Part shown: positions 1-64,000 of the stretch, piece after piece
Layout: every line of letters starts with the position of its first letter
How positions within the stretch are numbered: position 1 is the stretch's first letter
NCBI GenBank assembly: GCA_963664435.2
Contig: CAXXKM010000001.1
Coordinates: forward strand, 640,001 to 704,000
Source: Longimicrobiales bacterium
Lineage (GTDB): Bacteria; Gemmatimonadota; Gemmatimonadetes; Longimicrobiales; Gaopeijiaceae
Length of the DNA: 64,000 nucleotides
Direction of reading: 5' to 3'
Made by a program: the position numbers and the translations under genes
The notes under the pieces: generated by a model
Told to the model about the DNA's origin: nothing
Seen by the model: only the letters and a program-made list of their open reading frames with translations
Databases searched by the model: none

Positions 1-100
1 GGGAGCCTTGGGCGTGCGCCGCCGCGGGGAGAGCCGCGCACGACAGCATGAGGGCGGTCAGCTTGAGAAACCGGTTCAAGTTGTTGCCAGGCAAGCTCAT
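1..100 (-). CDS. 5' end of a secreted protein (runs off the window)
   Basis: Manual translation from ATG at 100: MSLPGNNLNRFLKLTALMLSCAALPAAAHAQGS, a Sec signal peptide with AHA|Q cleavage; GGAGG RBS upstream. Confidence 0.65.
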   Translation of the reverse strand, partial: MSLPGNNLNRFLKLTALMLSCAALPAAAHAQGS

Positions 101-391
101 ACGGAAATCCCTCCTGTGATATGGAGCCAAACCGAACCTTACCAATTCAAGCCGGGACGACGAATCCCAGCCGCCACAACCGCAGATCCGGCGGCGAGAG
201 GACCGAAAGACCCAGACCGGAAGATACGACAATATTGCGGAAAAAAGCGACAGAATGCCATCCCCCAGCGACAGAACACTGACTCACGCGCTCCATCCGT
301 CACCCCCTTGTAGCTGAATCAGTCTTGATGGAAAGCAACGTAACCGCAAGTCTCGTACCGTGAAGACGGACGGATTCGGGGGGCGAGGACC

Positions 392-2152
392 TCAGATTCT
401 GGCCTGCACCGTGTACAGTTCGTGGTAGCGGCCCCGGCGGGCGACCAGATCCTCGTGCCGGCCGCGTTCCACGATGCGGCCTTCCTCCAGCACCAGGATG
501 AGGTCGGCGCGGCGGATGGTCGACAGCCGGTGCGCGATGACCAGGGTGGTGCGTCCCCGCAGGAGCTGCGCCAGCGAAGCCTGGATGAGAGCTTCGCTCT
601 CGGTGTCCAGACTCGAGGTCGCTTCGTCGAGAAAAAGGAGACGCGGGTCGGCGAGAATCGCCCGGGCGATGGTGACGCGCTGGCGCTGGCCGCCGGAGAG
701 CTTGACCCCGCGTTCGCCGATGACGGTGTCGAGCCCGTCCGGGAAGCGGTCGCTGAACTCGGTGACGAACGCCTGCCGGGCGGCGTGCCTCACTTCATCC
801 CCACTCGCGCCCGGGCGCGCGAAGAGCAGATTCTCGCTGATGGTGCCGTCGAAAAGGAAATCGTCCTGGAGCACCAGCCCCAGTTGGTTGCGGTAGCTCG
901 GCAGCCGCACCTCGCTCAGGTCGACGTCGTCCACGAGCACGCGACCTTCATCGGGCGTGAGGAAGGAGGCGGCCAGGCTGGCCATCGTCGACTTGCCGGA
1001 TCCGGAGCTTCCCACGAGCGCGACCACGGTCCCGGGCTCGACGTCGAAGCTGATTCCCCGGAGCACGGGCTTGTCCTCCTCGTAACGGAAGTGGACATCC
1101 TCGAACCGGAGCCGTCCGCGGATGCGTGGCATCTCCACGACCCGCCTCGGATCGTCGTCCTCGGTCGGCCAGGAGAGCAGTTCGGCGGTACGGTCGAGGC
1201 CGGCGAAGGCCTCCGTCATCTGGGTGCCGATGTTGGCCATCTGGATCACGGGAGCGATCAGGAAACCCAGGAGGAAGGTGAACGAGAAGAGTTCGCCCAC
1301 CGTAAGCTGGCCCTGAACGATCAGCCACCCGCCGTACCCCATCACCAGGACCCCCGCGAGTCCCATGAAGAACGTACCCGCGCTGGTGACCAGGCTGGAG
1401 GTGGTGAGCGTCTTCCTGATGTTGCGGAAGATGCGCATGACGCCCTCGCGGAAGATCGTCCCTTCCGCCTTCACGGCGTGGAAGCCCTTGATGACGCGAA
1501 TGCCGCCGAGGGACTCGGTAAGCCGGCCCGTGACGTCCGCGCGGATCTTGCCGCGTTCGCGGAACGCGGGCCGCAGCGTGCGGAAGGCGTTCGTGGAGAT
1601 GATGGCGAAGGCGGCGAGCGGGCCCAGCGTGAGCAGCGTCATCATGGGAGAGATGCTGAGCAGGTACGCGAAGCCCACAATCGCCGTGATCACCCCGCCG
1701 ACCAGCTGGACCAGGCCGGTTCCGACCAGGTTCCGGACGCCCCGCACGTCCTCCATGATGCGCGAGACGAGATCGCCCGAGCGGGTGTTGTCGAAGACGC
1801 GCACGGGGAGGCTCAGCACGTGCCGCTGCACCTGAGTGCGCAGATCGGCGATGAGGCGCTGCGCCTCCACGCTGAGCATCATGGTCAGGGTGTACGACGT
1901 GGCCGCCTGGACGACCACCGCCACCGCCACCGCCCCGAGGAGCCGGAACAGTCCCGGGAGGTCGCTCGTCGCGATCACGTCGTCGATGAGGGGACGGGTG
2001 GCGATCGGGAGGACGAGTCCGGCCAGGCGGTTCATCAGGATCAGCACGAGACCGAGAAGAACCAGCCTGCGCCGCGGCCAGATGATTTCGTGGAACGCGT
2101 GCCTGAGGCTGGCGCCGGAGATCCGCTTCTTCTTCGCTTTGTCGTCCGTCAC
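392..2152 (-). CDS. ABC transporter fused permease/ATP-binding protein (MsbA-like exporter)
   Basis: TM domain, Walker A GSSGSGKS, LSGGQRQR, DEATSSLD, AHRLSTI; start uncertain (GTG 2152 or ATG 2194). Confidence 0.92.
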   Translation of the reverse strand: MTDDKAKKKRISGASLRHAFHEIIWPRRRLVLLGLVLILMNRLAGLVLPIATRPLIDDVIATSDLPGLFRLLGAVAVAVVVQAATSYTLTMMLSVEAQRLIADLRTQVQRHVLSLPVRVFDNTRSGDLVSRIMEDVRGVRNLVGTGLVQLVGGVITAIVGFAYLLSISPMMTLLTLGPLAAFAIISTNAFRTLRPAFRERGKIRADVTGRLTESLGGIRVIKGFHAVKAEGTIFREGVMRIFRNIRKTLTTSSLVTSAGTFFMGLAGVLVMGYGGWLIVQGQLTVGELFSFTFLLGFLIAPVIQMANIGTQMTEAFAGLDRTAELLSWPTEDDDPRRVVEMPRIRGRLRFEDVHFRYEEDKPVLRGISFDVEPGTVVALVGSSGSGKSTMASLAASFLTPDEGRVLVDDVDLSEVRLPSYRNQLGLVLQDDFLFDGTISENLLFARPGASGDEVRHAARQAFVTEFSDRFPDGLDTVIGERGVKLSGGQRQRVTIARAILADPRLLFLDEATSSLDTESEALIQASLAQLLRGRTTLVIAHRLSTIRRADLILVLEEGRIVERGRHEDLVARRGRYHELYTVQARI

Positions 2153-2325
2153 CAGTGTCGTCCCTGACTCGCGCCCCTTCGGGTAACGTTGCATCTTGCC
2201 GGGCGAAAGATGGCGGCAAGCGGGAGTGGTTGGAAGCGGCAGGGGAGGTGGATCCAATCCGGGCGGGTGCGAAACCCCCCAGTTGCGCGGGTGGGTGCGG
2301 GGCCCGCGCGAAGGAGTTGGAAGCG

Positions 2326-3687
2326 ATGATGGCAGGCCAGCAGCTCAAGGGCGGGCGGGCGCGGGCATGGTGGATCGGGGCGCTCCTGGGGGTGTTGGCG
2401 GGTTGCGGCGACGGGCCCGGGACCGGCGGCACGGGCGGGACCGGGGACACGGGCGCGGCGCCGGCAACCGGCCAGGGCGACGCCGGTGGCGGTGCGGGCG
2501 GCACGGCCGCGGAGGGCGTGGTCGTGCTGCGCGCCGACCGCGTGCTGGACGGGCGCGGCGGATCCATGAGCGGGCGCGAGGTGGTGGTGCGCGACGGCCG
2601 CATCGAGGCGGTCGTCGAGGCCGGGAGCACGGCCGGGGCCGCGGTCTACGACCTGTCGGGCGCCACCCTGCTGCCCGGCCTGATCGACACCCACGTCCAC
2701 CTGGGATGGCACTTCGACCGCGAGACCGGGCGGCTGCACACCGCGGAATCGACCGACGGCCCCGAGGATCAGGCCCTGTACGCGGCCGAGAGCGCGTGGA
2801 AGATGCTCCGGAGCGGCGTCACCACCGTGCAGAGCGTCGGCGGAGCGGAGGACGTCCCGGTGCGCGACGCGATCGCGGGCGGCACGCTCCCGGGGCCGCG
2901 CGTGCTCACCTCGATCCGGGCGATCAACGCGGGAACCGGCGGGCCGGCCGCGATGCGGGCCCATGTGGACGAAATGGCGGCTGCGGGCGCGGACGTGATC
3001 AAGATCTTCGCCTCGGAGAGCATCCGGGTGGGGGGCGGGCCGACGCTCAGCCAGGAGCAGCTCGACGCCGCCTGCGGCCGGGCCGGCGAGCACGGCCTGC
3101 GCACGGTGGTGCACGCCCACGGCCCCGAGAGCGCGAGCCGCGCGGCGCGGGCGGGATGCTCGCAAATCGAGCACGGCGCCCTGCTGGACCGGGCCACGCT
3201 CGAGCTGCTGGCCGGGCGCGGGCTCTACTACGACCCGCACATCCACGTCATCTTCGACAACTATTTCTCCAACGCGGAGCGATACCTGGGCATCGGCAAC
3301 TACACCGAGGAGGGGTTCGAGCAGATGCGCGCGGCCGTACCGGTGGCGCTGGCCACCTTCCAGGAGGCGCTGAGCGTGGACGGGCTCGAAATCGTGTTCG
3401 GCACCGACGCCGTGGCGGGGGCACACGGCAACAACTGGCGGGAGCTGGTCTATCGCGTCGAGGAGGGAGGCCAGGATCCCATGGCGGCGGTGGTGTCGGC
3501 GACCAGCCTGGCGGCCGAATCGCTCGGGCTCGGAGGGTCGCTGGGCGCGGTGGAACCCGGCTACGAGGCGGACCTGATCGCCGTGGCGGGCGATCCCTCC
3601 GCAGACATCGCGGCGCTCGGGCGCGTGGTCTTCGTCATGCGCGCGGGCACAGTGTACCGGAACGATCCCGTGGGGGCGGGGCGATGA
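2326..3687 (+). CDS. Amidohydrolase family lipoprotein
   Basis: Lipobox LAGC, PGLIDTHVH, HAHG, IEHG, FGTD motifs; AAGGAG RBS. Confidence 0.88.
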   Translation: MMAGQQLKGGRARAWWIGALLGVLAGCGDGPGTGGTGGTGDTGAAPATGQGDAGGGAGGTAAEGVVVLRADRVLDGRGGSMSGREVVVRDGRIEAVVEAGSTAGAAVYDLSGATLLPGLIDTHVHLGWHFDRETGRLHTAESTDGPEDQALYAAESAWKMLRSGVTTVQSVGGAEDVPVRDAIAGGTLPGPRVLTSIRAINAGTGGPAAMRAHVDEMAAAGADVIKIFASESIRVGGGPTLSQEQLDAACGRAGEHGLRTVVHAHGPESASRAARAGCSQIEHGALLDRATLELLAGRGLYYDPHIHVIFDNYFSNAERYLGIGNYTEEGFEQMRAAVPVALATFQEALSVDGLEIVFGTDAVAGAHGNNWRELVYRVEEGGQDPMAAVVSATSLAAESLGLGGSLGAVEPGYEADLIAVAGDPSADIAALGRVVFVMRAGTVYRNDPVGAGR

Positions 3688-4571
3688 TTCTTCGTGTGCA
3701 GCACATCGGCATGGTCGTGCGCGACCTGGAGGACGCCTGCGCGCGTTTCGAGCGCGTTCTCGGGCTCAAGGCGCGCGATTTCCGGGACGACCAGGGCAAG
3801 GGGATGCAGCTCGACGCCCGCATCCTCCTCGGCAACGAGTGCTGGCTGCACCTCGTCCAGAACTGGAACCCGGAGTCGCGCGTGAACCGGTTTCTCCAGG
3901 AGAAGGGCGAGGGGCTGGAGCACATCTGCCTGGAGACGGACGACATCGAAGCCGATGTCGCCCATCTTCGGGAGATCGGCGTGGGGGTGTGGGAGAACCG
4001 CATCCTCGACGCCAACGACGGCTACGAGGCCTTCGTCTATCCCGACAGGCTTCCCGGCCTGACCATCGAGCTCATCCAGTCGCACGACCGTAGCTGGTAC
4101 TATCCGCCGGAAGCGGTGGGCGAGCCCGTGAGCGACTCGATGGAGCTGTTCCGCCTGCAGCACATCGGCCTCTGCGTCCACGACCTGGCGGACGCCTGCT
4201 CGCGCTTCGAGCGCTTCTTCGGGCTCGTCGCCCAGGACTATCGCAACGATCAGGGCAAGGGCAGGCAGCTCGACGCGCGCATCCTCTTCCCCAACCAGTG
4301 CTGGCTGCACCTGGTGCAGAACTGGGACCCGGAGTCGCGCGTGAACCGGTTCCTGAAGTCGCGGGGCGAGGGGCTGGACCACATCGCCCTGCAGACCACG
4401 GACATCGACGGCGACGTCGCGGGCCTGCGCGAGCGCGGGATCCCCTTCTTCCAGGACACCATCTTCGACGCCAACGACGGCTACGAGGCGTTCGTCTATC
4501 CCGATCAGCTTCCCGGGATGACGGCGGAGCTGATCCAGCCTCACGCGCACAGCTGGGGGTTCGGGGAGTAG
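3684..4571 (+). CDS. Tandem two-domain VOC protein (methylmalonyl-CoA epimerase-like)
   Basis: Two similar repeats QHIG...RFL..GEGL(E/D)HI.L...ELIQ; ATGA overlap with upstream stop. Confidence 0.85.
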   Translation: MILRVQHIGMVVRDLEDACARFERVLGLKARDFRDDQGKGMQLDARILLGNECWLHLVQNWNPESRVNRFLQEKGEGLEHICLETDDIEADVAHLREIGVGVWENRILDANDGYEAFVYPDRLPGLTIELIQSHDRSWYYPPEAVGEPVSDSMELFRLQHIGLCVHDLADACSRFERFFGLVAQDYRNDQGKGRQLDARILFPNQCWLHLVQNWDPESRVNRFLKSRGEGLDHIALQTTDIDGDVAGLRERGIPFFQDTIFDANDGYEAFVYPDQLPGMTAELIQPHAHSWGFGE

Positions 4572-4596
4572 CCCGAGCGGCCCGGGGAGCACTGCC

Positions 4597-5679
4597 ATTA
4601 CCTACCATCTGGACGAACGGGTCGCGGTCGAGCGCTTTCGCGAGCCCTCGGTGCGCGGGTTCGCCGAGGACGTGCTGCGGGCGCTTGGCGCGAGCGCCGA
4701 GGAAGCGCGCATCAACGCCGACGGAGTGGTGACGGCGTCGCTCTGGTGGCATCCGGGGCAGCACCAGGGGCTGGAGAAGCTGTTTCGCTACGCGAGACGC
4801 ATGCGCAACGGGGGGATCCTGCCCGATGCGCCGATGACCTGGGTGCGGGAGCGGCCGGCCGCGGCGCTTCTCGATGCGAACAAGGGACTCGGGTATGTCG
4901 CCGCGCGGCGGGCCATGGACCGTGCCGTGGAGATGGCGCGGCAGGTCGGGGTGGCGATGGTCGGCGTGCGCCACAGCAACCACTTCGGTATCGCCGGCTT
5001 CCACGCCAGGCGGGCGGCGGACCTGGGGCTGATCGGGATTTCGATGACGAACGCGGGCGCGGAGATGGCTCCCTGGGGCGCGACCCGGCCGATCCTCGGC
5101 ACGAATCCATGGGGCATGGCGGTTCCGAGACCCGGAGGACGCGATCCCATCGTGCTGGACATGGCGCTGACCCAGTCGGGCAAGGGGATGATGCGCTGGC
5201 TCGGACGCGCGGGCCTGCCCATGCCGGACCACTGGGCGCTCACGCCCGACGGCGCCCGCACGACCGACCCGGACGAGGCCATGAAGGGGCCCCTCCTGCC
5301 CATCGGCGACTACAAGGGCTATGGCCTCAGCCTCTTCACCGACATTCTCACGGGCGTGCTGACGGGATCGCTGTTCGGGGCGCAGGTATTCCAGGACGAC
5401 AGGAACTACGACGTGGCCCACACCATGATCGCCGTCGACATCGAGGCGTTCATGTCGTCGGAGGAATTCGGGGAGAGGCTCGAGCGGTTGATCGCGGACG
5501 TGCTGGCGGCCCCGCCCATCGATCCGGCCCGGCCGGTTCGGCTGCCGGGCCAGGCGGAGCAGGAACGGGCCCGGCATCGATTGAAGCACGGGATCCCGAT
5601 GGACCCGAACACGGTGGTGCGGCTGCGGGCGCTCGCCGAAGAGCTGGGGGTGCCGTTCTCGCTGGAGCCGGCGGCCTGA
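4597..5679 (+). CDS. Ldh_2 family (malate/L-lactate/ureidoglycolate dehydrogenase-like) oxidoreductase
   Basis: SNHFGIAG, GTNP, LDMA, YKGYGL motifs; start either ATT 4597 (with RBS) or GTG 4651. Confidence 0.88.
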   Translation: MTYHLDERVAVERFREPSVRGFAEDVLRALGASAEEARINADGVVTASLWWHPGQHQGLEKLFRYARRMRNGGILPDAPMTWVRERPAAALLDANKGLGYVAARRAMDRAVEMARQVGVAMVGVRHSNHFGIAGFHARRAADLGLIGISMTNAGAEMAPWGATRPILGTNPWGMAVPRPGGRDPIVLDMALTQSGKGMMRWLGRAGLPMPDHWALTPDGARTTDPDEAMKGPLLPIGDYKGYGLSLFTDILTGVLTGSLFGAQVFQDDRNYDVAHTMIAVDIEAFMSSEEFGERLERLIADVLAAPPIDPARPVRLPGQAEQERARHRLKHGIPMDPNTVVRLRALAEELGVPFSLEPAA

Positions 5680-5736
5680 TGCGAGGGAGCGGAAGCGTCC
5701 TGGCCCGCCAAAGGAAGCCCGGACAATGCCCAGGAG

Positions 5737-5780
5737 CTTGAGGGCGGTGGAATGGCGACTTGAGGGCGGTGGAATAGCGA
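5737..5780. repeat. 22-bp tandem duplication
   Basis: cttgagggcggtggaatggcga / cttgagggcggtggaatagcga. Confidence 0.9.
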
Positions 5781-5832
5781 AACAGGTCACACACCATGCA
5801 TGACACATACAGGCTTCATATAGGATGAATAC

Positions 5833-6834
5833 ATGAGCAACGAAGTGCTGGCGATCGGGAACGCGGAGGCACCCCCCGGGACCATGGCCAGGGGCGCGAT
5901 CCCGGTCGGATCCGACGTGGCGGCGGTCGCACGCGAGATTCCCATCCTGCTATGCAGGGGCGCGTCCGACGGGCCGATCCTCTGGATCAACGGCGCCACC
6001 CACGGAGACGAGCCGGAGGGGGCGCTCTCGATCTTCAAGCTGTTCGCGACGCTCGATCCGGCGGGCGTGCGCGGGACGGTGGTCGGGGTCCCGGCGATGA
6101 ACGTGCCCGCGTTCGAGGCCGGCAAGCGCGGCGATCCGCTGGACACCTTCTCGTACGACATGAACCGCATCTACCCGGGGCGGGCCGATGGCTACCCGAC
6201 AGAGCGGGCGGCGTGGGCGCACTGGGAGGCCATGAAGGACGCCTGCGATCTCCAGATCGCCGTCCACTCGGGCGGGGAGCACTCCTACCTCGCGCACATG
6301 ATCTTCGCCTCCGACAACCCGGTCAGCTTCGAGCTGGCGGCCGCGATGGGGCCGCAGTGGGACCTCGTGTTTCGCAGCGGGGTGGGCGGCGCCAATCCCT
6401 CCTCGAAGATCGCGGAGCGGGGCAAGGCCGGAATCACCATCGAGCTGGGGGGCAACTGCCGCACGCTCACCTCCGACTTCCACGCCGTGGCCGAGGACCT
6501 GGCGGACAGCTACCGCAACGTCCTGCGCCACTACGGGATGATCGAGGGCGAGGCTCGCCATGCCCCCGAGTGGCGGATGGGGCATCAGCAGGCGCTGTTG
6601 GCTCCGGCGTCGGGCATGTGGGTCGGGGAGCCGGACGTGCCCTTCGAGACGCCGATTCCGGCAGGGACGCCGCTGGGACGGATCTTCGATCTCTATGGCG
6701 ATGTGCGCGGTGAAGTCGTGGCCCCGCGGGAGGGCGTGGTGTTCGGACTGCGCTCACGCCCCGCAGTGATCGAGGGCGAGTGGTGCTGCTTCTACGGCAT
6801 CATCGACGAGGTCAGGGACGACCTGCTGGGGTAG
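5833..6834 (+). CDS. Succinylglutamate desuccinylase/aspartoacylase (M14) family protein
   Basis: HGDE, DMNRIYPG, VHSGG, IELGG motifs. Confidence 0.88.
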   Translation: MSNEVLAIGNAEAPPGTMARGAIPVGSDVAAVAREIPILLCRGASDGPILWINGATHGDEPEGALSIFKLFATLDPAGVRGTVVGVPAMNVPAFEAGKRGDPLDTFSYDMNRIYPGRADGYPTERAAWAHWEAMKDACDLQIAVHSGGEHSYLAHMIFASDNPVSFELAAAMGPQWDLVFRSGVGGANPSSKIAERGKAGITIELGGNCRTLTSDFHAVAEDLADSYRNVLRHYGMIEGEARHAPEWRMGHQQALLAPASGMWVGEPDVPFETPIPAGTPLGRIFDLYGDVRGEVVAPREGVVFGLRSRPAVIEGEWCCFYGIIDEVRDDLLG

Positions 6835-6836
6835 GA

Positions 6837-6985
6837 CCAGCTCCCCGGTCCTGCCAGCTCCCCGGTCCTGCCATACCCCCGGTCCTGCCATACCCTCTGT
6901 CCTACCATACCCTCCGTCCCACCATACCCTCCGTCCTACCATACACCTCGGTCCCACCATACCCCCGTCCTACCATACCCTCCGT
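6837..6985. repeat. About 9 x 17-bp degenerate minisatellite
   Basis: Units drift from ccagctccccggtcctg to ccataccctccgtccta. Confidence 0.9.
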
Positions 6986-7018
6986 TGTTTGCCACATTTT
7001 GGTATTTGTGGCAGACAA
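6985..7018. terminator. Hairpin between convergent genes, possible terminator
   Basis: ttgtttgccaca-N10-tgtggcagacaa inverted repeat with one G-U pair. Confidence 0.45.
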
Positions 7019-7039
7019 AAGAGGGGGCCGGGAAACCAA

Positions 7040-8197
7040 TCAAGCGCCGGCGGCGGCGCTCGTCCCCACCGCGAGCCTCGCCTTCGCCAACACGTCCACG
7101 AATTCGTCTACTTCATCCGCAGTGTTGTAGTAGTGCGGGCTGGCCCGGACCACGCCCGGACGGCTGTCCACGATGATTCCGCGGTCGGCGAGGTGGCTCA
7201 CCGCGTCCGCGGGCGCCGGATGGCGAACGGGAACGATCGCCGAGCGTTGATCCGGGTGGCCCGCGACCCGGGGTGAGAGACCGGCAGCCCGGCAGCCTTC
7301 GATCAGTCGCTTGGTCAGCGTCACGTTCCGGGCCCGAATCGCCTCGACGCCCACCTGGTCGATAAGGTCCTGGCCGCCGAGGGCAGTGTGGACCGTGGCG
7401 AGTGCGGGGGTCCCGAGCTCGAAGCGGCGCGCGTCCGCGTGGTAGCGGAAGTCGCCCGGATTGAAGCGGAACTGGTCCTCGGTCGCGAACCAGCTCGTGA
7501 TCCTCGGCTCGAGGGCGGGGATCAGGTCATCGCGCACGTACAGATACGCGAGCCCCGGGCCTCCGCAGAGCCACTTGAGGGGGCCGGCGGTATAGAAGTC
7601 GACGCCGGTCGCGGGCAGGTCCACCGGCACCTGACCCGCCCCCTGGTATCCGTCGATGAGGCAATACGCACCGGCGCGGTGCGCGATCTCCGCGATCGAC
7701 TCCAGATCGAGGATGGCGCCGGTGGTGAAGAAGACGTGGCTGGTGGCGATGGCCAGCGTGCGCTCGTCGACGGCGTCCTCGAACTGCTGCGGGTCGACCC
7801 GGACGCCGTCCGGACTCTCCAGAACGACCATCTCCACGCCGGGACGCACCTTCCACTGGTACAGGAGCGTGGGAAAGTCGAGCTCGGTCGTGACGATGCG
7901 GTTGCGCTCCGACCAGTCCAGGCTCTCGGAGATGACCGAGAGGCAGGCGGAGGTGGAGGGCATGAGCGCGATGGTCCCGGCGGGGGCCGCGAAGAGGTCC
8001 GCGACGCGCCGCCGGAGTTCCGCGAGGAGCTCCCACCAGTGCTCGTACCACGCCGAGGCGCCCATGTCGTGCCATCGATCGAGGAAGTCCTGCAGGCGCT
8101 CCTCGGCCCGGGTCGAGAGGGCGCCCAGCGAGCAGGAATTCAGGTAGTTGCGGCGCTGGAGAATCGGGAACGCCCCGCGAACCCGGTCGAGGTTCAC
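7040..8197 (-). CDS. Class V PLP aminotransferase (kynureninase/cysteine desulfurase-like)
   Basis: YLNSCSLG, DGYQG, PLKWLCGGPG (PLP Lys), RFELGT; GTGA overlap with hydA stop. Confidence 0.88.
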   Translation of the reverse strand: MNLDRVRGAFPILQRRNYLNSCSLGALSTRAEERLQDFLDRWHDMGASAWYEHWWELLAELRRRVADLFAAPAGTIALMPSTSACLSVISESLDWSERNRIVTTELDFPTLLYQWKVRPGVEMVVLESPDGVRVDPQQFEDAVDERTLAIATSHVFFTTGAILDLESIAEIAHRAGAYCLIDGYQGAGQVPVDLPATGVDFYTAGPLKWLCGGPGLAYLYVRDDLIPALEPRITSWFATEDQFRFNPGDFRYHADARRFELGTPALATVHTALGGQDLIDQVGVEAIRARNVTLTKRLIEGCRAAGLSPRVAGHPDQRSAIVPVRHPAPADAVSHLADRGIIVDSRPGVVRASPHYYNTADEVDEFVDVLAKARLAVGTSAAAGA

Positions 8198-9591
8198 GGC
8201 AGCGCTGCCGGGTCGATGCGCCGCCGCTCGGCGAGACGTCCCCTGCCCCGCTCCGCGACCGGTTCTCCGCGATCGACGATGATCTCGCCCCGGGAGAGCG
8301 TCCAGGTCGGGAATCCGCTCACGCGCATCCCCTGGAAGGGACTGTAGTCGACGGCGGAGTGGAGCCTGGCCGCATCGATTACCGTCTCCGCCTCCGGGTC
8401 CACGACGATGATGTCGGCGTCGGCTCCGGCGTCCAGCGTGCCCTTGCGCGGGTACATCCCGAAGATGCGCGCCGGGTTGGTGGAGGCGAGCTCCACGAAG
8501 CGCTGGGGCGAGATCACGCCGGTCGACACGCCACCGGAAAACACCAGGGGCAGGCGGGTTTCGATCCCCGGGAGGCCGTTGGGGATGCGGGTGAAGTTGC
8601 CGCGCCCGGTGGTCTTCTGGTCGTGGTAGCGGAAGGGCGCGTGGTCGGAGGATACCTGCTGGATCGATCCGGCCGCCAGGGCGCTCCAGAGCGCGTCGCG
8701 GTGCTCGGCGGCGCGCATCGGGGGGCTGCACACGAACTTGGCGACCTCGAATCCGCCGCAGGGGTCGTAGACGGTTTCGTCGAGCACCAGGTACTGCGGA
8801 CAGGTCTCGGCCACCACCGGTTCCCCGCGCTCGCGGGCGGCGGCCACATGAGCCGCCGCGCCCGCCGAGGTGACGTGCGCGATGCAGAGAGGCGCATCCA
8901 CCACCCCGGCCAGCATGATGGCGCGATGGGTCGCCTCCGCCTCCACCACCGGCGGGCGGCTGGGGGCGTGGAATGCGGGACCGGTCTTTCCCGCGTCCAG
9001 GTGCTGGTTGATCAGGTATGTGACCGCGCAGTCGTTCTCGCAGTGAACGTAGACGAGTCCGCCGTGGGCGCCGGTCGCCTCCAGCAGGCGCAGCAGCCCG
9101 TCGTCGTTGACGATCTTGTCGCCGTACGTCATGTAGACCTTGAACGAGGGGAACCCTCCCTCGATCAATTCCGGCACTTCGTCGAGAACATCGTCGCGGA
9201 CATCCGTGACTATGGTATGGAAGCCGTAGTCGATGACGGCGTCGGGCGCGATCTCACCCAGACGCCGGTCGCGCGCCAGCGCCAGCGACTCGCCGCGGCG
9301 CTGCAGCGAGAAGTCGATGATGGTGGTGACGCCCCCGCACGCCCCCGCGACGGTGCCGATAAAGAAGTCGTCGGCGGTGGTGATCCCCAGGCGGTCGATG
9401 GGGTGGGCCAGATGGGTGTGGGTGTCGATGCCGCCGGGCATGACCCAGTGGCCGCTCGCGTCGAGGACCTCGCCCTCGGTGGTCAGGTCCCGCCCGACGC
9501 CAGCGATCCGCCCGTCCCGGACGAGAACGTCGGCCGGCTCCATGCGGTCGGCGGTCACCGCCGTGCCCCCGGCGATCAGCAGTTCGCTCAA
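8194..9591 (-). CDS. hydA: Dihydropyrimidinase / D-hydantoinase
   Basis: GGIDTHTH, SFKVYMTY, VHCEN, SDHAPF, PNGLPGIETR. Confidence 0.9.
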   Translation of the reverse strand: MSELLIAGGTAVTADRMEPADVLVRDGRIAGVGRDLTTEGEVLDASGHWVMPGGIDTHTHLAHPIDRLGITTADDFFIGTVAGACGGVTTIIDFSLQRRGESLALARDRRLGEIAPDAVIDYGFHTIVTDVRDDVLDEVPELIEGGFPSFKVYMTYGDKIVNDDGLLRLLEATGAHGGLVYVHCENDCAVTYLINQHLDAGKTGPAFHAPSRPPVVEAEATHRAIMLAGVVDAPLCIAHVTSAGAAAHVAAARERGEPVVAETCPQYLVLDETVYDPCGGFEVAKFVCSPPMRAAEHRDALWSALAAGSIQQVSSDHAPFRYHDQKTTGRGNFTRIPNGLPGIETRLPLVFSGGVSTGVISPQRFVELASTNPARIFGMYPRKGTLDAGADADIIVVDPEAETVIDAARLHSAVDYSPFQGMRVSGFPTWTLSRGEIIVDRGEPVAERGRGRLAERRRIDPAALP

Positions 9592-9691
9592 CGCGCGCTC
9601 CTCCTTGCTGGCGACCCCCGGACCCGCGCAGAGCCTGGTCCGCGCGAGCCCGGGGGCCGGTCGGTGTTTGTCGCGATGTCCCGGGTCGCCC

Positions 9692-10351
<660 letters not shown>

Positions 10352-10501
10352 GGTGCTCCCTCCAGGTTCAGGGTCCGGTGCGGGTCTCGGCAGGCTCGCG
10401 AAGCGTAGCCATCGCACCGGGACTACGCCACACGCGATTGCCGGTTCCGCCGCAGGAACGCCCGCGGCGCGGCCGACGGTACCGGCCTCCATCCGACCAT
10501 C

Positions 10502-11704
10502 CTACAGGTCGCGGGCGAATGTCCGAATGCGCTGCATCGACTCGAGGATGCGCGCCTCCGGACACAGGAGCGAAACCCGCACCCAGTTGCGCCAGCGCTC
10601 CCCGAAGGAGGCGCCGGGGAACATCAGCACGCCCGCCTCGTCGAGGAGGCGGTAGCAGAAGGTCTCGGCATCCATTCCGAAGCGCGACACGTCGGCCCAC
10701 ATGAACAAGCCTCCCCCGTGGGACCCGTGCGGGACGGCCAGGTCGGCGAAGCCGTCGATCAGCGCCTGGCGCCGGCGTCGATAACGCGCCAGGTACTGCG
10801 GGCGCGGGTCCGGATCGGCCTCGAGGGCCGCGAGGGCGGTGTACTGCGAGAAAGCCGGACACGGGCCGGAGGTCGTGCTCTTGATGGCCTCCACCGCGTC
10901 GATGAAGGCAGGCGGGCCGACGAGGTAGCCGACCCGGAAGCCGGTCATCGCGTACGCCTTGGAGAAGCCCGAAAGGACCACCGAGCGCCCGCGCGCGCCC
11001 TCCGCGGCGAGCAGCGACAGGAAGGGTTCCTCGCGGAAGACCACGTCCTCGTAGATCTCGTCGGCCACCACGACCATGTCGAGGTCGGCTGCGGCCCGCG
11101 CCAGATCGCGGACGCCCTGCGGGCCGACGCAGGCGCCCGTCGGGTTCGATGGATTCACGAACACGAGCAGCTTGCAGCCCTGCGCGTGCTGCCGGAGTTC
11201 CCCGCTCCCGAGCTCGAAGGGCCGGTCGCCGCCGGTGGGGACGGGCACGATGTCGCCGCCCGCGGTCCCGATGGCCTGGTCGTAGGAGCTGTAGCGCGGG
11301 TCCTGGCAGGCAACCCGGTCGCCCGGGTCGACGAGCGCCAGCATGGCCAGGAAGAGCCCCTCCTGGGCGCCGTTGGTGATGGCGATCTCGGTGGCGGGAT
11401 CGACTTCGACGCCCTTCTCGCGGGCATACCGGCGGGCGATGCCCTCCCGCAGTGGAAGCAGGCCACGCACCGGTCCTTCGTCCCATACGGCCATCCCCGC
11501 GCCCATCGCGCCGGCGAAACGGGCCAGGCCATCCTCCACGATCGCGGGCTGCGTGTGCAGGTCGGGATCGCCCCGGCCGAGCGAGATGACGTTCTCTCGT
11601 TCTCGCGCGAGCGCCATCATCTTGTAGCGCAGGGTGGTGGCCGCCTCACCCTTGCGCAGCGATGCGGAACCCGCACGTTCCCGGGACTTCATCGGGGCGC
11701 TCAT
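10502..11704 (-). CDS. Class I/II PLP aminotransferase
   Basis: GRGDPD, NPSNPTG, DEIY, SGFSKAYAMTGFRVG. Confidence 0.92.
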   Translation of the reverse strand: MSAPMKSRERAGSASLRKGEAATTLRYKMMALARERENVISLGRGDPDLHTQPAIVEDGLARFAGAMGAGMAVWDEGPVRGLLPLREGIARRYAREKGVEVDPATEIAITNGAQEGLFLAMLALVDPGDRVACQDPRYSSYDQAIGTAGGDIVPVPTGGDRPFELGSGELRQHAQGCKLLVFVNPSNPTGACVGPQGVRDLARAAADLDMVVVADEIYEDVVFREEPFLSLLAAEGARGRSVVLSGFSKAYAMTGFRVGYLVGPPAFIDAVEAIKSTTSGPCPAFSQYTALAALEADPDPRPQYLARYRRRRQALIDGFADLAVPHGSHGGGLFMWADVSRFGMDAETFCYRLLDEAGVLMFPGASFGERWRNWVRVSLLCPEARILESMQRIRTFARDL

Positions 11705-12570
11705 GGCCGCACCCCCAGCGCCCACAACGCGGCGCGCTGCGAGGGAGCCGGCGAGCAGATGGACGACGCCTGCTTCCACTTGGCGATGCGCGGCCGCACG
11801 GCCACCGGAGCGGCGACGAAGCCGAGAGAGAACGGGTGCATTCCCTCGAGGCCGTCCAGCGAGCCGATGACGATGGCGTCCGCGAGGTCGGGATCGGGAT
11901 CGCCCGGGACCGACGGGCCGGCACCGGAATCCCTGGCTGACGAAGGAGCTCCGCGCGTCGTCGAGGACGCGATTGGATTCGGCGAGTCGCCGGCGGCAAA
12001 GAGCCGGTCCCCGATGGCGTGCACCCGGGAGATTCCCAGGTCGGGGGATGCGTTCCCATTCTCGAGGATGGCCGCCCCCGCCTCGTACTCGATCAGCTGA
12101 AACGCCGCCTCGGCTCCAGGCGGAGCGTCGGCGCCGGGTTCGATCACGCGCACCCGCATCCAGTCGAGCAGGCGCTGATGCCGACCTCCCGAACTTGCGA
12201 CGATGACCGCCCCCTCTCCGCCGCCGAGGCCCAGGAGGGTCGCGAAGAGGGACTCTCCTTCGCCCTGAGTAATGAGCACGCCATCCGGTTCGCGGGCGGG
12301 AAACCCCACGCGCTGAAGCGCTTCGCCTACGCGGCGGCGCAGCTCTCCCATACCCGGCCGGTCCGGATAGTGCGTTTCTCCGGCCAGCAGGTGATGGCGC
12401 AGGCCGGCCCACAAGCCTTCGCTCGGGCCCGACCGAGTGGGTGCGGACAAGGCGTCCGACGTTGCGACGCGAAAGGACTTCATCGCTGCCCTGGCGCGCT
12501 GGGAAACCGCCGCCTCCGCGGCGCTTCCGTGGGTCCCCGCGGGCACGTTTCCGTTGCTCGTTTCGGTCAT
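11701..12570 (-). CDS. Degenerate aminotransferase class I/II-like protein lacking the PLP lysine
   Basis: THYPDRPGMGELR and LITQG match the AT-I N-terminus; GSLDGLEGMHPFSLGF replaces SGFSKAYAMTGFRVGY; coupled by ATGA overlaps on both sides. Confidence 0.65.
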   Translation of the reverse strand: MTETSNGNVPAGTHGSAAEAAVSQRARAAMKSFRVATSDALSAPTRSGPSEGLWAGLRHHLLAGETHYPDRPGMGELRRRVGEALQRVGFPAREPDGVLITQGEGESLFATLLGLGGGEGAVIVASSGGRHQRLLDWMRVRVIEPGADAPPGAEAAFQLIEYEAGAAILENGNASPDLGISRVHAIGDRLFAAGDSPNPIASSTTRGAPSSARDSGAGPSVPGDPDPDLADAIVIGSLDGLEGMHPFSLGFVAAPVAVRPRIAKWKQASSICSPAPSQRAALWALGVRP

Positions 12571-13394
12571 CCGACAGCCTCCGGCGTATATTCGGCGATT
12601 TCGTGAATCCGGTTCATCATCCCCCGCGTGCCCCATTGCTCCAGTGCCCGCGTCAATGTCCAGGCGTCGAAGCGGCAGCCGCTGATCTGCCCGCGCAGCC
12701 CGGCGAGAAAGAGGAACGCGGGCCCCAGCCTGATGGGATCCCGCCATCCCGCACGCGTCGCCGCATCCGCATCTTCCGCGTCGCTCTGCGTGAGGGAGGT
12801 CGGCTTGATGGGCAACCCCGGCGTCACCGTGTTGGCGCTGATGGGCAACCCCGCCAGCTCCAGCGCGAGGCATCGGGTGAATGCCTCCATGCCGAATTTC
12901 GATGCACAGTATGCGGCCTGCCGCGGGAATGCGCCGGTCCCCGCGCGCGAGGAGACGTTGATCACGGATCCGCCCTCTTCCCCAAGGAGCGGAAGGAGAT
13001 CCCGGGTCAGGAAGACCGGAGCTTCCAGGTTTACGCTCATGATGCGCCGCCAGTGTGCGGCGTCCAGTGAAGCGACCGGCTCACGTTCCAGCACGCCGGC
13101 GTTGTTGACGATGACGCGCAGCTTGCGGGCTTCCTTGCGCAGGGTGCGAGCCAGTCCCTTTCGTGCATCGTCCCGCCCGAGATCGGTGACGAGAATGTGA
13201 GCCTCGCCCCCCGCCGAGCGGATGTCGGACGCAGTCCACTCGAGCTCCTCCGGCACCTCCGACACCAGCCACACGCGCGCGCCCGCCGCCGCCATCGACT
13301 GTGCAATTCCCCGACCCAGACCTCGACCGGATCCGGTCACGAGAACGTCGATGCCCGCGACGCTTAGCGGAGGTGCAACGCTGTATGCGGGCAT
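12567..13394 (-). CDS. SDR family oxidoreductase
   Basis: TGSGRGLG, NNAG, YCASK. Confidence 0.92.
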   Translation of the reverse strand: MPAYSVAPPLSVAGIDVLVTGSGRGLGRGIAQSMAAAGARVWLVSEVPEELEWTASDIRSAGGEAHILVTDLGRDDARKGLARTLRKEARKLRVIVNNAGVLEREPVASLDAAHWRRIMSVNLEAPVFLTRDLLPLLGEEGGSVINVSSRAGTGAFPRQAAYCASKFGMEAFTRCLALELAGLPISANTVTPGLPIKPTSLTQSDAEDADAATRAGWRDPIRLGPAFLFLAGLRGQISGCRFDAWTLTRALEQWGTRGMMNRIHEIAEYTPEAVG

Positions 13395-13473
13395 GCCTTA
13401 TCGAAAGGTGGGCACACGTTGGTTCGCGGGGTGACAGGCAACAGGATCGATCGCCGGGGAATCGATCTCGGCC

Positions 13474-14703
13474 CTAACCCACAAGCGCATCAACCAACTG
13501 GGCGCAGGCGTAGCCAAGATAGTTCCCGAGGGCATATCCGAAGATGCCCACGATGACCGCGGGGGCGACCAGCTTGTGCCACTTCATCGCCATGCCGATG
13601 GCCAGCGCCGATCCGGGCCCGCCGATGGCGGCCTGGCTTGCGATCGAGACGGTGGCGAGATCGATGCGGAAAAGCCAGCCGATCCCGTACGCGACGACGA
13701 CGTGAATGCCGATGATCGCGATCATGAAGCCGAAGATGGGAACGCCGGCGTCCAGGATGGTCGCCAGGTCGGAGGCCGCGCCCAGCGCGATGAAGAAGAT
13801 GTGGAGCGCGAAGTAGGAAAGGACTTCAGCCCCGCGCAGTTTTCTCACCCACGGCAACTGCGCCACGATGAGCGCGATAGTCGTGAGCCAGAGGACGTCC
13901 GGCACCTCGCTGAGGAAGCTGACCAGTCCGTACCAGGGCGAGCCGTCCGTCATGGAGGGGAGGGCTTCCGTCAGGCTTTCGCTGATGAGCCGGGCCACCC
14001 AGAGCGCGGCGAGGGGCAGGCCTCCCAGGATGGCGAAATCCGTGATGCTGATGTCGGTGTCGGTCCAGCGGCGGCGCATCGTCTCCTCCTGCGCGTCCTG
14101 CTCTTCCTTCTCCGCGGGGTCCGTGGCCGATACCGCCGCCAACCCGGGACCGGACCGCCGCAGGAACATCGCGCCAAGGATCCCCGCCAACCACACCTGG
14201 AACAACAGGTACGGGACCGTCGACATGTTGTCGGCCAGCGCAGCCGCGGCGAAGGTGCTCGGTTCGACTTCGAGCCCCTGCCCGACCGCGGCGAAGTTCA
14301 TCCCGCCCCCCGCGAAGGCGGCCGAGAACGCCCCGGAGAGCTTCCACGTCTCCGGACCGACCCATCCCGCCATGGTCGCGCCCGCGACCGCCCCGCCAAC
14401 GAAGCTGCCCCCGCACGCGGCGAGATACGCGATCAGGAGCGGCCTTCCCGCGTTGGCCAATTCCTTCATCTGCGTGCCCATGATGACGAGCACGATCGCG
14501 TAGGGGATGGCGAAGGTGAACACGCCCTCGTGCGCGGGCCCGGTGTGCTCGATCACGCCGACGTTGGCGAGCGTGATGCCGAGCAGGGTGCACACGACGG
14601 CGGAGCTGATCTTCTTGATGACGTCGTAGCGCTCTTCCAGCCAGCGCGCGAAGGCCACCACGGCCAGCATGAATGCGACAACCAGAAGCGGGTCTCTCAG
14701 CAT
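13474..14703 (-). CDS. DUF819-like multi-pass membrane protein
   Basis: About 10 TM helices, GGGMNF, ASQAAIGGP, GYALGNYLG motifs. Confidence 0.8.
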   Translation of the reverse strand: MLRDPLLVVAFMLAVVAFARWLEERYDVIKKISSAVVCTLLGITLANVGVIEHTGPAHEGVFTFAIPYAIVLVIMGTQMKELANAGRPLLIAYLAACGGSFVGGAVAGATMAGWVGPETWKLSGAFSAAFAGGGMNFAAVGQGLEVEPSTFAAAALADNMSTVPYLLFQVWLAGILGAMFLRRSGPGLAAVSATDPAEKEEQDAQEETMRRRWTDTDISITDFAILGGLPLAALWVARLISESLTEALPSMTDGSPWYGLVSFLSEVPDVLWLTTIALIVAQLPWVRKLRGAEVLSYFALHIFFIALGAASDLATILDAGVPIFGFMIAIIGIHVVVAYGIGWLFRIDLATVSIASQAAIGGPGSALAIGMAMKWHKLVAPAVIVGIFGYALGNYLGYACAQLVDALVG

Positions 14704-14824
14704 GGCGTTCGGGGCTCAGAGTTGTGTGGATGGGAACGGTGATCGTGACCCTTCTCGTCCCGTAGCGACATGGGCCCGCCCATCGGCGACCGCGATCCGG
14801 ACCGACGCCCCCGGGCGACCGGCG

Positions 14825-16021
14825 TCATCCGGGCCGGACAAGGCCCTTCACCTCATCACCCCGCCCCGCCGCGACCAGATTTGCGACCACGTCGTCGATC
14901 ATGCCGCGCTGCCCGCCGCCGGTCCCGCCGCCCACATGGGGTGACAGGAGGACGTTGGGCGCATCCGCCAGCGGGCTGCCCGCCGGCAGCGGCTCGTAGA
15001 GGAAGGCGTCCAGCCCCGCCCCGGCGATCCGGCCGCCGTGAAGGGCGTCGACGAGCGCATCTTCATCGACCAGCCCGCCGCGCGCCGTGTTCACCAGGAT
15101 GGCCGTGGGCTTCATGAGCCCAAGGGCAGCGGCGTCGATCATGCGTTCGGTCTCGTCGGTGTGGGGCGCGTGCAGGCTGACCACATCGCTCGCGGCGAGG
15201 AGCTCCGGGAGCGGCAGGAAGCGCGCCCCGACCATCTCCTCGTGCGCCCGGGGCAGGGGCGTGCGCTTGGTGTAGACGACTTCCATATCGAAAGCGCGCG
15301 CGCGCCGCGCGACCTCGAGCGCGATGTCGCCAAGCCCGACCAGACCGAGCGTCGCGCCGTGCAGTTGCCAGACGTCTGGATAGCGCAGCCAGTTGAAGGC
15401 GATCTTGCGCTCCGTGGTGCGTACGGGCTCGACGCCAAGACCTTGATACTCCGCGTCCCGGGTGCCCAGATGCCCCGGCACCAGTTTGCGGTAGAGGCCC
15501 AGCATCAGCGCGACGGTCTGCTCGGCGACGGCGATCGCGCCTCGGTGCGGAAGCACCGACACCGGCACTCCGGCCGCAGCAGCGGCGTCCCGATCCACCG
15601 CCCAGGGCGCCCGTCCCTGTACCTGGATCAGACGAAGCTGCGGGGAGGCGCCGATCAGGTCCGCGCCGACGGACCGTTTCGCGGTCACGAGCGCGTCGGC
15701 GCTGGCCGCAGCCGCGCGCAATTCCCGTTCATCCATCCCGCCGCCCCACGTCATCTCGACTCCGGCACCCTCCGCAGTCTGCTGAAAGAGGCCTTGGATC
15801 CAGTCGGCAAGGGGTTCGACATGCAGTGCTCGCAAGGTGGGGAAACTCCGCGTGAGGTTGGAGACGAGGACGGGGTCCGGAGGCGTGCTGGCGGTGGCAA
15901 CCTCAGAGCGCGAGCAACATAGAGAGCAGCGGCAATACGCGCGAGAGCAGCGGTACCGGCGCGTCGGCAATCCACGCCAGTGTGATACCAGGCGCCCGAA
16001 GCCGCGCGCTTGCATTGGCAT
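14825..16021 (-). CDS. D-isomer-specific 2-hydroxyacid dehydrogenase (true start probably near 15,900 or later)
   Basis: GLVGLGDIA, NTARGGLVDE, SPHVGG; N-terminal part of the ORF looks non-coding. Confidence 0.85.
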   Translation of the reverse strand: MPMQARGFGRLVSHWRGLPTRRYRCSRAYCRCSLCCSRSEVATASTPPDPVLVSNLTRSFPTLRALHVEPLADWIQGLFQQTAEGAGVEMTWGGGMDERELRAAAASADALVTAKRSVGADLIGASPQLRLIQVQGRAPWAVDRDAAAAAGVPVSVLPHRGAIAVAEQTVALMLGLYRKLVPGHLGTRDAEYQGLGVEPVRTTERKIAFNWLRYPDVWQLHGATLGLVGLGDIALEVARRARAFDMEVVYTKRTPLPRAHEEMVGARFLPLPELLAASDVVSLHAPHTDETERMIDAAALGLMKPTAILVNTARGGLVDEDALVDALHGGRIAGAGLDAFLYEPLPAGSPLADAPNVLLSPHVGGGTGGGQRGMIDDVVANLVAAGRGDEVKGLVRPG

Positions 16022-16081
16022 CGCGCGGGAGCAGCATGGACCTCGGTGTGGAGACCTGCGGCCTTCGTCACCGGCGCAGAA

Positions 16082-16492
16082 TCAGGGACAATCGTCCTCC
16101 GGCACAACCAACTCCAGGGCGGTGTGCCGGGCGATTACCTCGAAGTCGCGGCTGCGGGCCAGAAGGGGGCGAGCCGCGTCAACTGCGGCGGCGGCGACCA
16201 TGCAGTCCACGATCGATCGGATCGTGCAGCCGGCGCGGCGGCAGGTGCGCTGGATGAGAGCCGCATGCTGGAACTCCCCCAGCGAATCGGGGACGATGAT
16301 TTCGAAGCGGGAGAGCATCCGGTGCAGTTTGCGGGCGTCGGATTCCGTGCGTGAGCCCGCCAGCAACTCCATTACGACGGGAGCCGGCGTGGCGATGGGC
16401 CGTCCCGCTTGAACTCCGGCGCGCAGCGCGAGGTGGATCGGGCTCCCCGTCTTGCGCAGGTACTCGACCCACGCAGAGGTATCGACGATCAC
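16082..16492 (-). CDS. vapC: PIN-domain toxin
   Basis: IVDTSAW, ELLAG, SIVDCMVAA, RDF. Confidence 0.9.
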   Translation of the reverse strand: MIVDTSAWVEYLRKTGSPIHLALRAGVQAGRPIATPAPVVMELLAGSRTESDARKLHRMLSRFEIIVPDSLGEFQHAALIQRTCRRAGCTIRSIVDCMVAAAAVDAARPLLARSRDFEVIARHTALELVVPEDDCP

Positions 16493-16902
16493 CAAAGATC
16501 ACCGGGACTACCGTCTCGCATCTCGTCCAGATCCCCGTCCCAACCGAATCCCTGCATCGCGAGCGCTTCCTCCTTCGTCATCGGCACGATCGCCTGACGC
16601 CAGACCGCTTCCTTGACGGCCCTCGACCAGTTGCGGAGCCCGTAGCGCTTCCGGATGGCTTCCAGATCGGCTTCCGGCAGCTTCACTTCGAGGTTGACAT
16701 AGGGATAATCGGCGGATTCCGGCGCCCGGTACTCCGGACGCGCTTCCCGCACCGCCACGGCCCCCCCGCGCAGCTCCCGCTCCCGTGCCTCGCGCAGCGT
16801 CCTCCGGACCCATGCGGACACCGTGATGCGATTGCGCCTCGCGGCGTCGCGGATCTCCTCAAGTTCCGCTTCGGACAGCACGACCTGCAGTCTCTTACTC
16901 AT
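16489..16902 (-). CDS. vapB: Antitoxin, RHH/CopG-like N-domain fused to a VapB-like C-domain
   Basis: MSKRLQVVLSEAE...VSAWVRRTL; C-terminal AMQGFGWDGDLDEMR; overlaps vapC start. Confidence 0.75.
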   Translation of the reverse strand: MSKRLQVVLSEAELEEIRDAARRNRITVSAWVRRTLREARERELRGGAVAVREARPEYRAPESADYPYVNLEVKLPEADLEAIRKRYGLRNWSRAVKEAVWRQAIVPMTKEEALAMQGFGWDGDLDEMRDGSPGDLW

Positions 16903-16930
16903 GGTATGAGTATGATATACTTATCATGAA
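16903..16930 (-). promoter_or_regulatory. AT-rich TA promoter/operator
   Basis: Inverted repeat ATGATA-tact-TATCAT (16912-16927) directly upstream of the antitoxin ATG; no RBS seen. Confidence 0.55.
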
Positions 16931-17173
16931 CCGGGTTCAAGTCGTGGATTCGGTTCCTCCGGCTCGGATTGCGTCGGCAGCCCGCTCCGAAGCGCTGGCA
17001 ATGTCGCGCCCGCCTCCGTAAGCTTGCAGCGACATGATCGCGAAGCGGCGAAATCTCCCGCGCAGAGCAGGGGACGGGCCGGAGGCGAGAGCCTTTGAGG
17101 TACGTGTGCAAGGCGCGTCGCGCGGCCCGTCGGTGCCGCAAATCATCGAATCCGGGAGCATCAATCCATGACC

Positions 17174-17449
17174 ATGGACCGCCGAAAGTTCACCGCAGTC
17201 GCCGGCGCGAGCGCGATGGCGCTGGCCTGGGCGCAGGCCTGTGCCGAGGTCGCCGAGACCGGAGAGGTTACGACCGCGACGGCCAACACGCTGCTCGATC
17301 ACCAGGGATCACGGGGCATCTACGACGACGCCGCGGAGCTGGAGCGGCTGAAGGCGGCCATCGCCAACATGGTCAACGTGCAGCGGACGCTGCGCGACTT
17401 CCCGCTCGATCCCGACGAGCCTCCCCTTCTCGTTTTCCGGAGGGGCTGA
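17174..17449 (+). CDS. Small Tat-signal protein, GatC/AtzG-like amidase partner
   Basis: MDRRKF twin-arginine signal; C-terminal LRDFPLDPDEPPLLVF; 3 bp upstream of the amidase. Confidence 0.65.
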   Translation: MDRRKFTAVAGASAMALAWAQACAEVAETGEVTTATANTLLDHQGSRGIYDDAAELERLKAAIANMVNVQRTLRDFPLDPDEPPLLVFRRG

Positions 17450-17452
17450 GCC

Positions 17453-18922
17453 ATGCAGGAATCGACCTTCTTTCTGACGGTACGCGAACTGGCCGACCTC
17501 CTCGCCGACGGCTCCATCACCTCGGTCGAAATGACCGAGGCCTACCTGGACCGTGCCGAGGAGCTGGACGTCCCCCCCTTCGAGCTGCCCAGCGAGCCCC
17601 GCACCGACCAAAACGGCAAGCTGGCCACCATGGTCACCATCGCGCGCGACCACGCCCTCGAGGCCGCCGAGCGCGCCGACCGGGAGCTGGCCGCCGGGAA
17701 TCGCCGCAGCATCCTGCACGGGATCCCCTACGGCGTGAAGGACCTGCTCGACACCCGCGGCATCCGCACCACCTGGGGCTCCGGCATCTTCCGGGACCGG
17801 GTGCCGGACCGGAACGCGGCCGTCATCGACATGCTCGAAGGCGCCGGCGCCGTGCTCATGGCGAAGAATTCGCTCGGCGAGTTCGCGGGCGGCAACACCA
17901 GCTCCGCCCTCAACCCGTGGAAGCTCGACCGCACCAGCTTCGGCTCCTCCAGCGGGACGGTGTCGGCGGCGGTGGCCGGCCTCATCGGCTTCGGCATCGG
18001 GACGGAGACGGGCGGCTCCATAGTATTTCCGGCCTCCGCGGTGGGGGCTTCCGGGCTCCGCCCCAGCTTTGGCCGCGTGAGCCGCTTCGGCTGCATGGCG
18101 CTCTCATGGAGCCTGGACAAGATCGGTCCCGTGGGGCGCTCGGCGGAGGATTGCGGTCACATCCTGCAGTACATCGCCGGATACGACGCGCGCGACAACA
18201 GCACCGTCGACCGGCCGTTCGTCTTCCGCGCGGATCCGGGCACCATGCGCGGGCGGCGGCTGGGCGTGCATCGGCCCGAATTCCTGCTCTCGGGCTCGGA
18301 GAACACCCGGCGCGTCTTCCAGGAGGCGCTCGACGTCTTCGAGCAGATGGGCGTGGTGCTGGAGGATGTGGAGCTGCCCCTCCGGCCCACCGGCGCCCTC
18401 TTCACCACCATCGTCACGGTGGAGAGCGGCACCAACTTCCAGGCCCTCTTCGAGGACGGCAGCGCGGCCAACATGTTCTCGTTCAACGAGGACCGGCGCG
18501 CGGGCTGGATGGCCGGGCGCATGATGCCCGCCGCCGACTATCTCACGGCCCAGCGCATCCGCAACCAGCTCGTGCGCGAAACCGACGAGATCCTCTCGCG
18601 CTACGACGCGGTCATCGCCCCGACGTGGCCCAACGGCGCCGCCATGCGCGAGGTGAGCGAGGGCTGGCCCATCCCGGCGCGCAACGAGTGGGAGCCGCCC
18701 GACGACGTCAGCGGCCGCACCCCGCGCCTCAACTACATCGCCAACCTGGTCGGCCTTCCGGGGCTCGCCATCCCCTGCGGATTCGACGAGGACGGGCTGC
18801 CGCTGTCGCTGCAGATCTGCGGCTCGTCGATGGACGATCAGGCCGTGCTGGATATGGGAATGGGGTATCAGCGCGAGACGGACTGGCACCTGCGGCGGCC
18901 GGAGTATCCCTGGAGGGAATAG
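17453..18922 (+). CDS. Amidase signature family (GatA-like)
   Basis: GVKDL, GSSSG, GTETGGSI. Confidence 0.92.
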   Translation: MQESTFFLTVRELADLLADGSITSVEMTEAYLDRAEELDVPPFELPSEPRTDQNGKLATMVTIARDHALEAAERADRELAAGNRRSILHGIPYGVKDLLDTRGIRTTWGSGIFRDRVPDRNAAVIDMLEGAGAVLMAKNSLGEFAGGNTSSALNPWKLDRTSFGSSSGTVSAAVAGLIGFGIGTETGGSIVFPASAVGASGLRPSFGRVSRFGCMALSWSLDKIGPVGRSAEDCGHILQYIAGYDARDNSTVDRPFVFRADPGTMRGRRLGVHRPEFLLSGSENTRRVFQEALDVFEQMGVVLEDVELPLRPTGALFTTIVTVESGTNFQALFEDGSAANMFSFNEDRRAGWMAGRMMPAADYLTAQRIRNQLVRETDEILSRYDAVIAPTWPNGAAMREVSEGWPIPARNEWEPPDDVSGRTPRLNYIANLVGLPGLAIPCGFDEDGLPLSLQICGSSMDDQAVLDMGMGYQRETDWHLRRPEYPWRE

Positions 18923-19008
18923 GACGCCGACTCGGACGGAGCCGCAGCGCGGACGCGGACCGGGCCACAGGGCCTGGCGGTGCCCCGTTGATGCGGGTGG
19001 GCTGACCC

Positions 19009-20301
19009 TCAGTTCCGGTGCAACCGAAATACCCGCGGATGCTCGACGTCCAGCTCATCCCGGTAGACGCCGAGCACGTAGTCCACGCCGATCTCCATGA
19101 CCGACAAATCGGCCGGGATCTCGACGCCGCCCAGCCATGCGCCATCGGGCCCCAGCACCTGCCAGGTTTCCGGGCCGCCGCCTTCATTCGGCGCGACGAA
19201 CGGTCTCAGCCAGATCGCTCCCGTCGGGTCCACCTTCACGTCCGCGTAGGCCGGACGCCGGTCGGTGACGGGCAGATCCTGGTAGAACTCCAAGATCATC
19301 GGCGGAAGCTCGTCCGGGTCCTGCAGGCGTGCGTCTCGTTCCCTTTCGAATGCGTCGGCGGACAGCTCCAGCGGATATCCCGGAATGCGAAGGATGCGAG
19401 CCGGCACGCCGTCGGCCGTCAACTCCTCGATCTGCATGTCGACGGCGTCTCCCAGGAAAACTCGCCCCGCGTGCGCCGCCACGAACGCATCGCGACCGAA
19501 GGGATGAGGGCCGGCGAAGGCCCCGCCGCCGCTGTTGACGTGCATGAAGACCTCGTTGCCGGCCGTCACCCCGATGCTGTCGACCGACTCGCCGGCCGGG
19601 TCAACGCGGAACAATCCGCCCGGCTGCCTGAGGAAGGCGCTCCCGCCCTCATGCCCCATCATGAACCGGATACGCGTCTCGATGACGATTTCGCCATTCC
19701 CGAGATGGGCCACGGCGTTTGATTCGGCGATCACGCCGGACGGGAGGGGCACGTTGAAGGTCCCGAGCAATGCCCGGTCCGGCCCGAAGAAGGTCACGCG
19801 GCCACTGGCATCCAGGACGATCAGCGAATCGCCGGCGTTGTCGAATCCCACGATCGCGCGGAACTCACCGGGACCATCCCCCTCGCCGCCCAGGGAAGCG
19901 ATGTGGCTGCCTTCCGCCGTATACAGCCGGATTTCGTTCGAGCCTCCGTTGGCCACAGCCAGCGACCCTGCGCTCAGGCGCCGCATTCCCCGCACCCGGA
20001 AGAATTCGTGACCGGGTCCCGTTCCGGCTGCGCCGAGATCCAGCAGCGGCTCCGGCTCCACGCGCCATGCGTCCGAGTCCGACCATCGCGGTGCCGTGGA
20101 TTCGACGATTTCGATGCCCGCGCTGTCCCGAACGGTCGTGGACGGGGCTTCGCCCTGCCGGCCGTCTCCGCCGCATGCCGCGCCGAAGATCAGGAACAGC
20201 GCGGGGAGGACGTGCTGGGGGAGGGTACGATGGCGGAGGACGCGATGGGGGAGGACGCGATGACCGAAGCGCCCGATGGGCTCTACCTCATGCACATGCA
20301 T
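19009..20301 (-). CDS. Probable beta-propeller lipoprotein (6-bladed/NHL-like)
   Basis: Lipobox AACG, VRDSAGIEIVES, GGEGDGPGEF, DELDVEHPRVFRL; start uncertain. Confidence 0.7.
   Translation of the reverse strand: MHVHEVEPIGRFGHRVLPHRVLRHRTLPQHVLPALFLIFGAACGGDGRQGEAPSTTVRDSAGIEIVESTAPRWSDSDAWRVEPEPLLDLGAAGTGPGHEFFRVRGMRRLSAGSLAVANGGSNEIRLYTAEGSHIASLGGEGDGPGEFRAIVGFDNAGDSLIVLDASGRVTFFGPDRALLGTFNVPLPSGVIAESNAVAHLGNGEIVIETRIRFMMGHEGGSAFLRQPGGLFRVDPAGESVDSIGVTAGNEVFMHVNSGGGAFAGPHPFGRDAFVAAHAGRVFLGDAVDMQIEELTADGVPARILRIPGYPLELSADAFERERDARLQDPDELPPMILEFYQDLPVTDRRPAYADVKVDPTGAIWLRPFVAPNEGGGPETWQVLGPDGAWLGGVEIPADLSVMEIGVDYVLGVYRDELDVEHPRVFRLHRN
20203..20262. repeat. 4 x 15-bp tandem repeat encoding HRVLP-like units
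   Basis: ggggaggacgcgatg variants in tandem. Confidence 0.85.
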
Positions 20302-20312
20302 CCCAGGCCGTC

Positions 20313-21323
20313 CTAGTTCCAGGAACGTCCCCGCATCCCCTCCACATCCAGGTTGCCGCCGCTCAGCACGCAGACGGTCCGGGTTCCCGGAGGTGCATCC
20401 ACCAGCCCCTGAAGAAGGGCGCCGACCGGAGCGGCGGCGGCCCCCTCGACCACGACCTTGGCCCGGGTCATCAGCCACAGCATCGCGTCGAAGATCTGGG
20501 AATCGGGGAGGGTGACGATCTCGTCGACGAAGCGCGACACCACCGAGCAGGTGTGGTTGCCGACCTTCCTGACGCGGAGTCCGTCGACGAGGCAGTCGAC
20601 CTCGTCGAGGACCACGCTCGCTCCCGCCTCCACGCTTCGCTTCATCCCAGGGGCGCCGGAGGACTCCACGCCGACGATCCGGACCTCCGGCTTGACGGAC
20701 TTTGCCGCCATCGAGACGCCCGAGATGAGGCCGCCGCCCCCGATGGGCACGATCAGGAGTTCGGTTTCCGGGAACTGGTCCATGATCTCGAGCCCGAGGG
20801 TCCCCTGCCCCGCGATCAGCTCCGGGTCATCGAACGGGTGGATGTAGGTGAGGCCCTCGGCCTTGACGAGCTCCAGCGCCTTTTCGTTGGCCTCGTCCCA
20901 GATGCTGCCGTGGAGGACGACGCGGGCCCCGTAGCCCTCGGTGGCCGCGATCTTGGACCGTGTGGCGTTTTCGGCCATGACGACGACCGCACGCACGCCG
21001 TACTGCCGCGCCGCGAGGGCCACGCCCTGGGAGTGGTTCCCCGCCGAGGAACAAATGACGCCGCGGGCGCGCTCCTCCTCGGTCAGCCTCGCGATCTTGT
21101 TGAGCGGTCCGCGCAGCTTGTAGGAGCCGCCCCGCTGGAAGAGTTCGGCCTTCAGGCGCACGTCCAGCCCGCACTCCTCGGTGAGGGATCGGCTGGTCAG
21201 CATGGGCGTGCGGTAGACGTAGGGCGCCACGTTCCTGAACGCGGCCTCGAAATCGGCCCGGTGGAGGGTCAGACCATTGCCGTTGACGGAGGGTCCGGGT
21301 GCCGCGGTGTCGCCATTCTTCAT
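20313..21323 (-). CDS. Threonine/serine ammonia-lyase (short, no regulatory domain)
   Basis: KAELFQRGGSYKLRG, SAGNH, PIGGGGL, SGGN. Confidence 0.92.
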   Translation of the reverse strand: MKNGDTAAPGPSVNGNGLTLHRADFEAAFRNVAPYVYRTPMLTSRSLTEECGLDVRLKAELFQRGGSYKLRGPLNKIARLTEEERARGVICSSAGNHSQGVALAARQYGVRAVVVMAENATRSKIAATEGYGARVVLHGSIWDEANEKALELVKAEGLTYIHPFDDPELIAGQGTLGLEIMDQFPETELLIVPIGGGGLISGVSMAAKSVKPEVRIVGVESSGAPGMKRSVEAGASVVLDEVDCLVDGLRVRKVGNHTCSVVSRFVDEIVTLPDSQIFDAMLWLMTRAKVVVEGAAAAPVGALLQGLVDAPPGTRTVCVLSGGNLDVEGMRGRSWN

Positions 21324-21471
21324 GTTCGCGCCCGGCCAGGGAGGTTGCCGGTCTTGAACTGTGCATGATGCATGGAACGACTCCGGCGTGTTGAGCCACT
21401 GCTCGGTGAGCGGGACGGGGGGCGGCCGCTGGGCGACCCGATGTTGCGTCGGGCCGTCCACAATAGGCATG

Positions 21472-22359
21472 TCACCCGGCCAGCGCCAGCAACCCGATGC
21501 CGGCGAAAACGAGCACGGCTCCGACGGTGCGAACGCGCCCGAACCGCTCTCCCAGAAGGAGCCATCCCGCCAGGGCCCCGAAGACGATGCCCACCTCGCG
21601 CGCGGCGCCGGCGTAGCTGATGGGGGCCATCTGGAAGGCCCGGAGTACCAGCGCATAGGCCACGAACGTCATGACCGCGATCATCGCGATCGGACGAAAG
21701 TGCGTGCGCAGAACCCGAAACACCCGTTTCCCGTCCCGGCTCGCCAGGATGCCCACGAACGCCAGTCCGGAGAGCCCGAATACCAGCACCAGATACGGCA
21801 GCGGGAGCCATTGCCGGACCGCCGCACCATCGAGCGTCGAGTACACGGAGATGAAAAACGCGACCAGCAAGGCCAATCCCGAGCCCCGCGCGTGGGCGCG
21901 CAACTGGCGCCAGCGATGGCCGGCGGGCGTTCGGATGGAGGAAACACGCGACCACAGGGGCGCCCCGCCGAGCACGATCAGCCCGCACAGGATCGTCGCG
22001 ATCCCGAGCACTCCTCCCGGCGACGGGCGCTCGCCCAGAAACAGAACCACCCACAGGGCGAGCATCGCGGGCGCCGTCCCGCGCGCGATCGGATATACGA
22101 GCGAGAAGTCGCCGTCTCCGTACGCCCGCGCCAGGCACCCGTAGTACGCCACGTACACGGCCGCGCTCGCGCCGACGAACGGCCACACACCCGCAGGAGG
22201 GGGCCATGCCGGCACCAGGGTCGGGATGAAGACAACCGCACCGAGCAGCATCGCCCACGCCGCCACAACGACCCGCTCGCTGGAACGCTTGAGGATCAGG
22301 TTCCACGAGGCGTGCAGGAGTCCTGCCGCCAGAACCAGGGCGAGGGCGGTTACGGGCAC
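21472..22359 (-). CDS. EamA/DMT transporter
   Basis: LHASWN, DFSLVYPIARG, ARE, LLGER motifs; about 10 TM. Confidence 0.88.
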   Translation of the reverse strand: MPVTALALVLAAGLLHASWNLILKRSSERVVVAAWAMLLGAVVFIPTLVPAWPPPAGVWPFVGASAAVYVAYYGCLARAYGDGDFSLVYPIARGTAPAMLALWVVLFLGERPSPGGVLGIATILCGLIVLGGAPLWSRVSSIRTPAGHRWRQLRAHARGSGLALLVAFFISVYSTLDGAAVRQWLPLPYLVLVFGLSGLAFVGILASRDGKRVFRVLRTHFRPIAMIAVMTFVAYALVLRAFQMAPISYAGAAREVGIVFGALAGWLLLGERFGRVRTVGAVLVFAGIGLLALAG

Positions 22360-22513
22360 GGCGCGGGTTGCTCCTTCAGGGCCCGGTCAGCGGCGGCTCC
22401 GGGGGTCCCCCGCTACGCGCTTCGGGTCCCACGGGTGCGGCCCGGACCCGTCCGGGCGGCGCGGCCTGGATCGCTTCCGGCGGCGCGGTTTGGGTCCCTC
22501 CCGGCGGGCGGCT

Positions 22514-24055
22514 CTATTGCGTCGCGGGCGCGGGGCGACCCGAGGTCCCGAGGATGAAGTCGTCCAGGGTCTCCTTCCACTGCTGCAGCAGCGACTGCTC
22601 GACGTACATCATGTGACCCGCGGCGAAATCGGCGCGCTCGATGTTGGCCCGCAGCTCCGGGGGCAACCCCATGCGGTCCATGGTCCAGACCGCGGCGAAG
22701 TAGGGGGTCGCGAGATCGTAGATGCCGTTGATGAGCAGAACCTTGAGGCTCGGGTTGCGCTTCATGGCCGTGGCCAGGTCGGGCGCGACGTTGGGCGTTC
22801 CGCCGCCCCGGACGAAGCCTCCTCCGCCGCCCAGCCGTCCCCAATTCCAATTGCGTGTCCCGCCGCTGGGCACGTATTCGCGCTCGCCATCGTAGCCCAG
22901 CTCATCCCGCAGATAGCTGTTGAAGGCCGACGTGTACGCCGAGCTGATCGCGGTGGACTGCGGGTCGTGGGAGGGACGCACGCCGAGCGCGTCGCCGGCC
23001 GGACCGGTGAATCGAGCATCCAGGCGCCCCACGATGCGGCCCTGGTCGCGCAGCAGTTCGGCCTCGAAGGCGGGGGCGGTCACGCGCAGGTCGGACTTGT
23101 CGATGAAGTCGTGGCTCAGGCCCGTGTAGCGGTGCATCCGGTCGATGATGCGGGTGCGGCGGGCCGCGTCGAGGGTTCCGCCCGCCAGCAGCGCGGTGGC
23201 GTACTCCGTGAGCGACCACTCCTCGACTTCGGCCATGAAGGCCTCCAGGTCGGATGGCGTGCCCCCGGGAAGGGCGCCCAGATAGCGGGATGTGACGGCG
23301 TAGGACGGGAGGTTGACGATATAGGGCAGGTCATCCCCCGGCGCGAACTGGATGGTGTTGAACTGGAGCACCGAGGAGACAAGAACGATGCCGTTCAGAT
23401 CGATGTTGGCGCGCTGCAGGTGTCCCGCGAGCACGGCCGCGCGCGTGGTCCCGTAGCTCTCGCCGAGGAGGTAGCGGGGCGAGTTCCAGCGCTCGTACTC
23501 GCTCAGGAAGCGGCGGACGAACTGCGCCAGCGAGCGAGCGTCCTCGTCGATCCCCCAGTAGTAGGAACCGGGCGTGTCGCCCAGCGTGTGGCTGAATCCG
23601 GTGCCGATGGGATCGACCATGACGATGTCGGCGATGTCGAGGATCGTGTAGGCGTTGTCCTCCAGCGGATAGGGCGGCGCGCCCTGGGGGCCGACTTCGG
23701 GCGTGACCACCCGGCGTGGTCCCATGATCCCCATGTGCAGCCAGAAGGACGCCGATCCCGGCCCGCCGTTGTAGGCGAAGACCAGGGGCCGTTCGCCCGA
23801 GGGCGCGCCGTTGCGGCGGAAGTAGGCCGTGTAGAAGAGCTCGCCGGCCGGTTCCCCTTCGTCGTTGGTAAGGGTCGTGCTGGCCACCACGGCGTCGTAC
23901 TGAACCGTCTCGCCTCCCACCACGATCGAGTGGCCGGTTTCCCAGCGGGAGGACTCGGCACCGGGGGCGCCCGGCTGGTTCTCCTGGGCCGCGGCCGGTA
24001 CCGCGGGGAGCAGGAACAGGCACAGCGCCAACGCCAACACGAACGGGTTTCTCAT
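22514..24055 (-). CDS. Secreted S10 serine carboxypeptidase
   Basis: Signal peptide, NGGPGS, GESYG, GHM. Confidence 0.92.
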   Translation of the reverse strand: MRNPFVLALALCLFLLPAVPAAAQENQPGAPGAESSRWETGHSIVVGGETVQYDAVVASTTLTNDEGEPAGELFYTAYFRRNGAPSGERPLVFAYNGGPGSASFWLHMGIMGPRRVVTPEVGPQGAPPYPLEDNAYTILDIADIVMVDPIGTGFSHTLGDTPGSYYWGIDEDARSLAQFVRRFLSEYERWNSPRYLLGESYGTTRAAVLAGHLQRANIDLNGIVLVSSVLQFNTIQFAPGDDLPYIVNLPSYAVTSRYLGALPGGTPSDLEAFMAEVEEWSLTEYATALLAGGTLDAARRTRIIDRMHRYTGLSHDFIDKSDLRVTAPAFEAELLRDQGRIVGRLDARFTGPAGDALGVRPSHDPQSTAISSAYTSAFNSYLRDELGYDGEREYVPSGGTRNWNWGRLGGGGGFVRGGGTPNVAPDLATAMKRNPSLKVLLINGIYDLATPYFAAVWTMDRMGLPPELRANIERADFAAGHMMYVEQSLLQQWKETLDDFILGTSGRPAPATQ

Positions 24056-24240
24056 GATGCCTCTCGTCGGGGATGTCTGGGCTCGGGCAGGTTTCCTCTC
24101 AGGACCGGCTTCCCGTCTAATGTGCGGGGTGGGACAGGCTTGCCAAGTGCACGGTGCCATGACGCCGTCCCAGGCGGGGCGCAATCGACCGCTGCCAGCC
24201 TTCCCATCAACAGCCGGACAGGCGACATCCTGGCCCGAGC

Positions 24241-24807
24241 TCACAGGAATCGCGGCGCCTGGCGCCGATACCGTTCGTACTCCTCGCCGTATTGCTCCTT
24301 CAGCCACACCTCCTCGCTCAGGGGCGCGATGATGAACCACAGGGCCAGCAGCGCATGGGTGATCCAAAGGAGTTGCGAGTTGGCGATGATGCTGAGGCCC
24401 ACGAAAAGGACGGTGTCGCCGACGTATTGCGGATTGCGGGTGAACCGATAGGGGCCGGAGGGAGAAAAGCCGTCTCTCACGCCCGTCGAGTTCTTCCAGC
24501 CGATCGTGGCGATTCCCCAGAACGCCAGCAGGCCGCCCAGCAGCGCCAGCGGGATGCCAAGGAGAAACCGGAGGCCGCCGCCAAGGATCCAGGAGTTCCA
24601 GTCCAGAAACAGCAGGCACGCGTTGAGAGCGAAGGCCACGAGCCAGCCGATCCACGTCAGGGCATATTGCCAGGAGCGGCGTCCCGGCGGGGGCCAGACT
24701 CGGCGATCCGGTCGGACCACGGACCAGACGATGGTGACCAGAAGAAGGAATATGACTATGATGTTGACTATGAATATTATTTGTGTCGATGTATAATATA
24801 TAGTCAT
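24241..24807 (-). CDS. Isoprenylcysteine carboxyl/phospholipid methyltransferase family membrane protein
   Basis: GPYRFTRNPQY, EE..L..QYGEEYERY. Confidence 0.85.
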   Translation of the reverse strand: MTIYYTSTQIIFIVNIIVIFLLLVTIVWSVVRPDRRVWPPPGRRSWQYALTWIGWLVAFALNACLLFLDWNSWILGGGLRFLLGIPLALLGGLLAFWGIATIGWKNSTGVRDGFSPSGPYRFTRNPQYVGDTVLFVGLSIIANSQLLWITHALLALWFIIAPLSEEVWLKEQYGEEYERYRRQAPRFL

Positions 24808-24828
24808 ATCTTTATCACTTCTCGAATA

Positions 24829-26268
24829 TCATGGATTATGATGGCCAGATGCAGGGAACATGGTTTTCTCGAGAAACCGGTTGCGGAACACGCCCTGCGG
24901 ATCGAATCGTGCGCAGGTCGCCCGGAAGGCGGCGAGCCCCGGATAGGCGTCCTCGATCTGCCTCGCCTCAAGCGGATGCCATTTCCCCCAGTGCAGGCGG
25001 GCGCCCAGGGAACGGACCATGGTCGTGGCGAGAAAGCAGGCGACGTTCTGGAAAGGCAGCCGCGGCTCGGCGAAGGTGATGAGGCTGATCGCGTACCAGT
25101 CCCGCTCCTCCATGCCGTGACAGGACGCCATCGAGATCAGCGTGTCGTCGGGACGGACGCGCCGGACGCAGAGGGGATAGTGATGGCTGTAGGAGCCGCG
25201 GATGTTGTCCAGCCCCTCCTGCTTGTCCAGAGCGCGGATACGGCCGTATACGTCGGCCGACACCTCGTAGTCGGCGCTGTCGGCCGCGCGCAGAATCTCG
25301 GCAACATATTCCAGAGCCGGTCTGAGACGGTCGCGCTGCACGAAGATCTCCATCTCCAGATGACGGAAGAGCTCGTGGCGCATGAGCAGCTGCCGGTCGC
25401 TGCGGTCGGTGACACGCCACCTGGGGACGATGCAGGCCGGGAGAAGGTACCGATAGAGGAAGTCCACCAGGCGCCGGCTTCGCAGCAGCGAGGCGGTGAG
25501 CTTGATGCCGAGATGAAGGGCGACATCGATCACGGCCAGCCAGTACGCCCGGTAGAGCATGGCGCCGCCCGACCGGCGGTTGTCCGGGGCCACGCTCCGC
25601 TCGTGCTCCAGGTACGCCCAGGTGTGCGGGATGAGGTAGAACTGCTGCAGGGGCGCGGCCGACTCGCTGTCCAGGATGGCGTTCAGATCCGGGCGCCAGA
25701 CGCATCGTTCGCGAACGTAGTACTGCGGAACGCACTTGAGGGTGACCCCAAGGATTACCCCGAGAGCCCCGACAGAGCATCGGGCCGCCCGCAGAGCTCG
25801 GCCCGAATCGACCGTTCGCACCTCCGCCTCCCCCTCCGCGTTGTAGCAGGCGATGCGCATGGATTCGACGTAATGGGACATCGAGTGCCTTCCCGATCCG
25901 TGCGTCCCCGTGGCGACCGCGCCTGCCACGGTCTGGCGCGCGATCAGGCCAATGGACGGGAGGGTGAGCCCGCGGCGCGCGAGGTGGCCGAGGAGTTCTG
26001 CGATTCGGCATCCCCCACCTACGGAAACGCGGCGGCGATCGGGGTGAAGGTGAATCTGCCGAAGGTGGCGCAGATCCAGCAGCGCATCGGGTGTCTCGAT
26101 GCCTCCGTTCCAGGAATGGCCCGCGCCGATGACGCGAATAGTCCCGGTCCGGTGCTCGTCCAGGATGCGCAACACATCGCTTTCGTCCTGGGGCAGGTAT
26201 CGGTTGCGCGGGCGGAAACGAATGTTTCGGCCGAAGTTCCGTACGCGCGAAGCGCGCCTCGGCGGCAC
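24829..26268 (-). CDS. FAD-linked oxidase (ALO/GULO-like)
   Basis: GAGHSW, ATGTHGSG, HWGK, DPQGVF. Confidence 0.88.
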   Translation of the reverse strand: MPPRRASRVRNFGRNIRFRPRNRYLPQDESDVLRILDEHRTGTIRVIGAGHSWNGGIETPDALLDLRHLRQIHLHPDRRRVSVGGGCRIAELLGHLARRGLTLPSIGLIARQTVAGAVATGTHGSGRHSMSHYVESMRIACYNAEGEAEVRTVDSGRALRAARCSVGALGVILGVTLKCVPQYYVRERCVWRPDLNAILDSESAAPLQQFYLIPHTWAYLEHERSVAPDNRRSGGAMLYRAYWLAVIDVALHLGIKLTASLLRSRRLVDFLYRYLLPACIVPRWRVTDRSDRQLLMRHELFRHLEMEIFVQRDRLRPALEYVAEILRAADSADYEVSADVYGRIRALDKQEGLDNIRGSYSHHYPLCVRRVRPDDTLISMASCHGMEERDWYAISLITFAEPRLPFQNVACFLATTMVRSLGARLHWGKWHPLEARQIEDAYPGLAAFRATCARFDPQGVFRNRFLEKTMFPASGHHNP

Positions 26269-26270
26269 GG

Positions 26271-27068
26271 CTAGGCCCGTCCGGGCCTTCGTGGCAGCGA
26301 AGACAGGAGGGCGCGCGTATACGGGTGTCCCGGTTCGCGGAAGAGCGCCTCCGCCGAGGCCATCTCGACGATCTTCCCTTCATTCATGACCGCGACCCGG
26401 TCGCAAAGGTGCTTGACCATCCTCAGATCGTGGGAGATGAAGAGATAGGTCAGCCCGAACTCTTCCTGAATGCCTGCGAGAAGGTTGACGATCTGGGCCT
26501 GGATGGAGATGTCGAGCGACGAAATGGGCTCATCGCAGATGATCAGTTCCGGCTTCAGGGCGAGGGCGCGCGCGATGCCGACGCGCTGGCGCTGACCGCC
26601 CGAAAACTCGTGCGGCAGGCGTCCGGCGAGCTTCGGATCGAGCCCGACGATGCTCATGAGTTCCGCGACCCGGTCCTGTCGCTGTCCGCGGCTCATGCTC
26701 GTGTGCTCCAGCAGGGGCTCGGCGATGGAGCGGCCGACGCTCAGGCGTGGATTCAGCGACGAATGCGTGTCCTGGAAGATCATCTGCATGCGCGGGCGGA
26801 GTGTTCGAAGTTCCGCTGGGGATACGGCTGCGAGATCGACGCCGTCGAAGACGATGCGCCCCGACGTGGGCTCGGTGAGCCGGAGGATGCTGCGGGCCAC
26901 GGTGGTTTTGCCGCAGCCGCTCTCTCCGACCAGGCCGAGCGTCTCGCCGCGATGCAGCCGGAAGCTGACGCCGTCGACCGCGCGCACCGACCCGGTCCGG
27001 CGCTGCATCATTCCGCGACGCACGGGGAAGTGTTTTGTGAGGCCGGTGACTTCGAGGAGGGGGGTCAT
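26271..27068 (-). CDS. Oligopeptide/dipeptide ABC ATP-binding subunit (OppF/DppF-like)
   Basis: [23 protein letters not shown]. Confidence 0.92.
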
Positions 27069-28060
27069 CCGGTCCACCAGCAGGCCGCGCGGGCCCCCTT
27101 CCCCGCCGGAAGCAGCGGAGGTCTCTCCCGACGGCAGCGGTCGAAGGCGTGCGGGCAGCGTTCCGTGAACGTGCACCCCTCGGGGAGCTGCGTCATGTCG
27201 GGCGGTTGGCCCGGAATCGCATTCAGGTGCCCCCGACCCTCTTCGTCGAGCGCGGGCAGGGAGCCCAGAAGGCCCTGGGTGTAGGGATGGGCCGGCGCGT
27301 CGAACAGGCGCCGGGCCCGGGCGGTCTCGACGATGGACCCTCCGTACATCACCGCGACCCGGTCCGCCAGGCTCGCCACCACGCTCAGATCGTGGGTGAT
27401 CCAGATCATCGCCATGTCGCGCGTCGCCTGAAGCTCGGACACCAGATCCAGAATCTGCGCCTGGATGGTGGCGTCCAGCGCGGTGGTCGGCTCGTCCGCG
27501 ATGAGGAGGCTGGGCTCGCAGGACAGCGCGATCGCGATCATCACCCGCTGACACATGCCGCCCGAGAACTGGTGCGGATAGTCGTCGAACCGGGAGGCGG
27601 GCCGCGGGATGCCCACCGATGCGAGCAGCTCGATCGCGCGGGCGCGCGCGGCGCGGCGCCCAAGCCGGAGGTGCACCTCCAGGCTCTCGGTCAGCTGACG
27701 GCCGATGGTGAGCACGGGATTGAGGGATGCGCGCGGGTCCTGAAAGATCATCCCGATCTCGGCTCCGCGCACGCGTCTCATTTCTTCATCGTTAAGCCCC
27801 AGCAGGCTCCGGCCCTTGAAGCTCACCTCGTCGGCCCGGACGCGGGTACGTTGGGGGGGCAGCAGGCGGAGCACGGAGAGCATGGTGGCGGTCTTGCCGC
27901 AACCGCTTTCGCCGACCAGGGCAAGCACCTCGCCCCGGCGGACCGAGAAGCTCACGCCGTTGACCGCGTGCACGAGCCCCCGGTCGGAGAAGAACTGCGT
28001 GTGCAGGCCTCGAACGCGGAGCAGAGCGCGGGATGCGTCGCCGGGAGGCTCGGGCGTCAT
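27065..28060 (-). CDS. Oligopeptide/dipeptide ABC ATP-binding subunit (OppD/DppD-like)
   Basis: [21 protein letters not shown], Cys-containing C-terminus. Confidence 0.92.
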
Positions 28061-29160
28061 GAGCCGGTACCCGTGAGTCCCTCCTGGACATCCCGAAGGC
28101 GCACCCACGCTCCGCTTTGCAGCGATTCGATGCAGGCCTGAACCACGAGAAGCGTCTTCAGATGATCGCGGGCCGTGGTCACGGGCTCGGCCTCGCCGCG
28201 AACGGCGACGAGGAACTCGGCCAGCAGCTCGCGCGTGTCGTCGATGAAGGCCGTGCAGGGCGCGAGCGCTTCCGCGACCGGCGTCTCCGCTTCTGCGTCT
28301 CCCTTGAAGTTGCTGCCGCGGAGTCCCAGGCCGCGATCGAAATCGACGCGCACCAGGTCCTCGAACTGCTCGCGCTGAATCAGCGCCCCGTCCTCGAATT
28401 CGGTGCGCCAGCGGAAGTCCATGCGATTCCACGCCGCCGTCCACGTCCCCAGGTAGTTCGCGCGAACTCCGTTCTCGAAGCGGAAGAGCACGGAGACGCA
28501 GCAGTCGTCTTCATAGGTGCTCCACGACGGCCGCCAGGTGTCGCACACCAGCGACTCAACCTCGGCGTCGTAGCAGTAGCGCAGCAGGTCGAAGTGATGG
28601 ATGCTCTGCTCCAGCAGCATCGGATGAGCCATCGTCATCACGTAGTCGCTCAGGTCGTGGCGGTTGCCGTCCCGCTGCCGGTGGTAGGTGAAGTGCCCGT
28701 AGCTGAGGGCGCCCAGTTGGCGACTTCGCGCGTAGTGACGGATCCGCTGTGAGGTCGGCAGGTAGCGGAAGTTCATCCCGACCAGGAGATGGCGGCCGGC
28801 CTCGTCCGCCCTGGCGATGAGGTCGAGGACTTCGTGCATCTCGTCGGAAAGGGGCTTCTCGCAGAGGACGTCGAGGCCCCGTGCGAACGCCTGGCTCACG
28901 AGGGAATGATGGCTGTCCGGCGGGGTGGCGATGACCACCGCGTCGGCCGCGATGTGGGTGAGGGCGGAGGCGAAATCGCGTTCCACCGGGGCGTCCGGTG
29001 CGTGCTTGTCCCGGGCTCGCCGCGCCCGTGCTTCGTCAAGATCCATGATGCCGGCCAACGTCGCGTCCGGGGCTTCGGCGATGACGCGGGCCCATTTGGC
29101 GCCCCGGACGCCCGCGCCTGCGAGGAGGATGCGCGCGTGGTCGCTTCCCGCCGGGCACAT
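28057..29160 (-). CDS. Gfo/Idh/MocA oxidoreductase
   Basis: GAGVRG, CEKP, NFRY, HHFD. Confidence 0.9.
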   Translation of the reverse strand: MCPAGSDHARILLAGAGVRGAKWARVIAEAPDATLAGIMDLDEARARRARDKHAPDAPVERDFASALTHIAADAVVIATPPDSHHSLVSQAFARGLDVLCEKPLSDEMHEVLDLIARADEAGRHLLVGMNFRYLPTSQRIRHYARSRQLGALSYGHFTYHRQRDGNRHDLSDYVMTMAHPMLLEQSIHHFDLLRYCYDAEVESLVCDTWRPSWSTYEDDCCVSVLFRFENGVRANYLGTWTAAWNRMDFRWRTEFEDGALIQREQFEDLVRVDFDRGLGLRGSNFKGDAEAETPVAEALAPCTAFIDDTRELLAEFLVAVRGEAEPVTTARDHLKTLLVVQACIESLQSGAWVRLRDVQEGLTGTGS

Positions 29161-29212
29161 CAGGGCGCCCCGTCCCGCGAGGGGCAGCTGCGCGCCGGGA
29201 ACGAGCCCGGCT

Positions 29213-30385
29213 TCACGATTGCCGCGTCCGTTCGACAAAACGCTTCATCCGCCCCAGGGCTTCTTCCATGGAGGCATAGGGAGACAGCAGGGTGATGCGG
29301 ATGTGCCGGTTGGCGGGATCCGCGAACATGGTTCCGGGAAAGACCATCACCTTCTCCCGGCGCAGCAGCTCAAGGCAGAAGGTCTCCGCGTCGAGCCCCG
29401 TGCTGGAGATGTTGGCGTAGACGTACATCCCGCCGCCCGGCCGGCCATACGAAATGCCCATCTGGTCGAGGCTCCGGAGCACCAGATCGAGCCGGCGCTC
29501 GTACTCGGCCAGCATCGAGGCAACCGCCTCGTCTCCCCCGTCCAGGGCTGCGAGCGCCCCGCGCTGCAGGGCCGGAGGCGTGCAGATGCTCAGGGTGTGC
29601 TTGATCTCCACGGCGGGCTCCATGAACCAGTCGGGCGCGGCCAGGTAGCCGATGCGCCACCCGGTCATCGCGTACGCCTTGGAGAAGCCGTTCACCGTGA
29701 CGGTGCGGTCGAGAAGGTTGCCGAGAGTGCCCAGGCTGACATGCTCCCGCCCGTCGAAGATCAGCTTCTCGTAGATCTCGTCGGAGATGACGAGGAGGTC
29801 GTGCTCCCCGGCCAGTTCCGCGATGCGCGCCAACTCCTCACGCGGCGTGAGGCCGCCGGTGGGATTGTTCGGGTTCGCGATCACGAGGAGCTTCGAGCGC
29901 TCCGTCAGGGCGTTGCGGATGGCGTCGGCCCTGAGCGCGAAGTCATCCTCCTCCAGGGTCGGCACCTCGACCACCCGGCCACCGGCCAGGTTGACCATGT
30001 AGTCGAAGGCGTTGAAGCGCGGCGCCTGGAGCACCACTTCGTCGCCGGGATCGACCAGCGCCAGGATGGAGATGAGGAGCGCTTCCTGGACTCCGTTGGT
30101 GACGATGATCTGCCCGGCCGGATAGTCGAGACCGTTGTCGCGTTTGAGCTTGCCGGAGATAGCCTCGCGCAGTTCGGGGAGACCGGGCGGGGCCGTGTAG
30201 TGGGTATAGCCGTCCGCCAGGGCTTCAGCTCCCGCGGCGACGATGTCCGGTGGCGTGTCGAAGTCGGGGTCGCCCCGGCCGAGCGCGATGATGCCGTCGA
30301 GGCCGGACGACAGCTCGAGCATGCGGGTGCGGAAGCTGGACTTCACACTGACGGCGCGGGCGGCGAGATGGGATCCTGAGACCAT
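29213..30385 (-). CDS. Class I/II PLP aminotransferase
   Basis: THYT..PGL, NPNNPTG, DEIY, NGFSKAYAMTGWRIG. Confidence 0.93.
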   Translation of the reverse strand: MVSGSHLAARAVSVKSSFRTRMLELSSGLDGIIALGRGDPDFDTPPDIVAAGAEALADGYTHYTAPPGLPELREAISGKLKRDNGLDYPAGQIIVTNGVQEALLISILALVDPGDEVVLQAPRFNAFDYMVNLAGGRVVEVPTLEEDDFALRADAIRNALTERSKLLVIANPNNPTGGLTPREELARIAELAGEHDLLVISDEIYEKLIFDGREHVSLGTLGNLLDRTVTVNGFSKAYAMTGWRIGYLAAPDWFMEPAVEIKHTLSICTPPALQRGALAALDGGDEAVASMLAEYERRLDLVLRSLDQMGISYGRPGGGMYVYANISSTGLDAETFCLELLRREKVMVFPGTMFADPANRHIRITLLSPYASMEEALGRMKRFVERTRQS

Positions 30386-31677
30386 CAGACCGCCCCGGCC
30401 GAAACCGGAGGCCGCGCGTACAGGCAGCTCCCGCGCACGAAGGTCATCTGCACGCGCTCCAGGTCGCGGAGGTCGTCGAGCGGGTTGCCGTCCACCACGA
30501 TGACATCGGCTTCCTTGCCTGCCTCCACGGTGCCGATGCGGTCGTCGAGCCGGTTCATGATGGCGGCCTCGCGGGTGGCGCTCATGATGGCGGCGTGATT
30601 GTCGGCCACCACGCCCACCTTGATCATGAACTCCATCTCGGGGACCACCACGCCGTGGCGCACCGCAGGGCTGCCGGCGTCGGTCCCGAACACGATGCGC
30701 ACGCCCGCGCGCGCCGCCCGCAGCAGCCCGTCGTAGCGGCTCTTGTCGGCGACCAGCCGCTGGCGTTCCCTGATCTTCCACTCGGGGATGTTGTACTTGC
30801 GCGCGATCTCGGGTTTTGACTGGAGGAGGACGGGCGAGAAGGTGGTGATGATGGGAACCCCGCGCTCGACCAGCTTGCCGATGGTTCGGTCGGACATGCT
30901 GCCGCCGTGTTCGACCGTGTCGATGCCGAAGTCGACGGCGCGCTCGATACAGGCGTCGAAGGTGGCGTGCGCGGTGATGGGAAGGTTGCTGCGATGGGTC
31001 TCGTCGACGATCGCCTCGAGCTCCTCGTCGGTGAACTCCAGGAGGTCGTGGCACATCATGATCTTGATGAGATCGGCGCCGGCCTTGACCTGTTCCCGCA
31101 CGGCGCGCCGCATCTCGTCGGCGCCGGTGGCTTCCCGGCAGCACCAGTAGGTGTGGCCGCCGGTCTGGACGATCGCCTCCGCGACGATCAGCAGCCGCGG
31201 GCCCGCGAACACCCCCTGCTCCACCGCCTGCTTGGCGAACGCGCCGCTCCGGTTCATCCCCAGGTCGCGCACCAGGGTGATGCCCGCCCGCACGCAGGCC
31301 AGCATGTTGGCGGCCGCCTTGTAGGCGCTGATCTCGGGCGCGTCTCCGAGCGACTGGGCGGCCAGGTCGTGGATCCCGTCCCAGGCCAGGTGGGCGTGGC
31401 TGTTGATCAGCCCGGCGAGGATGGTTCCGCCGGTTTCCACCACCGCCGGTCCTCCGCTCCCGGCTCGGCCGCCTGCCCGGGCGCCACCGCCGCCCACCGC
31501 CCCACCGCCCTCACCGACGGATGTGATCATGCCCCCTTCAAGGGTCACGTGACCGTTTTCGATCACCTCGCGCCCGACCCCGGTGATCACACGGCCCCGC
31601 AGCGTCACCGACGCGGGCTCCCTCGGGGCCAGGTCCTGCAGGACCGGCTGGAACTTCCAAGCTGGTGCTTCGGGCAT
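30385..31677 (-). CDS. Amidohydrolase family protein
   Basis: GLINSHAH, AHA, VEHG, FGTDAG. Confidence 0.9.
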   Translation of the reverse strand: MPEAPAWKFQPVLQDLAPREPASVTLRGRVITGVGREVIENGHVTLEGGMITSVGEGGGAVGGGGARAGGRAGSGGPAVVETGGTILAGLINSHAHLAWDGIHDLAAQSLGDAPEISAYKAAANMLACVRAGITLVRDLGMNRSGAFAKQAVEQGVFAGPRLLIVAEAIVQTGGHTYWCCREATGADEMRRAVREQVKAGADLIKIMMCHDLLEFTDEELEAIVDETHRSNLPITAHATFDACIERAVDFGIDTVEHGGSMSDRTIGKLVERGVPIITTFSPVLLQSKPEIARKYNIPEWKIRERQRLVADKSRYDGLLRAARAGVRIVFGTDAGSPAVRHGVVVPEMEFMIKVGVVADNHAAIMSATREAAIMNRLDDRIGTVEAGKEADVIVVDGNPLDDLRDLERVQMTFVRGSCLYARPPVSAGAV

Positions 31678-31786
31678 GATGGTGTATCGCCTCCGTCAGT
31701 TTGGCGCGAGCCCGCACGAGCATCGTGGCGCCCCGAGCCTGTTCGTGCTGGTTGGTCGCAAGCTTCTTCGTTCGTGTCGGGCTTCC

Positions 31787-33193
31787 TCAGATCCCCAGCT
31801 CCGCCAGCGCCCGCGCGCCTGCGTCGAGATTGGTGAGCCTCATGCTCGCGTAGTTGGGCGAATAGATGACGCCGGCCGCGCCCGCCTCGTACGCCGCGTG
31901 CACGCTCTCGTACACGATCTCGGGCGTGCAAGCCGCCTGTTCCGGGCTCGATCGCGGCGCGTCCACGCCCACGCCCATCAGCACCGGCAGCTCCCCGTCC
32001 AGCGCCTCGATCGTGTCCCGGCACTGCCCGCCAACATAGCTCGCGGGCGACATGCCCACACCGAGCAGCTCGTCCCACGGCGCCTCGTCGAGTCCCAGAA
32101 TCCGGTACATGATCGGCGTGATGTCCGCGGGCGCCAGATCGCGCAAAAGGGACGCGTGCAGCTGCTTCATCTCGTTGACGTAGATGCCGCCCGACTGATG
32201 CTGGTAGGTGATCGGCTTTACCCAGTCGGCGTAGTCCTTCGTCTCGGCCCAGGGCCATTGCGCCTTGCGGAAGGGGTTGAAGTGGTTGCGGTTCCACACG
32301 TTGAGCCCGAACTCGAGCGCCGGATCGCACCACTTGACGAGCCCGTACAGCTCGCGGTCCAGGTCCTTGTTGCGCTCCACCCAGTGCCGCTCGAGCAGCA
32401 GGAACTCGGGATTGTCGAGCAGCACCCGGAGCCCGGTGATGAGGGCGCCGTCCGTAAAGTGCTCCCCCGCGCGCGCGTTCCTGAAGTAGTCGTGAAGGGC
32501 CGCGCACGCCCGTCGCGCGCCCTCGGCGTCGATCCCGGCCCTGTCCAGTCGCGCGAGGCAGTGCGTGCAGAAGCATCCCGGCGCCATCCCGGTCACCAGC
32601 TGGTCCAGAGGGCTGCGGCGCTCGTTGCACCACATGATGCCGTCGATGTCGTAGCTGCGGCAGTGGTCCTCGATCAGCGCGTGCCACCACCCCCGGTAGT
32701 CCGGGTTCTCGAGACACGGCGCGCCGCTGATCCGGCCCAGATAGTCCACCTCCATGAGCTGCACCAGGTTGGGGATCTGCACGGTATTCGCCGACCCATG
32801 CCCGGAATACTTGAAGAGCGGTTCCATCAGCTCCGGGATGACCTTCATTCCCCGCTCCCGGGCACCAGGGATGACCATCTCCAGGATGTCCCGTCCCCGC
32901 ATCCCCTCGTCCGGGGCGCGGAAGTTGGTGACGCTGGTGTTGCGGTAGAACTCGGGATGATGCGCGAGATAGGATCCGCCCTGGACTTCGAGCGGCTCCG
33001 GGACGCCGTGGTCCGGCCATCCGTCGATCTTCCACGAGATGCTGCGCCCGATCTTGAGCCCGAGCCAGCTCACGGTTCCCAGAAACACCACATTCACGCC
33101 CACGCGCTGTTGCAACGTGTCCAGCACTGCGTCCACGCCTTCGTCCACGAAGCTCGCGGGCCCGATCTGGACCCCTACGCACCTGTCGGTCAC
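31787..33193 (-). CDS. Conserved hypothetical protein, possible glycoside-hydrolase-like TIM barrel
   Basis: Coding-like 468-aa ORF, GGGAGG RBS; CLENPDY, YDIDGIMWCNER, CFC..C motifs. Confidence 0.6.
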   Translation of the reverse strand: MTDRCVGVQIGPASFVDEGVDAVLDTLQQRVGVNVVFLGTVSWLGLKIGRSISWKIDGWPDHGVPEPLEVQGGSYLAHHPEFYRNTSVTNFRAPDEGMRGRDILEMVIPGARERGMKVIPELMEPLFKYSGHGSANTVQIPNLVQLMEVDYLGRISGAPCLENPDYRGWWHALIEDHCRSYDIDGIMWCNERRSPLDQLVTGMAPGCFCTHCLARLDRAGIDAEGARRACAALHDYFRNARAGEHFTDGALITGLRVLLDNPEFLLLERHWVERNKDLDRELYGLVKWCDPALEFGLNVWNRNHFNPFRKAQWPWAETKDYADWVKPITYQHQSGGIYVNEMKQLHASLLRDLAPADITPIMYRILGLDEAPWDELLGVGMSPASYVGGQCRDTIEALDGELPVLMGVGVDAPRSSPEQAACTPEIVYESVHAAYEAGAAGVIYSPNYASMRLTNLDAGARALAELGI

Positions 33194-33217
33194 GGTCGAT
33201 GATCCTCCCTTGTCCTA

Positions 33218-33253
33218 TACTGGTGTCTACTGACGACTTACTGGTGTCTACTG
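33218..33253. promoter_or_regulatory. 15-bp direct repeat with 21-bp period, possible operator
   Basis: tactggtgtctactg at 33218 and 33239, upstream of the 33193 gene. Confidence 0.5.
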
Positions 33254-33339
33254 GATACATGCCGGGCGGTCACCGGTCCGCCTCGCCCCACGCCCGCATG
33301 GCGCTCCACGCCCGCATGTCGCTCCACCCGGCATGTGTC
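33254..33339. repeat. Small element with imperfect terminal inverted repeats and an internal 18-bp tandem repeat
   Basis: gatacatgccgggcgg ... ccacccggcatgtgtc; ccacgcccgcatg(g/t)cgct x2. Confidence 0.55.
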
Positions 33340-33344
33340 TGCGC

Positions 33345-34169
33345 TCACCGGCCCTTCAACCTCGGATCCAGCATCTCCTGCAGGCTGTCGCCCAGGAGAT
33401 TCGTGGCCATGACGACGGTGAATATGGCGAGCCCGGGGAAGGTCGAAATCCACCATGCCCGCCCCAGCACGTCGCGACCCACGGCGACCATCAGCCCCCA
33501 CTCCGGCGTCGGAGGCTGCGCGCCCAGTCCCAGAAAGCTCAGTCCCGCGCCCACCGATATCGCGTGTCCGAACTCGAGCGTCGAGAGCACGAGCAGCGGG
33601 ATCGCCGTGTTCGGGAGCACGTGCCGCAGGATGATCCGGACATCCGGCACGCCCAGGAGCCGGGCCGCGTCGATGTATTCCTGCTCGCGCACGGTCAGCA
33701 CCGTCCCCCGCACCAGGCGCGCGTAGCGCGGGATCGTGGATACGCCGACCGCGACCATGACGTTGGTGATGCTCGGACCGAGCGCCGCGATGACGACGAG
33801 GGCCAGGAGGATGCCGGGAAAGGCCAGCATCGCATCCACCATGCGCATCAGCACCGTGTCCACCGGGCCGCGGTAATAGCCGGACACGAGCCCCAGCGCG
33901 GAGCCCAGCACCGAGCCGATGGCGACGCTGATGAAGCCGAGGATGAGCGACACGCGCGCGCCGTACACGACGCGGCTGAAGACGTCCCTGCCGAGCCGGT
34001 CCGTCCCGAACCAGAACTCCGCCGAGGGCGCCTCGCGTGCCCCGGAGACCGTGGCCAGCGGATCATGGGGCGAGCCGAGGGCGGCGAAGATGGCCAGGAG
34101 CACCCACCCCGCGAGGATGCAGCTGCCGGCGATGAACCCCGGGGTCAGGGTGCGGCCCGCGACGGTCAT
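33345..34169 (-). CDS. Peptide ABC permease (OppC/DppC-like)
   Basis: FGTDRLGRD, EYIDAAR, RHVLPN, LSFLGLG, PEWG. Confidence 0.93.
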   Translation of the reverse strand: MTVAGRTLTPGFIAGSCILAGWVLLAIFAALGSPHDPLATVSGAREAPSAEFWFGTDRLGRDVFSRVVYGARVSLILGFISVAIGSVLGSALGLVSGYYRGPVDTVLMRMVDAMLAFPGILLALVVIAALGPSITNVMVAVGVSTIPRYARLVRGTVLTVREQEYIDAARLLGVPDVRIILRHVLPNTAIPLLVLSTLEFGHAISVGAGLSFLGLGAQPPTPEWGLMVAVGRDVLGRAWWISTFPGLAIFTVVMATNLLGDSLQEMLDPRLKGR

Positions 34170-35110
34170 GCCGGCGCCCCGTCGCGAATGCGCGGATCGA
34201 GCCAGGCCGCAAGCAGATCCACGAGCAGGTTCACGACGACGTAGGCGGTGGCCATGAACAGCACGATCCCCTGCACCAGCGGATAGTCCTTCCAGAGGAT
34301 CGCGCTCACCACCAGGCGGCCCAGCCCGGGGCGGCTGAAGACCGTTTCCGTCACGACCGCGCCCGCGAGCATCGCCCCAAACTGAAGCCCGAGGATGGTC
34401 AGAACCGGAAGGAAGGCGTTCCGGAGCGCGTGCCTCAGATAGACGATGCGCCTGGGCAGGCCCTTCGCCCACGCCGCGCGCACGTAGTCTTCGACCAGCA
34501 CCTCGAGCAGCGAGGCCCGCGTCAGCCGCGCGATCACCCCCGCGGACAGGAGCCCCAGCGACAGGCTGGGAAGCACGAGCGAGCGGAGTCCTTCCGATCC
34601 CGCCGGCGGGAACCAGGGCAGCCAGAACGAGAACACGAGGATCAGCAGGAGACCGAGCCAGAAGAGCGGCAGCGACACCCCCGCGTAGGCGAGCACTCGG
34701 CTGAACCCGTCGATCCACGAGCCCTGTTTGAGGGCGGCGAGCACTCCCGTGGTCACTCCGATGATCACCGCGAAGAGGATGCCGCCCAGGCTGAGGGCGA
34801 GCGTCGAGCCCAGGCGGTCGAGGATCAGGTCGAGGACAGGCGCGCGCAGTCGGACCGAGGTTCCCAGATCGGCCGTGACCGCGCCCCGCAGGAACCGGCC
34901 ATACTGCACGGGGAGCGGGTCGTTAAGCCCCATCTCCTCGCGCAACTGCTCCTGCCGCTCCGGCGTTACGGACCCGCTCTCGGCTCCCGAGAGCATCAGC
35001 TGCACGGGATCGCCGGGGAGGGCGTGCATGATCGAGAAGACCGCGACCGATACCAGAAGCAATACCACGCCCAGCTGGGCTACGCGTCCGGCGAGGTAGC
35101 TGGCGAACAT
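34166..35110 (-). CDS. Peptide ABC permease (OppB/DppB-like)
   Basis: PGDP, EDYVRAAWAKG, HALRNA, ETVF..PGLG, DYP. Confidence 0.93.
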   Translation of the reverse strand: MFASYLAGRVAQLGVVLLLVSVAVFSIMHALPGDPVQLMLSGAESGSVTPERQEQLREEMGLNDPLPVQYGRFLRGAVTADLGTSVRLRAPVLDLILDRLGSTLALSLGGILFAVIIGVTTGVLAALKQGSWIDGFSRVLAYAGVSLPLFWLGLLLILVFSFWLPWFPPAGSEGLRSLVLPSLSLGLLSAGVIARLTRASLLEVLVEDYVRAAWAKGLPRRIVYLRHALRNAFLPVLTILGLQFGAMLAGAVVTETVFSRPGLGRLVVSAILWKDYPLVQGIVLFMATAYVVVNLLVDLLAAWLDPRIRDGAPA

Positions 35111-35233
35111 GGGGGTGGCTGGCGGCCTTGCGTGTGGAGGTGGTGGTTTTCCGGCGGGAAACTACCGCGTGGCATGGGCATGTGCGAGCATCGCCGCGCT
35201 CCGACGAACGGTCGGATGACGGCTTGAGCGGCT

Positions 35234-35267
35234 CTTACCCTACAGGGGTAAGTCGGATATCTTACCC
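35234..35267 (+). promoter_or_regulatory. TA operator: three alternating CTTACCC/GGGTAAG half-sites
   Basis: cttaccc-tacag-gggtaag-tcggatat-cttaccc ending 3 bp before the antitoxin ATG. Confidence 0.65.
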
Positions 35268-35270
35268 GCT

Positions 35271-35531
35271 ATGAGGACCATCATCTCCACCAAGGGACAA
35301 CTCGTCCTTCCCGCCGAGCTTCGCCAGCAAGACGGCGTTGCCCCCGGCCAGGAGTTCGAAATCGAGCGGCTCGGACCGGGAGTCTACCGTCTCGCCCGCG
35401 CCGAGGCACCGGCGAACGCAGGCTTGGTGGACTGGTTGCTGGCCTGTCCCGAGAAGGGGTGGTTCGTGCCCGTTCCCTCCGAGTCGACCGCAGACCTGCA
35501 GGATCCGGGGATCGAGGAACCGGTCGATTAA
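35271..35531 (+). CDS. vapB: AbrB/MazE-type antitoxin
   Basis: ISTKGQLVLPAELRQ..G..PG motif. Confidence 0.88.
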   Translation: MRTIISTKGQLVLPAELRQQDGVAPGQEFEIERLGPGVYRLARAEAPANAGLVDWLLACPEKGWFVPVPSESTADLQDPGIEEPVD

Positions 35532-35943
35532 GTATCTGGTCGACACGAACGTCCTCTCCGAGGCCACGCGGCCGAACCCGGACCCGAAAGTGATCGAGTG
35601 GCTGCGGAACCACGAGCCGCACCTGGTCGTGAACCCCGTGGTCCTCGGCGAAGTCTGGTACGGGATACGCCTGCTGAGACCCGGGCGCGGTCGCGACTCC
35701 CTCGAGTTCTGGTTCACCGAGGTCGTGCGCCGGATCCACTGTGTGCCACTGGACGCGGATACCGGACTCCGCTGGGCCGAACTCCTCACCCGACTCCGCT
35801 CCCGTGGGAGATCGATGCCCGTCAAGGACAGCCTGATTGCGGCGACCGCACTTTCTCACGGACTCGTCGTGGTTACCCGCAACCGAAAGGATTTCGAGTC
35901 GGCTGGGGTCGAAATCGTGAATCCGTTCGCTCATCCAGATTGA
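35527..35943 (+). CDS. vapC: PIN-domain toxin (apparent ATT start)
   Basis: (I)KYLVDTNVLSE, GEV, DSLIAATA, TRN.KDF. Confidence 0.88.
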   Translation: MKYLVDTNVLSEATRPNPDPKVIEWLRNHEPHLVVNPVVLGEVWYGIRLLRPGRGRDSLEFWFTEVVRRIHCVPLDADTGLRWAELLTRLRSRGRSMPVKDSLIAATALSHGLVVVTRNRKDFESAGVEIVNPFAHPD

Positions 35944-36022
35944 TGGGCTGCTCGCTCTGCGGAGATCCCGGATCTTCTCGCCGGCAACGGAACGAAAGCG
36001 TCGGCGCCACCCCTCCGTCGGC

Positions 36023-37450
36023 TCACCCCGGGACTCCCGCTGGAGCGCCTGTGGAAGCCTCGGCAGAGACGGCCGCAAGCGCCCCCACCAGCTCCCCGAC
36101 ATGCCCGAGCTCATCCACCCGCTCAAGGACTTCCAGCGCCGCATCGATCCCCGCGCCGTCCATCACGAGGCTCGCGCAGTCCCGGAACTTCGCGTGCAGT
36201 TCCTCCCGGCTCAGGGGACGCTCCGGACCGCCGGGATAGGTGTCCGCCTCGGTGTGGAGTTCGGTGCCGTCGCGGAGGCGGACGTCGATCGCGCTGCGCA
36301 TGCGGTCGTAGCCGCGCGCGTCGATCGCCTCGTCGAACTGGACGGTCACCCGGCGCATCATGTCCGCCGCCTCCTCGGAGAGGACGAAGTCGTCGTGGAA
36401 CTCGCGGATCCCGGCCCGCCGGCGGAGGACGATGCTCGAGAGGACGAAGGGGATGCAGAACTTCGCCTCCAGTTCGTTGCGGGGGACGGGATACCGCAGC
36501 GGGTTGAGGATGTTGTGGCCGGCGCGGAAGGTGATGCCGGCGATGTCGTCCGGCGCGAGGTCGTGCTCGGTCACGAGCTCGAGCATGGCGGCCATGCTGG
36601 GGTGGCCGAGGCTTCCCGAGGGGAAGGGCTTCACGGACACGCCGGGGTCGAGCAGGGTGTAGGGCGCGCCCAGGGCGCCGACCAGCCGCTCGGGCTCGAA
36701 GCCGCCGCCGAACACGCGGAAGAAGCCCCACGGCGCCTCCAGCGCATCGCTGCCGGCCGTGAAGCCGCGCGCCGCGAGGTCGACCGCCACGATGCCGTTC
36801 TCGGCGGCGCGCCCGGCGTGGAGCGGCTTGGTCATGGTGCCGAACCCGAGCCGTATCCCCGACGAGAGGCTCGCCGCGATGCCGAGCGCCATGGCGAGGT
36901 CGTCCGCGTCCAGCCCGGCCAGCCTGGCGGCCGTCGCGCAGGCCCCGAGCGTGCCGATCGTCGCGGTCGAGTGGAACCCTTCCCTGTAGTGCCGGGGATC
37001 GATCGCCTCGGCGATCTTGCACTCCACCTCGAAGCCGATGAGGAACGCCTCCAGGAACTCGGCGCCCGTGGCTCCCACCCGTTCCGCCATCGCGTACCCC
37101 GCCGACAGCGGCGCCACCGTGGGGTGGGTGAGGAGCCCGAAGATGCGGTCGGGGGCGTTCGAGAGCTGCGTGTCGTCGAAGTCCATCGCGTGGCCCGCCG
37201 TGCCGTTGGCGCGCGCCGCGAGCGAGGCCGGGGCGCGGGTGTCCGGCGGCCCGAAGATGGTCGCCTCCGCGTGCCCCCCCTGCGCCGCGATCTGGTCCTG
37301 CACGATGCGGGAGCAGGCGTCCGTGGACCCGGCGAGGATCACGCCCGTGCCGTCCAGCACGCAGCGCCGCCCCTCGCTCAGCAGCCGCTCCGGGAAGTCC
37401 GTGATGTTCGTTTCGAGGATGAAGTCGATGACCGCGCGTGTCGCGCTCAC
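36023..37450 (-). CDS. MmgE/PrpD family protein
   Basis: HAMDFDD, HP, GFHST, KPLHAG, EAKF. Confidence 0.92.
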   Translation of the reverse strand: MSATRAVIDFILETNITDFPERLLSEGRRCVLDGTGVILAGSTDACSRIVQDQIAAQGGHAEATIFGPPDTRAPASLAARANGTAGHAMDFDDTQLSNAPDRIFGLLTHPTVAPLSAGYAMAERVGATGAEFLEAFLIGFEVECKIAEAIDPRHYREGFHSTATIGTLGACATAARLAGLDADDLAMALGIAASLSSGIRLGFGTMTKPLHAGRAAENGIVAVDLAARGFTAGSDALEAPWGFFRVFGGGFEPERLVGALGAPYTLLDPGVSVKPFPSGSLGHPSMAAMLELVTEHDLAPDDIAGITFRAGHNILNPLRYPVPRNELEAKFCIPFVLSSIVLRRRAGIREFHDDFVLSEEAADMMRRVTVQFDEAIDARGYDRMRSAIDVRLRDGTELHTEADTYPGGPERPLSREELHAKFRDCASLVMDGAGIDAALEVLERVDELGHVGELVGALAAVSAEASTGAPAGVPG

Positions 37451-38943
37451 TCTTGCTCCTTTGCTTGTCGTTTTGCGGAAACGAGACGGTTCCTGACCGC
37501 CGGGGCCGCGAAGCTGACCACCGCCAGCGCGAGCAGCACCAGACCGATCGGACTCTCGAGGAAGACCGTGTGCGAGCCCGACGACAGCGTGAGGGCCCGC
37601 CGATAGTTCGTCTCGATCATGGGACCGAGGATGAGGCCGAGCACGGCCGGCGCCAGCGGATATCCGGCCCGCAACATGGCGAAGCCGACGACCCCGAAGA
37701 AGAGGGCCACCCAGGCGTCGGCCGCGTTCCCGCGCAGCGCGAAGACGCCCACGAGCGAGATGGCCACGACCAGCGGCATCAGGATCGACGGGCGCAGCCG
37801 CACGACGCGCGTCCACAGGGGGATCCCGAGGCGCCCCACGGCCAGCATGAGCAGCACCGCCACCAGGAACCCGGCGTACAGCGCGTAGACGAGTTCGGAG
37901 CGCTCGGCCATCAACAGCGGGCCCGGCGCGACGCCCTGCACCGTGAGGCCCCCGAGCAGCACGGCGGCGCTCGCCGACCCCGGAATCCCGAGCGCGAGAA
38001 GGGGGATCATGGCGGCGCCCACGCAGGAGTTGTTCGCCGCCTCGGGCGCCGCGATGCCGGCCGGCACTCCGGTCCCGAACCGCTCCCGGTCCTTCGAGAC
38101 GCGCCGCTCCTCGTTCCACGCCACGATCGAGGCGATCGTCGCCCCGGCGCCGGGGATGGCCCCGATCAGCCCGCCGATCGCCGACCCGCGCAGAATCGTG
38201 CGCCAGAGCCCGAACAGCTCACGGGCCCCGGGCAGCGCCCCCGTGATGCCGGCCCCGGGCGCCGTCGCCTTGCGCCCGCCGGCCGACGCCTTCAGCGCCT
38301 CGGCAATGGCGAAGAAGCCGATCAGCATCGGCACCAGCCCGAGCCCGTCCATGAGCATGTTCGTGCCGAGCGTGAGCCGCGGCGCCCCCGTGAGCACGTC
38401 CAGCCCGACGATGAAGAAAACGAGTCCCAGCAGCGCGCTGATGATCCCCTTCAGAGGATCCCTTCCCACGAGGTTCGCGACGATCGAGAGGCCGAACACG
38501 CCGAGCCCGAAGTACTCCGCCGGCCCGAAGGCGATCGCCGCCCGCGAAAGCGGCCCGAGCGCCAGCACGAGGAGAATCGTCCCCAGGATCCCCCCGCTCA
38601 TGGAGGAGAAGAGGGAGATCCCCAGCGCGCGCCCCGCCTCGCCCCGCTGCGTCATGGCGTAGCCGTCGAAGGTCGTCGCGAGCGCGGGCGAGCTGCCCGG
38701 AACCCCGATCGCAATCGCCGTGATCGATCCTCCGTACTCCGCCGCCATGTAGATCGAGACCATCATCAGGAGCGCCGGCGTCGGGTCGAGCGCGAAGGTC
38801 AACGGGAGGACGAGCGCGAGCCCCACCGTCGAACTCAGCCCCGGCATCGCCCCGGCGAACACCCCGAGCAGGCTGCCGCCCAGCAGCGCGGCGAGGTTCC
38901 CCGGCTGCAGCGCCGTCAGGAGACCGTCGAGGAAGGCCGACAC
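37447..38943 (-). CDS. tctA: Tripartite tricarboxylate transporter large permease
   Basis: GAMPGL, YGGS, PG, DGYAM, PEAANN, LGIPG. Confidence 0.93.
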   Translation of the reverse strand: MSAFLDGLLTALQPGNLAALLGGSLLGVFAGAMPGLSSTVGLALVLPLTFALDPTPALLMMVSIYMAAEYGGSITAIAIGVPGSSPALATTFDGYAMTQRGEAGRALGISLFSSMSGGILGTILLVLALGPLSRAAIAFGPAEYFGLGVFGLSIVANLVGRDPLKGIISALLGLVFFIVGLDVLTGAPRLTLGTNMLMDGLGLVPMLIGFFAIAEALKASAGGRKATAPGAGITGALPGARELFGLWRTILRGSAIGGLIGAIPGAGATIASIVAWNEERRVSKDRERFGTGVPAGIAAPEAANNSCVGAAMIPLLALGIPGSASAAVLLGGLTVQGVAPGPLLMAERSELVYALYAGFLVAVLLMLAVGRLGIPLWTRVVRLRPSILMPLVVAISLVGVFALRGNAADAWVALFFGVVGFAMLRAGYPLAPAVLGLILGPMIETNYRRALTLSSGSHTVFLESPIGLVLLALAVVSFAAPAVRNRLVSAKRQAKEQE

Positions 38944-38958
38944 GCCCGCGTCGCCCGG

Positions 38959-39519
38959 TCAGAACCCGGTCGGCAGCGGCACGCCGAGCAGGACCATGAA
39001 CACCAGGTAGATGAACCCGGCGAAGGCGAGCGGCACCGAGACCAGTATCCGCCACGAACGCTCGCCCGTCAGCCACATGAGGCCGACGACGAGAAGCGGC
39101 ACCGAGAGGACGGTTCCGAGGAGCGGCCATACGAGGAGGAAGGCGGCGATCCAGGCCACGGCGATCCACACTCCGAAGCGCTGGACGCGGGTGCTTGCCC
39201 GTACGCCTGCGGCAGAGTCCGAGGATGCATTTCCGCGGGAACGTCCAGCGCTCGATTCGCCGCCCGAGCCACTGTCCTTCGCACCGCCCGATCCTCCCCC
39301 TCTCGCGCCACGCCAGGCACGGATCGCGAGCCAGGCCGCGCAGGCGATGAGGAGCGCCGCGAGCAGTCGGGGGAAGAAGGCCGGGCCCGGGGCGCCCTCG
39401 GCCAGCGAAGGGGGATAGCCGCGCGAGTCGAGCAGGACCGCGGCTCCGACGGCGGCGAGCAGCCCGGCCTCGGCCAGGAGGCGCAGCGGTGGGCTTCCGC
39501 GCGCGGAGCGGCTACCCAT
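38959..39519 (-). CDS. tctB: Tripartite tricarboxylate transporter small permease
   Basis: GPAFFP, 4 TM, LGVPLP; lies between tctA and tctC. Confidence 0.85.
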   Translation of the reverse strand: MGSRSARGSPPLRLLAEAGLLAAVGAAVLLDSRGYPPSLAEGAPGPAFFPRLLAALLIACAAWLAIRAWRGARGGGSGGAKDSGSGGESSAGRSRGNASSDSAAGVRASTRVQRFGVWIAVAWIAAFLLVWPLLGTVLSVPLLVVGLMWLTGERSWRILVSVPLAFAGFIYLVFMVLLGVPLPTGF

Positions 39520-40561
39520 CCAGGATTCCCAGCCGTCGCAGCAGGTCCCGGCTCGTCGTGACTTCCTCCGTCATCCAGGCCCCGAACGCCTCCGCATCCT
39601 CCATCGTCGCGTACTCGAGGGCGGCGCGCTCCATGTACTCCCGGAACCCCGGACCGTCGATCGCGGCCAGGAGACGGGCGCGGATGTCGGCCCGCGTCCC
39701 GGGGTCCAGCCCCGGCGGGCCCACCACCCCGCGCCAGTGGACGGGCTGGAGATCATACCCCTGGTCCGCGTAGCTCGGGGTGTCCGGGAGCGCCTCGACG
39801 GGCAGCGCGGTCCCCAGCACGCGCATCGTCCCCGCGCGCAGGTGCTCGCGCACGATATTGTAATTCGTGTGCGCCGCGTCCGTGTGGCCACCGAGCGCCG
39901 CGACCACCGCGTCCGCCGACCCTTCGTAGGCGATCCAGCGGACATCCGGATCTCCCGCCGCCGCCCGCAACCGGGCGAAGCCGAGGAAATGGGCCGACGC
40001 CGCCCCGAACCCCGACATCGACACCTCGCCGGGCCGGGCGTGAGCGGCCTCGAACAGGTCTCCCAGCGTGCGAAAGGGGCTGTCGTCCCGCACCGCGACG
40101 AGGAAGGGATCGATCTGGATGCGGAGGATGGGCGTGAAGTCCTCCGGGCCGAAGGGGATCCGCCCGGTCGCCATGTTCACCGTCCCGCTCGCCGTGAACA
40201 CGCCGAGCACGTGAGGGTCCCCCGCACGGCCCTGCATGTACTGCATGCCGGCGGCCCCCGCCCCGCCCTGCCGGGTCATCACGTTCACGCGCTGCCCGTC
40301 GAAGTGCGCCGGCGCGACATCGGCCAGCGCCCGCGAGAGGAGGTCCGAGGGGCCGCCGGGGGTCGCCCAGGAAACGATTTCGATGGGGCGGTTGGGGAAG
40401 GCGGCGTCCTCCCCGCCCGGCGAGCAGGTGGCTGAGGCCAGGAGAGCGAAGGCTATGGCCACTACCCGAAGACGCCTGGATCCGGACCGGGGCTGGTAGC
40501 TGCCCGGACGGGCTGCGGTTCGCGTCCGAAGTGACGAAGCGGTCGTTGCTCGATGTTTCAT
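39512..40561 (-). CDS. tctC: Tripartite tricarboxylate transporter substrate-binding protein (Bug)
   Basis: FPNRPI, PGGPSD, YEG, WRG..GPPG; start uncertain. Confidence 0.88.
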   Translation of the reverse strand: MKHRATTASSLRTRTAARPGSYQPRSGSRRLRVVAIAFALLASATCSPGGEDAAFPNRPIEIVSWATPGGPSDLLSRALADVAPAHFDGQRVNVMTRQGGAGAAGMQYMQGRAGDPHVLGVFTASGTVNMATGRIPFGPEDFTPILRIQIDPFLVAVRDDSPFRTLGDLFEAAHARPGEVSMSGFGAASAHFLGFARLRAAAGDPDVRWIAYEGSADAVVAALGGHTDAAHTNYNIVREHLRAGTMRVLGTALPVEALPDTPSYADQGYDLQPVHWRGVVGPPGLDPGTRADIRARLLAAIDGPGFREYMERAALEYATMEDAEAFGAWMTEEVTTSRDLLRRLGILDG

Positions 40562-40688
40562 GCAGGGGAATATGACGGTCGCGGTGGCGGTCGGCCACCG
40601 GGCGCCGGACGGTGAGATCCGTTTCGGTTGGTCTGGCGTCCCGCCTGTTTTCAAGATTATCTTGAGTTCAGCCTACGGGAGGGGAGAG

Positions 40689-41831
40689 ATGACGAGCAAC
40701 GTGCAGGAAATTATTGCGCATTCCGTTCGCGCCCGCCGGACGGCCTTGGGCATGAGCCAGCGAGAGCTGGCGGAAGCTGTCGGGTTTGGTTCGCACCAGA
40801 TCGTCTCCGAATTGGAACGAGGTCAGCGAGACGTCAAGGCATGGGAACTGGCCAGAATAGCCAATGCCCTTCACACCAGTCTGCCCAAGCTACTCGAGCT
40901 CGAAGGCACCGGCCAAGCCGAAAGGCACGTTTTCTGGCGTTCTCATGGGCCCGACGCGGACCGGTGCCAACACGAAGCAAGACTGCTTGAGCGCTACGAG
41001 CGATTCAGGCGTGTCGAGGAACTGACCAGTGCCCGTTGCGACACGCAGCCACTTCCTCGGTTTTCCGTGAACCAATCGACATCGTTCGGCCAAACGGAAC
41101 AGCTGGCGTCCAATGCGAGACGCAGCATGGACCTTGGGGGACGCCCTGCCATGTCGCTGGCTGAAGTCCTGCAAGAGCGTTTTGGCGTCAAGTTGTTCCT
41201 CGATGACCTGGGTAGCGGAGGGTCAGCTGCGTGTGTGCGGACAGACTCGGACGCGGCGGTTCTGCTAAACCGCCATGAAGCGCCCTGGCGGCAGCGCTAT
41301 AGCCTGGCCCACGAGCTTTTCCACCTGGTAACCTGGGACGCCGTAATGGACGCGTGGCCGCACGGGAACCAACGGACGACATGGCCGGAGCGGGTCGAGA
41401 AGCTGGCAAACGTATTCGCATCCGCTCTGCTCCTCCCCAGTGACGACCTGCGGGCCGAGTTCCAGTCTCGCTTCGAGGGCAGAGAGGCCTCGCATCTCGA
41501 AGTCGTAAACATGGCTCGGGCTTACGGCGTCTCAACCGAAGCGTTGTTGTGGCGTCTCCGAAGTCTCGACTTGATATCGGAGGACGCGGTCCGGAAACGG
41601 CTCGATGACCCGTCGTTTCGCAGGATGGACCGAGCGAGCATGCCGAAGCACTGGACCAAGCCGCCCCCCGATCTTCCAGATCGATTTGTACGGTTGGTAG
41701 CCTTGGCGTACAGGACAGGTAACCTCTCTCGAAGTGTCGCCGCCAAGTACCTGGAGAGGAATCCAGGAGAACTCTACTACCTTGACTGGGACGAAGACGA
41801 TGGCGGGGCGGACGAGACTGGTCTTGCTTGA
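40689..41831 (+). CDS. XRE HTH fused to ImmA/IrrE Zn-metallopeptidase
   Basis: GMSQRELAEAVG..ELERG; RYSLAHELFH (HExxH); E..AN.FASALLLP. Confidence 0.92.
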   Translation: MTSNVQEIIAHSVRARRTALGMSQRELAEAVGFGSHQIVSELERGQRDVKAWELARIANALHTSLPKLLELEGTGQAERHVFWRSHGPDADRCQHEARLLERYERFRRVEELTSARCDTQPLPRFSVNQSTSFGQTEQLASNARRSMDLGGRPAMSLAEVLQERFGVKLFLDDLGSGGSAACVRTDSDAAVLLNRHEAPWRQRYSLAHELFHLVTWDAVMDAWPHGNQRTTWPERVEKLANVFASALLLPSDDLRAEFQSRFEGREASHLEVVNMARAYGVSTEALLWRLRSLDLISEDAVRKRLDDPSFRRMDRASMPKHWTKPPPDLPDRFVRLVALAYRTGNLSRSVAAKYLERNPGELYYLDWDEDDGGADETGLA

Positions 41832-41856
41832 TGCAGGTGCCGTCTTCGCAGCCTAG
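41800..41856 (+). pseudogene. N-terminal remnant of a PIN-like gene
   Basis: MAGRTRLVLLDAGAVFAA*, overlapping the IrrE stop and cut at the tctC-like duplicate. Confidence 0.45.
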
Positions 41857-42013
41857 TTCGTGTGCGCCGCGACCACCGCGTCCGCCGACCCCTCTTAGGC
41901 GATCCTACGGATACCCGGATCTCCTGCCAACGCCCGCAACCGGGCGAAGCCGAGGAAACACTCCGACGCCGCCCCGAACCCCGACACCGACACCTCGTCG
42001 GGCTGAGCGTGAG
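41854..42013 (-). pseudogene. Diverged duplicate of internal tctC segment 39861-40044
   Basis: Alignable by eye in the same orientation, with a 24-bp deletion between gcgccgcg repeats. Confidence 0.88.
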
Positions 42014-42191
42014 TCAGGGAAGACTCTCATTGAGATGGCACACGGCTTGTCCGCGTGACCGAGAACGGGGGTTACGCCAGCCGTCCGCAAGCTCGTCCAG
42101 ACGAGCCCTTCCCAAGAACCGTCGCACATGCCAACGTTAATTCTGGCCACCATCGCGCAGCCAGTTCAAGATCAACAGGGGCGTACCCATC

Positions 42192-43760
42192 ATGCCTCCA
42201 TCACCGAGAGTAACATCCCTCAACATCTTCGCAATTCGCGACAACACCGCTGATGTCTTCAAGGAAGATTATGACAACTATCCGATAACGCTCGACGAGG
42301 AACAGATAGGGACGCTGTATGTCAAGCCGAGCAATCCCGGTCAACCAGAATGGCTAAGAGAGTTCTTCGGGCGAACAGTCGATCCCGGCTCCTTACCGTT
42401 GCTGTTGAACTCGACCAGCGCAGTTGTTCTTCTGGTAACCGTCAGCACGAAGAGATTCGCCGTCGCATTCGGCCATGGACGATATATGCTGAATCCAACA
42501 GCCATCGAACCGAGATTCGGACTCCGAACTGCTCTAAACGGTGTCGATGTCGATCAGGTTCGGTCCATGGACCGAAAGACACTCGACGCGGTATCCATGT
42601 ACACTCGTGAACAGGCGAGTAGGGAATCCAGTTTCAACGCGTTTGACATGAACGTGCAACGTGACCTATTGCGCTCCATCACCGGTAGGATGCTGGACGA
42701 GAATCTTGGGCTTACCGTCACAGGCAAAGATGCATTCCTGGTCAGGTCCCGGGTAACGCTTCACACACTGCTTCCAAAGATCGAAGAGTGGCACCAATTG
42801 AGCCAGCACAATACATATAGGGAACGTTTCCCTTGGATCGATAACATCGCCGAGATCTCTGACAAAACAACAAGAGATCGGTTGGATGATCGCCTCGTGG
42901 ATATGCTCCACAGAGACGATACCGAGAGGATTTGGCTGGCGCCACCTGAGATCATGTCCTGGGACAACGTAGACGGTTTCAAGTTTCGCACACCTAAAGC
43001 TGATGTCGTACCGGAATTGAATCTGCGTTCGTATTTTGAGGACAAGTATAGACCACAAACAGAGGTGACGATCACGCACCTAAGGCGTGATAAGATCTTT
43101 GCACGGTCGAACAAGGATGATGCGGATGTAGACCGCTGGCGTGTGTACCAGTGCATTCATGCAGACATTGATGATGGCAGCGACAGGTTCATCCTGGACG
43201 AGGGCCAATGGTACCGAATTGACCCCGATTACGCCGCCGAGTTAGCTGACTTTCGAGCTAGCTTGCCACCTACCGCGATTAGTCTTCCAGATTACGACGA
43301 CGATGACGAAGCAAAATACAACGACCGCGCTGCCAAGCACTCGCAACTGAGGTTGATGGACAAGGATTTAGTGAAAGGTATCGAAACTGAAGCGCGTAGC
43401 AGGATAGAAGTCTGCGACCTCCTCCATACTGAGGGCGCGTTCATTCACGTTAAACGCTATAGCGGGTCAAGTACCTTGAGTCACCTGTTCTCTCAGGGTG
43501 CCGTGGCAGCGGACAACATGCGATTCAACCCGGAATTCCAAAACAGGGTTGCGGAGAAATACCCTAGCATAATCCTGTCCAATGGCAGGTTTAATGCCGA
43601 TCAGCACGAGATCGCCTATGCAATTATTGCGAAACCGGGCAACGACGACGTCCAACTACCGTTCTTCAGTCTAGTCAACCTGAGACTCTTCACAAACATC
43701 ATACGACGGACAGGCTACAGCAAGATCACGTTGACGATCATCCCGAATCGTCGTGCGTAG
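42192..43760 (+). CDS. TIGR04141/DUF6119-like sporadically distributed protein
   Basis: FAVAFGHGR, FGLRTALN, GQWY, IEVCDLL...IHVKR..SSTLSHLFSQG, LPFFS; lower GC. Confidence 0.8.
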   Translation: MPPSPRVTSLNIFAIRDNTADVFKEDYDNYPITLDEEQIGTLYVKPSNPGQPEWLREFFGRTVDPGSLPLLLNSTSAVVLLVTVSTKRFAVAFGHGRYMLNPTAIEPRFGLRTALNGVDVDQVRSMDRKTLDAVSMYTREQASRESSFNAFDMNVQRDLLRSITGRMLDENLGLTVTGKDAFLVRSRVTLHTLLPKIEEWHQLSQHNTYRERFPWIDNIAEISDKTTRDRLDDRLVDMLHRDDTERIWLAPPEIMSWDNVDGFKFRTPKADVVPELNLRSYFEDKYRPQTEVTITHLRRDKIFARSNKDDADVDRWRVYQCIHADIDDGSDRFILDEGQWYRIDPDYAAELADFRASLPPTAISLPDYDDDDEAKYNDRAAKHSQLRLMDKDLVKGIETEARSRIEVCDLLHTEGAFIHVKRYSGSSTLSHLFSQGAVAADNMRFNPEFQNRVAEKYPSIILSNGRFNADQHEIAYAIIAKPGNDDVQLPFFSLVNLRLFTNIIRRTGYSKITLTIIPNRRA

Positions 43761-43956
43761 TTGCGGAAACCTCTGTCGCATCATCGCGGCAAGTGGCGCA
43801 GATTCACCCAGGCATGGGTGACGGGGGTGATCAGCTCCCGAGGCGCAGAGTGCCTGGGAATGACCTATGGAGCACCTCACGCGACCGGCAACGATTGTTG
43901 AGTAAGCCGTTGGAACTGACCCCGATCCGGGCACCGCGGGGATCCGCCACCGCTCG

Positions 43957-46900
43957 TCACGACGGCTCCCCCGCCCGCGCCAGCAAGTCTGCGAAGTTGT
44001 ACAGAACGCCGGTCGCGCCAAAATCCGGCTCTCGCCGGAAGGGGTGTCGTAGGTAGTGGACCCGGTGTCCACCCTTCTCCAGGAACTCCACGATTGCCAG
44101 GATGTAGTCATCTGGCTTGTTGAGGGAAAACAGAATCTCGTTTCGGGTGACCGTGATCGTCGGTGCCCCCTCCACCCGGCCCTTCACCTCAATGAACCGA
44201 AGCCGACCCGTTTCGGGGACCCGGCTCTCAATGTCGTACCCCAGCTTCTCGAACTCCCGGTCCGTGGGATCGAACCCCATACCGCGCTCGACATCCATGA
44301 TGATTTCTCGGGCGCGAGCCGCGATGGCCTGCGTATCGGTGACTGCAGCCGTCTTCTTCTCTTGCCGCCCGGCGATCCTGTCCAATAGCCCCTTGGGCAC
44401 GACCAGCATTCCGCCCAGCACGACCGGTGGCCCGGCTGAGATCCGCCGCGCCAGAGCCAGCTCTTCGAGCCGTTCCTGCAACCTGGCCTGCAACTGGTCG
44501 GCGCGCTTCGCCGCCTCACGTGAATTGAGCCGCGCGTTCGGGTGACCCGCCTTCTCGCGGAGCTTCAAGTCCTCGGCACGGTGGTCCCAGTAGGAGATTT
44601 CCTTCGTGAGCCGATCCTTGACTGCCGCCTCGGTCTTGTCGATGGCCGACATCCTGGCATCTCGAATCTCCCTCAAGTGCTCTGGCACCACATGCGCAGC
44701 AGCATACGCCTCGGCCTGACCCTCAAGCTCCTGGTTGATCCAGGCACAATCGGGGAGGCCGAGGATGTCGTCGGGCCAGGGTTCGTCCGGGGCGAGCGGC
44801 CGGAAGTCGAGGTATGGAGCGTACCGCACGTGGCCCCGCGCACCTTCCGGGCCAAAGTCGAGGTAGATCATCTGCTTTGAGATGATCCGCTCCTCACCCG
44901 CTGGCGTCGGTCGGCCGTCGTGAACCGAGTGCTCAAGGTAAAGGAGGACACGCGCTTCCACGCCGTGGTCGCTTTCGTCGACCAACACTGCACCACGCTT
45001 CAAGAGGGTGCGGTTCCGCTCCAGAGTCAGATCGAGCACGGCGTCGAGTAGCGGGTGACCCGGACAGACGAAGGCGGCTTGCGCCTGTCCGCGCGGTGCC
45101 ACCAGAGCCTTCTCGAACGCGATGCGCTCGTAGCGGACGGATACAGGCTCGCGCGCGCCCATGTCCCTGGCACGCTTTCGCACAGCAGCGGGCACCCGCG
45201 AGATCTGATACCGGCGCGGCTCGCGCTGCCTGGCCGAACCACCCAGTTGCTTGAACGCCGCCAAGAAGAACGATTCGATGAAATGGGGCTGCAGGCGTCT
45301 CGCGTCTGCACGTTCCATCTCTTCTCGGACCGCGTGCAGGCGGCTGGTGTCCATCGAGTCCTTGGCCAAAGCGTGCTCATACATGAGCCCACGCAACCGG
45401 TCCCGATCCAGCGCCTGGGAGACCACGGTGTTGAGATGGGCCCGCACCTCCGGCCTCTCCCCAAAGCGAATCGCCCTGACCAGGAGGTCCTTCAGGGACC
45501 GTCCCTCGAACTGGACCTGTCCGAGCACATCGAAGACCTGCCCGCCCAGAGCTTGCCGCTCGGTCTCCAGCTTGTCAAGCAGCGTGCGGTAGACCTTGCC
45601 TTCCCGCGTGTCTTCGGCGAGGAGATTCCACAGGTGACAGACTTCGGTCTGACCGATGCGATGGATGCGTCCGAAGCGCTGCTCCAGCCGATTAGGGTTC
45701 CACGGCAGATCGTAGTTCACCATCAGATGGGCGCGCTGCAGGTTGATCCCCTCGCCAGCCGCATCGGTGGCGAGCAGCACCCTGACCTTGGGATTGTGGC
45801 GGAAGGCTTCTTGCGCCTCCAGCCGGTTGGGCCGGTTCAGCCCTCCGTGAATGACAACCACGGCCTCGGGTCGCCCGATCAACGTGGTGATCCGGTCGTT
45901 CAGGTAGTTGAGCGTGTCCTTGTGTTCGGTGAAGATGACGAGCTTCTGACCCGGCGAAGGCTTGGGTGGCGGGACATCGCCCGCTCCGTAACGAACTGCG
46001 GGCTCGTTGATCCGGGACGCGAGAGCCGCCGGGGTGAAGATCTTGCCAAGAAGGCCAGCCAACTCCCGCCACTTGGTGTCGTCGCTGCGGTTCAGGACCT
46101 GTCGAGCAAGCTGCTCAAGCCCATGCAGCGTGTCTATTTCCGCCCGAAGTTCATCGATTGACCTGGCGGCCGTGGCCCGATCCATCACCTCGGCTTCGGT
46201 GGCTTCGAATTCGCCCTCGGGAGCATCTTCCAGATCTTCGAGGTCTTCCAAGTCCAGTTCGGGAGCGCCGAACACCGGCGGGTAGCCAGTTGTCGCATCC
46301 CGGAGCTGTTCCAATTCCTTCAGCCGGTCCTGGAGGCGATGCCGGCGCCTTAGCAGCGATTGGTAGATTGCCTGGGGCGATGAGGCGAGTCGGCGCTGGA
46401 GGATCGTCAGGGCGAACCCGACGGTTGTGCGCTTCTTTCCGTCGAGCCTCTCGGCACGATCGAACTCCCGTTGTACGTAATGAGTGACCGCGTCGTACAG
46501 AGAAGCCTCGGCGGACGAGAGCTTGTAAGGGACCGTGTAGGCCCGGCGCACCGGGAAAAGCGGAGTGCCGTCGAACTTCAGCAACTCTTCCTTCACCATG
46601 CGGCGCATCAGATCCGAGGTATCGGTGCGGTGAACGCCGGTGCGGAAACGGCCCTCGAACCGATCGCCGTCCAGCAACGCCATGAAGAGTTGGAAATCGT
46701 CCTCCTTGCCGTTGTGCGGCGTCGCCGTCATGAGGAGGAAGTGGCGGGTCAGGCGGCCGAGGAGCTGTCCCAAGTGGTATCGCTTCGTGTACTTGACCTT
46801 CCTACCGAAATAGGTCGCCGACATCTTGTGCGCTTCGTCGCACACGATCAGATCCCAGCGGCAATCCGGCGCTTTCAACAACTCCTGGACCTCTTCGTTA

Positions 46901-47526
46901 CGGGACAGCATATCCAGGCGCGCGATCACCAAATCGTTCTTCTCAAACCAGTTCTCCGGCCGCGCCGCTTGTAGTGCCTCGCTGGTGTAGAGCGCAAAGG
47001 CAAGATGGAAGCGCGTCTCAAGTTCCTCCTGCCACTGCTCGGCCAGGCTGCCGGGACAGACGACCAGACAGCGCTCGAGGTCTCCGCGGGCGATCAACTC
47101 CTTCATGAGCAGCCCCGCCATGATCGTTTTCCCGCTCCCGGGATCGTCGGCGAGCAGGAAGCGGAGGGGCTGGCGGGGCAGCATCGACTCATAGACGGCC
47201 GTGATCTGATGGGGAAGAGGCTCGACCAGGGACGTATGGACTGCGAGGAGGGGATCGAAAAGGTGAGCGAGGCGGATGCGCTGGGCTTCGGAGACGAGGC
47301 GGAAAAGAGCACCGTCGGCGTCGAAGGCCCACGGGCGGGCGTGAGCGCTGGCTTCGAGGCTGGTTTCGTCGCTCCGGTACAGGATCTTGGTGTTGACCGC
47401 ATCCGAGAGGGTCCGATAGGTGACCTGAACGGCCTGTGATCCCAACCACTTCGTGGCCAAGATCGTCACGGGTCCTTCCGGGTCAATACCCTCTACTGCA
47501 GCGTGCTGAAGGTTTTCGAGCTTCAC
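43957..47526 (-). CDS. SNF2 helicase with C-terminal DUF3883 nuclease-like domain
   Basis: LADDPGSGKT, DEAH, TATPH, EQRFGRIHRIGQ, GYDIES..FIEVKG. Confidence 0.93.
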   Translation of the reverse strand: MKLENLQHAAVEGIDPEGPVTILATKWLGSQAVQVTYRTLSDAVNTKILYRSDETSLEASAHARPWAFDADGALFRLVSEAQRIRLAHLFDPLLAVHTSLVEPLPHQITAVYESMLPRQPLRFLLADDPGSGKTIMAGLLMKELIARGDLERCLVVCPGSLAEQWQEELETRFHLAFALYTSEALQAARPENWFEKNDLVIARLDMLSRNEEVQELLKAPDCRWDLIVCDEAHKMSATYFGRKVKYTKRYHLGQLLGRLTRHFLLMTATPHNGKEDDFQLFMALLDGDRFEGRFRTGVHRTDTSDLMRRMVKEELLKFDGTPLFPVRRAYTVPYKLSSAEASLYDAVTHYVQREFDRAERLDGKKRTTVGFALTILQRRLASSPQAIYQSLLRRRHRLQDRLKELEQLRDATTGYPPVFGAPELDLEDLEDLEDAPEGEFEATEAEVMDRATAARSIDELRAEIDTLHGLEQLARQVLNRSDDTKWRELAGLLGKIFTPAALASRINEPAVRYGAGDVPPPKPSPGQKLVIFTEHKDTLNYLNDRITTLIGRPEAVVVIHGGLNRPNRLEAQEAFRHNPKVRVLLATDAAGEGINLQRAHLMVNYDLPWNPNRLEQRFGRIHRIGQTEVCHLWNLLAEDTREGKVYRTLLDKLETERQALGGQVFDVLGQVQFEGRSLKDLLVRAIRFGERPEVRAHLNTVVSQALDRDRLRGLMYEHALAKDSMDTSRLHAVREEMERADARRLQPHFIESFFLAAFKQLGGSARQREPRRYQISRVPAAVRKRARDMGAREPVSVRYERIAFEKALVAPRGQAQAAFVCPGHPLLDAVLDLTLERNRTLLKRGAVLVDESDHGVEARVLLYLEHSVHDGRPTPAGEERIISKQMIYLDFGPEGARGHVRYAPYLDFRPLAPDEPWPDDILGLPDCAWINQELEGQAEAYAAAHVVPEHLREIRDARMSAIDKTEAAVKDRLTKEISYWDHRAEDLKLREKAGHPNARLNSREAAKRADQLQARLQERLEELALARRISAGPPVVLGGMLVVPKGLLDRIAGRQEKKTAAVTDTQAIAARAREIIMDVERGMGFDPTDREFEKLGYDIESRVPETGRLRFIEVKGRVEGAPTITVTRNEILFSLNKPDDYILAIVEFLEKGGHRVHYLRHPFRREPDFGATGVLYNFADLLARAGEPS

Positions 47527-47550
47527 AGGGTTAGCATCCGCCTCGGTCTT

Positions 47551-49944
47551 TCAGGCTGCCATTCGCCAACCCGAGCTGATGCGACCGGTCCTCGTCCGCT
47601 CGCTCGATCCACCAAACTGGATGCGCCCAGCGCGGAACCTCCCGTAGCGGGTGTATACCGCCATGCCGGGGCCGATGGCTGCCTGCGCGAGGTCTACGGG
47701 GGCGATGTTGCCGGACTGGAGGAGGTAGAGGGCTTGCGGGAGTTCGGAGCGGAGGGCGGTGAGGAATTCGCGGCGGGTGGCGAGTGGGGCGTTGGCGGGC
47801 CGGCGGCGGCAGACGAGGACGATGCTGGAGGCGAGGGCGTTGGTGCCTCTGCTGATCATGCGATTCGCGAGCTCGGTTCGGATCGGCCAAGTGCCGGTGA
47901 TTGCGAAGCCCGAGCCGATCGCAGCATCCAAGAAGGTCTCCCAGCCGGTGCTTGAAGTCCCTGAGTTGCCCCTCGTCTCTACTTGCTTGAAGGCGTAGTA
48001 GACGGTGATCGGGAATACAGGGTGCGCCTGTTCTGCAAGCCGACTAAGCGCTCGCCTCATGCCAGTGAGGAAGTAGTCCTCAGCGGCGTCCTTTGACCCG
48101 TGTCTGTACGGTGTCGCAACGAGTTCTTCCGCTTTCGGAACCGCTAGCGTGCCGAACAGGTGCGGAAACACGGGTTTCAGGGTGCGTCGTAGCCAAACAT
48201 AGAAGAAGTCCGAGAGATCGGCGTATCCAACGTTGTCGTAGTATGGGGGGTCAGTCGAAACAACTGGCGCGTCACGCCACACTTCATCCTGGGCCGCGGC
48301 TTGGTAGGCTCGACCGAGTCTGCCTGGATACAGCCGGTCCAGGACTCGCATCATATTATTGAGCGAGGTGAGAAGGTCTCCGGCCATACCTCCGAAGACA
48401 TTGGCCTCAGAATAGTCCCAGACCATCGGCAGGGCCTGTCGACCAAAGGTGCCAATCGACTGATTCATCGTACTCTTCCACCGACATAGCGACGATTGAG
48501 CATCGGACAGCTTGCTGACGCCCAACGCCAGATACAGGGCCACAGCCTCGGCGTACGCGCGCGCGCCTGTGCCGCCGTTGCGCAGGGGCAGGTCGTCGTC
48601 AGGAAGGCCTGCGGCTACCGCGTCCCGCCGGATCTGCTGGGTTGCTTCGCCGACGAGATCGGAAAAGGTGGTCAGGGCGACGAGCTGACGCGGCGTGAAG
48701 AGGTCCCGCCACCGAAGCATTCCATATTGCTGAACCCGGAATCCAAGTGCCCGATCCGGCAGGCGCGCCTCTGGTACTCGTTGTGGCTGAGCGCTTCGGG
48801 CGATTACGTCCATTTCCCGTGTTGGCGCCAAGTAGACCCGGCCACGATCACCCTGCGCCACGATGGACATTAGCCGGCTACCCATTCGACCCGCTTTGGC
48901 CTCATCCCTGAGGTACGCGAATGGCATAGGTGCTCCAGACATCATGCACAGGAACTGACTGCCGCTACCGCCGGACTTGGTCCCTCTCCTGCGTAGGGCG
49001 AGATCAGGCGGAGGCCCCGATTTGACCCGGAACCGATACCTCCGTCCCTCAATCACCGGCTCGATATACGCCTCCTTGCCCTTCTTGGTCGACAGCATCC
49101 ATGTGGAAGCAAGCGGAACCTCGACATCAACGAACGCCGGGTTCGGGCTACGCACGGTGCGCGCCCAAAGCCACGCAATCACTGTCAGATTCCGCCCTAG
49201 GTACGGCTTCAGATCCGACCGCTCATTGACCATCTCCGGGGTCACTTCAACCTGCGGGTACAGGTGACCGATCCGGCGTTGGGCCTGGTCGCGCATCCAC
49301 TGCCCGTAGTGCCGGACATCCTCGGCCAGCCCACGGCCGCCTTCCCACTGTCGCTCAACCAGCTCGGCCGCGGATAGCGCCTCCTGGTTGACCGGGGGGG
49401 TGCCGGCGAATCTCGGAGGAATCTCGATCATCGCCTTGCAGATCAGGACCGCCACAGGGTTGAGGTCGCTGGCGTATGCCTCCAACCCGAGCCGTTGCGC
49501 CTCCAGCGGGAGGGCCCCTCCTCCGGCGAAGGGATCGTGGAAGGCCGGCAACTGATCCGGGTTGAACAACTCTTGGGCGCGGGGGTGGCCAGCGTTGGCC
49601 CGGCAAGTTCGCTGCCAGCTCCTATGAATCTCATGGCGTGCCCGGGCGAGCAGATCCTCGTTCGTCGTGTTCTCCCACCGCACCAGCCGCTCCAGAATCC
49701 CGAATAGCCGATCCCGTTCGCGCTCTTGAGACTCCTTGGTGGGGAACCGCTCCGGGTCCGCAGACGGATCGTCCACCATCTGGGCGAAGATGACCGCCCG
49801 CGCGGCGGCCAAAGGTCGTCGCGCCCACCACAGGTGCAACGTGCTGGGATGACCGTGCCGGATGGACTTCTCCCGTCTTGACGCTGAGTTGATTGCGTCG
49901 AGGGGCAGAGCTACCTCAATGAGCTTTTTTCGGGACACCGTCAT
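47551..49944 (-). CDS. DUF1156 adenine MTase copy A, C-terminally truncated
   Basis: [30 protein letters not shown]; homology to copy B stops at YTRYG, followed by an unrelated 29-aa tail. Confidence 0.92.
47640..47664 (-). repeat. Outer inverted repeat, left copy (25 bp)
   Basis: Reverse complement atggcggtatacacccgctacggga equals 54342-54366. Confidence 0.95.
48611..48660 (-). repeat. Inner inverted repeat, left copy (50 bp)
   Basis: Perfect reverse complement of 53349-53398. Confidence 0.95.
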
Positions 49945-50047
49945 CAGCGCGTCCGATCCTTATCGAAGAGTCTCGCCAATACCGCGGACGGCGCGTCCGC
50001 GACCTGCGCGCATGCTCCGCCCGCAACACATCGAAGGGAGGAGCACC

Positions 50048-50938
50048 ATGCCCACCACCAGTTTCAGCGGCGGATCAACCGCCCCCAAGCCGATCCCTTT
50101 CGAGACGGTCGCGGAGAAAGCCGTCCGAAGGTACGGGCGCATGTGGAAGCCCGCTACCCTAAAGGTCAACCAGGTCTACTTGCGAAACCAGATCATGCCG
50201 TGGTTCCGAGGGCGGCCAATCGCCGACATCACGCGCGCCGAGGTCCGCCAGTGGTTCGGTACTCTACACGCCACCCCGGCCGCGGCAAACCGCTCCCTTC
50301 CGATTCTCTCCATCATCATGCGGCAGGCGGAGATCTACGGCTATCGGCCGGCAAAGAGCAATCCCTGCAGGCGGATCCGGCGCTACCCGGAGCGGAGGAG
50401 GGAGCGCTTTCTGAACCCCGGTGAGATTCGCCGCCTGGGCCGGGTACTGGCGGACACATCCATGAGAGCGCCCCTCCAGGTGGCCATCGTCCGGCTTCTC
50501 ATGCTGACGGGCTGCAGGCAGAGCGAAATCCGCACGCTGAACTGGGGTGACTATCGCGGAGGCCACCTCTTTCTGCGGGATAGCAAGACCGGTCCCAGAA
50601 CGGTGTGGCTCTCTTCGTCGGCTCGGCGCGTGCTCGACGGATTGCACCGTACGGCCAGCTGTGTCTTTCCCGCTGTCGGCCGTCCCGGATCGATGTCCAC
50701 GGAAACGCTCTACGGGTCATGGCGACGGATTCGCACCGAGGCCGACCTCAGCAGGCTTCGTCTGCACGACCTCCGTCATACCTACGCAAGCTTCGCGCTG
50801 CGGGGCGGCGAATCGGTGGTCATGATTGGCCGATTGCTGGGGCACCGGGATCCCGACACCACCCTCAAGTACACGCACTTCGGGGACGCGATGCTCAGAC
50901 AGGCGGTCGAGAGCGTCGCCACGGTAGTCGGGGAATGA
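50048..50938 (+). CDS. Tyrosine recombinase 1
   Basis: TGCR, SKTG, HDLRH, LLGH, KY; GGAGGAG RBS. Confidence 0.93.
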   Translation: MPTTSFSGGSTAPKPIPFETVAEKAVRRYGRMWKPATLKVNQVYLRNQIMPWFRGRPIADITRAEVRQWFGTLHATPAAANRSLPILSIIMRQAEIYGYRPAKSNPCRRIRRYPERRRERFLNPGEIRRLGRVLADTSMRAPLQVAIVRLLMLTGCRQSEIRTLNWGDYRGGHLFLRDSKTGPRTVWLSSSARRVLDGLHRTASCVFPAVGRPGSMSTETLYGSWRRIRTEADLSRLRLHDLRHTYASFALRGGESVVMIGRLLGHRDPDTTLKYTHFGDAMLRQAVESVATVVGE

Positions 50939-50941
50939 CCG

Positions 50942-51820
50942 ATGGCTGCGCCGAGCTTTGAGGACTTCGTGTCGGGATCCTGGAGAACGGCCTGCTACCA
51001 CCGTTGCAAGCCCTCAACCAGGCAGCGGTTGGATAGCGCGCTTCGCACGCAGTTGCTACCGACTTTCGGTGTACATCGGCTTGACGAGATTCCTCCCTCA
51101 GCGGTCCACGAATGGTTCGACCGCTACAGCCGGACAGCACCCGCGGGTGCGAACCGAATTCTCGACATCCTTAAGCAGATCTACAACTACGCGATCGAGT
51201 GCGGGCTCGTGGACGCGAACCCGGCCCACGGCGTCAGACACAATCCGAGACCCAGAGTCACCCGCTTTCTCTCGCAGGACGAGTTGGCGCGCGTGCACGC
51301 GGCACTGGATGCCCACAGAGGTCGCGGATCCGGTCAACAGCAGGTGGCCATCATCCGCCTCCTTCTGCTGACGGGTTGCCGCAAGGGCGAAATGGTGTGC
51401 CTTCGCTGGGACGAGGTGGACGGAAGGGTCCTGCGTCTGGCTGACAGCAAGACGGGACCGCGGACGGTCTTCCTGAGCAAGGCCGCCCGGGAGTTGATTG
51501 CCCGGCAACCGCGTACCGATAGCCCCTACGTCTTCCCGTCGCTGAAGGATGGATCCCGGCATCGATCCAACGAACTGTCCCTGTGGCGGAAGGTCCAGCG
51601 CGAAGCTGAAATCGACGATGTGAGGCTACACGACCTGCGGCACACCTTCGCGAGCCACGCGGTCATGCAGCGCGTTCCCCTGCCGGTCTTGTCCCAACTC
51701 TTGGGGCATAGCCGCGACCGGATGGCAATGAGGTATGCCCACATCGGTGACCGGGAAGCGGAGGCGGCCGCAGAGCGGGTCGGTACCCAGATTGCAGCAC
51801 TGCTGGGCGACCTTGGCTGA
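50942..51820 (+). CDS. Tyrosine recombinase 2
   Basis: TGCR, SKTG, HDLRH, LLGH, RY. Confidence 0.93.
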   Translation: MAAPSFEDFVSGSWRTACYHRCKPSTRQRLDSALRTQLLPTFGVHRLDEIPPSAVHEWFDRYSRTAPAGANRILDILKQIYNYAIECGLVDANPAHGVRHNPRPRVTRFLSQDELARVHAALDAHRGRGSGQQQVAIIRLLLLTGCRKGEMVCLRWDEVDGRVLRLADSKTGPRTVFLSKAARELIARQPRTDSPYVFPSLKDGSRHRSNELSLWRKVQREAEIDDVRLHDLRHTFASHAVMQRVPLPVLSQLLGHSRDRMAMRYAHIGDREAEAAAERVGTQIAALLGDLG

Positions 51821-52016
51821 GGTTCAAGCCCGATGTCGAACCGGTATCCGGTGCGTGGTGTGCAGCTTATGTCCCAAAATGACAACGACTTGACCTCACA
51901 CGTGACCACGCCCGCTTGGCGGGAAGCATCTGCGGGCCATTGACGAGCGAGCTTTGTGCCGGGCACACTTGTCAGCGATTCGTTCTATCGTTCGCCCCTG
52001 CAACCATACTGGCCAT

Positions 52017-54935
52017 ATGTCCCATATGGATTCCCATATCGTCCGGACTCCGCCCGTTAGCCAGCGCAAGAAACTCATTGAAGTTGCGCTCCCGCTCGAC
52101 GCTATCAACGATGCCTCGAGGCGCGAAAAATCGATCCGGCACGGCCATCCCAGCACCCTTCATCTCTGGTGGGCGCGCCGACCTCTGGCGGCTGCGCGCG
52201 CCGTCATCTTCGCCCAAATGGTGGATGATCCTTCGGAGGACCCCGATCGGTTCCCGACGGAGGAGACGAGAACGCGCGAACGGACGCGCTTGTTCCGGCT
52301 GATCGAAGAACTCGTGACTTGGGAGAACACGACGAATCAGGAAGTCTTGAAGCGCGCTCGCGAGGAAATCCTGCGAAGCTGGCGGAGATCGTGCGCTGAC
52401 AACTCAGATCACCCACGGGCGACGGAACTCTTCGATCCTGAAAAATTGCCGGCGTTCCACGATCCGTTCGCCGGGGGTGGTGCCCTACCGCTGGAGGCTC
52501 AGCGCCTCGGACTGGAAGCTCACGCAAGCGATCTCAACCCCGTGGCGGTGTTGATCAACAAGGCCATGATCGAGGTTCCACCGAGGTTCGCTGGTCGCGC
52601 GCCAGTGCACGCCAGTGCTCGCCCCGATGCACCGAGGACGCCTGGGGTATTGATCGATCGGGATTGGCGGGGGGCGCAGGGCCTGGCCGAAGATGTCAGG
52701 CGTTACGGCAAGTGGATGAGGGACGAAGCCGAAAAACGGATCGGAGGGCTGTATCCGAGGATTGCCGTGACCGGGGAAATGGCGCGCGAGCGTCCCGACC
52801 TGAGGTCGTATGTGGGCCGGGACCTCACCGTGATCGCGTGGCTGTGGGCGCGGACAGTTCCGAGTCCCAATCCGGCGTTCGGAGATGTGGAGGTTCCCTT
52901 GGCGTCAACCTTCATGTTATCGACCAAGAAGGGAAAGGAGGCATACGTTGAGCCGGTGATCCGGGACCATGAGTATCGGTTCGACGTTCGCGCCGGCCCA
53001 CCGCCGGCCCGCGCCGCAGCAAGGAAGGGCACGAAACTGTCGCGTGGGGCGAACTTCCGCTGCCTTCTGTCGGGCGCGCCGCTGGCACCTGCCTACATCA
53101 AGTCAGAGGGCCGCGCCGGTCGAATGGGAGCACGGCTGATGGCGATTGTGGCGCAGGGGGACCGTGAGAGGGTGTATCTGAATCCGACCGATGACCACGC
53201 GGAGACCGCGCAGCGGGCGCGGCCGACGTGGCGGCCGGATTTGAGTCAGCCCAAGAACCCCCGCTGGTTCTCACCTCCGGACTACGGCCTCTCCACCTTT
53301 GGCGACCTCTTCACCCCCCGCCAGCTAGTGGCCCTTACCACCTTCTCGGATCTCGTCGGCGAAGCAACCCAGCAGATCCGGCGGGACGCGGTAGCCGCGG
53401 GCCTTGCCGACGATGACGTTCCATTACGTGATGGAGGCCTCGGCGCGCGCGCGTATGCCGAGGCTGTGGCCCTGTATCTGGGCATCACGGTGAGTAGGCT
53501 CGCCAACCGCCAAGCCACCCTGTGCTTTTGGGACCGGATGCGCGAAGGCGTACAGCAGGTGTTCGCGCGCCAAGCCCTACCAATGGTTTGGGACTACTGC
53601 GAAGGTAATCCCTTCAGCGCTTCCAGCGGCAATTGGGTTGTTCAGTTAAAGTTTCCCGCGAAGATGATTGAGGCCGCCCCGGCAATGATCCCGGGCCATG
53701 CTGAGCAAGCAGATGCACGCGTGAGTACGTTGGCTTTCAGTCGAGTGGTTTCGACGGACCCTCCGTACTATGACAACATCGGATACGCGGATCTCTCCGA
53801 TTTCTTCTACATTTGGTTGCGTCGTTCGCTGAAGCCGTTGTTTCCCGGTCTCTTTGCCACGCTGGCAGTGCCGAAGGCCGGGGAACTCGTTGCCACACCG
53901 TATCGGCACGGAAACAAGGAAGCTGCAGAGGGATTCTTCCTTGAGGGCATGACCAAGGCGACCCGCCATCTTGCAGAGCAGGCCCATCCAAGCTTCCCGG
54001 TCACGATCTACTACGCCTTTAAACAGTCGGAGGGCAAAGGCGGCGCGGGTGTCGTCAGCACCGGCTGGGAAACGTTCCTGGACGGCGCAATGCGATCAGG
54101 GTTCGCGATCACGGGGACGTGGCCTATACGCACCGAAAACGTGGCTGCACTCAAGAAGAACGTCGCCGCCCTCGCCTCAAGCATCGTCTTGGTCTGCCGC
54201 CGCCGCCCCACCAACGCACCCCTCGCCACCCGCCGGGAGTTCCTCACCGCCCTCCGCTCCGAGCTGCCGCAAGCCCTCGACCTCCTCCAGTCCGGCAACA
54301 TCGCCCCGGTTGACCTCGCGCAGGCGGCCATCGGGCCGGGAATGGCGGTATACACCCGCTACGGGAAGGTACTCGACGCCAACGGACAGCCCATGAAGGT
54401 CCGCGAGGCCTTGGCCATGATCAACCAGATCCTCGACGAATCGCTCGCCGAGCAGGAAGGCGACTTCGACGCGGATACTCGCTGGGCGCTTGCCTGGTTC
54501 GAGGAGCGTGGCTTCGAGGAAGGGGAGTTCGGAGTGGCAGAGATGCTGTCCAAGGCCAAGAACACCAGCGTGCAGGGGTTGGTGCAGGCAGGAATCCTCG
54601 AATCGCGCGCGGGCAAGGTCCGCCTGCTGCGACCTTCCGAGTTGCCTGCGGAATGGGATCCGTCGACCGATATCCGGCTCACAACTTGGGAGATGGTCCA
54701 CCACCTGATTAGACTCCTCGAAAGCGACGGGGAGGTAGCGGCAGCGGGTCTCGTCAGGCACTTGGGGAGCGTCGCCGATGTCGCTCGCGATCTGGCCTAC
54801 AGGCTCTTTTCCATCGCGGAACGAAAGAAGCGGGCTACGGAGGCACTTCAGTACAACGGTCTGGTCGGAAGTTGGGCGGAAATCAGGCGGATGGCGGGCA
54901 CGGAGGCGGCCGCAGAACAGACGGAGCTGTTGTAA
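52017..54935 (+). CDS. DUF1156 adenine MTase copy B, full length
   Basis: Same motifs as copy A plus about 190-aa C-terminal domain; start 52017 or 52026. Confidence 0.93.
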   Translation: MSHMDSHIVRTPPVSQRKKLIEVALPLDAINDASRREKSIRHGHPSTLHLWWARRPLAAARAVIFAQMVDDPSEDPDRFPTEETRTRERTRLFRLIEELVTWENTTNQEVLKRAREEILRSWRRSCADNSDHPRATELFDPEKLPAFHDPFAGGGALPLEAQRLGLEAHASDLNPVAVLINKAMIEVPPRFAGRAPVHASARPDAPRTPGVLIDRDWRGAQGLAEDVRRYGKWMRDEAEKRIGGLYPRIAVTGEMARERPDLRSYVGRDLTVIAWLWARTVPSPNPAFGDVEVPLASTFMLSTKKGKEAYVEPVIRDHEYRFDVRAGPPPARAAARKGTKLSRGANFRCLLSGAPLAPAYIKSEGRAGRMGARLMAIVAQGDRERVYLNPTDDHAETAQRARPTWRPDLSQPKNPRWFSPPDYGLSTFGDLFTPRQLVALTTFSDLVGEATQQIRRDAVAAGLADDDVPLRDGGLGARAYAEAVALYLGITVSRLANRQATLCFWDRMREGVQQVFARQALPMVWDYCEGNPFSASSGNWVVQLKFPAKMIEAAPAMIPGHAEQADARVSTLAFSRVVSTDPPYYDNIGYADLSDFFYIWLRRSLKPLFPGLFATLAVPKAGELVATPYRHGNKEAAEGFFLEGMTKATRHLAEQAHPSFPVTIYYAFKQSEGKGGAGVVSTGWETFLDGAMRSGFAITGTWPIRTENVAALKKNVAALASSIVLVCRRRPTNAPLATRREFLTALRSELPQALDLLQSGNIAPVDLAQAAIGPGMAVYTRYGKVLDANGQPMKVREALAMINQILDESLAEQEGDFDADTRWALAWFEERGFEEGEFGVAEMLSKAKNTSVQGLVQAGILESRAGKVRLLRPSELPAEWDPSTDIRLTTWEMVHHLIRLLESDGEVAAAGLVRHLGSVADVARDLAYRLFSIAERKKRATEALQYNGLVGSWAEIRRMAGTEAAAEQTELL
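53349..53398 (+). repeat. Inner inverted repeat, right copy (50 bp)
   Basis: gatctcgtcggcgaagcaacccagcagatccggcgggacgcggtagccgc. Confidence 0.95.
54342..54366 (+). repeat. Outer inverted repeat, right copy (25 bp)
   Basis: atggcggtatacacccgctacggga. Confidence 0.95.
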
Positions 54936-54994
54936 ACCATCCCGTTTTGGCAGAATCCGTAGCTGTGAGGATCCGCGAGCCCGAGGGCTGAGAG

Positions 54995-56170
54995 ATGAGA
55001 ATCGAGAATATCGAGATCGAGAACTACCGGCTGTTTCGCCGCGCAGAGCTACGGAATCTACCCCGGCTCACCATCGTCGTGGGTGCGAACGGTTCGGGGA
55101 AGTCCACGCTCTTCGACGTGTTCACCTTCCTCAAGGATGCTCTCACCCACAACGTTGCGACTGCCGTAACGCGGCGTGGGGGGTTTCGGGAGCTGGTCTC
55201 GCGCGGGAGCGAGGGCCCGATCGGAATCACCGTCCAGTTCCGCGAAAGTGGTGGGCGGCTTGCGACCTACGTCCTCGAAGTCACCACCAGAAACGGTCGA
55301 GTCGTCGTTGGCCGCGAGGTGCTCCGGTATCGGCGCGGACGGTACGGGAAGCCTTGGCATTTCGTCGACTTCATTTGTGGCGAAGGATATGCCATCACCA
55401 ATGAGTCGGTCTACGGTCAGGAGGGAGTTCAGGAAGCGCGCGAGGAGTTCAAGCTCGACGATCCGAGTGTGCTCGCCATCAAGGGTTTGGGACAATTCCA
55501 GCGGTTTCGAGTGGTATCGGAGTTCCGTAGCTTGATCGAGAACTGGCACATCTCGGACTTCCACATCTCGGATGCGAGACCGAGCGTGGAGGCTGGATTC
55601 GCCGAGCATCTGTCCACCCGAGGCGACAACGTGGCGCAGGTCGCTCAGTACCTCTATCAGCACCATCCGGAATGCTTTGATCGAGTTCTCGAGGCGATGA
55701 GTTCACGGGTACCCGGGGTCAGCCGAGTCGAAGCAAGGCCGACGGAAGACGGTCGGCTGGTGCTGCGCTTTCAGGACCACTCGTTCCGAGATCCGTTCAT
55801 CGCCCGCTTCGTCAGCGACGGTACGATCAAGATGTTCGCGTACCTGATTCTCCTCTACGATCCCAAGCCGCATCCGCTGCTGGCCGTGGAAGAGCCTGAG
55901 AACCAGTTGTACCCGGACCTTTTGCTGGAACTCGTTGAGGAGTTCAGGGACTACGCGAGGCGCGGTGGCCAAGTCTTCGTTTCGACCCATTCTCCGTTCT
56001 TCCTGAATGGGGCCGGACTGGACGAGGTCTTCTGGTTGGCCAAGGAAAACGGCTTCACAAAGGTGCGCAGAGCGTCCACCGACGACCTGCTCAAGGGGTT
56101 GGTCGCGGAGGGCGACAAGTTGGGCACGCTGTGGAGGCAAGGTCTCTTCGAAGGAGCGGGACCGCGATGA
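54995..56170 (+). CDS. AAA_15/AAA_21-type ABC ATPase
   Basis: GANGSGKS, SDGT, EEPEN, STHSP. Confidence 0.9.
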   Translation: MRIENIEIENYRLFRRAELRNLPRLTIVVGANGSGKSTLFDVFTFLKDALTHNVATAVTRRGGFRELVSRGSEGPIGITVQFRESGGRLATYVLEVTTRNGRVVVGREVLRYRRGRYGKPWHFVDFICGEGYAITNESVYGQEGVQEAREEFKLDDPSVLAIKGLGQFQRFRVVSEFRSLIENWHISDFHISDARPSVEAGFAEHLSTRGDNVAQVAQYLYQHHPECFDRVLEAMSSRVPGVSRVEARPTEDGRLVLRFQDHSFRDPFIARFVSDGTIKMFAYLILLYDPKPHPLLAVEEPENQLYPDLLLELVEEFRDYARRGGQVFVSTHSPFFLNGAGLDEVFWLAKENGFTKVRRASTDDLLKGLVAEGDKLGTLWRQGLFEGAGPR

Positions 56171-56739
56171 GCAGAGTAGTGTTTCTGCTCGAAGAGTACT
56201 CGATGAAAACGCTTCTGGACGGGCTCCTTCCCCGGCTGTTTCCGCAGCTGGTGTTTCTGTGCGTGCCTCATGAAGGCAAGGGCGATCTGGAAAAGAGCAT
56301 CCCAAGAAAGCTCCGAGGCTGGCGGGAGCCCGGCGTTCGCTTCGTCGTAGTGAGAGACAATGACCGGGGTGATTGCCTTGGCCTGAAGAACCACCTTCGT
56401 GATCTGTGCTCCGTCCGCCCGGCCGAGGACGTCGTGGTCCGCATCGTGTGCCAGGAACTCGAAGCCTGGTACCTAGGCGAGCCCGACGCCTTGGCTGAAG
56501 CGTTCGAGAAGGAATCCCTCCGCAGGATCGGTTCTCGATCGCGCTTGCGCCAGCCCGATGCCGTCCCATACCCGGCGAAAGAGCTGGCCAGGCAGATTCC
56601 AAGGTTCCAGAAGGTGTCCGGTGCGCGTCTTCTCGCCGAACACCTTACACGCGAGCGAAACCGATCCCCGAGCTTTCATGCCATGATGGACGGCGTCGAA
56701 CGACTCGCCTCACGGCTTATCTCCACCCACCAAACCTGA
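56167..56739 (+). CDS. DUF4276 family protein (TOPRIM-like)
   Basis: LLEEYS, HEGKGDL, RDND, ELEAWY, NRSPSF; ATGA-coupled to the ATPase. Confidence 0.8.
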   Translation: MSRVVFLLEEYSMKTLLDGLLPRLFPQLVFLCVPHEGKGDLEKSIPRKLRGWREPGVRFVVVRDNDRGDCLGLKNHLRDLCSVRPAEDVVVRIVCQELEAWYLGEPDALAEAFEKESLRRIGSRSRLRQPDAVPYPAKELARQIPRFQKVSGARLLAEHLTRERNRSPSFHAMMDGVERLASRLISTHQT

Positions 56740-56742
56740 CAC

Positions 56743-59700
56743 ATGGCTATCACCAACCACGAGCGCGTCGGCAAGGCGATGGAGCTTCTCCGCGGCGGCC
56801 TGGGCTCCTTCGTTGAACGTGAAATCAAGACCGCGCACCCTCCCAGGACCACCGTAGCCCGCGAAACTCTTCGGTACTTGGACAACCACGAGCTGGCCAG
56901 GCGGCCCATCGCGGACTGGGACGCGCACGCGCTCCTGCTTCTGATGTGGAAGTCCTGGAACACGGTCTTCAGAACCACGCTGGGCCACGCCGAACGCAAC
57001 TATGTGTCGGAACTTCGTGACGCCAGGAATCGGTGGGCTCACCAGCAGAGCTTCTCCACGGACGACGCCCATCGCGTGCTGGACTCGACCCATCGGCTGT
57101 TGACGGCAATCTCGGCTCCCGAGGCGGCGGAGGCCGACAAGATGAGGATGGATCTCCTCCGGCGTCGGTTCAACGAGCAGGCTCGTCACATCAGGCGGCA
57201 AACAACCCAGACAGCCCTCGAAATCGGCGCCACATCGTCTCTTCCCGCTTGGCGGGACGTGGTTGACCCCCACCCGGATGTTGCGAGCGGCAGGTACAAC
57301 CAGGCCGAGTTTGCTGCGGATCTCTGGCAGGTGTATCGGGGAGAGGGCTCGCACGAGTACCGGAACCCGGTCGAGTTCTTCCGGCGCACCTATCTGACCG
57401 AGAGCTTGCGTGCCATGCTTATCGGCGCGGTACGCCGAGTTACTTCCGGCAGAGGCGACCCGGTCATCCAGCTCCAGACCAACTTCGGTGGTGGCAAGAC
57501 CCATTCCATGCTGGCGCTGTACCACCTCTTCTCGGGTACTCCTCCGACGAGCCTCGCGGGAGTCGATGAGCTTATGACCGAGGCCAAGGTCGCAGGACTC
57601 CCATCGGTTCGCCGAGTCGTCCTGGTCGGCAACAAGATCTCGCCTGCGCGGCCAGATCGAAAACCGGACGGTACGATTGTCCACACCCTGTGGGGTGAGC
57701 TCGCGTGGCAGCTCGGCGGCCGGGATGCCTACCGGAGGATTGCAGCTGACGACGAGAAGGGCACCAGCCCCGGTGACGCCATTCGCGGTCTGCTCAACGA
57801 CTTCGGTCCGTGCGTGGTGCTCATCGACGAGTGGGTAGCGTACGCGAGGCAGCTGCACGACCGCAGCGACTTGCCGGCGGGGAGCTTCGAGACCCAGTTC
57901 ACCTTCGCCCAAACCCTGACCGAGTCGGCGAAGGCGGCGTCCAACTGCCTCCTCGTCATCAGCCTTCCGGCTTCGGACACGGCTGCGGCGCCGCACACTC
58001 GGGCCGACGACGTGGAGGTAGGGGGCGTTCGCGGCCGGGAAGCCCTGAACCGATTGAGCAACGTCGTAGGCCGGCTGGAATCGGCCTGGCATCCCGCCAC
58101 GGCCGAAGAAGGCTTCGCGATCGTCAGACGGCGTCTCTTCGCGCCGATGACCGAAGAGGCGTATAAGCAGCGCGATGCGGTCGCACGGACCTTCGCGGAC
58201 TTCTATCGGCGCCAACACCAGGAATTCCCTGTTGAGTGCCGCGACGGGGAGTATGAGCGGCGATTGAAGGAGGCGTACCCCATCCACCCCGAAGTCTTCG
58301 ACCGGTTGTACGAAGACTGGTCCACGCTGCTGAGGTTCCAACGCACGCGGGGCGTACTGCGGCTGATGGCCTCGGTCATTCACAGCCTGTGGGAAAAGGG
58401 AGACAAGAGCCCGCTCATCATGCCCTCCCTGGTGCCGATCGACGATGCGCGCGTGCGCTCCGAACTCACGAGCTATCTGCCCGACCGCTGGGTGCCGATC
58501 ATCGAATCGGACGTGGACGGGCCGAACTCCCTTCCCCTCCGCATGGATGGCCAGTACAGCAACCTGGGCAAGCTGAATGCCTGCCGACGCGTTGCCCGGA
58601 CGGTCTATCTCGGATCCGCACCGCTGACGGAGGCGGCCCGAAAGGGCATGGACGACCGCCGGGTAAAGTTGGGGTGCGTGCTCCCGGGAGAGTCGGCAGC
58701 AATCTTCGGTGACGCCTTGCGACGTTTGGCTGGCGCGGCAACCTACCTATACCAGAACGGCCCCCGCGTCTGGTACGACACGCAACCCACGGTCACCAAG
58801 CTCGCACGGGACAGGGCTGCGCAGCTGGAACGCGATCCCGACAAAGTTGCCGAGGAGATTGGACGCCGCGTGCAGACGGATGCGGCGAAGCGAGGCGACT
58901 TCCATGGCGTCCACTGCTTTCCGCGCGAGCCGGCGGATGTTCCGGATGACCCGAGCGTTCGTCTGGTGATTCTCGGCACTGACGCGCACTACATCAGGGG
59001 TGGCAACAGCCCCGCTGAAGCTGCGGCTCGCCAGTTGCTGGACTCACGCGGGGCGGGGCCTCGCCTTTGCCGCAACGCGGTCGTATTCCTCGCGCCTGAC
59101 AGGACGCGGCTGCAGGACCTTGAGGGCACGGTACGAATGTACCTCGCCTGGCAATCAATCGTCGGCGAGAAGGAGACCCTGAATCTCGATCCTTTCCAGG
59201 TAAAGCAGGCAGAGACCCGTCTGAAGGAGGAGGAGGGACGGGTGAAGGGCCAGATCCCCGAGGTGTTCCAATGGCTTCTGGTTCCGGTGCAGAGCAAGCC
59301 GGAGGACCAGGTGGGCTGGGAAGCTATGCGACTGATGGGAACGGGTGAGCTGGCCGTCCGGGCGAGCACGAGGCTCAGGCGTGAGGAGCTACTCGTTATC
59401 AGCTATGGGAGTACTCGCCTCCGCATGGATCTCGATCGTATTCCTCTGTGGCAGGACCACGTGGAGATTCGCCAGTTGGCGGACCACTATTCGCGATACA
59501 CGTATCTGCAGCGAGTTGAGGATCCCTCGGTGATCGCGGAGGCTGTGCGCGATGGGGTCGGGCTGCTGACGTGGGAGACGGACACGTTCGCCTACGCGGA
59601 AGGCTTTGACGAGGAGAAGGGACGTTACCTGGGGCTCCGTGCAGGCGAGGCTTTGCAACAGCCCTTGACGGCCGACAGCCCCGGCTTGGTGGTTCGACCG

Positions 59701-60060
59701 AAGATTGCCCGGAAGCAGATGGATGAAGAGGTGCGGCCGGAGCCCGGACCGGGGCCAGGACCAGAGCCGGGGCCAGGGCCCGGACCGGAGCCGGGACCAG
59801 GACCAGGACCGGATCCCCAGCCGGCTCCGCGGCGCTTCCACGGAAGCGTCGATATCGATCCAGTCCGGGCAGGCAAGGTGGTGGGTCAGATTGCCGAAGA
59901 GGTCGTTTCGCATCTGACCGGTCTGGTGGGATCGAGAGTAGAACTAACCCTCGAGATCGAGGCGGAGATCCCGGATGGAGCTCCGGAGCATGTGGTTCGC
60001 ACCGTTACGGAGAACGCGAGGACGCTGCGCTTCACGAGTCAGGAGTTTGAGGAGGAGTAG
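56743..60060 (+). CDS. DUF499 AAA+ ATPase with N-terminal Swt1-like HEPN domain
   Basis: RNRWAH, LQTNFGGGKTH, LIDE, YPIHP, FQRTRGVLRLMA. Confidence 0.9.
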   Translation: MAITNHERVGKAMELLRGGLGSFVEREIKTAHPPRTTVARETLRYLDNHELARRPIADWDAHALLLLMWKSWNTVFRTTLGHAERNYVSELRDARNRWAHQQSFSTDDAHRVLDSTHRLLTAISAPEAAEADKMRMDLLRRRFNEQARHIRRQTTQTALEIGATSSLPAWRDVVDPHPDVASGRYNQAEFAADLWQVYRGEGSHEYRNPVEFFRRTYLTESLRAMLIGAVRRVTSGRGDPVIQLQTNFGGGKTHSMLALYHLFSGTPPTSLAGVDELMTEAKVAGLPSVRRVVLVGNKISPARPDRKPDGTIVHTLWGELAWQLGGRDAYRRIAADDEKGTSPGDAIRGLLNDFGPCVVLIDEWVAYARQLHDRSDLPAGSFETQFTFAQTLTESAKAASNCLLVISLPASDTAAAPHTRADDVEVGGVRGREALNRLSNVVGRLESAWHPATAEEGFAIVRRRLFAPMTEEAYKQRDAVARTFADFYRRQHQEFPVECRDGEYERRLKEAYPIHPEVFDRLYEDWSTLLRFQRTRGVLRLMASVIHSLWEKGDKSPLIMPSLVPIDDARVRSELTSYLPDRWVPIIESDVDGPNSLPLRMDGQYSNLGKLNACRRVARTVYLGSAPLTEAARKGMDDRRVKLGCVLPGESAAIFGDALRRLAGAATYLYQNGPRVWYDTQPTVTKLARDRAAQLERDPDKVAEEIGRRVQTDAAKRGDFHGVHCFPREPADVPDDPSVRLVILGTDAHYIRGGNSPAEAAARQLLDSRGAGPRLCRNAVVFLAPDRTRLQDLEGTVRMYLAWQSIVGEKETLNLDPFQVKQAETRLKEEEGRVKGQIPEVFQWLLVPVQSKPEDQVGWEAMRLMGTGELAVRASTRLRREELLVISYGSTRLRMDLDRIPLWQDHVEIRQLADHYSRYTYLQRVEDPSVIAEAVRDGVGLLTWETDTFAYAEGFDEEKGRYLGLRAGEALQQPLTADSPGLVVRPKIARKQMDEEVRPEPGPGPGPEPGPGPGPEPGPGPGPDPQPAPRRFHGSVDIDPVRAGKVVGQIAEEVVSHLTGLVGSRVELTLEIEAEIPDGAPEHVVRTVTENARTLRFTSQEFEEE
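59737..59808 (+). repeat. 3 x 24-bp repeat encoding PEPGPGPG linker
   Basis: Seen in the translation near the DUF499 C-terminus. Confidence 0.9.
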
Positions 60061-60181
60061 CGGGGCGCAGCCCCGGCGTAACCCGTGATCCGCTCAGGCA
60101 GGCTCTTCATAGTATCACCGCTCTCCGTCGCATAGTATCATCGCATTGCGGGGTCAAGACCTGCCCCGCGGAGACCCGCTG

Positions 60182-63100
60182 ATGACCGAAGAACTCAAGA
60201 GTGCCAGGGACAAGGTTCTCGTAGACAATACGGCGCAGGCTGTCTTCAAACACCTCGACCGCATCAAGGACAACCGCAGCGCGCTGGGCGCCCGCTGGAT
60301 CTGGGAACTGCTGCAAAACGCCCGTGACGCGGCAGGCCGACAGGGTGTCCAGATCAGGGCCCATGTGTCGGCCAGCGAGTTTCGATTCGAGCACGACGGC
60401 AAGCCGTTTGCTTCCAAGGAGATAGCACATCTAGTCTACCACGGCTCGACGAAGATCGATTTCGAGGACATCGGCCAGTTTGGTTCAGGATTCCTGGCCA
60501 CGCACCTCCTGTCCAAGATCGTCCGCGTCACCGGGCGGCTCGAGGACTCGCGCGGGTTCGACTTCCCGCTGGACCGCACCGGCGGGACCGCCGAAGAGCT
60601 GCGCGAAGCAATGGACCGTTCGTGGGCTGCGTTCGAGCAGTCAGTCCAAGATGCCCGACCTGCATCGGACGCAACCACCTCTTTCGCGTACAATACCGCT
60701 GAACCGGGGGCGCGCGAGCTTGTCGAGGCAGGGCTGGAGGAACTTCGCCGGAGCGGACCGCTGGTCTTGGCGTTCTGTCCGGAGATCACGGAGATCGCCG
60801 TCGAGACCTCCGATGCCGAGTGGAAGCTCTCACGAGAAAGCCGGGAAGAAGGCGGCATCCGAATGATTCGGTACGTGGGAGACGCCGGGGAGCAGTCGCG
60901 TTTCGTCGCAGTCGCGGGAGCGGAAAGCGAGTGCTGCGCGGCGCTCCAACTGCGCTCCGGGGAATCCGGACTTGAGGTGGCCCCAGCGCAGGAGACGGCG
61001 GCGAAGCTCTTCGTGCTGTTCCCTCTCGTTGGCAGCGAGCGGCTGGGGCTCCCGGCCACGGGTCAACAGCCGACAGTTCAAGCCCCGCGAGGACCGGGAC
61101 GGCATCGTGGCCGGGGACTCGGTAGGCGCGCTAGGAAACAGGCGGCTCTTGGAGGCCTCCGTGCGACATCAGGAGCAACTCTTCGAGTGGTGCGCGCAGA
61201 AGAAGTGGGCGGGTGCGGAGCGAATGCTTGCCTTCGACATCGCACGGCTACCTGACTGGGCAAAGGGTGCCCCTTGGTTCCGCCCGCTGCTGATCGAATT
61301 GGTGTGCAAGGCTCGCGAGACTCCGCTAATGCGGACCCCGGGAGGGGAATGGACCGAACCGCAGGCAGCGTGGCTGCCGACGACTGACGACCCGTCGCAC
61401 CGTGAGTGGCTCTGGAAGCTCATGTCGTCGTGGGAGGGGGCACAGGCGAGGTTGCCCTGCCTCGACGACTTGGCCTCTTGGTCACGGAACCTCTCTGGAT
61501 GGCAGACACTCCTGCGCAGATCGCGCGAAGACATGGACGAGGCCCTCACGATCACCAAAGTCGCCCGTCTCGTCGGCGACGCGCGCAGCGTGGACGGACT
61601 GCAGGAACGATTGGTAAACGGCGCGGCGCAGTCCTGGCTCGTGTCGCTGCTCGAACTTGCACTGGATGCCGGCGAAACCGGACTCCTCGACACGCACAAC
61701 CTGCTACCGACTCAGGGCGGCGGGCTGCGCCGACGTCCTGACATTCGCCGCGACGAGGGAATCTCCGAAGAACTCAAAGACATCGCGGAGGCGTTCGGGC
61801 TGGAAATCCGCGACGAACTGCTCGACAAGCGCGCAGAGATGGAAGGACTGGCGGAGCTTCTCACGTCGGAGGGCGAGCCGGAACTGCTCGACAAGGTCTT
61901 GGCGCGCGTTAAGGAGGAAGCCCGGGACGGGGTGATCAGGACGCGGCTCGCACCTTGGGTAGTCAAGCTGTTCCGCTGGATCGCTGACCGTCCGGATTAC
62001 GTCGAGCGCTTGGATGGCTATCCGGTGCCGACATCCGAACAGTCCGAGGAAGGAGTCGTTGTGCTGCTTCTCGAGCGGGGACGCGAGGCGCCCCTACGGC
62101 CACTGGCACCGGTGGCGACCTGGCCCGAGTGCGCGCAGCGGTTCGGTTCCCTGTTCCCGAGACGCAGGGTCCTGGCGGAAGCCTTCGCCGACGGCGATCC
62201 CGAGGTGTGGCCGCGCCTAGCCGCGATCGGCTACGTGAACGCGTCCCCGCTAATCGAGACGCAGCGCGTGGTGGAAGCGTTCCTGCCGGACGAACCGCTC
62301 CCGGACACAGAGGAGACCCCCTTGGGATCGCACAAGTCGACGCAGGAGTTGGAGGTATCGGATGTCGCCTGCCTCGTCGGGGCCAGGGGCCTAATCGACA
62401 CGGCCCGTAAGAGTAGGAAACGCGCCACGGAGTTCGTCCGGTTCTTGGTCGAGTTCGCGGCCGAGGCGGACGAGCGCGCCTTCGAAGTATGCGAGGTCGA
62501 CTGCGAATGTGGGGACAGCCACAGGACCTACCGGGCCGCATGGCTCGCGCCGCTACGCCATCGGCGGTGGGTGCCGCTCGGCGCCCGCGGGCGCCGGGGG
62601 ACGATGGCATCGGCGGAGTCGTTGGCGGGGCTCCTCGATGACTCGCAGGAAGTCTCGGAGATCCTGTCCGGGATCCGGGCAGAGAAGCTCTTGGACGCCT
62701 TGGCAATCAGCCGCGCGGACCTCGCGCTACGGGTTGTCGCCGGCGACGAGAACGAGCGGCTGGCGCTGATCGCGTCGATGCAGGATCTCGCCGCAGTGGC
62801 TGGTGACATCGACCGTGTTCGGGAGCTGACGACCGAGATCCGCGAGCACCCGGAGATCATCGACTCAATCAGAGAGCGGAAGATCCGTCGGACCAAGATC
62901 CAGCGGAATCAGGAGATCGGGAACCTAGTCGAGCAGCTCCTGCGGCAGGAGTTGGAAGGCCGCGGACTGACCGTGCGGCGTACCGGGATCGGGTCCGACT
63001 TCGAGGTTGAGAGCGACTTCGTCGAGGAAGAGCAGGAGGTGGGCCTCGAACTTTCCAGCGGCCGCGGCACCACGCTCATCGAGGTGAAAAGCACTAGGAT

Positions 63101-63434
63101 CGACCAGGTGAAGATGACGCCCGTCCAGGCGGAACGCGCCTCCACCCTCGGCGACGGCTTCGCGCTGTGCGTGGTCCCCCTCGATGACGACGTGCCGACC
63201 GCCGACACGATCCACGAGAGACTGCGTGTCGTGTTCGGGATCGGAGCGCGCCTCGAGTCGGCGCTGTCCGGCTACAAGTCCATGCGAAAAGCCGCGGACG
63301 CCGCCCGCGAACCGCGGGGCGCGGTCGAACTTGAGATCCGGGAAGGCGAGGTGCGCTTCCGGATCGGCCGTCCGGTCTGGGACGAAGGACTGCCGTTCCG
63401 TCAGGCAGTCGATCGGTTCGGAGGCCGCGACTGA
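60182..63434 (+). pseudogene. Sacsin/GHKL-like ATPase with C-terminal DUF3883-like nuclease, split by a +1 frameshift near 61061
   Basis: ELLQNARDA, HDGKPF, GQFGSGF; GSDFEV...IEVKS; removing one G restores LGLPAT-VNSRQFKP. Confidence 0.75.
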
Positions 63435-63500
63435 ACCCAACCCGGCTTGACCGCAGGCACGTACTCGCGTGAGCTGCGCAACGTGTCTAGCATGGTCTGT

Positions 63501-64000
63501 TGTAGAACGGTAATCACCTGACAGATGTCCCCCGGAGGGGACGGTGGCCAGACCGGCCTCACCGAGGTTAGTTGAGAAGAGGTCCAGTCCAATCAACAAC
63601 CACGGAAGAGAACCAGAATAACCACCGTCCAGGCAGAGAAGGTAGCGCGCCGCAAGCTGTCCCTGCTACAGCTGGCCCAGGAGCTTGGCAACGTCTCGAA
63701 GGCGTGCCGGGATCGTGGGCTACAGCCGTCAGCACTTCTACGAGATCCGCCGTAACTTTCAGGTCTACGGCGCGGAGGGGCTGCTCGATCGGATGCCCGG
63801 CGCGAAGGGGCCGCATCCGAACCGCGTCGCGCCGCCGATCGAGAAGGCCATCCTGGCCCACGCGCTCAAGCACCCGACCCACGGCGCCCAGCGGGTGGCC
63901 GACGAACTGATGCTCAGAGGGCTCCAGGTCAGTTCAGGCGGAGTGCGGGGCGTGTGGACCCGCAACAAGCTCCTGACCCGTCACCACCGACTGCTGAAGC
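63501..64000 (+). mobile_element. IS481-family element, left end and 5' part of transposase (frameshifted)
   Basis: TGT-starting end TGTAGAACGGTAATCACCTGACA; translation KLSLLQLAQELGNVSKACR/IVGYSRQHFY...HPNRV...HPTHG...VSSGGVRGVW from ATA at 63618. Confidence 0.85.

Follow-up and report, generated by a model that had tools for sequence, protein, structure and literature searches.

Two copies of a defense methyltransferase gene, hmaB, lie head to head around two tyrosine recombinase genes in the bacterial DNA analyzed here, which raises the question of whether hmaB is shuffled by programmed inversion and, if so, where the exchanges take place. The window, a 64,000-nucleotide stretch of a Longimicrobiales contig, had been annotated from its sequence alone. 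That initial annotation drew attention to a 50-bp perfect inverted repeat shared by the two copies and proposed that nested inversions, one at this repeat and one further out, could produce four alleles. The features of the locus are collected in Table 1.

Table 1. Features of the hmaB locus (positions are those of the window)
Feature	Coordinates	Strand	Remarks
hmaA, SNF2 helicase with C-terminal NOV_C nuclease-type domain	43957..47526	-	PADLOC HmaA, 1602 bits over 1-1187; Pfam SNF2, Helicase_C, NOV_C
hmaB copy A (spare)	47551..49944	-	PADLOC HmaB, 1234 bits
Tyrosine recombinase 1	50048..50938	+	Pfam Phage_integrase and Phage_int_M
Tyrosine recombinase 2	50942..51820	+	38% identical to recombinase 1
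hmaB copy B, full length	52017..54935	+	PADLOC HmaB, 1497 bits; AlphaFold pLDDT 94
HEC-01 pair, AAA_21 ATPase and DUF4276 protein, between hmaB and hmaC	54995..56739	+	Pfam, PADLOC
hmaC, HEPN_Swt1-DUF499 ATPase	56743..60060	+	Pfam, PADLOC
Outer repeat, left arm	47631..47839	-	209 nt, 89% to right arm
Outer repeat, right arm	54167..54375	+
Outer core, left	47640..47664	-	25-bp exact tract with constrained Val767 GTA codon; homology ends here
Outer core, right	54342..54366	+	25-bp exact tract
Inner repeat, left arm	48528..48705	-	178 nt, 86%
Inner repeat, right arm	53304..53481	+	Encodes helices 423-449 and 466-487 between V1 and V2
Inner core, left	48528..48552	-	25-bp exact tract, likely crossover region
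Inner core, right	53457..53481	+	25-bp exact tract with constrained Ala470 GCC and Tyr476 TAT codons
50-bp exact tract, left arm	48611..48660	-	Likely conversion remnant
50-bp exact tract, right arm	53349..53398	+
Copy A 5' variable module V1	48706..49005	-	A type (15 protein letters not shown)
Copy A middle variable module	47839..48527	-	V2 48253-48527, V3 47839-47982
Copy B V1	53007..53303	+	SRGANF..NPRWFSPPDY type
Copy B middle variable module	53482..54170	+	V2 53482-53756, V3 54027-54170

The genes are ordered hmaA (-), truncated hmaB (-), the two recombinase genes (+), full-length hmaB (+), the HEC-01 pair (+), and hmaC (+). Copies A and B are 68% identical at the protein level, and no close third copy was found in the genome. 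The homology of copy A to copy B ends at the YTRYG codons (47640) and is followed by 29 unrelated residues; the truncated copy is devoid of the C-terminus of approximately 190 residues. hmaA starts 24 bp past the stop codon of this spare copy, which lies directly upstream and may be transcribed. A scan of positions 47300-52200 for sigma-70-like promoters returned 0 sites (0.7 expected); a divergent promoter is presumed. The start codon of recombinase 1 was our choice, its longest open reading frame beginning at 49862, and that of copy B is uncertain, its residues being numbered from 52050. Recombinase 1 scored below the cut-off of every NCBIfam model. R, K, HxxR, H, and Y residues, which we take to be of the catalytic type, are visible in both recombinase translations.

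The locus encodes an SNF2 helicase with a C-terminal NOV_C domain (HmaA), a DUF1156 methyltransferase with SAM-binding and DPPY motifs (HmaB), and a DUF499 ATPase (HmaC); the DPPY motif is invariant in 132 aligned HmaB sequences. The genes do not form a co-directional hmaA-hmaB-hmaC operon, as hmaA, located behind the truncated copy, is encoded on the other strand. Judged by its sequence, the locus is a rearranged Hma variant with its genes in non-canonical order. No HsdS model matched the shuffled gene, which scores as HmaB, setting it apart from hsdS of Type I R-M systems. Among 12 proteins scanned at 40560-63434, none matched PglX, BrxC, or PglZ, the proteins that a BREX-1 pglX system should contain.

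The 50-bp repeat is genuine. The two tracts are identical at 50 of 50 positions and in codon register, and all eight peptides quoted in the initial annotation are present in the translations, on the sides of the tract that it assigned to them. Its estimates of the spans also held, at 4,788 bp for the inner and 6,727 bp for the outer inversion (47640-54366). The paralogs differ at most synonymous sites, as it stated: outside both repeats, copies A and B use the same codon for 167 (43%) of the 386 shared residues whose codons are degenerate. At least 16 consecutive identical codons arose in 0.015% of 20,000 simulations. The tract is not invariant at the DNA level among other hmaB genes, its mean identity being 66% (maximum, 90%) and its longest exact run 17 bp in 312 between-locus pairs. 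Given the simulations and the low between-locus identity, it reflects neither chance nor family-wide invariance. It is not isolated, however, but part of a 178-bp inverted repeat with 86% identity (48528-48705/53304-53481). The exact tracts of this inner repeat measure 50, 14, and 25 bp, and those of the outer repeat 23, 28, and 25 bp; after the 50-bp tract, the next longest exact matches of copy A to copy B measure 28, 25, 25, and 23 bp. The inverted repeats thus lie within coding sequence, in frame, in a locus with two site-specific recombinases of the tyrosine type, as in an inverton.

Comparison of 13 two-copy loci points to an inner exchange site elsewhere in the repeat. Only 7 of them have an equivalent of the 50-bp tract with 98% or higher identity between copies, and in the remaining 6 this identity is 46 to 86%, which fits past gene conversion, the alternative that the initial annotation had offered. 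The tract is probably a conversion remnant and not the crossover site, to judge from these alignments. Exact tracts of at least 20 bp are present in the inner repeat of 11 of 13 two-copy loci (none in L053) and in the outer repeat of 8 of 8 complete loci; the longest reach 191 bp (inner) and 186 bp (outer) among the 13. The region of the inner core (53442-53481) is more similar within than between loci (0.95 versus 0.78), as is the outer core (0.90 versus 0.79), whereas three conserved 5' regions show values of 0.81 to 0.84 versus 0.79 to 0.80. In 17 of 18 truncated copies, the sequence diverges no more than two codons from the outer core.

Synonymous codon usage marks the same two places. Among 528 codon positions, the two strongest outliers were Tyr476, encoded by TAT in 33 of 33 sequences from two-copy loci versus 10 of 18 single-copy genes (background, 32%), and Val767, encoded by GTA in 19 of 23 versus 0 of 11. 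Ala470 (GCC in 31 of 33 versus 3 of 17) ranked fourth, counts that are all inflated by relatedness of the loci. Codons next to these constrained ones vary freely, and no codon of the 50-bp tract is among the top 30 outliers. The two cores share a GTGTAT-like hexamer, which is reversed at the outer one; no common dyad-symmetric site at the cores was convincing by eye.

The ends of assembly contigs in three short-read congeners narrow down the inner site. In G007, each end of the central contig falls at a shared tract of 41 bp, with overlaps of 55 and 41 bp, and the contigs are unbroken at the outer repeat. In G003, a 16-bp shared tract marks one contig end, and the other end lies 39 bp further on (16 + 39 = 55), and in G015 both contigs stop at a 17-bp shared suffix. 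The three tracts overlap at 53466-53477, a 12-bp segment that maps to 48532-48543 on the left arm. The geometry in G003 is that expected of an assembly graph with a k of 55 in which both joins are present; this k was deduced from the overlaps, and mixtures of strains could mimic such branching. Contig ends at two other loci, L048 and L057, were not counted, as they fall in exact repeats of 141 and 99 bp and are compatible with simple repeat collapse. Altogether, the inner crossover most likely occurs in the 25-bp tract at 48528-48552/53457-53481 rather than in the 50-bp tract.

Both orientations coexist in a relative of the same family, G466, in which a single 4.10-Mb contig carries the locus at both ends. 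The left flanks of the two loci (2850/2850) and their right flanks (2274/2274) are identical and run in the same direction, whereas the central 5450 bp are identical but reversed in this polished consensus, and the 5' halves swap cleanly (100%). One of the two states contains an intact 959-codon gene with an A-type V1. V1 is clean in 4 of 4 copies, and V2 is a two-allele mosaic with frameshifts in 3 of 4; among 172 informative sites, the two copies scored had 131 of allele x and 38 of allele y, and 119 and 47, respectively. Such mosaics are expected if both sites exchange, since the reads of four states would have been sorted by central orientation, and a four-state reading of G466 is likely. 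The differences at 53350 and 53456 go with the 5' half whichever state is considered, indicating that the inner exchange takes place downstream of both positions.

Thus, the part of the initial proposal that concerned nested inversions and four alleles found support in relatives, through the two orientations of G466 and reassorted blocks, whereas its inner crossover site is displaced by some 60 to 80 bp, to the 25-bp tract. The four-allele outcome stands because a crossover anywhere in the inner repeat gives the same V1-V2 combinations. We consider it probable that the locus is a two-site, recombinase-driven inverton in an Hma (DUF499-type BREX-related) locus that gives rise to four full-length HmaB alleles. 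Each hmaB copy would consist of a conserved 5' part, V1, the inner repeat, V2/V3, and the outer repeat, with the C-terminus on one copy only. A flip at the inner core would swap the 5' halves with V1, and a flip at the outer core everything up to the C-terminus, yielding four states that combine V1a or V1b with V2a or V2b, each with one full-length and one truncated HmaB. Because the repeats are in codon register, none of the four would be a null intermediate. Exchange would take place at short cores within the long repeats, and the long exact tracts, including that of 50 bp, would be by-products of conversion during or after exchange. The two recombinases would catalyze the flipping, V1 and V2 may set DNA specificity and hence which phages are restricted, and the copy in this organism may still flip. 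With the head-to-head layout, hmaA and hmaC would each remain downstream of an hmaB start in every state. A more detailed version is tentative, and we would sooner doubt than accept it in full: a two-bit specificity switch with no off state, in which a dedicated recombinase pair, with one enzyme per site or both acting jointly, combines the modules independently, each state has its own methylation motif directing restriction by HmaA and HmaC, and hmaA and hmaC are transcribed throughout.

It may be that this class of loci flips while the copy in this organism is locked or rarely flips, its repeats decaying. This reading, which overlaps the preferred one and concerns activity here only, seems to us rather unlikely. 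It is favored by the inner repeat, 86% identical in the window versus 100% in three other loci (L047/L049/L048), and by Logan contigs from three sequencing runs (X4, X5, and X6; contigs drop rare variants), in which no alternative junction at the 25-bp cores appeared among the 32 of 496 pieces listed. The contigs of all three runs are unbroken across the B-side outer core and begin at or before the inner core, and on the A side those of X4 and X5 run through the inner core. The 50-bp repeat breaks contigs whether or not the segment flips, so that the assay is blind at that tract. Against a locked state, both 25-bp cores are exact, neither recombinase frame is interrupted, both frames encode catalytic-type residues, and copy B remains intact. 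The four opposite-strand joints listed were rejected as inversion junctions, as they are 69 to 331 bp out of register and probably come from hmaB genes of other organisms; contig starts at 53442 (X6) and 53453 (X5) were not counted either, a core junction being expected at 53457. The runs that hold the window stretch include a sponge metagenome.

The distribution of the recombinases bears on whether they act on hmaB at all. Among 43 fetched recombinase 1 loci, hmaB lies on both sides in 11 and on one side in 1. The layout recurs across phyla, in Gemmatimonadetes/Longimicrobiales, Acidobacteriota, Verrucomicrobiae, Thermoanaerobaculia, and others, all of the records being metagenome-assembled genomes (MAGs). 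In the window's family, recombinase 2 was found at an E value of at most 1e-70 in 14 of 314 genomes, with an hmaB sequence beside it in 14 of 14 and on both sides in 12. In a tree that left out matches of <200 amino acids or <45% identity, the recombinases linked to hmaB group together with modest support (0.56 and 0.86), in a clade that includes one short contig without hmaB.

Inversions could instead proceed by general homologous recombination across the repeats of approximately 180 to 200 bp, with the recombinases as passengers or island integration enzymes. Exact tracts of 180 to 190 bp in several loci would suit such a process, as would the related recombinase pairs that occur without hmaB in 31 of the 43 fetched loci. 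The same holds for an exchange outside both cores: L054 and L060 have the same V1 pair, placed alike relative to hmaC, and their recombinase genes are flipped. This comparison suggests a possible third exchange site in the conserved 5' parts, which are 97% identical in L060. A tract of 16 bp is too short for efficient general recombination, and the exchange signature in G003 is found at a tract of that length. Together with the synonymous constraint at short cores and the placement of the hmaB-linked recombinases, as a clade, inside the flipped segment, this makes general recombination improbable as the motor. The pairs without hmaB are in tandem, with 53 to 68% identity and some 280 bp apart (L039-L043, L056, and L058-L080, except L060), and belong mostly to Alphaproteobacteria MAGs with varied neighbors (MmeI-like, Type ISP, TIR, and transposase genes).

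There might also be no inversion, the truncated copy being a donor cassette or a duplicate and all exact tracts, including that of 50 bp, footprints of gene conversion. Conversion is real on sequence evidence and can erase diversity: V2 is identical in both copies of L054 (932 bp), where both hmaB copies are truncated, and of L108 (817 bp), and the copies of L110 are 97% identical. Orientation is also skewed, the full-length copy being on the recombinase 2 side in 10 loci, on the other side in 2, and on both in G466; loci with the window's hmaA placement have the same orientation in 7 of 7 cases. Those observations, and the lack of a junction in this organism's contigs, would agree with conversion only. 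In contrast, the two orientations with identical flanks in G466, the contig ends at shared tracts of 16 to 17 bp, the constrained codons at exactly two places, and the fixed truncation point are at odds with it, and we regard it as quite improbable in favor of two-site inversion. Finally, that the recombinases act at the 50-bp tract as their inner site, as literally proposed at the outset, appears very improbable: although it is the longest exact tract in the locus, beyond chance, and nearly invariant between copies in 7 of 13 loci, it has diverged in the other 6, including G007 and G003 with their exchange signature further downstream, and holds none of the top synonymous outliers. In G466, moreover, the differences at 53350 and 53456 remain with the 5' half.

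The variable blocks have been reassorted among genomes. In close relatives, V1 stays with the recombinase segment (74 to 82% DNA identity) and its V2 partners are unrelated (41 to 50%); among the comparisons listed, the same V2 type was on the full-length side in one genome and on the truncated side in another (86%, 84%, and 72%). Natural full-length proteins among 120 database matches combine V1A with V2B (P0005), V1B with V2A (P0008 and P0015), and V1B with V2B (P0001 and P0002); A-type V1 occurs in nine of the 120, and V1A with V2A in none as a full-length protein, copy B having been the query. Reassortment of V1 and V2 is also seen among hmaB genes whose context is unknown, so that by itself it does not need inversion.

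In the AlphaFold model of copy B (pLDDT 94), which replaced a first one with a poor core (pLDDT 69), V1 and most of V2 are part of a large insert flanked by core strands 157-161 and 549-553; the inner repeat forms two helices between V1 and V2, and V3 is partly in a loop between the last two core strands. This insert is called the target-recognition (TRD) insert in a preprint on BREX-related systems (bioRxiv 2025.10.09.681413). The Rossmann methyltransferase core of HmaB aligned with a solved structure over the part that matched (Z score, 15.8; rmsd, 2.3; 177 aligned residues). Foldseek gave no match at an E value of at most 0.001 for either model, a sequence search of solved structures gave one weak methyltransferase match (E value, 0.083), and no DNA-bound structure matching the variable regions was found. 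From the model, V1 and V2 may contact DNA and set specificity. The annotation of HmaB differs between papers: m5C methylase (PMC8565338) or N6 methylase containing a target-recognition insert (bioRxiv 2025.10.09.681413). Its overexpression left T4 sensitivity unchanged in the one published test (PMC11232893).

Programmed inversions are described for BREX-1 pglX of L. rhamnosus and B. casei and for DISARM DrmMI-like methyltransferases (Milman et al. 2023, PMC9881135). As in those systems, a defense methyltransferase gene here faces an inverted partial copy with a recombinase function between them, and nested inversions would swap internal variable parts. In contrast to them, the gene belongs to the HmaB/DUF1156 family, and there are two recombinases instead of one. 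One-inversion variants of pglX lose the C-terminus and are rare, whereas in the head-to-head layout the 5' halves would move and each state would keep one full-length gene. The locus also resembles hsdS invertons as outlined for pneumococcal cod/SpnIII and PsrA (PMC7096588, PMC7672463), in that nested repeats occupy the conserved stretches separating the variable segments, short cores are embedded in long repeats, and the locus has a tyrosine recombinase; for PsrA, short IR1-like sequences lie within the long IR2 and IR3 (PMC7096588/PMC7672463). It differs in not being hsdS or Type I R-M, in having its modules within a single methyltransferase chain, and in its spare copy directly upstream of hmaA. 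The locus works like the pglX/DrmMI and hsdS inversion systems and is a member of neither.

Its relationship is with Hma (Payne et al. 2021, PMC8565338; PMC11232893), that is, the Type-1 DUF499 BREX-related systems of the preprint (bioRxiv 2025.10.09.681413): HmaA, HmaB, and HmaC have the top PADLOC scores, DUF499 is fused to HEPN, and an ATPase pair is inserted between hmaB and hmaC. Published Hma is one three-gene operon, whereas here there are two divergent arms, a duplicated hmaB, and recombinases. The word "inversion" is absent from the main text of PMC8565338, PMC11232893, and bioRxiv 2025.10.09.681413, as is "hma" from that of PMC9881135, one supplementary file of which had 0 matches to DUF1156. 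No report of hmaB/DUF1156 inversion was found in the literature searched, which covered few subscription papers, and the candidate tables of PMC9881135 could list such loci. Two-site inversion would extend programmed methylase shuffling to a widespread defense family. That such a locus would swap precisely two internal blocks is an argument for these blocks determining sequence specificity and for Hma telling self from non-self in a sequence-specific manner. Four natural alleles with a common scaffold would provide material for mapping the recognition code, and the recombinase pair and the two short candidate cores can now be tested.

Several related loci carry additional elements. Extra cargo in or beside the invertible segment (L031 3375-5006, L036 2500-5080, L047 2881-7456, and L052 5601-7106) comprises AAA ATPase, PIN-domain, and Schlafen AlbA_2 genes, and an insertion of approximately 1.8 kb interrupts the full-length hmaB of L047 (13960-15739). 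In G240, the locus is split over two contigs (L111 and L112) with a 2.9-kb inverted element pair around one arm, and its full-length gene has an A-type V1 and inverton-type codons. hmaB is also present at 64 places in 62 plasmid records. The genome of the window holds two further, distant helicase/DUF1156-like/DUF499-like sets with approximately 26 to 34% identity (C2:860256-870157 and C3:53715-79224). In the window, HmaC has a Pro/Gly-rich tandem repeat linker (59727-59810), and a PADLOC match to TmtA at 60146-63434 is split over two overlapping frames (model residues 5-307 and 310-1054), suggesting a frameshift. Part of a TctC-like gene occurs as a 150-bp direct repeat (89%; 39895-40044 and 41864-42013) that brackets an HTH-ImmA/IrrE gene (40560-41831) and may mark an island boundary.

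Follow-up and report, generated by a model that had tools for sequence, protein, structure and literature searches.

A candidate nested invertible cassette for the methyltransferase of an Hma defence system in a Longimicrobiales bacterium

Background

The locus described here raises the question of what a defence system may do with two copies of its methyltransferase gene that point away from each other around two tyrosine recombinases. The window, that is, the whole stretch of 64,000 nucleotides that was analysed, is taken from a Longimicrobiales bacterium (contig CAXXKM010000001.1, positions 640,001 to 704,000), and all positions below are those of the window. The reading favoured here, to which a probability of roughly 0.78 is given, is that of a nested invertible cassette shuffling two target-recognition modules of an Hma methyltransferase. 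Hma comprises an SNF2 helicase-nuclease, a DUF1156 N6-methyltransferase and a HEPN-DUF499 ATPase (PMC8565338; PMC11232893), and has been placed among the systems related to Type-1 BREX (bioRxiv 10.1101/2025.10.09.681413).

Results

Identity and layout of the locus

From left to right the locus consists of hmaA, hmaB copy A, the two recombinases, hmaB copy B, a HEC-01 pair and hmaC. The product of hmaA (43957..47526, minus strand; 1189 aa) matches PADLOC HmaA over its full length (1602 bits), and by Pfam comprises SNF2 and Helicase_C domains with a C-terminal NOV_C (PD-(D/E)XK) nuclease. The product of hmaC (56743..60060, plus strand; 1105 aa; PADLOC HmaC, 1089 bits) combines a Swt1-like HEPN domain (Pfam HEPN_Swt1) with a DUF499 ATPase. 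Both hmaB copies contain DUF1156 and match PADLOC HmaB, with 1234 bits for copy A and 1497 bits for copy B. All three marks of Hma, namely HmaA, HmaB as a DUF1156 N6-adenine methyltransferase and HmaC as a HEPN-fused DUF499 ATPase, are present, and by its genes the locus is an Hma (Type-1 BREX-related) system.

The HEC-01 pair lies inside the system (54995..56739, plus strand); it consists of an AAA_21 ATPase (54995-56170) followed by a DUF4276 protein to 56739, and is missing from several relatives. The usual co-directional order hmaA-hmaB-hmaC, which is typical of Hma rather than a strict criterion, is not kept in the window, where hmaA sits downstream of the truncated hmaB arm on the opposite strand. 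In one relative (G256) hmaA is still on the strand of hmaC; in the window lineage it has turned outward.

An earlier note on this DNA had spoken of a 'DUF499/DUF1156/SNF2 restriction-like system'. The components stand, but the class is Hma by PADLOC and not the Gao-type DUF499/DUF1156 system. Membership of the latter was defined by scores above the curated cut-offs of NF042963, NF042962 and NF042964, and it was rejected on all three: 124 and 112 bits against 1000 for the first, 132 against 1200 for the second, and 161 against 1100 for the third.

The organism is probably sponge-associated, the stretch being present in a sponge metagenome run; in all, it was found in six of ten listed sequencing runs, with no RNA run among them. 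An HmaC fragment at 80% occurs on a Gemmatimonadota contig. No sigma-70-like promoter was found in 47300-52300.

Two hmaB copies and two pairs of inverted repeats

Copy A, the recombinase-1-proximal arm (47551..49944, minus strand; 797 aa), and copy B, the distal arm (52017..54935, plus strand; about 970 aa), are 68% identical over 770 aa. Copy B is full length as assembled; its start codon is uncertain, and is likely to be the ATG at 52017 or 52026 rather than the TTG at 51954. Both methyltransferase motifs are present in copy A, and its C-terminal 189 aa are replaced by an unrelated tail of 29 aa. This fixed 29-codon tail with its stop (47551..47639, minus strand) lies outside the invertible segment, and such tails vary between genomes; the fixed, single-copy C-terminal 189 codons of HmaB are at 54367..54935 (plus strand). 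The N-terminal part of copy A, with DUF1156, the SAM-binding motif, V1 and V2, occupies 48706..49944, and its middle variable module (V3 + V4) 47840..48527, both on the minus strand. The middle variable module of copy B is at 53482..54166 on the plus strand, with V3 at about 53482-53735, then the DPPY motif, and V4 at about 54110-54170.

The outer repeat blocks (47640..47839 and 54167..54366) are about 200-209 nt long and 89-91% identical, in line with the high-identity block of about 200 bp noted earlier. Each contains a perfect 25-bp core (47640-47664 and 54342-54366), the candidate crossover site, which occurs at only these two places genome-wide. The copies share 62-67% identity outside the blocks; past the outer repeat the value is 45.5% in gapped alignment, which is background, so the homology of copy A does end at the 25-bp inverted repeat, as had been claimed. 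The single repeat pair of the earlier note is thus present, but a second, inner pair had been missed. The inner blocks (48528..48705 and 53304..53481) are 86% identical, with exact runs at 48528-48552 (25 bp) and 48611-48660 (50 bp) on the left and at 53349-53398 and 53457-53481 on the right, and they encode a conserved helical spacer separating the two variable modules. Where the residues agree, the codons agree as well at 48 of 63 positions for the outer block and 40 of 55 for the inner one, as against 166 of 385 elsewhere, a difference beyond chance.

An outer inversion computed in silico joins copy A in frame with the C-terminal part of 189 aa and leaves copy B with the 29-aa tail, just as had been predicted for a flip of this 6.7-kb segment. 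When the outer inversion, the inner inversion or both are computed, the frames remain open and four full-length alleles are obtained, which measure 951-956 aa from the KKLIE motif onward and all have intact FAGGG and DPPY motifs; each of the four computed states also encodes a C-terminally truncated partner copy. Two pairs of inverted repeats inside paralogous coding sequences therefore give in-frame alleles. In the typical geometry of such loci the silent partner lacks its 5' region, whereas here the partner keeps its 5' end and lacks its 3' end.

Modules of HmaB

In a comparison of 120 HmaB homologues (42 close and 78 distant proteins), variation is concentrated in the short segments V1-V4. 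Pairwise similarity is linked within modules (r = 0.57 for V1-V2, 0.37 for V3a-V4 and 0.60 for V3a-V3b), with almost no correlation from one side of the inner block to the other (r = 0.02-0.07 for V1/V2 against V3a/V4, and 0.06-0.17 against V3b), and the pattern is the same in the close and the distant proteins. HmaB is therefore a two-module enzyme family-wide, with the inner repeat of the cassette in the spacer. Window-type modules on both sides are found in 5 of the 42 close proteins, as B+B (P0001, P0002), B+A (P0008, P0015) and A+B (P0005); A+A does not occur among these 42.

Judged by their position and by analogy with HsdS, the modules may read DNA. The insert that contains or adjoins V1, V2 and V3 has been called the target recognition domain (TRD) of BR/BREX-3 methyltransferases (bioRxiv 10.1101/2025.10.09.681413), and discrete module types recur and assort as the TRDs of HsdS do. 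In an AlphaFold model of HmaB (mean pLDDT 70.5, pTM 0.49) the methyltransferase core is not folded confidently, which leaves DNA contact by V1-V4 without structural support; the outer breakpoint lies midway through a helical unit (residues 727-804), and two long conserved helices make up the inner block. Searches with the model gave no match in Foldseek at E 0.001 or better and none in VIA-align at Z of at least 8, and PDB sequence searches with HmaB gave nothing useful. V3 may resemble the recognition hairpin of Dam, a likeness for which no search gave support.

The flips might be real and yet bring no defence-relevant change of motif, the modules tuning instead the binding of a partner or a phage protein, or some states being off. 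Besides the lack of structural support for DNA contact, this would agree with the report that HmaA alone restricts T4 and that HmaB had no detected effect, T4 from HmaB-overexpressing cells being no different against HmaA (PMC11232893). No HmaB methylation motif was found in the available text of the literature on Hma. The catalytic FAGGG and DPPY motifs, however, are intact in all four alleles, V1, V2 and V3 lie in or beside the published TRD insert, and the recurring modules assort like TRDs; a switch without change of motif is accordingly considered improbable.

The recombinases

Recombinase 1 (50048..50938, plus strand; 296 aa) and recombinase 2 (50942..51820, plus strand; 292 aa) are without an arm-binding domain. 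The start of recombinase 1 is most likely 50048 and not 49862, because an RBS-like sequence lies upstream of it and 116 of 120 homologues are no longer than 350 aa. Both enzymes keep the R-K-H-R-H-Y residues, which have the active-site roles in tyrosine recombinases, and these are invariant in four orthologues of each. Together with the Pfam and PADLOC assignments, this bears out the earlier description of divergent DUF1156 paralogues around two intact tyrosine recombinases. Recombinase 2 looks damaged in two relatives (G137 and G240).

The nearest relatives of the two enzymes are tandem integrase pairs of 370-400 aa that lie beside unrelated genes, with 52-61% identity. The arm-binding domain PF13356 is present in 14 of 17 integrases of such free pairs and in none of the 8 hmaB-linked or the 2 window recombinases. 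This speaks against an integrative element with an arm-binding integrase (0/10 Hma-linked recombinases against 14/17 free), and no direct att repeats around the cassette were found among the 20 largest of at least 60 direct-repeat families.

In a quick tree of 85 proteins, calculated without short or broken matches (the second recombinase of G137 included), the 19 linked first and the 18 linked second recombinases form one clade each, the former nested within the free first and the latter within the free second integrases, with SH-aLRT values of 99 and 98. This fits one capture followed by loss of the arm-binding domain. A simple invertase would be expected to have this form; arm domains are likewise absent from Cre, Xer and Fim-type enzymes. 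Since the integrases were already a pair before the cassette arose, the presence of two enzymes does not by itself imply two sites, and there may be one enzyme per site, joint action in the manner of XerC/XerD, or an inner flip driven by homology.

Of 30 cassette copies, 28 have A as the last base of the codon that precedes TAC at the outer site, as against none of 16 single-copy hmaB genes, a contrast that is not an independent test because the loci are related; chance pattern matches (three cassette rows and two single-copy rows) were dropped from the count. GTA makes up 28 of the 265 Val codons in the hmaB genes examined. These codons suggest a constraint at the DNA level on a short core at the outer site. 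No comparable codon signal was found at the inner site, and inspection by eye gave no convincing symmetric site or dyad common to the inner and outer repeats.

The segment might alternatively invert by homologous recombination over the 180-200-bp blocks, with the recombinases acting at the outer site only or being passengers. Consistent with this, the blocks are of considerable length and show patchy homogenisation, the inner block holds no DNA motif that is absent from single-copy genes, and the integrase pair is older than the cassette. In Streptococcus pneumoniae, moreover, PsrA drives inversion at a 15-bp repeat only, and the long hsdS repeats of 85 and 298 bp invert without it (PMC4948785), so that the inner flip here may likewise be independent of the recombinases. 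In that study, however, deletion of recA was also without effect (PMC4948785), and here both recombinases keep their active-site residues and are without arm domains at nearly all loci, while the outer breakpoint is sharp and under codon-level constraint. Homologous recombination as the driver of the switch is thus regarded as quite unlikely.

Distribution and conservation of the cassette

The layout of a DUF1156 gene, integrases and an inverted partial DUF1156 gene, for which the earlier note proposed a search, recurs: both arms and the recombinase pair are found in 12 other genomes (G003, G007, G012, G137, G255, G256, G289, G314, G635, G737, G739 and G741) and in 5 of 39 metagenome loci (L112-L115 and L117). 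Recombinase 1 has matches in 11 of 301 genomes of the family (the window genome counted), in 1 of 114 in a second family and in 8 of 401 in a sample of the phylum. A search with the 3' half of hmaB in one genus (53 genomes) added G733, G737, G739 and G741. Broken versions of the cassette occur in G240, G631 and L143/L144/L147, and in G015 and G733 the locus is a contig fragment that stops at the inner repeat. The truncated copies lose homology at or just past common YTRY codons (about 4 codons beyond that point in G733) and then continue into unrelated tails.

Elsewhere a single-copy hmaB is the rule, with 64 places in 62 plasmid records; a plasmid record with two hmaB places has no cassette within 15 kb. 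No intact cassette was found among the best 80 of 503 recombinase 2 loci in genome contigs. Viral contigs gave one distant integrase and five hmaB loci.

This recurrence bears on the possibility of an assembly artefact, which would suit a genome that is probably metagenome-assembled and the noisy copies in G635 (see below). Contigs from independent runs nevertheless span both outer junctions, the same layout is present in the 12 other genomes and 5 metagenome contigs, and outside the blocks copies A and B share only about 65% identity. Misassembly, named earlier as a finding that would speak against the cassette, is therefore largely ruled out by the bridging contigs and the relatives, and an artefact is extremely unlikely.

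Evidence for and against flipping

Within a locus, the two inner blocks are 82-98% identical and the two outer blocks 88-100% (window medians), as against 60-78% and 66-88%, respectively, between loci. The repeats are homogenised within each locus at both blocks, i.e., they undergo concerted evolution.

In one relative, G289, it is the recombinase-1-proximal arm that carries the full-length gene and hmaC, which is the orientation opposite to that of the window. Another, G635, holds both orientations in one assembly: the locus is present at both ends of a single 4,095,690-bp contig, in opposite orientations, with a 10,185-bp segment inverted at 98% whose breakpoints lie at the outer repeat. Between the two loci the flanks match at 100% in direct orientation, and the N modules and recombinases match at 98-100% in inverted orientation. 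In the four copies of the middle module, two alleles are blended and garbled, and this is confined between the inner and outer blocks. A blend in the middle module alone is what four coexisting states predict, whereas with one active inversion that module would remain linked either to its N module or to its flank and would assemble cleanly; simple mis-mapping is disfavoured because the equally divergent N modules assembled clean. The G635 evidence comes from one noisy assembly, which may represent a mixed-strain population.

Exchange between arms is also seen across genomes: the middle module on the full side of G314 matches that on the truncated side of G007 at 85%, against a median of 49%, and between L112 and L113 identity is 57-90% up to the inner repeat and 82-100% beyond it. 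Identical tracts between the arms of G137 and G289 (1201 and 817 bp) fit gene conversion or a blended consensus as well as site-specific exchange.

Among 14 loci with a scorable orientation, 12 are as in the window, one is opposite and one shows both; confinement of relatives to one orientation, which had been named as adverse to the proposal, is thus not what is seen, and the bias means that switching may be biased or slow. Of the 42 full-length HmaB proteins, 12 are presumptively paired with an arm-less recombinase 1, and 8 of these 12 have an N-terminus of the proximal-arm type, which hints that the opposite orientation may be common.

For the organism of the window itself, the search for both orientations gave a divided result. 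Contigs of run X1 bridge both outer sites in the assembled orientation. In contigs from four runs there is no opposite-strand joint at either repeat, contigs being a form of data that drops rare variants. Short-read contigs end at the inner and outer repeats, but breaks at the 50-bp repeat are uninformative because they are expected for any repeat of more than 31 bases. The end of one X4 contig coincides exactly with 47664, where a repeat shorter than the 31-letter word has its inner edge; this is a weak hint of a second allele, and related organisms could also cause it.

Two further signals in the runs were rejected. Joints on 'opposite strands' in the contigs lie away from the repeats and look like hmaB genes of other organisms, and the halving of X1 depth over the cassette carries no weight because variation of about twofold is also found among single-copy pieces in X4.

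The cassette of the window strain might on these grounds be frozen, or copy A might be a silent donor for occasional gene conversion. This would explain the absence of an inverted joint from the contigs of the organism's four runs, and it would sit well with the orientation bias and the degenerate versions in G240, G631 and L143. On the other side stand all four reading frames and both repeats, which are intact in the window, and the X4 contig end, which a second allele would give, with related organisms as its alternative cause. A frozen cassette is thus held to be highly improbable, and flipping may be active in the window strain.

Discussion

The comparative evidence is good that the locus represents a real, conserved cassette, an Hma-directed switch with nested geometry, and in one relative it supports both inversions. 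The invertible methyltransferase cassette of the earlier note is supported by the conserved layout and breakpoint, the concerted evolution of the repeats, and G289 and G635, and it appears to be richer than was proposed.

The proposed mechanism starts from an HmaB with two variable modules, N (V1+V2) and middle (V3+V4), which a conserved spacer joins. In the cassette, a domesticated tyrosine recombinase pair is flanked on either side by one N and one middle module in divergent order, and the fixed C-terminal 189 residues are present on one side only. Inversion at the outer repeats (6.7 kb) would exchange whole arms, and inversion at the inner repeats (about 5 kb) the N modules only, so that nested flips would yield four full-length alleles, B+B, A+A, A+B and B+A, with the opposite side always truncated. 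Both start codons are within the flipping segment, and hmaA and hmaC point outward on either side; both flanks could therefore stay transcribed in every state. The recombinases presumably catalyse the flips, at one or both of the repeat pairs. By analogy with HsdS, the alleles would methylate different motifs, and we infer that HmaB specificity steers the defence. The likely outcome is four methylation or recognition motifs within one population, which would serve as a hedge against phage carrying or avoiding one motif.

A more elaborate form of this mechanism would be a two-bit switch with one recombinase per repeat pair, in which the truncated copy acts as an active 'spare' methyltransferase. 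The truncated copy keeps a start codon and both catalytic motifs; two motifs would be methylated, and restriction would proceed only via the motif of the full-length enzyme. If this were true, the chromosome would be pre-protected before an outer flip, and specificity could change without self-attack. At present this form appears doubtful.

The nested cassette shuffling two modules, if correct, would add the widespread Hma/BREX-related class to those in which specificity is switched in a programmed way. One locus would supply a matched set of four natural alleles, with which self-marking by HmaB, the reading of a two-part motif, and the steering of HmaA/HmaC by the HmaB motif could be tested. 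It would also hold the record of a genomic-island integrase pair becoming a resident invertase through loss of its arm-binding domain. Furthermore, the geometry, with a partner truncated at its 3' end, start codons and recombinases within the flip and neighbours that face outward, is the reverse of that rewarded by a published genome-wide predictor, and more such loci may have been missed.

Comparison with known systems

Recombinase-linked shuffling of methyltransferases is itself already known from hsdS and pglX, as the earlier note stated, and also from DrmMI (PMC4948785, PMC9881135). Switching in the Hma/DUF1156 class, and the present geometry, were not found described among the matches listed in the full-text literature, which was mostly that of non-subscription papers. 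The word 'inversion' has no occurrence in the available text of PMC8565338, PMC11232893 and bioRxiv 10.1101/2025.10.09.681413, and eight supplementary files of PMC10028968 contain no DUF1156, PF06634, DUF499 or HmaB.

The locus resembles the described Hma systems (Payne 2021, Liu 2024), as far as their available text goes, in its core genes and in the accessory defence genes embedded among them. Elsewhere, however, Hma usually has one hmaB in the order hmaA-hmaB-hmaC (L028, L180, L182 and the plasmid records), whereas the window has two hmaB copies back to back, accompanied by nested repeats and recombinases, and an hmaA that faces outward.

The genomic-island integrase pairs (L032, L042, L116-L138) share the tandem order of the cassette enzymes, int1 grouping with the first and int2 with the second recombinase. 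They mostly carry PF13356 and have no inverted repeats in flanking methyltransferases, in contrast to the Hma-linked pair, which is without the arm domain.

Programmed inversions were reported by Milman 2023 in BREX-1 pglX, DISARM DrmMI-like and type IIG loci (PMC9881135). There, as here, inversion alters a large defence methyltransferase gene beside a recombinase. Those genes belong to other methyltransferase families, though, and typically the partner lacks its 5' region and the repeats are close together (PMC9881135); with its reversed geometry, the window locus would probably score low in the model of that study. The main text of PMC9881135 does not contain 'hma', the paper did not come up among those with 'DUF1156', and its list of about 11,000 predicted loci may include DUF1156 loci.

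The SpnIII/Spn556II hsdS locus (PMC4948785) shares with the window nested inverted repeats, two recognition modules, several alleles and an internal tyrosine recombinase. It differs in that a type I specificity subunit is shuffled and one recombinase is present, as opposed to a large methyltransferase and two recombinases, and in that its 5' end is fixed and receives 3' parts from silent copies; in the window the 5' parts would move and the 3' end is fixed. On the available text, the locus of PMC4948785 is the closest mechanistic model: the window locus works like it, outside that family.

Variation of the cassette among relatives

The G289 genome shows a third gene order of the Hma cassette, in which hmaA (the SNF2 helicase-nuclease gene) lies past hmaC and is convergent with it (G289:C1, ~456-472 kb). 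In another related genome, G240, the cassette is disrupted by IS copies (G240:C1, ~2.93 Mb; G240:C2, ~297 kb), the truncated arm and the recombinases being on one contig and the full hmaB-HEC-hmaC part on another.

The invertible core carries cargo in five database loci, L021 (3300-5000), L024, L026, L115, and L117, and in three related genomes, G635, G737, and G739. The cargo in these relatives consists of a protein of 554 aa that resembles ATPases, pairs resembling toxin-antitoxin modules, an ATPase of the AAA_21 type, and IS copies, and in L115 a nucleotidyltransferase domain is fused by read-through to recombinase 2.

On the 5' side of the distal arm (hmaB copy B), an AT-rich stretch with CATAT (52000-52060 of the window) is conserved at the equivalent place in G255, G314, G739, and G741, and may act as a promoter or operator. 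Relatives start the distal arm at a GTG codon; the corresponding codon in the window is GTT.

Flanking genes and distant loci

To the left of hmaA, a 150-nt direct repeat of 89% identity (39895-40044 and 41864-42013) flanks an RmrA/CapP-like HTH-IrrE/M78 peptidase gene (40560-41831), which is adjoined by a DUF6119 gene of low GC, 53-54% (42192-43760). Immediately 3' of hmaC on the plus strand is a TmtA (Tiamat)-like gene (60146-63434), which consists of two overlapping frames with a break at ~61.0-61.2 kb, each half matching PADLOC PDLC03967; the split reflects either a frameshift or a sequencing error.

Two more DUF1156/DUF499/SNF2 loci, both distant (~30%), are present in the same genome, at G000:C2 ~860-870 kb and G000:C3 ~53-79 kb. 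In the latter, a DUF1156 N-terminal piece (~74.7 kb) is separated from the remaining methyltransferase by 16 kb, an interval that contains an IS1595-like gene as well as a further gene resembling methyltransferases.

Origin of the cassette recombinases

Tandem arm-binding integrase pairs form a family (L032, L033, and L116-L138), often adjoining defence genes, namely type I HsdM, BsuBI/PstI R-M, and GmrSD. The cassette recombinases, which are without the arm domain, descend from this family.
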